This document shows, one piece after another, positions 1 through 64,000 of a stretch of DNA of 64,000 nt (positions are counted from its first letter, which is position 1; each line of letters starts with the position of its first letter). A program made the translations under genes and the position numbers. The stretch is from Antedon mediterranea (Eukaryota; Animalia; Echinodermata): contig NC_092672.1 in assembly GCF_964355755.1 (NCBI RefSeq), positions 124,001 through 188,000 on the forward strand. Direction: 5' to 3'. Under the pieces are notes generated by a model. That model was not told the DNA's origin. It saw only the letters and a list, made by a program, of their open reading frames with translations, and did not search any database.

Positions 1-267
1 TAAAGCAAACAGTAACTTCAAGCACATACTTTAAGTATATTTTTTAGTTTAGTAGTTTAGTATTATGGTTTATAACGCACCTCAGTATCTTTTCCATCAT
101 TATTGGTTAATTATCTTGTTTTTATTTCACAATGCATCACACATGTTATTAGATTAATATTTAAATTGTGATTACACAGACAATATTCAGTATTTAGGTA
201 ATTGTTAATTAGTATTAATTTGTATTAATATTAGATGCACAAAGTGTGATCAAGTTGAAAAACTTAC

Positions 268-2807
268 CCTGTGGCAACATTGTAAACTTTTCCTGCATCT
301 ACCATGGCTGAACATAACTTGACAAGCTAAATCAAAGTTAATGTTAATAATTGAGATACAATTTTTAAAATATTAAAAAACAAGTTTTGCATCAACAACA
401 ACATATGACTTACAAATATAGACCTTCTTAGATACAATTCTGGTAGAAGAAAAATAAATTTAATTTAAATTAGAAAATTAGAATGTATTATAAGATAGGC
501 TACTTTGATTAATTTTATGTTGTGTCATAAAAACCCTACGGGCATTACTATTATAGAGATAGGTATGAAAAACTTTTAACCAAAGCGTGCATTGCAAACA
601 ACTAAGCAGTTTATTTCAGAGAAATCATTGAAGAGAGAAAGTTTACCTTTTCAAGTTTAATTTCCAAATCAAATATATCAAGTTCCACGTCCTCCAATGA
701 AGCCCTATATATTAAAATTAAATGAATGAATGTAAAAATAGACCTTAGCTAGGCTAGATACTGGTACTGGTACTGGTTCAAATAACCGGCTCACAGAGAC
801 ATCTGGTAGCCATTGACTTGAAGTTGGCATTTGGATGTGTTACTTTTAAATGTAGGCCTACAGTATGAGAGTGACTACTACCAAATTACACAGTCACAAA
901 ACAACTTATAAAACAGTTCATATATACAGTTAAAACATTGCTGGGAATTATAAATTTCTGTTGATAGTATGGTACCTGTATTTTTGCGTAGACTACTAGT
1001 ATTAATGTTGCTATTTAAAAAAAAACATTATCCAAACCAGGGCCGTAGCCAGGATCTGTCAAGGGGGGGTTCGGACACTAAGTATTTGGGTTACCCCCCC
1101 ACCCCCCTCCTGGGGGTGGGGGTGGAGGTGGGGCCTGAGGCGAAGCGAATTTTGTTAAATGACACCCCTAGATGGCCGGAAAAGACACTCTCATGCAGCA
1201 AAACGATCGTACTTGGACTCGTGGACTATTTAAAGCTTGGTTCCCACTAGCGACGCAACGTAACGCAATCTAAGCAACATAAGCAAATGCCCTTCCAATA
1301 ATAATAATTGTGTTTTCCCCCGCCTGCGTGAAATTAAACCTACGACGTTTGCAGCACTATTGCGTCGTCGGTTCCCACTTATGATTACGTAATACAGCAC
1401 TTTGCATCGATACGTTGCTACGTTGCGTTCTAGTGGGAAGAACCACGCTTTAAGGACGATAACATTTGTTGCCGTATGTTAGATGCGCGTGCTGTGTGCG
1501 GAACCGCCGATTGTTTGATAATTCAGTCGGTATTTTGTTTTGCGTTCAAGTTCAATGCGAACGTACGTCTAAGAGAAGCCCAAAGCACACTGGGTGAAGG
1601 CAAATGCAATTCTTATTATAGCTCTATCTATAATATTTATTTACAGCAATTTGTTGATGAAATTAAATATGCCAATGTAAATAGGTGTTATTGATACAGT
1701 TTTGAGTATGTATCGGCTGGTGGTGGTCTAGAAAAAAATAATCGGATGCCATAATGTGAACTACAGTACATGATACCATAGATATTATAGTGTAATATAT
1801 TAATAATTCACTATAATCCTCTATGATGATGATACATTATACTCAAAGCCACACATAAATACTAATGTACGTTGGAAGGCTATATACTTTATGCATGCTG
1901 ACTGCCAGTGATCTAAACAATAGGTACGCAGTTGTCGGGCGGTGTTCTTTGTACGAATCGTTCGTGCCCCAGCTCGCTCTGAGACGCGTCAATATCATGT
2001 TACATATGCAGGAACCAAACATTTATTTTTCAGGTTATATTTGGCAATTCATTTACAGACACGTATCGCTCGAAGTACGCTCATACAGGGAAGAAGGTAC
2101 TGTATGAGTTATTCACGAACGAGTTTACGAATTTTTCAATTTACAAACAACCTTTTGTACTGTGGGGCACGTATTTAGAGGATTTTCGGGGATGAGGGTG
2201 AGGTATTGGGCATGTCGGGGATGGGGGTTCGCAGTCGGTTAAGGGGGGTTTGCTGTAAAGGGGGGGGTTCGCCCGAACCATAAAAACCCCCCCTGGCTAC
2301 GGGCCTGCAAAAAAACCATGCATGTGGTGTAGTAAATCCAGTATCATTTTGGCCTAGGCTAGGGTAGGCCTACCTAGGTAGGCTATTATATCAGCATGTT
2401 AAAATTGGAGATTAGGCCTAGAGGCCTACTACTACTAGCCTACTACTAGGCCTATACGTTTTGAGCTACTAGCCTAGCCTACTACTACTACTACTACTAC
2501 AGTAGGCCTAGGCTAGGCCTAGGCCGATATTCATAACTGCCTAGTAGGCCTACTAGCTAGGTCTAGGAATATAGCCTAGAAAAGGGCAATTTATTAATTG
2601 ATGCAAATCTAGGCCTAGGCGTAGGCCTATAGGCCTAGTAGTAGAAGGCTAGGCCTAGCTAGCCTACTAGGCCTAGGCCTAGCCTAGGCTCTAGGCCTAG
2701 GCCTAGGCCTAGCTAACAGACAGATATTATAAACAGATATTAGTTATTACTTACCGAAACCTGGGAGAATCCTTTAGGCATTCATCAAATGAAATATTAG
2801 GCTTCAT
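268..2807 (-). CDS. ACAP2: ACAP/centaurin-beta (Arf-GAP with coiled-coil/BAR, ANK and PH domains), 5' exons 1-3; gene continues beyond the left edge
   Basis: GT-AG exons 2807-2755 (53 nt), 704-647 (58 nt) and 326-268 (59 nt) splice in frame to MKPNISFDECLKDSPRFRASLEDVELDIFDLEIKLEKLVKLCSAMVDAGKVYNVATG. This matches the N-terminal BAR region of ACAP1/2/3 (FEECLKDSPRFR...LELKLDKLVKLC). The paralogue number is nominal. Confidence 0.93.
1038..2307. mobile_element. Non-autonomous DNA transposon (MITE) in ACAP intron 1
   Basis: Terminal inverted repeats CAGGGCCGTAGCCAG (1038) and CTGGCTACGGGCCTG (ends 2307), one mismatch. G-rich/C-rich subterminal runs. No clear TSD. Confidence 0.7.
1234..1449. mobile_element. 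Small TTAA-flanked MITE (Kolobok- or Harbinger-like) nested in the larger MITE
   Basis: TTAA|AGCTTGGTTCCCACTAG ... CTAGTGGGAA(GAA)CCACGCT|TTAA, with internal inverted ACGCAACG/CGTTGCGT repeats. Confidence 0.7.
2351..2712. repeat. TAGGCCTA/CTA low-complexity tract at the start of ACAP intron 1
   Basis: Dense AGGCCT/TAGGCC/CTA motifs immediately after the exon-1 donor. Confidence 0.8.
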
Positions 2808-5800
2808 GACTAAAGTAAATCAACACAACACAAGAAAACACATATTTAACAATGATAATAAACTAGCCTAAGCTTACAGCTAGCAAAAAACTGCAGTAGC
2901 CGTTCGAAACACTACTCCTTCCGCCACGCAGCTGTAAATCTCGCCTTTTCAATTCCGATATTCCGAGAGCTGATGAGAGAGAGAGAGGCCGCTATACTCT
3001 AGGCTATTTCCGTTTTAGTTATTACCACGGCTGCCGTGTATATCCGACGTAATCGAATTTATAATAGATGTTTGATTGATGATGTGAATTAAATTTGTTT
3101 TTTATCCTTAATTAAATGTATTATTGCATCATTATGATAGCTGTATTAACGAATAGAATTTGCGCAAAAATGCTATCTTATTGTTAACAAATTTTTATTG
3201 AATAATTGAAGCAACTTAGTAGGCCTATGGAGACATTTTAAAGTCATATAAAATAATGTTACTCTTCCATCATGATTGCCATGAATCTGGCGCTGTTTTA
3301 ACTGTGGATCGATGGGTTTTAGAATACTATTTTTTAATCTTGTAATATTATTATAGGCCTAAGATTAAACGATGGTGAACAAAATATTGAATCGAATGTT
3401 TATAGTTTTAATAACGACGTATCAGTAGGCCTAAACACCTATATTTGAAAATGTAATGTTCTCGGGCCATGTACGCCGGTGTCCATGGGAACCAAACCCG
3501 ACACAAGCTAAAATACACAACGCGCATCAATTTAAGTCGTTCATAAACTAATTAAAATGGATTATAAACCCTAAAGCAGCATTATTATGTTACAATGAGA
3601 GGAGACACTACATACGTTATAATATTAAAATGTTCCCACTCTGAACAGTCCTTTGTCACATCTATCTTACGTAATTCGTATCTCTAAAGATATTGAATTA
3701 ATTACAGGTAATGACATTAAGTCAACTGACTTATCGTCAAGTATCAGCTTAAAATAGATGTGTAATTATATCATTATTGGTTGGTGTCCATAATTGATCC
3801 GTATATTAGTATAAAATAACCACTCTAGTAAAATGACATCATTTGTCGAGATAATATCTTTGGGAATATTACCGACGTGTTAAAAGTATGCCTACACATT
3901 GCACGGTTATGTGAAAATTATAAAAAATCTAAATTAATAATTTGTATATTGATATAATAACTGCTTAGTATAAGATTATTATTTGACTGTAAAAAAGCAC
4001 ACATACCCTCCGGTATAATAATAGCGCAAAAGAAAAAATAACATTCAAACTCTACCTCCCTTGAATGAATAAACTGAATACTCTGTGCATGTTATTATTC
4101 TAGAACAATTACGTCACAAATGAACACCCAGTCCCATAGGGGATGACATAAAACCATCTTATTTGTGCACATCATTATCATCACAGTCTGGAGAGACAGA
4201 GCCGACGCTGTCTGTCTGTCTGTCCACGCCGCCAACAATCAGTTCCCTCACCTTACTTACATCATCAATATTCACGTCAACAGTATATAATTATTCACAA
4301 AAACAAGAATGAATGATGTGTGAAAAATATTGATTATTGTAAAAGTAACAAGAATGTCAACATGAATGTTTCACACAAACAAAACATAATATTCATAATA
4401 ACGTTTTCGTTGTTGTCGATTTGTATGTCATTGTCGTTTATACGATATACTAGACGCAAGAAGAATTATTTTCCATGTATGCAGTAGACATAGCCTGTGC
4501 TTACTGACGGTATTATATGCGGATATTTTTAAAGTAGATTATCTTAGATGAATATTATGAAATCCATTACTAGATCTTATCGAAATACACTAAATGAATA
4601 AAAGTGATATTTCTATTTTAGGTGGCAATTCGTAGAATCTCAAATACATGATTTAAAAAAATATCATTTTGCATATTTTGTATAATAATATACATCACAA
4701 ATCGTAACATTCTAAAAAGTAAAAATGATGTATTATAATGAGGGTTACATATAACAATTGTTACGTGTCCTTTGTATTCAAAAACATAAAAATGAAATGT
4801 GTTTAACAGATGTATGGAATTAACATCTGCTTATGTGTTTTGTTAAACATGGTATATATATGATACTCCATGCATGGCTTATTTATTAATCTTATACACA
4901 TTATTCTAATAAGATCCATCCATGTAAGTGACGAACAAAGAATTGTTCTAATAACCTCTTTGTTTTTTTACATGATTTTAAGTAATTCTTTTAGGCCTAC
5001 TGAAAATATCTAGAAACACTACCATTTAGAAGGACTATGGTAAATTATAAATAGATATGATATCATAACAGAACAGCACAACTGCATTGGTTTGAGTTGA
5101 GCTACTGAGTAAAATAATAAATATTCATTTTAAATTGTGTTTAAGCAAAAGTCGGTTAATTATGTTTCTTGGACATAACACCTTTTGGGAGGATCTGATT
5201 TGAATCCCTTGCCAAAAGACTATCAACTGAAATATTTAAATGATCAACTTCAATACACATTGGTGGAATGATAAGAGAATAACAACAACAATTAAAAAAA
5301 TCTTTGCAGTGTGCCAAAGAAAGATATTTCCCATTGGATTCAATACGCCGCAGTTTAAAACAAATAAGTAGGTTTCTATAACTTGTTTGAATCACTGGAG
5401 CAAATCAGGTGCTGGTTTATTAGTTATGTTATTGTAGAAACGTTGCATATAGCAGCCTAGATTCTGTTTAATTATTGTGTATCGTACGTTGTTAAGAACA
5501 GTGTTCTTCCAAATATTCATAAATAAATTATTTTTCTTTCAAAATTGTGGTCAATTTAAATGCAAACATGTTGTAACCCATTCCAGTTGTCTTGCAAGTC
5601 ATAAATCTTCCTAAAATAGGCTTACAATCAAAATAAAGACAGTCTATAGGGCCTTCGGAAAGAAAACATGTCGAAAGAAGTAATTCTCTGACAGTCGTCT
5701 ATCAGAACAAACGGTGTATGCATTTCATTTTAATGTTAAATACATACTGGTACTTATCAATAAAACAAAGTACTAAACACTAGAATTTTATTTTCTTATG

Positions 5801-8800
5801 TGTGAATGGCATGTTTTTGTCCTGCTGTGGAATTAATAAACGTATTTTAAGGTAGTTTCGAAATGCTGCTTTTCTTTTTTCCTTCTTATTTATGATATAA
5901 AGTCCGGTCAGAGATACAAAAACTTGTTATTTTTGTTTTTATTTCTAGTGGAAATAAAGTCTGAATACTTTACTACAACAAGTGTAGTCTACTTGAGTAA
6001 CACGTCATACAAAGTTGTCAAAACAAGAAATTCACTGGTATGCACTGTATTGAAATCTACAATTAACGTGTTCGTTGGGAAAGACTCACATAACTATCGA
6101 AATTGATCTGCAGAATCCACCTTTGACAGCTTCACTTATTGTATCTAAACATTATTTTCTAATCATCCTAGTATCAACTAATAGATATTTATATTATATG
6201 AATAAAAAAGGGTATTCACGCAGAATACGTCGAATAATGTGACGTATACCAATCATCAAATGTGACATCTAACTAATTTCTTTTATACTTTAATTACATT
6301 TGGCTGGAAGCAATTGCCCCTGGTGCAATATTCTGATATTCTAATCAAACAAGATGATCGGTAATGGCCATGCTTCTTGTGTTTAACTTTGATAATTGCT
6401 CAAAATGTTGCAAATTAATCAGCATCTTATGGGTTACAAATGTGCGTGACTTTGTTACAGATTAACACAAATAAACAAAAAAAGGAATATCATTTAAAAA
6501 GGTATAAGTTTGTCAGTGGGATTCATGTGGGGAAATTTTTACTTATTTCCGTTTTGTGAACATTTCATTTGGTTATGACATTGAACAATCTATAGCATTT
6601 AGTTGGCAATCTTCGAACACCATCAGTAGTATAACCTACAGGTATACTACAAATTCATTATACTTTGACTTCGCGTACCTACATTTCATTCTTATTTCCA
6701 TTTTTAAGTACATTTCATTCTTATTTCCATTTTCTAGAACCAACAACATTCCTCTTCCTCGGACTAAACCCCACATAATGGTTTGTAGAAATGAGAATTA
6801 CTCTAGCAAGCCTTACCCTATACTACGTAAAAAGGAGTCACCTTCGCCACATTCTGTTATAAGAATATATTCTTTCTTGGACAAAATGTTAGATGATTTA
6901 ATACACAGGTCATCCATTTGGCATGGGTGAATCTTGAGATACAAAATCAACATATGATAGTACCCTGGTCACCATGGAATATTACATTTACGTTGAATGA
7001 GTGAATACACAGGTGATGAATTTGACATATGGATCAGGTGAATCAACGATATAAAACCAGAAGACCAGGACAGAAAGATACTATACTGGCTTGTCGCCGA
7101 TACACGTACGGCGGCACAAAGCGTTTGTTCTAGAAAGTTCATAGTGAAGCATGGTACGCCAAGTTGATCTCTAGTGAATCTGTTGATTGTTTCCCGAGTA
7201 ATCAAGATTAACATAAACCAAAGGATTAGTTTTCATGTGGTGTTCAAGTAGAAGAAGAAGAGTATAAAATCATTCTCATAGTTCACTCATCATCACTGAC
7301 AAGATAATCATTTCTAATAATGTTCGATGAAACAGTACGGTACGTAAATGGCAACTAATTGATATTAACACTGTCGGTGTTAAATGAGATTAACCTTCGG
7401 TTTATAATAAAGTACTCATCTTAGTCAGGTGTATAAGTACCATTCAAACCTTATCGTATGTTAGCCTATTTTACGTGTAAAACTTTCATATTCTTCAAAC
7501 ACTAAATCAACACGTTGTATTCGTGGAGAGAAAAAAAATAAGACCAAAAAAAAAATGTACAATAATAAAATGATTGCACTTGAAATATTATTTAGGATGA
7601 TTCTTAATTATACATTATATTTCAGTTAAGGTAACGCGAACGATGGAATTGAGTTTCACAAACTATAGACAAAAACAAAATACGACTAAACCTCTCCTAT
7701 TTCATTAATAATTGTATAAGTAGATCACGTCCTGATATACAATACGAATGAATTTCACTCGCCATCGAGTATAACATTTCACATTAAATCTATGGTTATT
7801 TGATAGAGCTGACTCGATCATCATATACGCCACAATAGCTTGGTTACCTCTTGGGCAAATGATTAATCCCAATAAGTTTTTCCGAAAAATAATAAATTGT
7901 TTAAAAAACAAACTAAATATACAGTAGTAAAGTAAATATATATATACATAATAATAGTCTTCTGATGAGTGAGTTGCACGACTCACGAAACAAGCCTGTA
8001 GAGACCAAACTGTAGTTTTTACTTCTTTTCCAGACTTAACGTATATATTGTAATAAAAACAATAGTCTGAAATAGTTTCAGAATTAATAGGTGGTAATAC
8101 TCAGAGATATCATATTAAATTAAGTGTATGCCGTAAAGTTTATAGTTATCTTTTACCTTTTATTTTACGACGAATAGCCTACATTTTATAAACTCACTAC
8201 TCATAAGTTGAAGGGTCTTTTTTATGATTACGTTTGAAGCCGAACAAGTTTCATTATCTCTTACTTAAAAACAAATCATTGAATGTCTGGATTAAAAAGA
8301 AGGTGTAGTTAAAATTATATTTGAAGTCATATTGAATGTCTTTTAACATATCACATAACAATAAATAGCGTCAAGCTAAACAAAAAAGTAAATCAAGAAT
8401 TGATGAGATATATGACGAGAGGAACCTAAAATCCTTTACTTAATGGTCGTTTGCATGACAACATACATATGACAGAGGCAAAACATCAAAATACCATGGG
8501 TACATACTTTGCACATTAGGCCTATGTTAATCCAAAAAAATATAAGTAGATAAAACAAACAAGAAACCAAGATTCTCTCCGTTGGCCTGATGCGGTTATA
8601 GTTAAAACGCCCACATTGTAACAATGTTCAAAGCACTTATACAATGTGTTTTTATCTTATATAACATGTTTAAATTGATTTAATTCATAATCATGATTTA
8701 TGCTACGACAATAGATCAATGTGTATTCACGGTTGAAAATCCCATAAAAACAATGCGATGCTTTACAGTTGACTGACAGTGACGTCATATTAATATCCTG

Positions 8801-9139
8801 CAAATGAAATGCCGGTATAGTACGTTATTATATTTTTATTATTTAACTTTGAGTAACAGGATATTGCTTTTATTTCTCGTTTATTGCTGAAAGGATCGAT
8901 TACATAAAATAGATGAGTAAACGTAATATAGATCAATCAGGAGCAGTAGCACTATCATAAAAATCAAAGAAACTTTCTAGACAGTGGTGGTGGTGGTTGT
9001 CATATTGAACAACAGCAGGATGGACTATCGGTATATTATAATATCATCACTGTAAAAGAAGTGTCATGGGGACTGATATTACGCACCAGCTTTCCATTGG
9101 CAATAAGGGAAATCATTTCACATTAAGCAGTAATATAAT

Positions 9140-9920
9140 TATGATTCAAGATTCAAAAAATGTTTTTAAAATGGAATTTCATTTTGCTTGGCATAATTAA
9201 GACAATAAAACTACACTAAAAATACATCAAATTGCACAAACGCTATAGGGCATTGTTAAAATACTGTTAGAACGATTAAAAATTATTAAAACTATAAAAA
9301 AAATTACAGTATGGAGTTATTGTCGAAAATTTGAATTATACATAATGAATGCTATTTACAACAAAGGATGTCCTAGTTCTACATAGATTGGGTTTTGGTG
9401 GTCATAGTCTAATGACAGATCTATTGAAATTGTTATGTAACGGATGAGTATAGGTCTTTCATATCAACTGTTCTTATAATACACTTCTCGTAAATAAGTG
9501 AACATTGCGTTATTTCTGCTTTAATAAGACGTTATGCAATTGTACGTGGTCTCTCTATATTTGTCTTACCATAAAAACATTCAATGCTAAAAGATAATAC
9601 TTTGATAAAATAGGATTGAAATAGTGTTATTAACTCTAATTTTGCTTGAGCTTTCCGAGAAAGTCTTTGATAGGCCTATGCCTTCTGGGAAATCATAAGT
9701 TAGTTAGATTCCCAACTCTAATTTGTTATCTTTTATAGTTTAAGTACCGAAATATTTATATTGGGTGACTCTTTCAACCTTAGTAAATTATGTTCTAATG
9801 CAGTATTATGCAGTCTATCATCATCTCTTTGGTTTTGGTAATTTTAAGAATTAAGTGAATGTCTTAACTGTCACCACTTTACAAATCTCTCAACTTCATT
9901 AAATTATCATTTACATCTTG
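9140..9920 (-). mobile_element. Decayed 3' fragment of a CR1/Rex-Babar-type LINE (RT C-terminal region)
   Basis: Broken minus-strand translation gives VERFVKW, ITKTKEM, VERVTQYKYFGT, QKA..YQRL and ILFYQSII...FYG, typical of the post-RT region of CR1-group LINEs. GATTCAA tail repeat near 9143. Stops and frameshifts present. Confidence 0.7.
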
Positions 9921-10421
9921 CTTTCCGTCAAAAGAAAGCCACTAATTACAGTATGGTCAGAAAATGTAACATTTTGCAAATTCTACTTTAAAATATTTAA
10001 ACTATACTAGAATAAAATGAAATCAAAATTGGAGAAATAATTCTTTATCCACGATAAGATACCGTTGTACTTACCATCTGCGGCACCCATTGCAGTAGCA
10101 AAAGCAGAGAGTTATAATAATACCTGTAGGTCTAACTGTAAAAATAACACATCACATATTACATAACACTATTACACATTTGCACCTACCATTACCACCG
10201 TCACATTAAATTTGCATATAGAGATACAATTTTCAAGTAATTAGCAATCAGTCGATAATTCTACCTATATTGTATGTTAATCAAATATCTCTCACAATAA
10301 TTAATCAACTATTTTAATTACCGTTAATTTAATTAAGTCATAATGTAGTATGTGGATGGCAAACTTATGGTTACAAATTTAAGGCATCAATTAGATTGGA
10401 TTGGGAACTCTGAACATGGAC

Positions 10422-10597
10422 AACGACACAAAAAGTACCCTACCCACTTCTAGTATAACGACACAACAAGTGCCCTACCCAATTCTAGTATAACGACACA
10501 AAAAGTGCCTTACCCACTTCTAGTATAACGACAAAAAAAGTGTCCTACCCAATTCTAGTATAACGACACAAAAAGTGCCCTACCCACTTCTAGTATA
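10422..10597. repeat. Minisatellite, ~35-bp unit x5
   Basis: Unit AACGACACAAAAAGTGCCCTACCCACTTCTAGTAT. Confidence 0.9.
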
Positions 10598-11474
10598 ATT
10601 TAATTCCATTACACCAATGAAAATATCAAAATGATGTTCAAAATATTATCATTAGAATTGTTTATTTTCATCCTTGTGATCACTCTTCGACATCGTACTA
10701 AACTATAATTATTACCAAATACTATTTTGTTTGGCTTCTGTGTCCTCTTGTATTTTTCAAAACGCATTAGAAGGCAGAACATTTCAAGAATTTAGGAGAA
10801 TTATTTCCTGTCCTTATACATCCTAAATATCCAAAACATGTCATGATGCCAAATGTATATATAGTATTTAAATTCAACATATAAGAACAGGATGATTTAT
10901 TTCTGTTCATACAACCAGAATATACCAATGTCTCCCGATATATATTTCAAGTAAGCTAAAAATAAATATTGTGATATTTTTTTTCTGTTTTGTCGGAAAA
11001 ATATCGATAATAAGAAATATAATTAGGATTGTATTTGTTTTAATAATAATAATAATAATAGTAAGTTATTTGAAAGGATGTTCTCTTTCAAATTATACTT
11101 TCAAAGTGTTTTAAACTGAAGACTTATCGTTACATCTGTGTGTATACGGAAGATATTCATCAGTTACCGTACTTAATGGATCGCCCTGTTAGGAATATTA
11201 ATGATACCACTCTGAAGGCACGTCTTTGAATAATATCGTAAATTCAACGTCAACAACAAATATTAAGACAAAAATATTTACTTGAATATTAATTGAATGA
11301 CGTTTATTGATTAGATTCGTGCATCTAAATCAAGTGCGTCAAGCTGACTTAGTAACGTTTTATAGTTTATTCGATCTGAAATGAAAACACGCAATATAAT
11401 ACTATATATCCAATCTGCAGACAGTACTGTTTCGATCTTATTAGATCTCACTATATATAGATTTTGAATTGGGG

Positions 11475-11811
11475 ACATATACAATGTAAGCATAAACACA
11501 CAACATATACAATGTAAGCATAAACACACAACATATACAATGTAAGCATAAACACACAACATATACAATGTAAGCATAAACACACAACATATACAATGTA
11601 AGCATAAACACACAACATATACAATGTAAGCATAAACACACAACATATACAATGTAAGCATAAACACACAACATATACAATGTAAGCATAAACACACAAC
11701 ATATACAATGTAAGCATAAACACACAACATATACAATGTAAGCATAAACACACAACATATACAATGTAAGCATAAACACACAACATATACAATGTAAGCA
11801 TAAACACACAA
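11475..11811. repeat. Minisatellite, 28-bp unit x12, near-perfect
   Basis: Unit CATATACAATGTAAGCATAAACACACAA; explains the three overlapping repetitive ORFs. Confidence 0.95.
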
Positions 11812-13620
11812 CCAAAACACTTCTACCTTTATAGTATGAACAATTATTAATCGAATCTGATAAAAACATAACACAATTCGAAACAATAAATGGCCTAAAT
11901 GTAAAACCCTATATTTTTTTAATCATCGAAACGATATGAGACACATTTTTTTTTTTAGTTTAACAAACATACGTTCAGCAACAAGCCGAGTGAAGACTTG
12001 ATGGGCTAAATCCTAATAGGTCATTTATTACAGTAAATTAGCGGCGGCACTTGAAAGCATTATTATTAGCCTAAGTTTAAAGATTTATTCCATGTCGGTT
12101 GATAGCAAATTATACTGGATAAACGATGAGAAAGCTCATCTACAATGTTTACAGCACATTTAAATAGAGATTGTTTCAATGTAAATTATGTAAATTAAGC
12201 AGTTCAACACGAATATATCACATCGGATACAGGAGTGTTTAGAAGACAAACTTTTTTATAAGAAAACTAAGCCTAATCTGTGAATGGCTGTGAGATATAC
12301 TAATGATTCAGCGTAAAAAATGGTTATACCTACTACTTTAGTTTGTTTGTAAGTCACTCACGACTCACGCCAATTCGTGCACAAATCGCTACTGTCTCAA
12401 AAGTGCTATTCCAAATAAATTATTATTGTTATGTGTTTCATAATAAAATATCGTAGTTTAGCCAATTATGATAATTCGAGGTTATAAAATTATAATGAAT
12501 AAAACATAATGTGACTATCACAACTTTAGCAGCACGTCTAACCCGTCGTGTTAAAAATCATTTTAACAATTCATTCATTACTTGACTTACTGCTGGTTTC
12601 CGTGTAATTTAAAGTTAGTAGGTAAGTAAAATAATGATAGCATTAAAGATAAAAACAATCGTTATTAATGTAGGCAGATTTATTGATCAGTATTATTTGG
12701 GTACTCTGTTTTGTTGATGGTTTTACTGCAATAAACACAGTTTAGTGGATCATCAGTAAACGTTATCTGAATTGGTAATCTATTCATTTAATGCTCTCAT
12801 ACATTTTATTGTGTTACTATCTCTTAATATAATGCACAGTATCAAAGAGTTAGATTCACACCTAAAATGTATTTCATGTACTTTTTTGTCCTCCTGAACT
12901 ACGGTGTGACATTCGCATCTTGATCACGTTGCATGTTCATCTTCTTTCGCCAAATTATTTCTAGAACGGCGATTTCCAAAAAAAAAATATGTCGACGATG
13001 TCACACAGTTTCAGAATAGACGTAAAGAAGAAGGTTAATTTTAATTACATTCATTCATTTAACCAATTTTTTAACAGTTTTTTGAAACAAATGTTAGTAA
13101 AATGTGCTTACCGTAGACTAGAGTACATTTCCATAGATCAGAGTAGTACCATCAATAATAAATAAGTTTTACTTTATTGCGCACCAGTGGATTGAAATAT
13201 GTTCATATATAATCAAATAATTTTAATATATAAAATATTTGAGGGAATAAAGGATTAATCATCGCACAACAGGATTACAATTTAGCCAAATATGATTACA
13301 AACATTTGCATCAGCAACCTCATTTATAAAAAGCAAGGGTGATACAAATGAGTTTTATATATACAGGGTTTCTAAGAAATATAGACAATACAATAGACAA
13401 TGTCGTCCTCAAGACACGGGTACACTCCGTTATTATAAGCTCTTTACTATTTTAGCAACACAATACAAAATATCTAAATAGAAACCGACCATCAGTAAAA
13501 TTCTATCTGGTAAATGTACGTTAATTCGATACATACCATTCAGAGCATTTATTATGCGTTTATTTTAAACTGATAGATTATATCTAGTCCAATTCACCTG
13601 ATATAGAGATGTATAACCAT

Positions 13621-13786
13621 CCAATCACGTTATCCAATTGCAAGAAACCGTACCTACTTTTTCATACACAATAGTTAAAATAACGTTATGGTTGGATCCA
13701 GCCAATCAAAAGTCGTATAGAGTCTGAGATTTGTGTAAAGAAGATTGGTCACGCAATAAAGGTTTCCAAGTCAGTTGTTATATAAA
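13621..13786 (+). promoter_or_regulatory. TATA/CCAAT core promoter of the cryptic neuropeptide gene
   Basis: TATATAAA at 13779-13786, about 95 nt upstream of the ATG. CCAAT at 13621 and 13702, ATTGG at 13744. Confidence 0.6.
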
Positions 13787-13879
13787 CTAAACTACACGCA
13801 TTGTGAAGCAATCAACTCGACATAAACCATCGTCTGTGGTCTTTTCTTTGCGTTCTTGCCAAGTACACCTTCTAAAAAC

Positions 13880-13960
13880 ATGAAAACTTTATTTCTTTCT
13901 GTAGTGTTAGCATGCAGTTTGTTGGTGGTATACACTTATCCATTAGATGAAGAGGAAAGG
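13880..13960 (+). CDS. Exon 1 (signal peptide) of putative novel neuropeptide precursor
   Basis: Basic N-terminus, hydrophobic core, probable cleavage near VYT|YP, acidic start of propeptide, consensus GTGAGT donor. Confidence 0.8.
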
Positions 13961-16900
13961 GTGAGTATACATTAATTATTGTATCAGTATTTCTTGTTTT
14001 AATCTATTCATGGGAATAGTGTGGAGGTGGAGTATTTTTTTAAACCAGAAAATGTACCAGCATCTAAAATTCTCATATAATGTAGTAATATAATAATGTT
14101 AGAATTGCCAGAAAATACAACGCACAAAAGATATAAACTACCTAATAGAAAATGAATACCGACAGAGTGATTCAATTGGTAGGCCTATCTTAGCGAGAAA
14201 ACGGGATGTTAGGGTAACCAATACAAATGAATACCGACAGAGTGATTCAATGGTAGGTCTATCTTAGCGAGAAAACGGGATGTTAGGGTAACCAATACAA
14301 ATGAATACCGACAGAGTGATTCAATGGTAGGCCTATCTTAGCGAGAAAACGGGATGTTAGGGTAACCAATACAAATGAATACCGACAGAGTGATTCAATT
14401 GGTAGGTCTATCTTAGCGAGAAAACGCAATGTTAGGGTAACCAATACAAATGAATACCGACAGAGTGATTCAATTGGTAGGTCTATCTTAGCGAGAAAAC
14501 GGGATGTTAGGGTAACCAATACAAATGAATACCGACAGAGTGATTCAATGGTAGGTCTATCTTAGCGAGAAAACGGGATGTTAGGGTAACCAATACAAAT
14601 GAATACCGACAGAGTGATTCAATGGTAGGCCTATCTTAGCGAGAAAACGGGATGTTAGGGTAACCAATACAAATGAATACCGACAGAGTGATTCAATTGG
14701 TAGGTCTATCTTAGCGAGAAAACGCAATGTTAGGGTAACCAATACAAATGAATACCGACAGAGTGATTCAATTGGTAGGTCTATCTTAGCGAGAAAACGG
14801 GATGTTAGGGTAACCAATACAAATGAATACCGACAGAGTGATTCAATTGGTAGGTCTATCTTAGCGAGAAAACGGGATGTTAGGGTAACCAATACAAATG
14901 AATACCGACAGAGTGATTCAATTGGTAGGTCTATCTTTGCGAGAAAACGCAATGTTAGGGTAACCAATACAAATGAATACCGACAGAGTGATTCAATTGG
15001 TAGGCCTATCTTAGCGAGAAAACGGGATGTTAGGGTAACCAATACAAATGAATACCGACAGAGTGATTCAATTGGTAGGTCTATCTTAGCGAGAAAACGG
15101 GATGTTAGGGTAACCAATACAAATGAATACCGACAGAGTGATTCAATTGGTAGGCCTATCTTTGCGAGAAAACGCAATGTTAGGGTAACCAATACAAATG
15201 AATACCGACAGAGTGATTCAATTGGTAGGTCTATCTTAGCGAGAAAACGGGATGTTAGGGTAACCAATACAAATGAATACCGACAGAGTGATTCAATTGG
15301 TAGGCCTATCTTAGCGAGAAAACGCGATGTTAGGGTAACCAATACAAATGAATACCGACAGAGTGATTCAATTGGTAGGCCTATCTTTGCGAGAAAACGG
15401 GATGTTAGGGTAACCAATACAAATGAATACCGACAGAGTGATTCAATTGGTAGGCCTATCTTTGCGAGAAAACGGGATGTTAGGGTAACCAATACAAATC
15501 ATATACATATCATAAGTTATATTATATTGTGACATTTTATTGACTAATCGTTATTTTGAAAAGTATTATCAATGACAACTGCATTCGAATTATATACAGA
15601 AGTAGGATCAGACATTTCGTATCATTGCTTTCCATTAGACTCGGTACCAAACGTCACTTTGAACAATTAGGAAAAAGTAGAGTTAGAGTTGAAATGGTAT
15701 ATTATTTTAGGCGTAATAAAACATGTGGCTCGTAGATTTTATCCTACAGCATGTTAAATGTTGTTTTAGTCTGCTGGTTATATCTGTCATTGGATTTCCT
15801 TTGGTATTTATTTCTGTAAAAATTAAAAAACTTATCATACGACAATAGCCTAATACAATAAACGATACGGTACATTATTAGTCTATTATCTATTTTATTA
15901 CATTTATATCAAATTCATTATGCTTTTCCGGGTATTCTTATTACTAAACATGGACTGATGGGTTTACTTGCTTACTGTAAGGAACATAATTATAATGCAA
16001 TTATAATAATTCGAACAATAAAGTAGTATAGTTGATATCAGTAGGCCTGCTGTAGTATTATTTCATAGTATTCAATAATACTGAAAATACAAGTTGACAT
16101 AATAGTACCGCGAATATTCATGAGCTGTATAGGTATTTTATGTACGGAATAATTGAATTTTATCTAAGTAGTTAGAAGATGTTACTACCGGTAACTAGAA
16201 TTCAAACTGACGGGCGTGTATTCTTATTTAGAACAGTGCACTTTAACGAGAAGAAAAAAACCACATTGAGTGACGTGAACTAAATGTATCACAGTATATA
16301 CCTTCGGTTTTATGTTCGTAAACCTTTTGAAATATGTCTAACGCCGCGTTTGCCATTCTGAATGGGGGAGTTTACCATCATATTGATCGTCAGGTACAGT
16401 AATCAATTGACACTGAATGTATCACAGTATATTATACCTTCGGTGTTATGTTCGTAACGCCGCGTTTGCCTTTCTGATTGGGGGGGGACTTTACCATCAT
16501 ATTGATCGTCAGGTACAGTAATCAATTGACACTGAATATATCACAGTATATACCTTCGGTTTTATGTTCGTAACGCCGCGTTTGCCTTTCTGATTGGGGG
16601 ACTTTACCATCATATTGATCGTCAGGTACAGTAATCAATTGACACTGAATGTATCACAGTATATACCTTCGGTTTTATGTTCGTAACGCCGCGTTTGCCT
16701 TTCTGATTGGGGGACTTTACCATCATATTGATCGTCAGGTACAGTAATCAATTGACACTAATATATCACAGTATATACCTTCGGTTTTATGTTCGTAACG
16801 CCGCGTTTGCCTTTCTGAATGGGGGAGTTTACCATCACATTGATTGTCACGTAGAGTAATCAATTGACACAGAATGTAGCATCAAACAACTTTAAGTATG

Positions 16901-19900
16901 ATACCTTAACAATTAAAATAATCATAATTCTTTGTCTCAATAACATAATTGCTTATAAATTAATAAAATAAACATAATATAACGGGGAAAACATGAATTT
17001 GGAAGGCATAAAAACTAAGCCACAATTACAGTTTAGACACAAAAGATAACCACCACTGTGCAGAACTATCATCATTTGAATTAGATAGTTCATGATATGT
17101 TTATATATAATAGTAATTAGAATATTGTACAGATAACTGTGCAAAACTATCATCATTTGAATTCAATAATTCATAATAATATTTAGATAATAATAATTAT
17201 ATTGTAACGATTGTGCAGAACTATGTGAATTCGATAGTTCATGATAATAGATAATGATTTAATTAGAATATTGTATTTTAATGTTATGAACGTGACACAC
17301 TTTAAACTAGTAATTCAAGATAATCTCCATTTTAATCGCAATTAAAATATTCGATATAAGTGTAAATCCACTCTATATATCGATTAAGCTTCTAACGGGA
17401 TTTAAAATTACTTTACTGGACAAAATGGATTAAATAACATAATGCACTTGTTTAGATAGTTTTTTCCATAACATGAAAAGCTATCAGGTAAAACGGCTTT
17501 CAACGGTACCATTAAATCGCCTTATATCAATATGATTAGGTCACGTGATTCTATAATGATGATACTTTGATGCTGCAATCATCACCAGCGGCAAATAATT
17601 TACGTACGCATGCGCATTACATAATTGAGAAGGCGGAATAAGTTTGACAGTGGTAGGATTGCCAGAAGCAAACTAACGATAATTACCATTGCTGTAATAG
17701 TGGTTTGAAAAGCAATAACCATTCAAATGATTTACAGTAAATCTGATAAACGTCATCCTCTTCCAAATTTTGTAAAAACACAAGTTGCAGCAGCCCTACC
17801 AGTATATAATATATTATTTAACTATCTCTCGGTGGATTTCCGATGATTTGATGGTTAAATATCTAAAATGTTTACTTTCACAAGGTAGGCATATCGTACA
17901 TATTTCTTCAATGTAAATCAAGTAATAAATCTACAAAAATGAGTCTGTACTAAAGTCGTGACTTAAAATAAACATTATTCTATTCTATCCATACTTTAAT
18001 TGTTGTATGAACCCGTGGGCTGTCATTTACAAACACTTTTAAAAGTTTGCAACAACACCTATCAATTGGAATTTCACTAAAAACAGTTTGATTTTCAACA
18101 CAAATCCTTATAACGAACTTGTAAGGCGTAAATGTAATAGGTTACGTTGTACTTGTAGGTGTAATGAACCAATGCAAATTCGTGTACTTAATCCTCTTGT
18201 AATAATAAACACGCTGAGATCGACCTATACTGACGTCGTATATTATGCAAAATATTTTGACTTACTCAAACATAAAGTGCTTCAGCCAAAATGTTAAACA
18301 GAAGCACAAATAAATATTGTGTAAATATTCAAAGGTCATACAAGCCTAACTTTAAAAAAATGAAGCAAGAGATTAGAACAATAAACTTATCTAGGCAACA
18401 TTCCATTTTTGTTTAATTAAATTGTCATTTTATACAATATGCTACAAAGACTATAAATTAAAAATAGTATACATTCCTTCAAAATGGTAAATTGATATGG
18501 TCAAATTGGAAATATAAAATTTCCCACCGTCGGCCTATAAAATAAATTGACATTTTGGTCTACTCAAGACCACGAATTAAACCTACTAAGAAAAAGTTCA
18601 ACTTTTTTCAAAATTGGTAATTCTGACAGTTACGATACGGACAAGTTATATGATATTAACAGCATAGTCCTAATCATTCAAAATGAGAAATTTAGCAATT
18701 TACTTAACCTGTCCAATGTATTCAATGTTCAAACTGTTGGTAAAGTTCTATGGAAATGTACCTAACCTGTCCAATGTATTCTATGCTCAAACTGTTGGTA
18801 AAGTTCTATGACAATGTACCTAACCTGTCCAGTGTATTCAATGCTCAAACTGTTGGTAAAGTTCTATGGCAATGTACCTAACCTGTCTCATGTATTCAAT
18901 GCTCAAACTGTTGGTAAAGTTCTACTTCAATGTACCTAACATGTCTCATGTATTCAATGCTCAAACTGTTGGTAAAGTTCCATTACAATGTACCTAACCT
19001 GTCTCATGTATTCAATGCTCAAACTGTTGGTAAAGTTCCATTACAATGTACCTAACCTGTCTTATGTATTCAATGCTCAAACTGTTGGTAAAGTTCTACT
19101 TCAATGTACCTAACATGTCTCATGTATTCAATGCTCAAACTGTTGGTAAAGTTCCATTACAATGTACCTAACATGTCTCATGTATTCAATGTTCAAACTG
19201 TTGGTAAAGTTCTACTTCAATGTACCTAACATGTCTCATGTATTCAATGCTCAAACTGTTGGTAAAGTTCCATTACAATGTACCTAACATGTCTCATGTA
19301 TTCAATGCTCAAACTGTTGGTAAAGTTCCATTACAATGTACCTAACATGTCTCATGTATTCAATGCTCAAACTGTTGGTAAAGTTCTACTTCAATGTACC
19401 TAACATGTCTCATGTATTCAATGCTCAACCTATTGGTAAAGTTCTATGGCAATGTACCTAACCTGTCCAATGTATTCAATGCTCAACCTATTGGTAAAGT
19501 TCCATTACAATGTACCTAACCTGTCTCATGTATTCAATGCTCAAACTGTTGGTAAAGTTCCATTACAATGTACCTAACATGTCTCATGTATTCAATGCTC
19601 AAACTGTTGGTAAAGTTCTACTTCAATGTACCTAACATGTCTCATGTATTCAATGCTCAACCTATTGGTAAAGTTCTATGGCAATGTACCTAACCTGTCC
19701 AATGTATTCAATGCTCAACCTATTGGTAAAGTTCTACTTCAATGTTTATACACTATGCTCTTTGTAGCATGACTATTCAATGCTCAACCTATTGGTAAAG
19801 TTCTACTTCAATGTTTATACACTATGCTCTTTGTAGCATGACTATTCAATGCTCAAACTATTGGTAAAGTTCTACTTCAATGTTTATACACTATGCTCTT

Positions 19901-22900
19901 TGTAGCATGACTGTTTAAATTCTACAGGGATTGTATTCGGTTTCTTATTTATATATGAATGATAGGTTCACCAAAACAATAATTATTACACAATGAGATG
20001 TTTCGCAACTGAGGGATATTTGATTCCAGACTATAAATTGATTATTAATGACTTTAAAAAAAAATACTAAATGTACGGTATGGTTATATATACCAACATA
20101 TTGTAGGTGTACTCCTACTCACAAAATAATTAAAAAATGAAAAAGTTATTTACAGTATGTCGGACTTATGGCTTTTAAGTCAAAGAGCTTCATACTGTCT
20201 CCCAGACTTTAAGTGATATAAATAAATCAAATGCAAGTAATTTCTTATGGTAGTTATATTTTAGTTCATTAAATTTAATTTAGATATTTTTTTCTTTTAA
20301 GCTGCCGGTGTAATTTTCTTAATAATCATTACGTCTTTCAAAAAAAATGAAATATTATACATATTATTTGATGGGAGTATTGGATAGAATTACAGAATAG
20401 TTAGTGTCAGATTAATAATTCATACAAGTATGAATAATTATTCGAATTAGTGTGTATAATACTCATGTGGTAGACTAGAGACTAGATTCCACTTATGAAA
20501 ATTGAAACAAAAAACCAGAAATAATCCATGTAGCCTACTGGCCTATATAATTACATTTAAGCACGGCCTAACACCCGTATTATTGACAAAATTATATTTC
20601 AAATGAAACTGGATATCCAATTTTTCGAATCTAATAAGGGCAACCAGAAGATTAGAAGATAAGTATAATTACATATTATTGATTTTGGCGAATACTATCA
20701 CTCTGTAGCCTAACATGATACAAAAATTACCTCGACAATTAATAATGTCATTATGCTACTTTTATTTTATGAAGAGTGGTTTGGAATTGACGGCCGAGTT
20801 GTCAAATCAAATGAACAATCCGTCTTTATTTTATTCTTTATCATTAGTTGTCTATGAAACGGAACAATTTAAAACATCCCAAAGTAATCTGATCGATAGG
20901 CTCCACTTTTTTCGTTATTTTAATCATTTTCAATGTTATTGTGTTATTTTTAATTGTTAATTCATTACTAAGCGTGTTTTAATTATAATATCACTGGTAA
21001 CAGTATAACTTAAATACATTGTAAACATAATATTTGCAATAAAGTGGTTATATGCCTACATTATTGAGGAACACAAACGAACTATGTTACTGTAAACATG
21101 GTATAGGCCTATGCTACATTTATCGTCGATGACGAATTATACCGTCTACTTCAGTGTTGGTTTCAAATAAAGATTCTTTGAAACATTGACCTATAAAACA
21201 TTTGCCATAAAATCACTTTTAACGTATAATTGTGTTCAATTTATACCATTGTATAATGTTTTGTAATTCTACTGAAACTGTTTAAACAATAATAATCGCA
21301 TCACCTTATTAATGAATAACTGAGAATAAATGGGAATTCTGTACGAACGACGATTTACGAGAATATAAATGTTCTTGTTGGATACCTCGGGTCTTCATTA
21401 GCTCGCATAATGACATATTGAACCAATACACCTACTGTATTATTAAATGATTTACTTTGTACCTACATGTTTAAGAGCTTATGATTCCTAGATTACCCAA
21501 ATGAAGCAAGGTGATAATGCAACAACATTTAGTGATTATTAAGAACATGGGCCATTAAAATACTTTAAGAGTCACAAGTGGATGTAATCCACAACTTATT
21601 AATAGTAACCGTTTGATACATATAGTCATTTAACTAATCCAGCGACTTGTTATATGCAATGTTTGATTAGTTACTCATTCACAGATTTGCTAAAGAGTTT
21701 TATTTCGATTTAAATGTAATATAGTAAAACTATTTAGATTAATATAATGCATTTTCAAGGACGCGGTTAGATATTAATTGATTTGCCCTACTTTCTGGGT
21801 GGGTGTAAGTAAATCTTGTATTTACTAATTGTAACATTGAATGTTCTAACTAACCACAATGTCTGAGTAAACCTGGTTCTATAAATAAAATCTTACCCAT
21901 CCTATCTTTATACTCATGGGGTTTGGTCAAAGTATGAAGGAAAATATATTTATTCTTTCATCCATGGTGAAAGCACCGTCGTTTAAATTTGATTCTACAA
22001 ACAACAGTTTAGGTTAGTTAGCTCCAAGACATTATACTCTTACTCCCTTTCTCTACTTTAAAACTTCAAAATTGCCTATTCAAAGTCTAATTTTTAAGAT
22101 CCTAATTGTTCATGTTTTTGGAGGACACATCTTTGATGGATATACCTTGATCATTTTTCGGAGTTTCTTCTATTGATTGTAAGTCGTTTAAAAATAATCA
22201 TAACCATATACAAATTGATATTAATAATAATAATTCTAACTGTCGTTTAAAAATTGCTCAGAAGTAGTTAATATTTCATAATCCCAGTACGCGTACACAT
22301 TTCACATACGAAATTCAATGATATTAATCTGACATTGGATATCAATATCAATAATATGTCTTGTAACGCACGGCCTCTCAATGTCAATTACACAACTTGT
22401 ATCGTATTCCAAAGATCTTAATCTTTGCAATTAAATATACATAATGTCTAAGAGGTAAATGCTATAGGACACAATTTTGTTTTATGAATAAATTTAAAAA
22501 TTAGCTGTGATACTTTCATTTATCTCTGACAACATTATATCATTTCAAAGGTATAACTTGATAAGACGCTAGTTTGATTCAACAACGCATGTATTTTGAA
22601 TGAATAGTTAAATATTAATTGTAAAACATACTTTTAAAATATACGTGTCAATTTATAATTGTTTTATATGGTTAGGCCTACGATTAGTGACATCAATTTC
22701 TTTTTATAAGATATAGAGGAGTATTCATAATTGGGTAGTGGTGAAATGTTATGAAGAGATACATTGTCTTAACACAAACTGTTTGGATTACTTTTCCTCA
22801 TTGTAGGAGAGATAATGACAACATCATAGTCTGGTTTGCGTATGGGAGGTGCATCTTGGGAGGTTTGGATAAATCATAATACAATAAAGATTTTCCGGGA

Positions 22901-25900
22901 TGATACCGTATAATATTATTAGGATGGGTAAGCTGTAATGGTTGTGATTTGTATTCCAGTGAGGATGTGCTGATTTTGCTTAGGTGGAACTTATCTACAT
23001 CATTATTAGTGAGGATGTGCTGATTTTGCTTAGGTGGAACTTATCTACATTATTAGTGAAGATGTGCTGATTTTGCTTAGGTGGAACTTATCTACATCAT
23101 TGTTAGTGTTTTACATGACGTACCGTGTATCAATATCATTAACTTGTTACTTACAATGAACTCCATAATCTCAATTTCAGCCTTTAAATTTCTACATGAT
23201 CATATTAAGACTTAAATAAAGAATAAATATGATTTTGATTTAAATTAAACATTTTTCTTATCATTAGACGTAGATCAGACTACACAGTGCATTTATAGTG
23301 TATGTACAGTAACAAGAAACAATCCGAATACACATAATAGTTTCCATCTATATAGTAATGATTCGACTGGGAATTAAATTCTACTTTTATTAATAATTAT
23401 AAATATCTATGTCAAAAGTGGTAATCATATTTCGCAATAAAAGTTCTATTATTTTTTCAATTTAAAGTAATGCATAGATAAATTTTGACACATAAAAGCA
23501 AGTGGCTATAAAGGAATAGTAATAAAGTTTAACTTAAATTCACGACTTGTGGTCATAAAATGATAGAAGATGCATCTCCTACAAATATACCAAAACCCAA
23601 CACTTTATCAGTCTACTGACACCGAATGAAAAAGAATACGAACACACACAAACCACGTATTGAATATATATTAGTAATTATTCAACAAAATTACACTCTC
23701 TCTTGATAATTCGTTCAAATTTGATTTTTTAAGGCTGACACGTCGAAGTACTTAGTGTTACCATCTATCTATACTTATCCAGATATTTTAAGATTTCTCA
23801 AGATTATCATGTTATCCTATAAAATTAAAAACCTGATAAAAAGTGACGTGATGTATTTGTTACAGTTATACTGATCGTCGGTAGTGTGTAAATTCTCCTT
23901 TCTTTATGTAGACTAAGTTTACAAATTAATAATGATCATCTTCTAGGGTATACTACCTTATTTTATACGCATCAGCTTAAAAATTGCGTTCAGCCAATTG
24001 CAGTTCTTTTAATTCGTATTGGTATTCTGAAAAAGTTCTTTCAAATGCTCTGGCTAAACGTGTTTGTAACGGTTGTTTTTTTTAAAGTGTTTAGCTGCTC
24101 AATCAATCCAAGTATAATTTGATAAACTAGTGAACAGTGGGGATTATGACCTGCTCAAATTGCACACTTCAAAACTTTCTAAGGATAAATCGGGTTCATA
24201 AACACTAATCATCATCTTAGTGTTTTGATCATTCTCTTGTGTTTCTACAATGTTCTAATATATTCTCAAACACGCGCACAGTCTCAATATGTTTGTGTTT
24301 CATAGTTGCGTTTGTTAATTACCAATATCCCGAACAATTAATTCAGTAATCATTCTTAACTACTTCTTACAATTAGTAACATTTAGGTATTTTTAGATTC
24401 AGTATTTCTAATTTACAACATCTGATATTGAAGAATATGGCACAAAACCGACTACTTACTTATAGCATTGTTTTCAATGTCGTATCAACATTTTTAAAGA
24501 TTTTCACATATTTTTAGTGAATGTCACAGCATACATCAATATTTTGCAAATAATCTTGATACACAATTAATACAATATAAAATAAGTGTACGATGCAAAA
24601 AAAGCTATCTCTTTACTTTATTATACAGTATCTATAAATATATTCTCCACTAATACTAAATCACTGTTCAGCATCAACTGAATTTAATCCGTGTAAATAA
24701 ATTGCAATTTATTGATTGACTGGAATTACCAATATAATTGAAGTTGCTTTTTTCAACGTATATTAATACTCTTAGTATCATTATAACCTTAATGAATTAA
24801 CGTAGACGACAAAAACAATAGATTGTTTCGAGTTCGAAAACAAGTTCACAAATTCTTGACTACATACTAGATACTATCTACATTATGCAAGAGTACGACG
24901 ATTTTCAATATGATGCGACCTGTTGAAATCAATCAATTTGAATTCTGCTACAAATGGTAACCTTTCTATCATTGATTTGTAATTAATCTCGTCACGATTA
25001 ACTTCCTTCTTTATTTTTTGAATTATGTGAACCTTTTATAATTGTCAAAACATGTATCGAAAGATACATGTCGCTTGGGTTCTAAATCACCGGTAATAAA
25101 TTGTGCATAACCAAAGTCGATTAATAGGGACTCCATAATTTCCAAAGAAATGAAACGCATACAAAAATTAAAAATCTAATGTACTTAAGTCTAAACTTCA
25201 TGGCTCCGATTTATTATTATACCTAGCAAGTGTTTTTTGTCTCGTAGACTGAGACAAATTAAACGAAGATTACTGTATATCTTTCACTAAATCTGTACAT
25301 TTTATTTATTATCTCTTGTCGTTTTTTTTTTCTTATATTAGGAAAATGTCAATAAACCGTCTACATAATTATTAAACTTTACAGAATCATTCTGTTTCCT
25401 TTAATTCATTATCATCATAAAACCAAAATAGGTGAAAAATCCTATTAACCTATATATACCACAAGAAAATAGAAGTGAAAATGAAGTGATTTAACTTAAA
25501 CAAGAAAAAACTTAATATAAACTAATACAAAATATTAATGTCTATCTCTGTTATAATAGAAGTTAAATCATGACTTCATCAGTTTGTAGAAGATGCCGTG
25601 CCAGTTCTTTCAAAGTCATTGTGATGACTGTATTAGATTGATTCCTTATTACATTTACGACTTTTTTTATAATAGCACTTTGGCGTCAAGCTAGTTCCAG
25701 TTTTCGAATTCGTTGTCGTGTTATATTCCTCTTCACAGTTTAAATTCTTTTTTTAAAATCTGGGTTTATGTTTCGCGTGCGAAATACAAGTTATTAATGT
25801 TTTTATAATAAACGATAGGCTATATAAAATAAAAGCTATTGTTTTGTGGGTCATTTTTTTTTTGCATACTGCCTTTAATCAATTTTAATATTTTTATCAA

Positions 25901-27998
25901 GGACATAGTTTGTTCAAAATAATAATACACCTTATAAGCATGTTTTGTTTATGGTGTAGTTAGGCCTAATAATAATAATAATAATCTTCGTTTATTATTT
26001 CATAGGCCTAATAATAATAATAATAATCTTCGTTTATGATTTCATTTAATAAGACGTTTATCAATAATTGCCTATCATTGTGTAGTTTTAATAACAATTT
26101 ATGTTTGTTAGTAGAAACTATGGAAGAGTGAAATTAGAATTAATTAAACCGAATGAACATTGTTAAATATCACAATTATTAATATTAATAACAGTAAACT
26201 TGGAATAAGGTACTTCTGAGTTAATTTCATATTAACCAATTTGTGGTAAATAACCATGGTGATTTTTAAATTGAAATGTTAGAAACCCGCAGTATGACTC
26301 ACTATGCGTTTGTCTTTATTAAAAATTAATATTGTAATAGGAAGCAATATCCCTTCAGACCAATAGTATAACGTTAGTATTTTAGCATTTAATTCTTAAA
26401 GGCTGGTTGTGATGTACACTTACAGATGACCTGATGAAAATATAACGGTAATATACTGGCAATATAAGATCAAAATGTACACCGACTTTTAAACACGTAA
26501 TTAAAATACATTGCATGAAAAATGTAGGCATTTTTCTTAGAAACAGTAAATCAAATATTTAATCTACGTGAACTTCGGGCTCCATTCATGATGTTCTTTT
26601 TTATCTCATTCTGAATTTCTTCAGCATGATATGTCACAAATAAAAACGACATAAGGAGTAGTTTATTTTCTAATAACTTCAAAATTACTCTTATTGATTT
26701 TTAAAAATAATTATCGTATATTGATTTGCATCAATAACATGAAAAAAGTGTCTATTTATCTACACCACTAGTTTAACACATAAACTATATTTATCATAGA
26801 GGAGCTGTTACGTGCATGGATGATTTTTAATAACCCACTAGAAGTATTTAATTATCTTCGGTTACCAGTATTCTAAGACTAATCAACTGAGAATGTTTTC
26901 TTAACCTACGTTACCACACTACAACTAAGATGCTGTACAATGACTACAACTAAGATGCTGTACAATGATTACAACTAAGATGCTGTACAATGATTACAAC
27001 TAAGATGCTGTACAATGATTACAACTAAGATGCTGTACAATGATTACAACTAAGATGCTGTACAATGATTACAACTAAGATGCTGTACAATGATTACAAC
27101 TAAGATGCTGTACAATGATTACAACTAAGATGCTGTACAATGACTATAACTAAGATGCTGTACAATGATTACAACTAAGATGCTGTACAATGATTACAAC
27201 TAAGATGCTGTACAATGATTACAACTAAGATGCTGTACAATGACTACAACTAAGATGCTGTACAATGATTATAACTAAGATGCTGTACAATGATTACAAC
27301 TAAGATGCTGTACAATGATTACAACTAAGATGCTGTACAATGATTATAATTATCAACTAAATTAGAAAAGAAAACAATTGAAAAACACCAAATGTAATAA
27401 ATGATGGACATAGGTTTACGATCCTATTGAATATTTAATATTAGGGAATAAAAGTGAAATCACAATAGCATCTTGTAACAAATATACATAAAATATAGAT
27501 GACTGAAGCAAAGACAAAATGCAAGCTATAAATATAGTTTAGTATTCCAAACACGTTTATTTTAATATATAATTATTATCAATAATAAATATATACCATG
27601 GCAACAGCAAATAAATGTTTTTCCGTTTTTAAATCTTATATTAATCAAGTAAATGCTAAGTTATCGTAGGACGTCCCAAAGAACAAGCGATACGGATTGT
27701 TTACAAAAAACGACTTTCTATATAAGTAGACTAATTATAATTTATTTGTTCAATTTCCAATATAATAAAATAATATTCATTTTCAATTTACTTACGGAAT
27801 CCAAATCATTCTATCTTCCAGGACTATCAGATGCTGAGGCGAATTTTGAAAGAAGTGGGTGAACTACATGAAAAGGCTGCTAAGAGAGGAAAACCTTGTT
27901 TCGCAGACAATCCAATGACGTTGTATGAATGTTACGGTTTCCATAAACGCGATGCTTCATCGGACCTTCTTAACGAATTAGGTCAAGACGGCAACTAG
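13880..27998 (+). CDS. Putative novel neuropeptide precursor, 85 aa, two exons (13880-13960, 27822-27998), single Cys-bridged peptide
   Basis: Exon 1 (AAAACATG context) encodes MKTLFLSVVLACSLLVVYTYPLDEEER and ends at a phase-0 donor AGG|GTGAGT. Exon 2 follows acceptor TTCTATCTTCCAG in phase 0: DYQMLRRILKEVGELHEKAA-KR-GKPCFADNPMTLYECYGFH-KR-DASSDLLNELGQDGN*. Joining the exons across the 13.9-kb intron is an inference. Confidence 0.8.
14151..15499. repeat. Minisatellite, 75-bp (74/75) unit x18
   Basis: Unit AATGAATACCGACAGAGTGATTCAATTGGTAGGYCTATCTTAGCGAGAAAACGGGATGTTAGGGTAACCAATACA. Confidence 0.95.
16283..16876. repeat. Tandem repeat, ~110-130-bp unit x5
   Basis: Recurrent ATCACAGTATATACCTTCGGTTTTATGTTCGTAACGCCGCGTTTGCC...CAGGTACAGTAATCAATTGACAC. 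Confidence 0.9.
18704..19913. repeat. Minisatellite, 58-bp unit x~18, switching to a ~69-bp variant x3
   Basis: Core TATTCAATGCTCAAACTGTTGGTAAAGTTC; terminal units incorporate TTATACACTATGCTCTTTGTAGCATGAC. Confidence 0.93.
22957..23108. repeat. Tandem repeat, ~50-bp unit x3
   Basis: AGTGAGGATGTGCTGATTTTGCTTAGGTGGAACTTATCTACAT repeated. Confidence 0.85.
26920..27346. repeat. Minisatellite, 25-bp unit x17
   Basis: Unit TACAACTAAGATGCTGTACAATGAY. Confidence 0.95.
27822..27998 (+). CDS. Exon 2 (peptide-coding) of putative novel neuropeptide precursor
   Basis: Polypyrimidine/CAG acceptor; 58 codons plus TAG; two KR sites bracket a 19-mer with C-x10-C; AATAAA at 28321. Confidence 0.8.
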   Translation, partial: DYQMLRRILKEVGELHEKAAKRGKPCFADNPMTLYECYGFHKRDASSDLLNELGQDGN

Positions 27999-29924
27999 TA
28001 GTACAAATGCATTACAAAATTCATTCATTTTAGCAGCACTATTTTCTCTTGTTTCAACAGTACAAACTGTAGTAAATTATTCTTAAAATAGACTTATTTT
28101 TCTTAACGTATGATGTGACAAGAACAAATATTCAGAACATTTAAATTGCACGTGCATGGCTCACCTGGGTGTGTGAGTATGATGTCATCAAACAAGAGTC
28201 AAAAACAAGACTTCATTCTATAGCGCGTTATTTTATTAAAAACGTCATTTAAATGACGGAACATTTTAAAACACTAAAAAGAAAGTATCTTAACTTTGTT
28301 TTTTTTTATCTGAGAAATTCAATAAATTAATAACTAGATGCCTGACATGTATATGTAATCTATGGATAGTCGGGATTGTAATTAAGTGTTATTTGGGTGA
28401 CACATTGTGTTGGAAATGACAAAACAAAGCGTACATTATATTCTAAGTAGATACTGGCCGACAGTCTTATAAGATGATTAAATTATTAGACTATTAATAA
28501 GTAAAGCTATTAATATTTATAATTTATATAATCTCATGCATATATTAATTTGGCGTCTGGCTTTAATCCAATTTTGTATCTATTAAGGTGTAATGTTATT
28601 GTAAAAGTTACATTATTTGGCTCCAATTGGCCCAGACTTGTAACGTTATGTAAATTTGAATTATAATAAATTATTAATTATTATTTTCATTATCATTACA
28701 GTATAATTAACGACATTGGGACTTTCTAAACACAACCAAATTTAAAGTTAAATGAATATATAAATGATTACCAGTATATCTGTGTTATTTCGATATTGTA
28801 TTAAATCAGTGACATTTTTACTTCTGACAATTTTATTATCATATGATATAGGGCCTATTTAATATAAAAAATTAAATGGTAAAATTGTATTTTTATCTCA
28901 GAATAGCTTGAGCTTGACTTGAGTTATTATTAGTAATTTAATCATCACACTTAAATAATATTATAATATTTCAGTCTAAATCTATATTTATTTAGAATGT
29001 ATTTTATCACATCATTTGAATTGTTGTCCCAGGTGATTAAATGGTTTTAAAATACAGTCACATAGATAATTTGCAATATGTACAATTTATTATAATTTGC
29101 ATTTTTCATTTTTTTTTTGGTCAAATAAAGGTAAAAAAAACCTTCAAAGTAAATACTTACATAATTGGTTTTCTTTTTTCTAACACTGTAATTGGAGCAA
29201 TATATTGAGAGTAAGATTTATGGTAATGGTGACAACGGAGTTGATGGTGAACATCTCGCCAGTTAGAATACGGATAAAATTGGGTTTTTTTTATGATATT
29301 TATGTATTTTTAGTAAGTAATAATTAAAAAAAAGTCTGTCACCATTCACCCTCATATTTCACTTGCTGGATAGTATGCTGTATAAGTTATAATAATTAAA
29401 TAGCCTACTATTAAAGTATGTTGTGTAGAGTCCAATCTCTATGATTGTATATACTACGTATTATTTAAAAAATAATAATAAAATCCAATGGATCAATGCG
29501 GTGCACGACCTTTCGAGTATTTTGATTCTATTTTGTACATATTAAGCGAGCATGTTGATGGCCACTATAATGAAAGGCCGGCCGGCGACGACGCATACAA
29601 TATTACGTCCACACGTCCACAATCCATCCACTGCCTGGTGCTTCTGCCTTCTATTTTATAAGTTAGGCTACATGAAATTGAGCTTCCTCACATGTACCAC
29701 TGGCTGTAATTACGCGTTAATTCAATTCTATATGATGCAACAACACTGTGATATACAAAATTAATACAGATACAGAGGTCGAGCTTCAGATATTCTACTG
29801 GTGGACGTTTTTCTATATCGTATTCTTAAGGACAATTTCCTTCTAATGAAACATATCTTGGGAGACCTCTGTTAAATAGCCAATGCATTGGCTCTATTTA
29901 TATAATTATTAGTGTGTTGTTCGT

Positions 29925-30235
29925 AATTTTCTGACATTATAAAACGGATGTTCTTAAAATTGAGGGCGCTAAACATACAATTTACGAGATCATAAAAGGT
30001 TGCGTAAGCCAGAAGAAAAAAAAATGTGGTGTGCTCCCTTGCCTCTAGCACGGTAAGGCCCTCTCACAGCCTTGGGTACACATCAGATGCCTTGATGTTA
30101 CCGCCTCATGATAATCTGTGAACCCAAAACACAGAGGCTCGCATAGCTTTAACTCTTTTCCACCGAGACCGGCATGGGGTTTGAACCCACGATAATCGTG
30201 TTCCACGACGCTCTATCGACTGAGCTATCCGGCCC
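29925..30235 (-). mobile_element. tRNA-derived SINE
   Basis: Minus-strand head GGGCCGGATAGCTCAGTCGATAGAGCG...GTGGGTTCAAACCCC (A and B boxes); body homologous to the copy at 31773-32050. Confidence 0.75.
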
Positions 30236-31110
30236 GCGATTTTTTTTTTCGTACATAAGTTGGGGACCCCTCATGAAACGTCACAAAATAAACATGAATA
30301 ATTCATCAGTTCAACTTGTTGTTCCGTGTGCACCCAAGCGTATAGCAACAAGAAGTGATTACACAACTGCGATACGATACTTTCTACAGTTAGGCCTAGG
30401 ATTTTAAGTCAATTCACGTGATTGCCTTCGCGCACTCTTCTTCGAGTCGAGGCTAATCGACAGCTGCTAGGCAAGACATTAAACTAAGTAGTAATTCATT
30501 GGACAGCCCAAAGAAAGCTTAGACCCACAAGAATAAAGAATGTGTATAATTTGTGTACTGTAATTTTTTAATTCTGCTATTTTATTATCAAACAATATGC
30601 ATGTACTCAAAGGAACTTAAAAAATGCGCGTATATCAACACATGAGATGGGAAGATTAGACCCACGAGAATAAAAAATGTATTTTTGTGTAATGTTTATT
30701 GTTTAATTTTCCTGACTTATTACTCTGACTCTCTGACTGTGTCATAACTAAACTAACACACACGTCACACACACCAACACAGCTACTACTAGAATAGACA
30801 TGGGTTTAGAGACTAGTAATTAGGCCTAATAGTATCAATAGAAACTATAATTTTAACACGTAATTCTTTAGTAATAAATTATATTTAAAACACCATAAAC
30901 TAAAGGCTGATTATTTCGACAATCTACACGCGGCAACCACAGCGGAGATAGGCCTAGAATCGTACCGCACTTGTGTAAACTGTAATCACTTCTGGTTGCT
31001 ATACGCTTGGGTGCACACGGAACAAGAACATTTAAATGATGAATTATTCATGTTTATTTTGTGACGTTTCATGAGGGGGTCCCCAACTTATGTACGAAAA
31101 AAAAAATCGC
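30236..31110. mobile_element. MITE with ~125-bp TIRs and 9-bp TSD (Mutator-like)
   Basis: TIRs GCGAT(T)nCGTACATAAGTTGGGGACCCC...AAGTGATTACA and reverse complement ending at 31110. Perfect ATCCGGCCC duplication at 30227-30235 and 31111-31119. Confidence 0.88.
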
Positions 31111-31772
31111 ATCCGGCCCTCTGATTCAAAGCCACGTAAAACTAATACTAGTTTTGTTCCCTCAAGATGCCGGTCATGAATATGCATATTTATGACGTAA
31201 CGATGACGTCATATAGGCTCGTAGGACAAATAAAATATTATGTGCCTTCTTTTTAGTCGTGTCCTTCTGTGGCGTAGCGAGTAATGCTTGGTTTTGAGTA
31301 CTCTCGGCTCTCTCTGATGTACGGTTTTTGGATTTTTTTCTTCTTTTTTTTTGCGCAAATAAATCGTTTTTCTTTTGAAGAGAGATATTTAGAAGGTTAA
31401 GGTAATTCAAGAAATAATAATAATAATGTAGACTTATATATTATTAAAAAGATAAATATTTTTGCACATATGGCGTTTCATACGTATACTACTTGAGCTC
31501 GTACAAACATCAAAAAGTTCTGAGGCGATATAAAGGATTAAAGTATTATCTGTAGATGGAACTATAAGTGGGGTTAGGCCCATGTTATTCACATTTTGTG
31601 GCATGATGAAGTAATCAAAATTTAGATTTTAGTTAGAGTGGAAATAATATGATGACGTCACAGAAGGCGAGATAATTACTCGTTACGCCATAATAAAGTA
31701 CTGTACACGTCTACAGTTGAAATTAGTCTTATCCACGTGCCTCATATTACGTCATTCTAATTGTTACGTCGT

Positions 31773-32050
31773 CTGAGCGTCGTGTTGATAACACGAATGT
31801 CATGTGTTCAAATCCCACGGTGGAAGAAGTTAAAGCTATGCTAGCTACTGTGTTTGAGGTTCACAGAATAATACGTTCTCCATTCCACCACACATCATGA
31901 GGAGGCAACATCAAGGTATCTGGTGTCATGGAACCGACCCAAGGCTGTGGAAGAACCTTACCGTGCTAGAGACAGGTGAGCACGCATCTTTATTTCTTCT
32001 GGCTTACGCTAATTAACGTAAATTAGCCCTCCATTTTAAGAATGTCAGAA
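31773..32050 (+). mobile_element. Second, diverged copy of the tRNA-derived SINE, inverted relative to the first
   Basis: GAGCGTCGTG...GTGTTCAAATCCCA...GTTAAAGCTATGC...CCTTACCGTGCTAGAG...TTCTTCTGGCTTACGC matches the reverse complement of 29925-30235. Confidence 0.72.
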
Positions 32051-33164
32051 AGCTAGGAGAATGCCCATTGATTTTCAGGAAAAATTATATATTGGACACG
32101 TCACAATAGTATATTAAAATCGGACTTACCTATATCTTCCGTATAAGGTATTAGATAGCACGCCTTTTGAATTCTTGTAACGTGAATATTAAATAGTGAG
32201 CCCTCTCAGTCTCCGAATATAGTTTTCGCTGATGTATTTTGCCAAGTACTTCACTCAGTTTCTGAGTTCTTACATTGTTGGCTACAAAAACACAGCACTT
32301 AAGATTCTTACAACGCAATTAACAGCGCCCACTGTGGTTTGGTTGTCTTATGAGCCTTATGTGTATTGTATTTGTAACTAACCGGATATAAAAGGCTTTC
32401 TGCACAGTGACTTGGCGTCAGCATGCTAATGTTCAAATTCTTAGCCGTCCGTAACGTTTAAGACGACACTAAAGTGCAGTGAATCTCTTACGGTTCTTTA
32501 ATTAAAGTATCTATTAGGCCGCAGCCTACGTGACTGTACACATTAGCGTACTAATAATCAAAAGTAGTCAAATCCAATTGATGAATGATTTACAGTATTA
32601 CCAAGTTACAACTAGGGTGAAACATTACAACTACTCTTGTCGTACACATGAGACTACTAAGTTGCGCTTTAAACACCAACCTCTATGTTAATTGGGGCCC
32701 GAACATTTAACGTAATATCCTCTATAAAAAACGTGCTGGCCTTTTCTGTTTGAGTATGACCGGCGTGTGGTTGTGTACGTCCTATACATTCGCATTTTGG
32801 CTCTGTGATATTTATGTGTTGAATTTTTATTTATAATTCAGCCTTACTATCCAATTTAAAAATGTCTTTTAATCTATTTCATAGAGAGCATTAGTCTTCT
32901 CTACTTTGTGGTTCTGGAATAACTCCCATTATTACGCTACATAAGTATAGTTTTTATATACATACTATTTTTTTATTATATAATAGCAATTTAACTTTAT
33001 GATCAACTTTTATGTCATTTACAAAACGATCAAACACGGTAGTAACACTTCAACATGATATTGAATATGTGAGGACATTTTCAAATGTCCAATATACATT
33101 TTAATGCTGCATCAATTGAAATTAAACATCAATGAAATTACCATATTGGAATCAAGTCAAACTT

Positions 33165-33239
33165 TCATCAGTAAAACTGTCATCAGTAAAACTGTCATCA
33201 GTCAAACTGTCATCAGTAAAACTGTCATCAGTAAAACTG
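33165..33239. repeat. 15-bp tandem repeat x5
   Basis: TCATCAGTAAAACTG units; explains the VISKT repeat in ORF 33104-33370. Confidence 0.85.
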
Positions 33240-34002
33240 GTACCATTTTTAGTAATATCACAAAAATACTAGCTGTTTCTTCTATTTATTTGTTTTATTT
33301 AGTTGTATTGATTCAATTTTGTGGCGCGTTTTTTCCTACAGGATTTAAGACCAATGAAAACGTGCATTGACTCACAACGAGAAAATAATCTGAACAATAT
33401 GTATCATAACTACGTCACATAAATTTATTAATTTTAATTTACAGGAAGATAACATAATTGTGATTTTCAATAAGCACACGTAACGTAATAGGCACTGTGT
33501 TTTCTAAAACAACTGAAATTAACATATTCATTTAGAAAATATATTATTTTACGTAATAGATGTCAATTAAAAATATCGACGGCAGAATATGGTAAATGTG
33601 ACTAATTTTGTTTCCATCCAAGCAAACGTTCTCACTTAGAGTCCTCCCTACTAACACCTCAACTTACCTCCCATTGGACATAATGCCGACGCGAAGTCCT
33701 TTGGAATTTATTGAGATCATACTTTGACTGTCAGTCTTATCATTTTTGTCATCACAATTTTGGTCAAAACAAATTATAATGAAACATAAAAAGTACTTTA
33801 AATCATTCAAAATTAAAAGTATCCGTTAGTTGGTCATGTCGTCAAAATTAAACCAAAATTAATTTGATATATAAATATAAATAAATTCTGTTTTCTTAAT
33901 TAATTCTACAGATTTTTGTTTTAGAAACTATGGGACAACATTGCAATTTCTTAAACATTTTAGTGGTTCCTGTCAAGGTATGTGTAATTATGTCCAGTAA
34001 AT

Positions 34003-35367
34003 TTATTCGGATTTTCCGTCATCTGAACTAATTGATCGTTTTTTGAATCCGGAAATACGACCATTCATTCCAGAGGAAAGGCCTCCATGTAAAAACGACG
34101 AACCTTTTTTGAAACCATGGAGACTGTCGTGTGTTTTAAAATCGTCAAATATTGCTCGCTTTCCATTAAAATATTTGCTACCTAATGTGTCCATACCACC
34201 ACTTCCCGGAAACGCTCGTTTTCCTGTAAAATATCCATTGCCAAGGGTGTCCATTCCACCACTTCCCGGAAAAGCTCGTTTTCCTGTGAAATAGCCATTT
34301 CCTAGTGTGTCCATTCCACCACTTCCCGGAAACGCTCGTTTTCCTTTGAAATATCCATTGCCTAGTGTGTCCATTCCACCACTTCCCGGAAACCCTCGTT
34401 TTCCTTTAAAATATCCATTACCAAGGGTGTCCATTCCACCACTTCCGGGAAACCCTCGTTTTCCTTTGAAATATCCATTGCCAAGGGTGTCCATTCCACC
34501 ACTTCCGGGAAACGCTCTTTTTCCTGTGAAATATCCATTGCCAAGGGTGTCCATTCCACCACTTCCGGGAAACGCCCTTTTTCCTGTGAAATATCCATTG
34601 CCTAGTGTGTCCATTCCACCACTTCCGGGAAAAGCTCTTTTACCTGTGAAATACCCATTGCCAAGTGTGTCCATTCCACCACTTCCGGGAAACGCTCTTT
34701 TTCCTGTGAAATATCCATTGCCAAGTGTGTCCATTCCACCACTTCCGGGGAACGCTCTTTTTCCTGTGAAATATCCATTGCCTAGTGTGTCCATTCCACC
34801 ACTTCCGGGGAACGCTCTTTTTCCTGTGAAATATCCATTGCCTAGTGTGTCCATTCCACCACTTCCGGGAAACGATCTTTTTCCTGTGAAATATCCATTG
34901 CCAAGCGTGTCCATTCCACCACTTCCGGGGAACGCTCTTTTTCCTGTGAAATATCCATTGCCAAGCGTGTCCATTCCACCACTTCCGGGAAATGCTCTTT
35001 TACCTGTAAAATATCCATTGCCTAGTGTGTCCATTCCACCACTTCCGGGAAACGCTCTTTTTCCTGTGAAATATCCATTGCCAAGTGTGTCCATTCCACC
35101 ACTTCCCGGAAACGCTCTTTTATCATTAAAACCTATTTTTTCTGAACTATCTTCAGTGCTATCTGCTGCTCGTTTTCCTGTAAAATATGACGCTCCTAGG
35201 GGATCCATTCCACCTGTAGGAAAAAGCCCACGTTTATCTTCATCATTTAATTGAAACAATTCATCATCGTTGGAACTAAAGTCCTTTTTGGATTTGATGA
35301 GGTTATCAATAAGTTCTTTGGCTTCTTCGTCCGCAATTTCTACATTACTAAGGACATCAGCTCGTGC
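34003..35367 (-). CDS. Exon 2 of pedal peptide/orcokinin-type precursor (60-nt coding repeat array)
   Basis: 455 codons; exact 60-nt period x16 with mainly synonymous variation. Confidence 0.95.
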   Translation of the reverse strand, partial: ARADVLSNVEIADEEAKELIDNLIKSKKDFSSNDDELFQLNDEDKRGLFPTGGMDPLGASYFTGKRAADSTEDSSEKIGFNDKRAFPGSGGMDTLGNGYFTGKRAFPGSGGMDTLGNGYFTGKRAFPGSGGMDTLGNGYFTGKRAFPGSGGMDTLGNGYFTGKRSFPGSGGMDTLGNGYFTGKRAFPGSGGMDTLGNGYFTGKRAFPGSGGMDTLGNGYFTGKRAFPGSGGMDTLGNGYFTGKRAFPGSGGMDTLGNGYFTGKRAFPGSGGMDTLGNGYFTGKRAFPGSGGMDTLGNGYFKGKRGFPGSGGMDTLGNGYFKGKRGFPGSGGMDTLGNGYFKGKRAFPGSGGMDTLGNGYFTGKRAFPGSGGMDTLGNGYFTGKRAFPGSGGMDTLGSKYFNGKRAIFDDFKTHDSLHGFKKGSSFLHGGLSSGMNGRISGFKKRSISSDDGKSE

Positions 35368-38300
35368 CTGAAAGTATGACATAAACATTTCAGTTTAATG
35401 ATATATCGTGTTATAGGAATAACTAATAACGTATATAATAATAATAATTATTACCAGTATACAATAATGTTTCTGTAAGTATTTATTTATCTACTAAAAT
35501 GTTCCAGTACAAATTGGTAGTAAAACCTCTGTGTACTAATATGTATTCAGGAAGTACTTGTTAGACCTGTTTAGGTTATTAATAGAAATAGCACTACCAC
35601 TACCAATGTTTTAGAATAATGAATGTGTATACTCGATCGTTGCAACACTATTTCAAACCAATTCTTTGTTAACAATCGCAAAATGTCTATCTAAGTTAAC
35701 ACATTTCCTTCAAAGCATCAATGTTGATTAATCTTAATGCACCCACCGATTAAGTTGAGAAAAAGAAAACTCTAGTAAACTAGTGCTCAACTGTATGTTA
35801 TTAACTTAATGTTTGTATCAAAGTACTATTGTATGTTACATGTTTAACTAATGGTTTACCATGTATATAACATATTTGTAAGATAAAGTATATACATTAT
35901 TAAATGACGTCAGAAGGAACAGATAAATTATCGATAACCAGTACAAATTTAAAGAAACAAACGTTTTATATAGTATTTAGAGCACGATGACACGATAATC
36001 ATAATAAATGGTCAGTAATGCGTGAGATAATGACAACAGTATGGACGAAAGAAGCAATGGTCGGGCTGCTAAGAGGTTTGGCGATTCCACGCTGGTGCTT
36101 ATTTTTGAAACAAATAATAATTACTCCCTAAATGCCTGTTACCAATTTCGCAACGTTAATGAAAGTAATCTTTAGTTAAAAGGACAGAATCATAAAGGAA
36201 TCAAGTAATAATTGCTCGCGATTAAAATAGTTTAGATGTATTCTGAGCATCCTCGCTCCTAGCAATTTATAGAATTGTTGTATTGACTGCTGCAGTTGAT
36301 GCTATGCCTCACTTGGTTTATCGTTGAATCAATCAGTTTACTATATAAGATTTCTATGAATCTATTAGTGAAGGTCTTTTGCTTCAAACACACAAATACT
36401 AATAAAAAAAACAATAATGATTTTCCAAAAGTATCGAGTTGGCCTGACGACAGTTTATCTTTTAGCGAAATAATAATTATTAATTTCAGTACTAAAATAA
36501 TGAGTCTATACAAAATTGATGCTGGAAAGGAAAGGTTAACATGCATGCAGTTGAATCCTATTTAAATAAAATTAATTATGGCACGAATATTTTACTTAAT
36601 TCAAGTAAATACAATTATAATTATAAACTGAATAGATTAGAAAATATATTATTATATTTAGCAATTGTAGGATACTAGGACTACTGTGAAATGTTTGTAA
36701 CTTCTAATGTACATTAAAACAAAATAATACATTTACAAACATTATGTTATGATTTATTATGACACTTCTTAGTAAAAATATAAAGCGATCCAAAATATGA
36801 CGAGTGTCTGGTTTACCCAGCTATGTTTAAGCTCATAAACAGATTTCATTATAAGGTGTAAACGTGTCTATGTGCTTCTTGTTGCAAGAGATGATACTAA
36901 ACCTCGTGTAAAATTCTTAGATTGAAAGGTAAGATGTTTTACGATTATGATTATGTTTCACGACATCTTAAGTTGAATAACCAATGGTATATTTTTTTAT
37001 ACAGGAACATTAAGAATATTTTTAGTGACAAAGCATTATTTCAATAAGTACACTAGATTATTAATTTATCCTTTTTAACAATTTATTTTTTAGACCTATT
37101 TGTTTTTATTTATTTATTATTATTTAAAGACAGGTAAATAGAAGTTCTTAGGAAGATCCAAGAGAAGAATAAAAGCCACTGTCATAAATTATGTAAACCT
37201 ACACCTATTTACTAACAGAAACTGTACATTACATAGTGTGTGTAGTATACGCAGTCAATAAATTACTAAAATTATTACTAATCACAAGTTTTTAAGGTGT
37301 GATTGAGAGTTTATTGATCAGGGTGCATTGCGCATGTCCAGTAATACCTACGAATTAGACACATGGGAAGCACCTTGGAAAGTATAATTTCGTAGTTTAT
37401 GATAAAACAAGCACAACGACGTTAATGTGGCCAAAAATTAACGACTCCCAGTAGACACAGTATATTACTTTATAGCTTGGTTTAATTAATTCATTTCTTA
37501 AACTCATAAATTGACTCCAATTGTGCGGGATTATGATCTGTCTCGTGATATGTTACGCTAGGCCACCTCACACCGTATGTATTAAAATCAATAGATCGTG
37601 ATCGTAGATTTAACAAAATCCTTGGAGAATAAAAAATATTCATTCGTAAAGTACTATGTTGTTTAAACTACTGCTTTATTTAAATTTTCAATCTTAAAAT
37701 ATCATTAATAGTATTTATAAAAACACTCCATAACTTAGTTCTTATCTGTTTTTTTTCCCTTTTTTTTCAAACTATAATATTACAGAACCATGGCTGATGT
37801 ATATGGTAAATGACTTCTGATAAATAGGCCTAAACAAATTATCGTTGAGCAGCAAACAGCACGTAAGACAACATATTGTATTATTATTACAACCTGAGAA
37901 AATATTTCAAAAGATTAAATATTTAGAATCATATTATCTCTAATGACTAGAAAATGTCAATGCTTTCGCTAGGAACTACTACTGGTCAATAACTCTGTAT
38001 ACTATTTAAATATTATCTTTATTTCTTCTTGTTCTCAATAGTACAATTTATGGAAATTATAAGAAGTGTTAGGTTAGAGAAACCACACAAATAAATCATA
38101 AACTAAATTGTCCATTAAAAATGTAAGACGTGTGCCATCTTTATGGTTAAGATGATCAAAGACATATTGGTTAAGCAATGTATGTGAATAAAAGCTTTTA
38201 AGAGTTAACGCAATTCACGCCGCGAAGGTCTTTACTAATATGTAAAGTGGAATTAAGACGAATCATTAGGAGGACGATTTACTATAAAGGGGTTAAATAT

Positions 38301-40450
38301 GATAAAAAAGTATTACGCAACAGATCTATTTTTAATTAAACTTAAGCATTCTACTTTTAAAATCACAATTAATTCATTGATTTAAAAATACAGGTCTAAT
38401 AAAAATGGAAAACAAGAAGATAAAATTCAGATAAAGATTTTTTTATAAAAAATATCTTTCGCTGAACTCTTTTTCGATAACCACCAGTGCAGAAAGGTAA
38501 GTGCTGCCATTTTGACCTCTCTCTCTCTCTCTCTCTCGTTCAAAGTCAACGTTCCAAGTTCAGATAGATGGAATACAGCATTTATTAAAAATGTATGATT
38601 GACTGACTTTTTAACTAAACAATTGAAATACAGAAAGCAATAGTTATTTCTGTGTAAACTTATAAAACTATTTCTAAATTTTTCCTGTCGCCAAAATAAT
38701 TTCTTTTTGGTTTAGGCCTAAACACATACTTATTCATTATCACTAAACTTCAGATAAAAGAAGGTTGGTTACGAATTACGAAAGCCTATCTTGACTAATT
38801 GTTTCAAAGTAAACATCGTGTAATAAACTTGAATCCTAATCGGCAACATTTCATACACGAGAGAATATTAAATTAAGTGAAAAATATGGTTCAGATAAAA
38901 GTGAGTCAGTCACTGGCCCCTCCTATCTCTAAAATGATTGTAATTGGTATTTTCTTCAATTTGAGGGAATATATAAGTTATACAAATAAATGGATTTTGA
39001 ATCTGAAATGAATAATTATTCCATCAACAAGAAATATAATAATACTAGACATTTAAAAGGCGGCTCTTATAAGAATATACGGTAATTTAGTAAAATTATA
39101 AGATGGCTATTAGCAACGTAGTAGGTATAAAATATGTTTACAAAGCGACATTTGTAGGTTGTATCACAACTTCAAAATGTGATTATTATTTTGAAATGAA
39201 CAATCTAATGTTTGTTGAGATTTTTTTCATTGTGATAATAATTATGGTGTACTATGACGGAACCCAATACGAAGACGCTTTCTTTGTTTCCATTTTAATA
39301 TTCATATCGTTAACAACGGAAAACTTTTTAAAATCTGAATTTGATTAGTTGAATATACACACAGTTTCAGGTTTATTAAAGTAGTGAGCTCATTATACCA
39401 CAGTACGATAAGACATTATTTAATGATATTTGTAAGTCGCCAGATACTATAGGATCGCATCGTTGCTTTATGATGAAAATGGGACGACTTTTTAGCTACT
39501 GTATTTAAAAAAAAGTGCGTGTGTTGTGGCTCATCAACCAATCTTACTGAAAGCTTAATAAAAGGGTAGAATGATTTCTATTCGTACAAAAAAATGCTGA
39601 GAATGATTATTATTTGGGATTAATAAATTTCAAAAATGAGGCCAAACTTATTACAACTTTCCATCTAAATCCCAGCTGTGAATGTCATCAAGTCATCGGT
39701 TCATCAATTTAAATGTCGAATAAAGTAATTGTTGTCTTTAGTGGATTATGATCTCTCTTCCTTTGGATTTCATTGAGGTCTATTCTTGTTCCTCATTATA
39801 CTTATAAAATATACTAATAATGATATTTTTCCCATCAACTTTCATTTTTTCAGTGGAAAAATAACTTGACTAAGATTATTTTATACATTGTTTACCTCTT
39901 TAAACATAAAGAAGACTTTGTATAGAAAAAAACTAACTTGGTAATGTTTTCCCAGTTAACTACCTGTCTACATTTTAAATACCTATTAATTTCATTTGCA
40001 TAAAACTAACTTGGTAATGTTTTCCCAGTTAACTACCTGTCTACATTTTAAATACCTATTAGTAAATCATTGCCGTTTGTACAAAAGGAATTATCAGATA
40101 CAATTTACGGTTTTGTAAATTTTGATTGATAATATTCTCATTAACTTAGAATTTTACAGAAATATTTCTCTGAGATTGTTACAATGCATATGAATATTAT
40201 TCTATGATGGTTTAAATACACACCTGCCTAAACAGAATTTATGGCGTTTTGCCGCCGAACGCCTAAACGTCAGTCGACTTTTTCTTAAAGTTGAATCTAC
40301 AATTTCACTATATTAAATTGATTTTACCTAATAGATGCATGCCATAATAACTAAACTTACCGCTTGTTCACTGCTCACTGTTGGTATTAGTGCCACATTC
40401 AGTAAACAGCCTACTAACCAAATACTACCAAACAATTTGAAATAAAACAT
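34003..40450 (-). CDS. Pedal peptide/orcokinin-type neuropeptide precursor, 484 aa, two exons (40450-40361, 35367-34003)
   Basis: Exon 1 is a signal peptide, MFYFKLFGSIWLVGCLLNVALIPTVSSEQA|GTAAGT (phase 0), and joins acceptor TACTTTCAG|GCA. An acidic spacer precedes KR-delimited GLFPTGGMDPLGASYFTG, 16 copies of (A/S/G)FPGSGGMDTLG(NG/SK)YF(T/K/N)G, and two divergent GF-ending peptides. The F..GG.D(P/T)L..G/YF motif matches echinoderm pedal peptides (e.g. starfish SMP FGKGGAYDPLSAGFTD). Confidence 0.9.
39931..40060. repeat. Direct duplication, ~72-bp period x2
   Basis: AACTAACTTGGTAATGTTTTCCCAGTTAACTACCTGTCTACATTTTAAATACCTATTA occurs twice. Confidence 0.85.
40361..40450 (-). CDS. Exon 1 (signal peptide) of pedal peptide/orcokinin-type precursor
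   Basis: 30 codons, hydrophobic core, GTAAGT donor, phase compatible with exon 2. Confidence 0.85.
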
Positions 40451-40546
40451 TCTTTCACAAATGCCACTCTTACTGGTCAGATGTAATAACAACCAGGTGT
40501 TTCAAAATAGTTTTTCTGACTGTAAAAGACCCTACTCGTTACCTGC

Positions 40547-40655
40547 TTTTTATGCGAACTCATAACAAGTCACTATCGTCCATGCAATCAACACAAGTAA
40601 CACATCGTATAGTGCGCATGCGTTTCTAATCGCGTGTATCCTTGCATTTGATTGG
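40547..40655 (-). promoter_or_regulatory. Probable promoter of the pedal peptide gene
   Basis: TATA-like CATAAAAA (40554-40547) about 100 nt upstream of the ATG, NRF1/P3A2-like TGCGCATGCG (40613-40622), CCAAT (40655-40651). Confidence 0.5.
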
Positions 40656-43600
40656 CGAGATGTCGAAGAACGTTTTAAAAGAAGGTTTTTAATTACACGT
40701 TACTGGAAATAACTATCGATTATTTAAGTCCGTGTTTCGTGGGCATTAAGCTGTCGAACGATCCAATATCTCCATTCAGGTAGCAGTCACCAACGCATTT
40801 ACTAGCAACGAAAAAGTTGGAATTATTTTATCACATAAACAAAGCAATTAGACACTAAGAAGGTGTGTTACTTTTTATATCGACTCAAACTAATATAATA
40901 AAATATAGTAATGTTTATAATACCTAAAATACCAGTGCAACAATTATACAATTTTGACAAATATTTGTGTTCTTCTTCTATTTATGCATAATTTGGATTT
41001 ATTTAAATTTATCGTGAGCTATAATTTACCTTCAATTATTTGAAATTAATACCCACGTATTTCAACTTCTGATATAAAGTATCGGATAATGTTTTACAAA
41101 ACCACAATATTTTAATTGATTCTTCAAACTTTAGAAATACAATTATTGTCTTACATGAGTACATTTGTAATGTCTAATAGGAAACTGTGAATGTTGCAGT
41201 ATATTTTAAAAATGTCCTTGAATTAAAAGTTTTTTTTCAGATGCTGTACTTGTAGTTATTAAAAATTAAATAAATGCTTCTAAACTACGACTTCGTAAAT
41301 AAGATATTAGAACACAAGTTAATTAGATAGGTCAGAGTACACAAATGGCAGAATTATTTATTCAATAATGGGGATGCATTATTATTCCAATAAGTAAATT
41401 ATTGAGCAAAATTAGATTAATTCTTAAAGTATACCAATTAGCGCATACGCATGGTGGCATCTCTCTGTCAAAATGTTTATTATCATTGTCAATTTATCAG
41501 GTAATAACTTTATTTATTATATATTTCGTCATTATAAAGCTTTAATTATCTTTCGTGTTGCCGATTTATTATTACAGTGTCAAGTTTCCATTATCATCTG
41601 CATTACAAACCAAAAATAATTCAACAAAATGACAATCTAACTTTAGAGTAGAAGACCAATGGGAAGTGGTGTCGAGGATTGGTCTATAGGTGGATACTTG
41701 CACTGATAACGACATTGATTATTACACATTAAACAAATTATTTATCGATATCTTACTAATACAGCCCTTTTATTTTGAATTATACATGTAAACTAATTCT
41801 TAAAAAGTAGTTAAATCATTTGACTGCTTTTTAGTAAAACACTCTACATCTTAAATAAAAGCATTATAACGTTATTACATTATATTTTTTTTAGTATTTT
41901 CCAACGTATTAGTTCAATAATACGTTTACTATACTTTGAGAAGAATTTAAGATTACTACAAGGCCAAGATAGGTGAACAAACAGATCTTAATATAATAAT
42001 ATTATTGTTCAATTAATGAGGCTTTTATGGGGTTTTGAGAAAACAATAGGGAAAATATTGGATTTAAATCTACATTGTTTGGCTACAGCCATATTGTGAT
42101 AATAGTTGGCTCCAAACATTAATGGATATATTTTACTTAATCTTGCATTAAAACGGATTAGATTTAAATTCTTCATAAATTCAATCAAGTTCAGAGATTG
42201 TCGAACAGTAGTTTATTCATCAGCTATGTACCTGTGATTGAGAAATAAGCGTATTGCTCGTCTTGTCGCGAACCTTTCGGTTCTTATTAGGAGCAAAATG
42301 TATGAGATATATAACTTATAAGATACAATATAATTATTATTTCCTGAAATCCACATAAAAATCAAAGTATATATTTAAATAAGTGGGATTGAAATATGTT
42401 ATATCTGTTAACTAACCTGTCTACAAAATAACTGATACAATTTTCAAAAACCATGAATATATTTACGTATAAAATACTTTTATAAATCATGAATATCTAC
42501 TTTTAGTCTCATAGATACCATTATAATTTATTCTTGGCAGTTTGTGTCCTCAAATGATTTCATATTCAGACATATTCATATAGAAATGTTATTCCCATGT
42601 TTGTGACTTAGTATGCACTTAGTCATTTTGCGCTTGTGGTTTATTATGAAAGAAAACTGATCAATAATCATGGCAAGTAATGTCATCAATTGTTCTTTAC
42701 TGTAATTTTCAAAACGCATAAATTTCATTATAATTAAGACGTTAAAGGAAAATTAATTCCTCGTTACTACACATATGTAGTTTGAACGAACGATATGATA
42801 TCTAATAATGTGTCAATATGTACATTGCACCAATAGTTTCGTTGTCAGCTCTGTTGATATTTAATAACTTTCACGATAGCAAATAATGCTAGTATTTGAG
42901 TACTAACTTGCTGTCAGTGACCGGTTAGCTTAACATTTTAATAAGTTTGTATAACGTAGGAATGTTGTGTTTACAGCTTCTGTGACGCGACGATGACGTA
43001 GCTAGGAGATGTGTTCCTAAAGATAATTTATAATTGATTTTGAACCTATGTTATATTATGATATTCTTTTATAAAAGGTAGGCGTACTAATATAAATGAT
43101 CATCGCAAAAGAAGGAATGGCTTACATTGTAATCAGGGAAGAGTAAAATTATATTACAGAGTGTAATTTCAATCTTCCCTGAGTGTGAAAAAGAGAAATG
43201 ACATAATATTTGGTCCCAGGTAACAGCAAAATAAAAATCGATTTTCTTATTATCTCTTTTTTTCTCAGTTATTTTTCTACATTCGTTCAAAAACAGTAGC
43301 TACTTTCGCTTAATATCTCATTACCACTCTATCATGCAATAAAATATTGAAACTCAAAGATAAGTTCGGATTCAAAATTAGACAAGGTTCGGAAGAATGA
43401 TACAAAAAAAAAATATGAAAGTGTTACGTAGCATAGACATCAGATAGCTAATATCAGTTGTTGGACGGATTATAATGTTATATAATCTAATATCCATGTA
43501 CAATATCGAGTATTAATCGGTGTTTTGTGTTTAAATATCAGTTATCGACGAGGTGGCTACAAACATATATTTTAATGTCAAGAAAGAGGTATACTAAGAT

Positions 43601-46600
43601 AAGGTTGAAAAGTAAGCTTTATATTCGATATGACATTCGTGATATGTCCAGTATAACCTAGAGATCCGAGATTACTGATTTTTTGTAGTCAAAATTGTGA
43701 TTGTTTTCTGTAAAATCTATTCATGGTGTGTTATAATTGTATGTCTAATGATCATTCAAATCATCTCAAACGACTATCTTCATATTAAGCGATTTGTGCC
43801 CGAATATTCACTCATTGTGTCATAATTACCAGTTTGTTTAATAGCAAGCGCGGCATCGTCCATTCATGTCTCATTAATGATATTGTCAATGTCAAATCTT
43901 TTTACTGGTCTCAAAATTTCCTATTTCAAAAACGAATTAATTTAGAATAATTAATATTCTTCCCTGAAATAATATGATCAAATATGCCGAACAACTACAG
44001 GTACAGATATTCATTATAATTGTTCTCTATTGAACCTAATTACTGAATACTATAATAAGACACGTTTGTGTGTATAATAGTCAATTTCTATTAAAGCTTA
44101 AAGATTTCGAGTCTAACCAAAATAGACAGTGTTATCATAGACCTATAATTTATAGGTCTATTTATAGTTTTAATTTTTATTCATTTAATTCAAGGTATAC
44201 ACGTCACAGCAAACTTAATATTTTTCAATAATTGTTGATTAAGATTAAAGAGATACACATAAATCATCACTTTTCGATCAATGTGCTACCACAGATGTCT
44301 TTTACAAATAGTGGACAGCACGCGCATGCTTTTGGGTTGACCCATAATAGATTGGAGAATTGGCAGAAAGATAAAGTGGATGACTTTTCTATTACCCATA
44401 GGCTGACTCCTAGTAATTTCCCGATGCACACTGGGAATGGCTTGATGCACAAATCTTCTAAATTGTTAAAAACAAAACAACAAAAACGTCTATAACCGCA
44501 GACATACAAGATTGGTAATTTGACGATAAATAATGAGTTTAATATTGGATTAAGCTATCATAACCTATGTCATTTTTATTACACTGTTTGTCGTTTATTA
44601 TTCACTAATTTCAATTTAAATCTCCAGTTTGATCGACATTTTCTGCATCGTTAGTATCATTACCCTATTAATAATTCATTTTAACATTTTCTCATCATAA
44701 ACATTGCTATGTTGGCAAAAGATGCAAGTAGGTCTACAGTTGTAAACATTCAGTGCTTAGCAATCGGTACAATGGCAAGTGACAACATAGTATAAACAAA
44801 TGTAATGTATTTACATCGAAACAAATAAATACCATACTTAGCGTAATTATGAGGTTTCACTGATTAAAAGTAAACAAACCAAATACAACTTTATTACAAA
44901 TTTGAAAAAAAAACAAGCATCTGATGATTTATGTTTTATATTGTAGTGCATTCCATATTTTGAATAGATCGAATAGACCTTCCGTAATATAATTTATTTA
45001 AAATACTTTCATACACGTATATTCGACAGTGATATACTGAAATACATGTGAATATATTGACGACTCTATCATACCTAGTTTTTCAGTTCATAACTAATCC
45101 AGTTGGCAATACGTATCAATAACTTATGTCAACATGGCGCATATGATCACTACGCCCACTTCTAATGACAGGTCGTGGTTCATATTGCGACAGAATCGCG
45201 CAAATTGCTCAGTAAATTGACTTGTTCACAGGTGGTTACCCAATCAATATTCGCATTGAATACGTACATAGAGAAATGATGCGAGGTGATAGATCTAGCG
45301 GGGATCGACGCTTGCAATACCGCTATCAAATTGCATCTTAGGCTATTGAGTGGCAAGATAATCGCTTACGATTTCCTTCTCATATCTTTTGAGTTAACGT
45401 CCTGTAAGCATAGTTGATCGATAGACATTTTGATGAGCACAACATATTACATACTATAATTGACATTAAGATTCAACCAGAAGCATTTACGAAATCTAGC
45501 TAGATAACCACTGACAATTATTTTGTGACACATGTCTAAAACTAGTTCGCTATTAAAAAAAACATAGACCAAGTTTATTGATACAACCAAATCATTTGAA
45601 ATAAAAAATTTTATATTTTAACATTGTCTTTATTATTTATTTCATTTATCATCAGTGATAATGGGAATAGACATGATCCGCGTACACAATCTACATCCTT
45701 AATCATCAGGATATCGACGCGCATGTCATTAGCTCTCCGCGGGACTGAAAGAAATCATACATCAGATTTTGGATGTCAAATCTCAGTAAGGTTGGTTGCC
45801 AAATTTAATAACTATACAACCTTCACTGTCTTCGTTATAATTCAGTATTATCGATTTCAATTTAAAAGTAATACTAATTCTTCAATACGATATATGCGTA
45901 CCCATTTCAGGGTAAACATGGGAAAGCGTTTCTCTGCATGTAGGTAATGAAACAACTGATCATCTTGACAAGAGATAATTGATAAAACCGCAAGGTGGTA
46001 TCGCCACTTAGCTCAAGTTTTGTAAACAGTATAGATGAGTGAGCCATGACACATTTGAACTTGCTGCAAGAACAACGCACCATAATAATGATGTTGATTG
46101 TGCTTTTAATATATTGTATTTTTATATATTCTGCATAATACATTATTTACATATTATATGTTAGCTGTTTTCCCTCAACTCGTGGAAGAACAAGTGTTTT
46201 ATCTTGTATGCTGTACTTTTTCATGAATAAATAAAGCTAATACGATATTGAATGTAAATGATTCAGTAAAATAATAATAGTAACAATAACTATAAGTATA
46301 CTGTATAACATTTAGTTAACTTAACTTGTACAAGATCTTTTTACTTAAACAATTCAATAATGATAATGACATTTGTGATGACGTAAAACCTAACTCTTCA
46401 CTAAAAAGTTAGGAACACATTAATATAATATTTTACTCAGTACCGTAGTTATTCTTAACAGAATTGTTTTATCATTTTATATTTTGTATTGTTTTAAACT
46501 GACTTTATTGTTTTCTTCGTCTTCTCTCTTCGTTTCACTGCTTTCTTTTGTGACGTATAGTTGCAAACTCTTTCATTACTTCTCGGTTTATTGACGATGC

Positions 46601-47690
46601 CGGTCACTTTTATTACAAACATGCATTTGTATTGGACTTTTGTGATTGTACATTTATGTGGAGAAGAACTCATTAATGTAATATTTACATTTCCGGTGAA
46701 TTGAAAATTCCGTTAATTTAAAATAAGTTTAATTTCATTTTTATCTACATCAACATCATCAAGGTTTTTTGTCATACTTTAGATGTGTGCAACTACCAGT
46801 TAATATCCTCCAGTCTAATAATAACAACGAATTAGTGTCATCAGTCACAATCTAAACAATACGGTTTCATTCCATCTCTTGTAAATTAAATTGATGTTTA
46901 TACTAGGTTTAAGATTGAAAGCCAAGCTGAACCAGATGCGATATTCTACTATTCAGTTAATTTCAGTCTAACACTTTCTCGTTTTTATAGTTTGGCTTAC
47001 GAGCGATTTTCTTACAACAACAGTAGTATAAGTTAATAGCCACCCGAAAGTATTTTAATTACGACGACTACTGCGTTAACTTTCCACAACGATAGAATCA
47101 AAGTAGCAGTAGACAGCAATGTTACTCTGCTACATTAACACAATTGGATAATGTTCATGGGTACTTACATTTAACGTGATTCTCAAAATACATTTACAAA
47201 AAGAGATTGGTAGTAATTAAACAAAGACATTATGTTTTAATAAAAAAAGACTTCCCACGCCTGCGATAACGCGAGACAACAATTTTGCAAGATATCTGAA
47301 TGCCAATCTTGTTTGTTTCATAGTGATTGGTAAAATGATAATTTAAATAATGGTTCGGTAACTGACTGTAGTAAGGATATATAGAAGAAATCAAGGCAAT
47401 CTTTATGATAAAATTGTAATGTTAAAATACTTATTCCTCGAACATTTATTATATTATATGACTGAATTCATCAAGTTAGATCAGTTCAAAGACGAACTGA
47501 AGCTTCTAGATATTATTAGCATTTAATAATAGTGTTTTATTGACAATATTATATTATTTTTTTGTTGAAAAAATGTTGGTTTACTATGTTTATGAAATTA
47601 TCTATAAATTAAAAGGAAGTTCGATATTTGAAATATAGCACCTTAAGATATTGTGTTCTATAGACATATACTGTATGGAAAAGAAAACAG

Positions 47691-47911
47691 AAGGAATTCT
47701 TGAACAAGTTGAAGCCATGGAAGATCAGTGAAATTCCTGACATAAGAGGAATTCTTGAACAAGTTGAAGCCATGGAAGATCAGTGAAATTCCTGACATAA
47801 GAGGAATTCTTGAACAAGTTGAAGCCATGGAAGATCAGTGAAATTCCTGACATAAGAGGAATTCTTGAACAAGTTGAAGCCATGGAAGATCAGTGAAATT
47901 CCTGACATAAG
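47691..47911. repeat. Tandem repeat, 55-bp unit x4
   Basis: Unit GAGGAATTCTTGAACAAGTTGAAGCCATGGAAGATCAGTGAAATTCCTGACATAA. Confidence 0.92.
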
Positions 47912-48152
47912 AATCGACTAAGTTGTGCAATAAATGGAGATTACGCAACAAGTGGACATTGTGAATATACGTTTAAATGACACATGAGATGGGTATATGA
48001 AACTGAGAATGGACTTATTACCAAAATACATTAGTGAGAATATGTGTATCTATAACTATCTCTTTATTCTTTTCGTAAAAATTGTAAAAAATATCTTATT
48101 TCTTTATACTAATTTTAATATTATTATGATTGTAGTACACTGAAAGTATCTA

Positions 48153-49024
48153 TTTTTAGTCGCGTGGAAGCGACTCTATAGTTCACTATGTCGGTCGGTT
48201 GGTCGGTCTGTCTGTCTGTCTGTCGGTCGGTCTGTCTGTCGGTCTCTGTCTGTCTGTCGGTCTGTCGGTCCAGTATCACTATGCGTTTTATCGCTTTCTG
48301 ACCTTATCTTGATATCAGTTTAATCTAGCTAGGTCAATTTTTCACAGTATATTCCTTATGGCCAGGAATCAATGTGGTTATGTTTTCACGGTGCGCAATA
48401 AAAAATTACGCGGTCTACGCACGATTTAACGAAATCACGTTTGTAATCATATCTTCACAACCATGAATCACAATTAAATAAAATTTGGTACTCATAAATT
48501 TCAGGGCATAAATCATCATATGGCAATACAATTACGTGCGTAGCGCATGTAACGCATGCGTACGCGCGCTTAAAATTTTCAAAACTTATTTTCGATGAAA
48601 TAAGAGTACGTTTCAGGCAATTTTAAGCGTTTACAAAATTGCTATGAGTGCGCATATTTTTGCGCGCGCACTGCGCGTTAAATGTTATTGCGCACTCTTT
48701 TTGCCAGATTTCTGTTTTCTTGACTTACTTTTCAACTCGAAATTACGTTATACGAGCACGTCAAAAGTGACAGGCTACGCACGTGTAAATTAAAAAAATA
48801 TAAATGTTTTTAAACATTTCAACATTTTTAAACATGTTCAGTAATTTCGGTCAGTATAGTTCACTATGTCGGTCGGTCGGTCTGTCTGTCTGTCTGTCGG
48901 TCTGTCTGTCGGTCTGTCGGTCTGTCTGTCGGTCTGTCTGTCGGTCTGTCGGTCTGTCGGTATGTCTGTCGGTCCGGTATCACTATGCATTGTAGCACGC
49001 GACCTAATGGCTGTTGGCCTTGTT
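48153..49024 (+). mobile_element. HINE/DINE-1-like non-autonomous Helentron
   Basis: 5' TTTTTAGTCGCGTG...GCGACT, (GTCG/GTCT)n microsatellites, subterminal inverted CACGCGAC and a short 3' hairpin GGCTGTTGGCC followed by TTGTT. Confidence 0.78.
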
Positions 49025-49084
49025 ATTTCATCGTTTTTGTTTTTATTTATTATTTTATGTAGTAAGTTGTATTAGTTTAAATGT

Positions 49085-49252
49085 ATGTGTATTGTTTCTG
49101 GGGTCTTTCTCGAGACAAGAAACTTGATTTCTTCTAGAGAAGACCCCAAATGATGGCTTATTACTAATGTTTTCATTTATGTACACATCTATATATTATA
49201 CTGTATAATGCCATTGTTGAACAAATAAATGTTTTTTGAATTTGAATTTGAA
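49085..49252 (+). mobile_element. Probable 3' end of a CR1-group LINE/SINE
   Basis: Stem-loop GGGGTCTT...AAGACCCC, AATAAA and a (TTTGAA)n tail. Confidence 0.45.
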
Positions 49253-50003
49253 TCTTGCGAACAAGTTAATATATTTATCGGCCTTAGTATGGTAGTTTAT
49301 GTACTAAAGTGTGTATCTATAACTATCTTGCGAACAAGTTAATATATTTATCGGCCTTAGTACGGTAGTTTATGTACTAAAGTGTGTATCTATAACTATC
49401 TTGCGAACAAGTTAATATAATTATCGGCCTTAGTATGGTAGTTTATGTACTAAAGTGTGTATAACTATCTTGCGAACAAGTTAATATATTTATCGGCCTT
49501 AGTATGGTAGTTTATGTACTAAAGTGTGTATCTAGAACTATCTTGCGAACAAGTTAATATATTTATCGGCCTTAGTACGGTAGTTTATGTACTAAAGTGT
49601 GTATCTATAACTATCTTGCGAACAAGTTAATATAATTATCGGCCTTAGTATGGTAGTTTATGTACTAAAGTGTGTATAACTATCTTGCGAACAAGTTAAT
49701 ATATTTATCGGCCTTAGTATGGTAGTTTATGTACTAAAGTGTGTATCTAGAACTATCTTGCGAACAAGTTAATATATTTATCGGCCTTAGTACGGTAGTT
49801 TATGTACTAAAGTGTGTATCTATAACTGTCTTGCGAACAAGTTAATATAACTATCGGCCTTAGTATGGTATTTTATGTACTAAAGTGTGTATAACTATCT
49901 TGCGAACAAGTTAATATAATTATCGGCCTTAGTATGGTAGTTTATGTACTAAAGTGTGTATCTATAACTATCTTGCGAACAAGTTAATATATTTATCGAC
50001 CTA
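49253..50003. repeat. Minisatellite, ~69-73-bp unit x10
   Basis: Unit ATCTTGCGAACAAGTTAATATATTTATCGGCCTTAGTAYGGTAGTTTATGTACTAAAGTGTGTA(TCTA)TAACT. Confidence 0.93.
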
Positions 50004-53000
50004 AAGTGCGTATTGATCTAATTAAGTTTTGAATTATACATGTTACCTTCCATTATTATTTTTCTTTATCCAACACATTTCTCTATTAGTTCTCACAATG
50101 TAATAAACCACAGTTAAAATTAGGGTTTTTTTTGTACATTTCTAAGATTTTGTCTAAACAATATCTGTCAAAAGTTCACAAGAAGTACATGCGCTGTTAG
50201 TAATAAATTGAAATTAGACTGACTATCTGATGTTCTATTTTAGTAGGGATATAAGTAAGAAACTACTTTTCTCGACGTGTTATTGATATATTTACGAGAA
50301 TGACACTTGTTTTCACGTCTTTATAATTAACTGTTGAGTCAGTTGCTTAAGCCAATCACTCAATTTCATCTATCATTTTATCAGATCGGGTTGCAAGAGC
50401 GTATCCTATAGAAGCGATCATTTTTTGGATGTCTATCTATACCTCCCGAATAGATACACTAACTTAGTACAACACTACAATTTTTCGTCTCATTTTGTTG
50501 TAAAATGATAAGATAAGATAATTTTGTTTGATCACAGAACAAGTGGAAATAATGGTGATTGTCTCATACATTTTATTACAATTTGTAGTCACATTTTTTA
50601 AATCCCCCTCTCTCCCAGTATCTCTTCTGTGGTAAAACATCAGGAGACAATTATATACGAATTCAAATTATCTTTTATTAATCCTTTCGGAAATTCATTG
50701 CTCGTTTTACAAATACATAAAAATAGTAACAATACAAAAGGTAACAGATTACAAAACAGGAAAAAAACGTCATTAAACATGAGTAAACATTAACTAACCT
50801 TTTGCAAATCATCAGTTTAAAATGTTTATTAAAAAGTTGAATGACTTGTGGAAGGAAGGTTGGTGAGAGTGTTAAGTAGTAAATAATCACATTTCTGGTT
50901 TAATTAATCGTAGATGTAAAAATTAACAATTGTTTAAAATGAATAAGACTGTAGAACATTTAGCTATATGTAAATGTACCACTTCTTCTTACATTATAGT
51001 GTTTTATTGTTGTTTCTACATAAATATTTAAGATTTAAATCCTGAATACACAAGTTTCTTTGAGAGGTGTTATTATTCCTAATATATTAGTTAATCTTTA
51101 ATGTGAAAATGTATTAAAAGTACCTTGATCAAATTTACGAGCAAGGTCTAACGTACTTAGTATTAAATGAAAATGCGATTTCTTATCCATAAACTAATGC
51201 GCATGCGCAGTTATTATAAACTCTGCCGCGTGCCTCAGGAACGAACTAATAGGAGGAGCTTTCGTACGGAAAATAATTTAGCGGAACCGATATGTAAATA
51301 CATGCAGGACGTACAGACAAAAACATTCGGATAAAGTTGGGTTTCATCTGCTATAAACACCCACACTATATCATTATAAATATTTTTATTAAAAAATAAT
51401 ACATCAGCGAGATAGATAACAAACCATGATTGTATTAGACTGTTATGCTCCATGCTGTAATTAAATCACAGAAATTGTAAGAGTTAGTGAATTTGTTAAG
51501 CACTTAAAGAAACCTATTGAAATTAGTTCAGCTTTGCTAAAGCATACACAAATCACTTGTGAAACTTATCAACGCCGAAAATTACAAACGAGTTACAAGT
51601 GATAAATTATTCAAGAATTCATTTTGTTCTGTCCAGACGTCATTATTGTGGATACTTACGTTTATATCCCGGATACGGAACGCACAACATCCTCGTGTAA
51701 ACTTAAATTAATTTAATTCCTTAGCTAAGATGTTTGATTGTCGTTTGTGGCAAGAGATATTTTTATACTATTGACTGTTTCCCATAAATGTGATAACGAA
51801 GTAATCGTCGACATCAATTACGTAATCCATTAATTTTTGGTGGGTGGGGGAAAACACGCACGTGATAATAAAAAGAACTTTAAACACTGTCCCAGTTAGT
51901 TATCTGGCCTACTGTCTGCAAACGCTTTGACCCACTATTTACCCAACTAGGGCATTTTTAATATAGAAAGTGTGTAACGATTCAAATAGAGATGTTCTTG
52001 ACCAAATCTGATTATCTTTTCAGCAGGCGATCAAGTGTATATAATAGATAACATACTACGAAATGAAATGCAGCTCTGAACCTCTCTCTGGAGAGTAATT
52101 CAGAATACATAAGATGAGTTGGAGATGAATGATTCACAAATGACATACTAATTGACTATCAGAAGCATTATACAACTAGCTTGTTTAAAGATAAAATAAA
52201 CATATTACGGATAATTACTGACTTGAATAAATGGTTGTTTTTCCATGTGTATCGGCCTAAATGAGGGTGATAAGGAATCGTGGCTATTAATGGCTGCTAG
52301 GGATTGAAATTCACTGATAGTTGCATTAGCTTTATCAATCTGCAGTAATAAAAATTGTCTGGAAAGCTACCATTCTCGAGAAGAATTCTTCGATAGATAT
52401 CATTAACAGCGCTTTTGAAATGTGGATTTCGGCACTGCTAATAAAATGCAGCGTAATAATAATATGCTTAGCACCGGTGGAACCAGATGGCTTAACAATA
52501 AGAATTATTATAAATTATCTGCTATGCAAAACTACTTTACACTTCTTATCGTATTTGCTGAAATAAGGGATTAGGTTTGTTGGTGAATATTTGTTTAGAG
52601 ATCCGACAATGTTTAGAGTACATTTACGTATGTTATATTCATTACTATTCCCCATTTGCGAGCATACACACATTTATTATCCTTATCATTTTCAAACAAA
52701 AAATTTTCCGGGTTTTTTTTTTTTTATTTCTCATCTGAACACACTATCATTGTAGGACCACCCATGACATTTCATTCCTGTAATTACGTAGAACAGCCCC
52801 GGTTGTTATGCGGACAAAGCAGCACCAAATGCCACATAAGTCTAAACCTCACTTTTGACGGTCTGTTCACCACGATGTAACACTGCTTCATAGCCGTGTC
52901 CTATTTAAACATTCAAATGTAAGAGGTGAGCGTGCCCGCGTTCATAATGAACTGTCTTGAAAAGTAATATCCAGTAATGTAATATACCCGCATAAAAGAA

Positions 53001-54107
53001 ATTAACGTCAAAGTTTTGTGAAATGAGCAAGGAATTAAGCAGGTAATTAGTCAAAATAAAGCCTCAAAAGCAGAGGGACGGCACGGAAACCTATTAGCTA
53101 TATTTCCTTTAAATTGTACAACAATAGAGATGTAGATTAAGTTAGAAGTTTCCATCGAGTTCACCGGTGATACGCGCTCCAACCAGTCGCTGATTCTTTC
53201 TTTAAAAGCACGTCTTGTTTTGTAAATCTCATCATTTTGTTTCCGTATTATTTAGATGACGTAAATTAAGGCCCAACGTTACAACACTAATTTTTTTGCA
53301 TTTTTTTAAAAATGGGATTATTGGTATAGATATCTGAATAACAATTTCATGACATATTTTGAAAGCGTATGAGGGGATAGTACCTCTATGCTCAGCAGCC
53401 ACACAGGGGAATGTGACAATGTATTATACATAATGGTTATCGTAGCATCGGAGTAATAAAGTCACCAGTTGTTTGGGTTTTAGATATCAACTACAGTAGG
53501 CCTAGGATAAGATCCTAAAGAATATTTAAATTTAACTAATTAAACTAGTAAAAGAAGAAAGACTAAAAGTGGGGGTTGTCCTCATCCACCCGAATTCACT
53601 GAATTGGATTTAAAAAGTTAGATTGGCTATGAACTCCAGAGGGCGTAAATATAGCAATCAATTTGGCAGCATGGCGCTAGCTTAGCTTTTGCTAGGCTCT
53701 TTGCATATAATGTTAGAAATCGACTAAAATATAGCCTAGGTAGGCCTACCCTCTATACAATATAATGCATTACAAACATAATGTGTATTTAACAAAAGTA
53801 CTGCTACGGTTAAGTTAAGGCCTAGGCTCCTAGGCATACTAGCTAGGTAGGCTGAGTATTAGATAGGGTAAAGCATTCTGAATGGCCTCGTATTTACTTA
53901 TAGATGACTGGTGTAGGCTAGTAAGAGAAAGAGGTGTGTACTAAAATATGGCGCGCAAAAGTCGTATTAAATGTGTAAAGCAGGTTACGTTTAAATTTCG
54001 GTAAAATTTGAACAAAAAAATAAATATTGAATCAAATGTCAATGTAATGTATCATCGAATTAACTAATTAATTTTTTTAATGATATCTCATAAAATTAGG
54101 TGTGAAA

Positions 54108-57100
54108 ATGGTATTGCACAAAGCTGGGCAGGCTGAACTGATTCGTTCCAATCAGAAGGATGTTTATTATTCCCACCAAATTTATAAAAAGCTCTCTGAA
54201 TTATGGCATATGTTTGCAGGTAGGGTATCACTGACTCAGATGCAGGTTCTTGTACAGGAAGTTGATATGTAAAAATCCATCAATAATAAACTACAGTATA
54301 CAACATCCAACAATAACAATTTAACCTGTAAAAAACGGTTTAAATATTTGCATATACAGTAACTGTATGTTATTTAAAACCTGCTTGCTGGCTAAAAAGA
54401 AATCGCATAAATATCTTATTTACAAACAGCTTGCCAGCAGACATAATTTTTGATAGAGACAAAAGTAGGAATAAATAGCTAAAATGGTAAAGTACTGTAT
54501 GGTATTAAACTGAAATAATTGGTCTTTGACTTTCATTTCATTCATTATTGTATAAATGATGTTTTTTAAATATTTATGTAAAATTTAGATTTGTCATCAC
54601 TTTGTTTGTAATTTAAATGATGTAGAAAGAAGGAAAGTTAGTAGATGAATTATTAGAGTCATAAACAGCAATTACATTTTTCATCCATTTCTTTAAATCG
54701 AGTTTTTTTTTTTACATGATTAATTGGTTGTTATTAAAGGAGCAAGGTCTTGGATTGTGTGGCGAAAGGAAATTGATATCATAGCTAATGTGGCCTACTT
54801 TACTCTTACAACATTATCAGGTAAATCTTGACATTTAGTTTCTCAATCATGAGTACATCTATGGAATGCCAATTATTAGTTTATGACATCATCTCTATTA
54901 AAAGTATAATTAATAATAACAGTATAACTGTAAATGCCCATAAAGAAGGTTGTTCTCTGCTGAGAATGTGTGCTAGTAGTTTACCAATTGTAATAGCACG
55001 GTTGTATTTCATGTGGTATATATCTTAATCTCCCGATTTATTATAAAAATATTAAATTTTAAGGTGCATTAAATCACTGGGTAATAATTGTGGCATATAC
55101 AGTAACTCTATATTAATTTTAAAACCATTTTACTTAATTTCATGACAAAATGATTCTAGTTTTACAGAAAATAAAAACTTTGGATTTAATTTTTATGTGC
55201 AGAGATCATCATCAGATCAAGTTATTCTTATGTTCTTATTGTATAAAATATGTCCTATCAAAAGTGTTTACTGAAACTATTTGTAAACCATGTCCTACAG
55301 TATCAAAATTACTTTAAAAACACTTTGTGTAAAGGTTGCCCATCAACATATACTAGACTTTAAAGACTAAAATATTTGTAGTTTAAACACTTGTATATGT
55401 ATATAACTAGATAGTAATGGGTTAAAGTTAGCTTATTTTTTCATATCAATAACTAGTACTATAAATAGCGTATAAAGTATGCCCTACAGTATCCAAGTTA
55501 TATAGAAAATTCTGTAAATTATGTACAGAAAAGAAATTCTGACATCTTTCTAAAAAATAATATTACTTTATTTAATCAATACTGTTGTTGTTAATCAGGT
55601 CTGCAAAGTTTAGGAGAAGAATATGTCAATGTTGTGCAAGTAAAGACTACTGAACGAAAGATACCATCACATAATGTAAGTTTGAAGGTTATGTGTTTTG
55701 TATATCAAAATTAATTTAATCAAATAGTAACATTGCTGTATGGTGTGAACAATTAATGATAAATGATATAATACTAGGATAAACACTTTATCCGGTTTTT
55801 ATACTACAGTACTTTACCTTTCTTTGATAACAGCAAAGATTCACTCTTGTGTTGATGTACTCGCTAGGCCCATACCTCACAGATAAATTGTTAGTATCTC
55901 TGGAAAGGCGGCTGCAGCAACAAGAGCAAGAGGAGGCGTCAGGTCATTTGTCAGCTCATAAGAAAAACGCATTGCAATATTTATCAGTGCTTCGGAGTAT
56001 AATTAGATATGTCTCTAGGGCACATTTAGCATGGTTTTATCTAGATGGAACATTTTACCATATAGCTAAAAGAATAGCTGGTATTCAATATGTAAGTACA
56101 ACACAATTATTATATTCATTAAATCAGATGCATGTTAGCAAATTGCCAATATATATGCATAAAATAAAGGGTAATGAAAACTATAAAAACGTGTACTGTA
56201 CTGTACCGTATATCATTTATTGTGTCACTAGTTGTCCCAACAATTGGTAAAACAAATATGGAAGAAATTGTTATCATAATTTTTATTAATTTTATAATTA
56301 GATGTAATTGAAAATAATATACCTGTAAACAAAATAACTTATCCATTTTTTAGAATTATTAGTAAATACTTAATGTGCTGGCTGTGGTTATAAATTGTTT
56401 TGAATTTGATTATGTTCGGTAGGAATGTTCTTAACTACCTCAGTAATAAATCATTAATAAAACTTTGTTTAGATAGAAATCTAGAATTTAGATTTATTGA
56501 AGATTATCTAAACACAAAATAATAGAATATAAATGAAATGTTGATTTATGTACAATTCTTCATGCAAATCTACAGACTACAATAACATGGCATAACTAGA
56601 GGCTACTCAGAGAGTACAAACCTCCGCCTACTGTAAAATTCCCTACATAAAATGTCCCCGGAAAATATATATATTATTAAGTGTAAATAGGCTAACTGCA
56701 CACTACAAAGTTGTGGATGAGCGTTTGGTGTAATGGTTATGTATCCAGCCTCTCACAGCTGAGATCGCTTGTTCAAGTCCCACTGAGGTTTTTTTTTATT
56801 ATTATTATTTTTTTATTACTTTTTTTTTTTGACCTTGATCTTTGACCCTTTAACCACAATTATATGATGAGTCATTGATCATTGTGGCTAAGTTTGGTGA
56901 GAATTGATAAAAACTGTGGTCTCTAGGCAGTAAATTAGTTTTTTGTTAGTTGTAACCTTGACCTATGACGTTTTCCCCTCAAATTCAAACTCGTCCGAGC
57001 TTTTGGGGCATAGATCATTGTGACTAAATTTGGTGAGAATCTGCTAAAAACTGTGGCCTCCAGGCTGTTCACAGACACACAAATATACAGGGTGAAAATA

Positions 57101-58308
57101 TAACCTCTTTGGCGGAGGTAACTACACTATTTTGGGGATTTTCTCTGTTATTTAGTAAATTAATTTAACCTTCTTTACTATCACATTTAGAAATGTTTAA
57201 AATGACCATACATTTACTGACAATTTCCTGACTCAGTTTACTTTTACATTCATGTTATAATAGGTACTTGTACGGCAAGGTCACATGTCATCAGCATTAA
57301 AGCAAAGTTTTACGTTTTTGGGTTACATGGCATTAGCTCAGTTAATAGTTAGTGTTCTTTTGAAAAGTCAGTTTTTGTGGAATCAAATTGAGCAAGATGA
57401 TAATAATCAAATGCAAAGTTTAAAGTAAGTAAACATTTGCTTAAATCTTAAAAACCAAGAAATATTTCATCACAAAATAATTATAACAAAAAATTGCATA
57501 ATAAAAACAATAAAACATAGCATAATTCATTGCAATAATTTATATCATGATTCAACTTTAGCCGGTCATTTACAATATTCCCTTAAGATAACATCACAGT
57601 GTATAAATCATAGATACATTGAATAATACCCCTGTGTGTTATCAACATAGCCAACATTAACACATATATTGAGATACATAAGGATAGATTCACTTCTTTA
57701 ATATATAATCAATTCTTATTTCATACTCCAAGTATATGAACAAATCACTTTCATAATAATCTGCAGGTTCAAAGGTCAAACTAAAGAATGCCAATATATA
57801 CACTTTATTTTCTGCTACATTTTAGTTTCATGAATTAGTATACATCTTTCTAAACACAAGAATTTCAATTGCATATTTTATTTATCACTTTTAGTTACAA
57901 TGTCACCAAGGAGAGTACATCTAATGCATCTCACTGCGCACTTTGTCTTGAAGAGCGCCACCATCCTACAGCAACTCCCTGTGGTCACTTATTTTGTTGG
58001 AAATGTATTGTGGAGTGGTGTTCAACAAAGGTAAACAGTTTATATGTGTGGACTGTAGTGTGAAAAGTAAAAAACTTGTATACCATAAATTATTAAAAGT
58101 GTAATTTAGGTAGCAGCAATTTTCTCTGAAGAAAATCACAAATTGCTTTTTTTTAAATCTATACCATATATCTATGCACATTTTTGCAAAATTCATTAGT
58201 AAAAATAATAAAATAGATATTGTTTTAATCCATTTGCAGCCTGAGTGTCCTTTATGTAGAGATGAAGTTCAACAACAACAACTAGTTCTTTTACAAAATT
58301 ATATTTAA
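54108..58308 (+). CDS. PEX10: Peroxisome biogenesis factor 10 (RING peroxin), 7 exons, ~297 aa
   Basis: Exons 54108-54219, 54740-54820, 55599-55675, 55834-56091, 57264-57424, 57895-58030 and 58240-58308 are all GT-AG and in frame. Motifs: [46 protein letters not shown] and a C3HC4 [43 protein letters not shown]. Confidence 0.96.
56594..57121 (-). mobile_element. HINE/Helentron-like non-autonomous element in PEX10 intron 4
   Basis: Minus strand starts TTACCTCCGCCAAAGAGGTTATATTTT and ends GGCGGAGGTTTGTACTCTCTGAGTAGCCTCTAGTT (subterminal IR plus hairpin); internal TGACCTTGA motifs. Confidence 0.72.
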
Positions 58309-58867
58309 ATGTTCGAGATACAGTAAAATAGATGATGTTGATAAAGCATTACTTACATTGGACCTTGATTGGATAGAGTGTGTCAGTTAATGGAATCTGA
58401 TTGGTTGAAGTATTATGGTTTCTGAAATGCGGTTGGCTATTTAAACAGGGTTAGTGACATTTTATTAGCTAAAACAGCATAATTTGTGAAATTTGATTTA
58501 AATCAGTTCTAATGATGCCTTGAGTATTCATAAAGTGATTTCCATTATAAGTGTGATGATTGCAACCCTTAGTAAGTAGAAGACAGCAAGCTATACAATC
58601 TGTTTATTTGTTGAGATTTCTTTTGGAATTCATAGACTGAGCATGTAACTAAAGGACAAAGATTTGTTTGCTATTGAGCTAAATGCTACCAACCCTACAC
58701 TGGTCATTTTCAATGACAATTCAAACCTCAGCTGTAACTTGAAGTCCAACTTAGGCATATTAGACCATTAATCTTTTACAAAACAACCATGAGGCTGGAA
58801 TTGTGTACACATGTTTTATTCACGATTGATTTAACCTACTCTTCTATTAAACATTTTTTCTTCTGTA

Positions 58868-59272
58868 TTATAGTACACTTACTTACTACAATGTATAGTA
58901 TGAATAGTATTTACTATTATAGTACACTTACTTACTACAATGTATAGTATTTGAATAGTATTTACTATTATAGTACACTTACTTACTACAATGTATAGTA
59001 TGAATAGTATTTACTATTATAGTACACTTACTTACTACAATGTATAGTATGAATAGTATTTACTATTATAGTACACTTACTTACTACAATGTATAGTATG
59101 AATAGTATTTACTATTATTATAGTACACTTACTTACTACAATGTATAGTATGAATAGTATTTACTATTATTATAGTACACTTACTTACTACAATGTATAG
59201 TATGAATAGTATTTACTATTATAGTACACTTACTTACTACAATGTATAGTATGAATAGTATTTACTATTATT
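58868..59272. repeat. Minisatellite, ~49-bp unit x8
   Basis: Unit TTATAGTACACTTACTTACTACAATGTATAGTATGAATAGTATTTACTA, between the PEX10 and MIB-like 3' ends. Confidence 0.93.
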
Positions 59273-59625
59273 ATCTGATATCTTTCATTAGTTTAATCTC
59301 CATCCGGATGATTTATGTGTATATACATATATATGTTTCATGTTGCCTATTGATTTATATATTTTCAATTAGTTAATGTTCTGTTTATTTCCTTATTAAC
59401 CATTAATGTAAACAAGTTTTGCTACATTGTTCCATTATTGAATAAATAATGTAATGGACTTGTTTGTACTGTACTACTGTATACTACTACCATCACAATA
59501 AATAATGTAATGGACTTGTAAGTAAAAACAACTCTTAATATTCAGACTGTTATTTGTGAAGAACAACAAACTATAGGGAAACACACTGCATTTTCTGTGT
59601 ATTGGTATCATGTGTCAAAAACTAC

Positions 59626-62600
59626 TTAAAACACATTCAGGCCGCCATCACGAAGCCTGTTGATAAAAAAGAAGTTAAACACATTATGAAGTTTACACTT
59701 TGCAGATGTTCGATAATTATAAACGCATAAAACTTGCTATATACATCCATAACATATCGATTCTCAATACATTGTTCATTTTAAAACAAATCAAATATAA
59801 ATATACCAGTGTATATAAATTATAATGAATGAATGATATGGCCAATGGAAACACATTAAAGGATTAAAAGATTGTCCTAAATCTATTTTGTATTGTAATA
59901 TATAAGTTTGAAATTAAAGAAACATGCATTCAAGTACGAAATTTTAAAAAAAGCTGAAACTTTGTTATAAAACACCAAGATTCAATCAGTCGGTCAGAAT
60001 ACAATGTTTTCATTTCATTTATTTCGTCATGAAAGAACAAAGAAATAACAAAACAAAACAAATGACTGGATAACCAAAAAGGGAAATGAATCACTGTCAA
60101 TTGGCTCACTAAAATGAAAAAAGAAATGCAATGTTATTGAGCGTGATACTTACTTTCTTTTCTGCTGAATTGCAATCAGTTTGTTACGCTTTAACATGTT
60201 ATCAACAAGGTCTATTGGTCGTTTTCCTCTGTTGTTCTTGATAGATAAATCTGCACCGTTTAACACAAGAAAAGATGCAATAGCAAAGCCTTTACTATCG
60301 TCACCGACTCCTACATTAGCACCTGCTAATAATCCAAGCTGTGAAATCAAGTTAATGTTAATATACTAATACAACAAGATGATTTAAATTTGAACTTGGT
60401 GAATTTAGACATCTATTTCCTATAAAGGAATTAAATACTTGGATGGTAAAGTTACATTAACAGTTTCTTGACTGAACCAATGAGGTAACTTTACCATCAA
60501 GTATTTACTAATAAAATGTTTGTACAGTATTTATTTTACTGTAGGTATGATTGAGATTGAAGAGGACATCAGTCCTAAATCCGTAAGTTTTACACATACT
60601 AACATACAGTAAACTTACTAGTTGCAATTCAGGTGGTAGTGATACCCTACTTATCATCAAAGCAATATGTAGACATGTATCACCGTCATTGTCTCGAATG
60701 TTCATGTTTGCACCTCCTTTAACTAGAACTTCGATCACTGTGTTGTTTCCTTTGGTTACTGCATGGTGCAATGGTGTTGAACCACTCTTATCCTGAATGT
60801 TTTTATTACACATTGGCTATTGGTCAGATTGAAAATGAAGTTTTAAAAAATGGTATCGAGTCAAAGGGCCGAGCGGTTAAGGCAAGGCAGAGGCCTCGTT
60901 TACCATACATATAAAAGAGCAATATCAGGATGGGTTCGAGCTCTACTCGCTCCTACTTGTGGTGAAACAAATTTTCTCGGATAAGAAAAACCGTTAGTCC
61001 AGTATACAGTTAACCCAGTTAATCATTCGAGATGATGTGTAGTGGGTAGTGACCCCGGTCAACTGGTCCACAACAACAAGCGCACATGTGTCATTACCAC
61101 CTATCTGATAGGAGAGTGATTAATCTAAATTCACTATTGCTAATCCTTGGCCATAACAGTACATATTAAACATTATCGAAATTATTTAAATGTAGACTAC
61201 AACGTTGTTCTTGGGTTGTTGTAGTAAAATAATTAGGGTTGATATAGCTAATGATACATATTACTAAAGTAATAATATTGTCTTGAAAGATCGCTGTCTT
61301 ACCAGAGAGATGAAATATTTAACAACAGCATGACTATCGTACCTCGCAGCAACGTGCAATGGTGTCAGTCCATCAGTTGCCTTTGTATTTGTAAGTCCTG
61401 GCTTTTTCTCAACTATTTTCTTAATTGACCTATGATTCAATTAGTACAAGTACTTAATGTCTTGTGCCTATGATTCAATTAGTACAAGTACTTAATGTCT
61501 TGTGCTTTGCGCTCTATTCTACATAAAATGTTTGTATTTGTTCCCTAAAATGTTTCACTATAATATGGAGTTTTACTAAAGCAGGATATAGTATGTACTA
61601 ACTTTTAAGAATATGTTTATAAGAATATATTTAAGTATAGTATTTATATAATAATAGCTGTGAGTGACATCACAGTGTATATGTGTATTATTTCGTAGTT
61701 ATGCCTTATCTGTATAGGGTGTATTTATGCCTTATGTATACAATCAAAATTGCATCTCAATGCATCGAAGCGAAAACAAAATTTGATACGCCATCGTCAC
61801 AAAACGTAGTTCCGTCGAGGTGAATTTCCCGCCGACTGTGTGCCAGTTGAGCATCGGCCATTGGCACATTTCAGACCTCTTTGAACTATATCGTAACATT
61901 TAAAGAATGGAATGTTGAAGCAGTGGAGTGGATGGTAACTAGTATTAGTTTGAACATCATTGTGAACTTACATGACATCTCCGTGTGCTGCTGCCGAGTG
62001 GATGACTAGTATACCTTTGTTGTTACAAATAAGCAAATCAATACGAGGATTGTTAACTAGTATTGCGGTAACATTACTATGTTTTTGAGATACAGCATCA
62101 TGGAGTGCTGTGTCTCCATCATTATCCTATTAAACAAAATTAATTAAGAACATGGAAAAGTTAATTCATCAAATAGATAAGAACATTTTTTGGTACAGTA
62201 GTAAAGAAAAAAGACGTCCGTGTAACAATTAAAAACTGTTGTATTTTGGTACTTAAAGATACACATATATTTACCAAACCAAAACAATTGTAAGAATGTA
62301 AATGAAATGAAATTTTTTTCCCGTTACCTTTATGTTGGGATCACAATTGAAACGCGTTGCCATCAGAACTGTAACGCATTTGTCGAAACCTTTTCTTGAT
62401 GCTAAATGCAGACACGTGCTTCCATTATTACTGCGAACATTTGCATTACAACTTTTAGAAAGGAGAAACTCGACGATATGAGGATGATTCCTGCAATTTA
62501 AAGTCTTAAGTCAATATAAAATATAGAAAACGTTATATAATACACAAACCCACGATATATTTTAAAAATCGTTCACATAATGAAAAGAATAACTCACTCA

Positions 62601-64000
62601 TTGACAGCAAAGAAAATAGCAGTCCATCTATCTTTGTCTGTTTTTTCGATGTTTGCCCCTCCTTGCAGAAGACGGTCGGCAATATTTTTGTGACCTTTAC
62701 CAGCTGCTGCCATCAATGCTGTGACGTTCTGATGCATTGTATCCACCTATATAACATGCAATATTGTATTAATTTTACATCGTCTCGTAATTTCCAAATT
62801 GCAAAGTATATATTGATACAAAAAGTGAAAGATTACCGAAGAAGGATTGCGTCTGATGCATTGGTCAACTGTAGAAAGGTCGCCGTTTGCAGCGGCAGCA
62901 ACAATCAGTGATACTGTTGACTGGCCGATTAACAACCGAAGAAGTTCTCCCTCTATTCACGAAAAGAAATATTGGTTTATGAATAGTTTTATTAGTAACA
63001 TGCTATAAACAAATTGTTAGATGGTTAGGGTTAGGACTCACCTAGACTGCTACGACCTGTATAAGATGATGTACCATCTCCACGTGAGACCAGCTCCAGA
63101 CAAGCAGGGTTAAAGTAGAAATTACGGCCTGTTGAAAAGCTAACATGCACATCCCCATCACTGTCAACTTCCATTACATTTCCAGTTTCCCCAATAGTCT
63201 GACGATAACAAGTGATAAGTCGTTTTAAATAACATATAATTTGCTCCTGTCAATTTCCTTAAAGTAAGTTCATTAGGCCTATGTTTTGTGCACTATACCA
63301 TCACCCACAAAAGTTACATTACAACTGTAACGAAAAAAACTATATGAATTGAAATTCAGTCTTTAAATTGTAACAAATTACAAAGTAACTTCCATAAATG
63401 ATTCATATTATTTATATATACATATATATATATATAAAGGGCTAGTGTTGCCCGAAAGCTCTGCTAACTTTTCTGGCTGTTTTACTTCTCGTTTTGATTT
63501 ATCTTTTCGCTTTTATTTTGTATCTCCATTGAGATCCAGCCACTGATACCCACAGCATTGTCATTTGTTCAGTAATTTGCCTTTGGATTTATATTGGTAC
63601 GGCGGAACAGCACTAGTCCTATAAAATACAAATCAATAGCTACTTTAATTTGTTTACCTGTGTCAATTCAAGGACGAATCCTCCATGACCTGATTGAAGT
63701 TTCATCAATGAGTCCATACTTAAACTTGATTTAACTCGGACAACGTCTCCTCTTCGTATCGGTCCATCGTCCGTCTTTGTATCCGTTGTTGAAGATAAGG
63801 AGCCTGTGGTTATAAGTTATAGCATTATCTTTAAAACTTTGGCGAAGTACAGTACGTAGTTATAAAGAAAATCAATTGTTATTTTTTATTTTGTGAGGAA
63901 ATGAAATGCTTACCATAAAGTTTTTTTGATCGTGGACCTTGTTCAATTAGATTAATGCAAGCTGGGTTAAACTTGAATGACCTCCCTCCAAGTGACACAG
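59626..64000 (-). CDS. Mind bomb (MIB2)-like protein, 3' portion: mib REP repeats + ankyrin repeats, no RING seen
   Basis: In-frame exons >64000-63914, 63803-63658, 63198-63042, 62952-62837, 62746-62598, 62490-62328, 62126-61972, 61429-61303, 60816-60619 and 60338-60154, plus a probable last exon 59656-59626. REP motifs: GDVVRV...LQSGHGGF, GETGNVMEVDSDGDVHV, FNPACL. ANK motifs: TALMAAA, TCLHLA, DGDTALHDA, TPLHVAA, TPLHHAV. Confidence 0.88.
60855..61125 (+). mobile_element. tRNA-derived SINE (different family) in a MIB-like intron
   Basis: Head GGCCGAGCGGTTAAGGC (A box) ... GGGTTCGAGCTC (B box) followed by a non-tRNA body. Confidence 0.55.

Follow-up and report, generated by a model that had tools for sequence, protein, structure and literature searches.

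A probable two-exon prohormone gene of the crinoid Antedon mediterranea, predicted to yield a single disulfide-cyclised 19-residue peptide

Crinoids branch as sister to the remaining echinoderms. The neuropeptide list published for them is incomplete, containing no precursor of the somatostatin/allatostatin-C (AST-C) type. Twenty predicted crinoid precursors without a family are already in print, as are dozens in echinoderms. The predicted crinoid neuropeptide precursors PCNP3a and PCNP3b are likewise unassigned (PMC9793003 supplement). In starfish, the ring and the cleavage of SS1 were shown by mass spectrometry; that report (PMC7536072) describes an N-terminal phase-0 intron as common to the SS/AST-C genes, a second, phase-1 intron in the SS1 genes, and a C-terminal position of the echinoderm SS1 peptide in its precursor. 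The receptor of SS1-type peptides is an open question in print. Peptides of the endothelin-related CCHamide/excitatory peptide (EP) family have 6 (CCHamide) or 8 (EP) residues between their Cys residues, and most of them adjoin the signal peptide directly. The C-terminus of insect CCHamide is C-Y-G-x-H. CCHamide-like precursors have already been proposed in echinoderms, no endothelin system has been confirmed there, and the echinoderm receptors ArBNR2-11 have no known ligand and group with neither the ET nor the CCHa/EP receptor clade.

The window analyzed here comprised 64,000 nt of A. mediterranea DNA. It contains a two-exon gene with a prohormone layout that is probably real and probably expressed, the joining of the exons being predicted. 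The coding part of exon 1 (13880..13960, + strand; 81 nt, 27 codons, ATG at 13880) ends in the phase-0 donor AGG/GTGAGT, whose GT side starts at 13961. The predicted intron (13961..27821, +; 13,861 nt, phase 0) is rich in tandem arrays, e.g. a 75-nt unit repeated 18 times at 14150-15499. It closes with a pyrimidine tract and the acceptor CAG (27819-27821, +), and is followed by the coding part of exon 2 (27822..27998, +; 177 nt, 58 codons plus TAG, phase 0). The joined product is thus 27+58 = 85 residues long. The pairing of a signal-peptide exon with a phase-matched second exon, as proposed in the sequence-only reading, was reproduced in full. That reading had called the gene “cryptic”; both exons do fall outside the open-reading-frame track, and the term means merely that short exons escape it.

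Exons and donors were ranked with scoring tables. On this basis, the exon 1 donor was second of 1,585 GT sites in positions 1-27800, and the hydrophobic core of exon 1 (3.17) was the best among four signal-peptide-exon candidates in the same interval, according to a heuristic under which exon 1 qualifies as encoding a signal peptide. The signal peptide likely spans residues 1-19 (judged by eye), and the remainder of the exon starts an acidic spacer. The exon 2 acceptor ranked 9-17 of 326 by pyrimidine count. No internal phase-0/phase-0 exon passing the same thresholds was present between the two exons. Upstream of exon 1, a candidate promoter (13589..13785, +) features four CCAAT boxes (13589, 13621, 13634, and 13702), one inverted box (ATTGG, 13744), and TATATAA at 13779, which agrees with the TATA/CCAAT promoter described earlier and would presumably function as such. 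The five CCAAT-type boxes lie within 155 nt; of 25 such clusters, the first 20 were listed, and this is the sole one of those 20 outside a tandem array. No ATG occurs in 13790-13879, ahead of the exon 1 start.

The order of the precursor is signal peptide, acidic spacer, KR, peptide, KR, a 15-residue acidic tail, and TAG. This layout had been recognized before, with the exception of an additional RR in the exon 2 spacer (27837-27842). The predicted mature 19-mer, GKPCFADNPMTLYECYGFH (27888..27944, +), is bounded by the KR sites at 27882 and 27945; its Cys codons are at 27897 and 27930, with 10 residues between the Cys residues. As no Gly precedes the second KR, there is no amidation site, and the earlier description of a non-amidated C-x10-C peptide holds. 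The monoisotopic mass was computed as 2191.92 Da (reduced) or 2189.90 Da (one disulfide). None of 60 simulated windows of 64 kb contained a KR-(two Cys)-KR arrangement behind a good acceptor, compared to one occurrence in the real window, which exceeds chance expectation; with no demand on the acceptor, the simulated mean was 0.18 per window, and the real window held four loose matches, one of which had a good acceptor. A single-sequence structure model was uninformative (pLDDT 55.9).

The preferred reading, to which we assign a probability of roughly 0.5, is that splicing of the two exons gives a single mRNA encoding a secreted precursor of 85 residues, from which cleavage at the two KR sites yields one disulfide-closed, non-amidated 19-mer, probably a neuropeptide of an unassigned family. 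By standard prohormone biology, the signal peptide would be removed and the Cys-Cys bond would then form in the endoplasmic reticulum; a prohormone convertase would cleave at the KR sites, and carboxypeptidase trimming would leave a free C-terminal His. The 19-mer would be released from dense-core vesicles and would act on a rhodopsin-type GPCR, most likely in muscle or gut, as do other echinoderm cyclic peptides.

Transcript cover was taken from X1, a run from one study that is treated as RNA by guess; none of the runs is recorded as RNA. One X1 contig (506 nt) aligns to 27821-28298 (478 nt), leaving a 28-nt overhang at its 5' end. A second contig (28308-29504) lies beyond a 9-nt gap, and the two were not seen joined. 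Together they outline a 3' UTR of ca. 1.5 kb (27999..29504, +), stopping 22 nt past AATAAA (29477-29482). X1 cover is zero on both sides of its limits at 27821 and 29504 while DNA-like runs go on; depth was 0 from 29556 downstream and also at 27400-27707, the only part of the intron (its 3' end) that was compared, where DNA-like runs continue. Exon 2 and the 3' UTR are therefore probably transcribed, X1 being probable RNA. Contig depth was 480-894, depth being a poor measure of expression. Exon 2 carried no substitutions across four runs, a number of sites too small for a test of selection.

The RNA check proposed earlier concerned the 13960/27822 junction; X1 cover runs from the acceptor to 29504, and the letters across the junction were not seen. 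It is accordingly conceivable, and very unlikely, that exon 2 is real but joined to another upstream exon, such that the N-terminus of the precursor is wrong. The 13.9-kb gap and an acceptor that is not the top-ranked one leave room for this arrangement. The X1 contig matches the genome at 27821 and departs from it at 27820; this one-base overhang is expected from the last two bases of exon 1, and it also fits a candidate first exon ending at 1115 (two of the four candidates are compatible). However, the hydrophobic core of that rival is borderline (2.01 vs. 3.17), no internal exon candidate passed, and exon 1, with its candidate promoter, a favorable start context, and the donor ranked second over 27.8 kb, would otherwise be an orphan.

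The layout of signal peptide, acidic spacer, KR, and peptide is also found in defence peptides. That the 19-mer is instead a defensive or structural peptide, processed by a convertase and secreted from gland, skin, or immune cells, was considered on this account and judged distinctly improbable. The high contig depth of X1 speaks for it, albeit as a poor measure. On the other hand, the 19-mer is near neutral and aromatic rather than cationic or amphipathic, and a single small ring between two KR sites is typical of a peptide hormone.

The gene is probably best regarded as an ordinary single-copy prohormone whose family is not assignable among the families compared. Judged by its residues, the 19-mer appears partly to resemble four mutually exclusive families (AST-C/SS1, CCHamide/EP, pedal peptide, and the luqin tail) and to lack a defining feature of each. 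It had been stated earlier that the peptide matches none of the cyclic families considered there (vasopressin/oxytocin, calcitonin, somatostatin, MCH, elevenin, and CCAP) and only faintly echoes AST-C. No family can indeed be assigned, and Pfam returned none, but the CCHamide-like C-terminus and PCNP3a had been overlooked. The nominal chances of the partial AST-C/SS1 and CCHamide motifs (0.0009 and 0.00015, respectively, both motifs having been picked post hoc) are such that the 19-mer may represent a known family in divergent form.

AST-C/SS1 is a better lead than had been allowed. Like the starfish precursor ArSSP1 (PMC7536072), the present one runs from signal peptide through spacer and dibasic site to a single, non-amidated, two-Cys peptide with a (here predicted) 10-residue ring. 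The equal ring size and the shared N-terminal phase-0 intron weaken the earlier dismissal, the intron being a weak criterion because the unrelated pedal-peptide neighbor described below has it too. The core is N-P-M-T, compared to N-P-I-S in AST-C (N-P-hydrophobic-S/T), and an aromatic residue follows both Cys residues. The position of the peptide ahead of the precursor C-terminus had been held against AST-C and somatostatin; this argument is not decisive, since the Daphnia AST-C precursor has a basic site and an equal 15-residue tail after its peptide (PMC8557429 supplement), although the echinoderm SS1 peptide is C-terminal. That the published crinoid list has neither an SS1 nor an SS2 precursor also leaves a place for it. 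Nevertheless, D-N-P stands where FXP is expected, the echinoderm GR motif is missing, four residues extend beyond the second Cys, the second, phase-1 intron reported for SS1 genes is absent, the precursor is shorter (85 vs. 132 residues in ArSSP1), and Pfam finds nothing. A divergent AST-C/SS1-type neuropeptide, which might represent the type in crinoids or be an additional paralogue, is hence considered unlikely. The FWK/IWK motif of somatostatin and echinoderm SS2 does not occur, there being no Trp in the 19-mer. The ring has neither Trp nor Arg, and the D, W, and R at conserved ring places and the C-terminal location that mark echinoderm MCH are not found.

As in CCHamide/EP (GGNG) peptides, there would be one disulfide, a C-aromatic-G-x-H end, a Lys shortly ahead of the first Cys (as in EPs), and a peptide that is followed by a dibasic site and a tail (PMC12969411; PMC8557429 supplement). 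The C-terminus is C-Y-G-x-H as in insect CCHamide; its G-F-H matches the first and last residues of the GGH/GAH/GGN ends and differs in the middle. In contrast, the amidation Gly before the dibasic site is lacking, the ring holds 10 residues instead of 6-8, and the peptide lies away from the signal peptide. Earthworm EPs, an exception within CCHamide/EP, are likewise non-amidated, and the leech EP precursor also has a spacer ahead of its peptide (PMC8557429 supplement). A non-amidated deuterostome relative of CCHamide/EP is quite unlikely on balance, as is its corollary of a new echinoderm family that serves the orphan ArBNR2-11-type bombesin/endothelin/CCHamide-related receptors and links protostome CCHamide/EP to vertebrate endothelin by way of a single-bridge, non-amidated peptide. 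The ligand-less receptors and the want of a confirmed endothelin system speak for it; the place of ArBNR2-11 outside the relevant clades, the echinoderm CCHamide-like precursors already proposed, and the better fit of crinoid PCNP3 to the CCHamide/EP layout speak against it. The 19-mer may also resemble endothelin itself; no endothelin precursor was found for comparison. The apparently well expressed, putatively cyclic peptide (predicted at 2189.90 Da when oxidized) would be a ready test ligand for two questions: which receptor SS1-type peptides act on, and what binds the bombesin-receptor relatives that have expanded in echinoderms.

PCNP3a shares with the 19-mer its crinoid origin, a single two-Cys peptide, 10 residues between the Cys residues, and four after the second; the PCNP3 peptides differ in being amidated, directly following the signal peptide, and having a Gly/Pro/Arg-rich ring (PMC9793003 supplement). 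No sequence match was evident by eye. The C-terminal domain of luqin/RYamide precursors also has two Cys 10 apart, with hydrophobic-Y-x before the second (PMC7041311). In the present precursor, by contrast, a KR site lies on either side of the ring, and no RWamide peptide follows the signal peptide. A hidden luqin exon in the intron was sought and rejected; the Gly-dibasic motif is in none of its forward frames.

Searches of exon 2 against a 5.8-billion-protein collection returned no candidate at near lengths and four at longer lengths, none with E ≤ 10. Exact look-up of the exon 2 sequence gave 0 of 3, 595 pattern matches in metagenome contigs yielded no confirmed case, and the best ESM Atlas score (0.78) was under the useful range. 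Two matches from a representative search, a Rhododendron F-box/LRR protein (repeat-driven) and a translated tandem repeat, were rejected as summed weak matches to repeats, and two kringle-domain matches in the PDB (E 0.64-0.71) were rejected as chance. These blanks are uninformative on novelty, because the neighboring pedal-peptide precursor, run as a positive control, was missed as well (none of 342 candidates reached E ≤ 0.001, despite published crinoid orthologues). The 19-mer had been thought possibly to be among the unnamed echinoderm precursors already listed; it is absent from the published crinoid list. If lineage-restricted, it would join the roughly twenty crinoid precursors that lack a family.

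A pedal peptide/orcokinin precursor gene (34003..40450, - strand), overlooked in the sequence-only reading, lies tail to tail with the cyclic-peptide gene, about 6 kb away stop to stop. It has exons at 40450-40361 (exon 1) and 35367-34003 (exon 2), separated by a phase-0 intron, and its sequence marks the source as an Antedon-like crinoid. It is highly improbable that the cyclic-peptide gene is a degenerate local duplicate of this neighbor, cut to one peptide that gained two Cys. Both genes have two exons and a phase-0 intron, their peptides end non-amidated in G-F-x, and 7 of the last 10 precursor residues are identical. The similarity is not significant (pairwise E = 0.093), no DNA or tblastn similarity was found between the two genes, and the neighbor's peptides are multi-copy and linear with a D-[PT]-L core and no Cys, features that the cyclic-peptide precursor does not share. 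Known echinoderm precursor paralogues sit megabases apart, and no literature precedent for adjacent paralogous neuropeptide precursor genes was found. When released fragments were compared with the neighbor, 1 of 11 beat shuffles at p < 0.05, and it was an acidic spacer. A crustacean-type orcokinin has the identical three residues before KR.

The precursor gene is real and of ordinary design. Its first exon starts at an ATG at 13880, which no other ATG precedes in the likely leader, and runs for 27 codons on the forward strand to 13960, ending in phase 0 at the donor AGG/GTGAGT. A TATATAA element (13779, forward strand) and five CCAAT-type boxes (13589-13744) lie upstream. The second exon begins in phase 0 after an acceptor at 27820-27821, 13,861 nt from donor to acceptor end, and comprises 58 forward-strand codons closed by TAG at 27996-27998. 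It encodes a spacer containing an additional RR, then KR-GKPCFADNPMTLYECYGFH-KR and an acidic tail of 15 residues. The exons, promoter and KR layout proposed in the sequence-only reading were thus borne out. Minisatellite arrays with units of 75, 58 and 25 nt, 17-18 copies each, occupy 14150-15499, 18696-19745 and 26920-27346 of the predicted intron.

Chance occurrence was assessed in 60 simulated windows of 64 kb with 4-mer statistics matched to the real one. The simulated windows averaged 0.18 KR-(two Cys)-KR stretches each, and none of the 60 had one behind a good acceptor. Of four loose matches in the real window, one had an acceptor, namely the exon 2 peptide. Exon candidates and splice sites were ranked with scoring tables. 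The hydrophobic core of exon 1 was the strongest among four signal-peptide-exon candidates in 1-27800, and its donor ranked second of 1,585; the exon 2 acceptor was good, not outstanding (ranks 9-17 of 326). No internal phase-0/phase-0 exon passed the thresholds.

The gene is probably expressed. The exon 2 region was present in five sequencing runs from one organism, and contigs of four were compared with 27400-32000; none is recorded as RNA, and X1, from one study, is a putative RNA run. X1 depth was zero at 27400-27707 and again at 29556-29863. Between these, a 506-nt contig fitted 27821-28298 and carried 28 nt of other sequence at its 5' end, at the acceptor, and a second contig (28308-29504) ended 22 nt past AATAAA. 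Runs X2, X4 and X5, which come from one sample, continued across both edges of the X1 cover. A last exon that is spliced and polyadenylated gives such a pattern. The X1 match included 27821 and excluded 27820, the outcome predicted for an upstream exon with the same ending as exon 1; because this one-base overhang fits two of four candidate exon ends, it lends exon 1 modest support. The exon 1-exon 2 junction is a predicted join. Both X1 and X2 carried about 45 extra letters relative to the window at 28906-28909 in the 3' UTR, an indel polymorphism.

No homologue of the exon 2 product was found in protein collections, metagenome contigs, the ESM Atlas, Pfam or the PDB; two matches from one sensitive search were rejected as chance similarity to repeats. 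Conservation is the strongest test for a neuropeptide. With the neighbouring pedal-peptide precursor as positive control, 0 of 342 candidates were confirmed, so the lack of matches does not argue for novelty; crinoid precursors appear to be absent from the searched protein collection. Full-text searching of the literature for nine consecutive residues of the peptide found no paper. The sequence-only reading had allowed that the precursor might already be listed among unnamed predictions; this is not so for the crinoid catalogue PMC9793003, whose seven supplementary files were searched by term. That catalogue's searchable text and supplements contained no somatostatin/allatostatin-C-type precursor, and no later crinoid catalogue was among the literature matches listed. 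The peptide was also unmatched in supplements of PMC5627052 (six files), PMC6586643 (three), PMC8557429 (one) and PMC6188537 (one), for text matches among the first places listed per term, which sequences held in pictures escape. The peptide is missing from the searchable catalogue and is unassigned; since that catalogue (PMC9793003) already reports twenty predicted crinoid precursors of no assigned family, the surprise is limited. Its worth lies in offering orphan echinoderm receptors a concrete ligand candidate.

The peptide partly matches four families, fails a defining feature of each and is assigned to none. With allatostatin-C (AST-C) and echinoderm somatostatin-type peptide 1 (SS1) it shares ring size, a phase-0 intron and an N-P-hydrophobic-S/T core (PMC7536072), and a Daphnia AST-C precursor likewise has a 15-residue tail (PMC8557429 supplement); however, their FXP and GR motifs are missing. 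Its C-Y-G-x-H end recalls CCHamide/excitatory peptide (EP) (PMC8557429 supplement), whereas amide Gly, ring size and usual precursor position differ (PMC12969411). The adjacent pedal peptide gene has the same layout and 7/10 terminal identities (E = 0.093), a similarity that is not significant, and its D-[PT]-L core is missing here. The luqin tail has the same Cys spacing (PMC7041311), but RWamide is missing. Nominal chance rates of the motif matches (AST-C/SS1 0.0009, CCHamide/EP 0.00015, pedal peptide 0.005, luqin tail 0.009) mainly reflect the ease with which post hoc motifs look significant, because at most one family can be right. The predicted crinoid precursor PCNP3a has equal ring and tail lengths, but is amidated and looks unrelated by eye (PMC9793003). 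It is improbable that the peptide links endothelin and CCHamide signalling.

By standard prohormone biology, a signal peptide of about 19 residues (judged by eye) would route the precursor to the secretory pathway, the two Cys would close the ring, convertases would cleave both KR sites, and carboxypeptidase trimming would leave a free C-terminal His, giving a predicted cyclic product of 2189.90 Da. Starfish SS1, with the same layout and ring size, is the experimental model; its ring and cleavage were demonstrated by mass spectrometry (PMC7536072). By analogy, the target may be a GPCR, with an action on muscle or gut.

Convergent with this gene is a complete two-exon pedal peptide/orcokinin precursor gene (40450-34003, reverse strand; phase-0 intron), encoding about 17 related peptides, 11 of them identical copies of one. 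High-copy interspersed repeats lie between the two genes (30170-31560), and all four runs compared show very high summed contig depth there. Antedon mediterranea PCNP4 is nearly identical to the 5' part of the precursor and is therefore likely a 5' fragment of that species' pedal-peptide precursor, reported as not found in the same paper (PMC9793003). The near-identity also places the window in an Antedon-like feather star. A partial mind bomb-like E3 ligase gene (60511-63246, reverse strand) comprises ankyrin-repeat exons and a mind-bomb SH3 repeat exon (PF18346). The forward-strand exon at 55834-56247, which we take to be PEX10, encodes a Pex2/Pex12-family peroxin domain (Pfam PF04757, E 6e-16).
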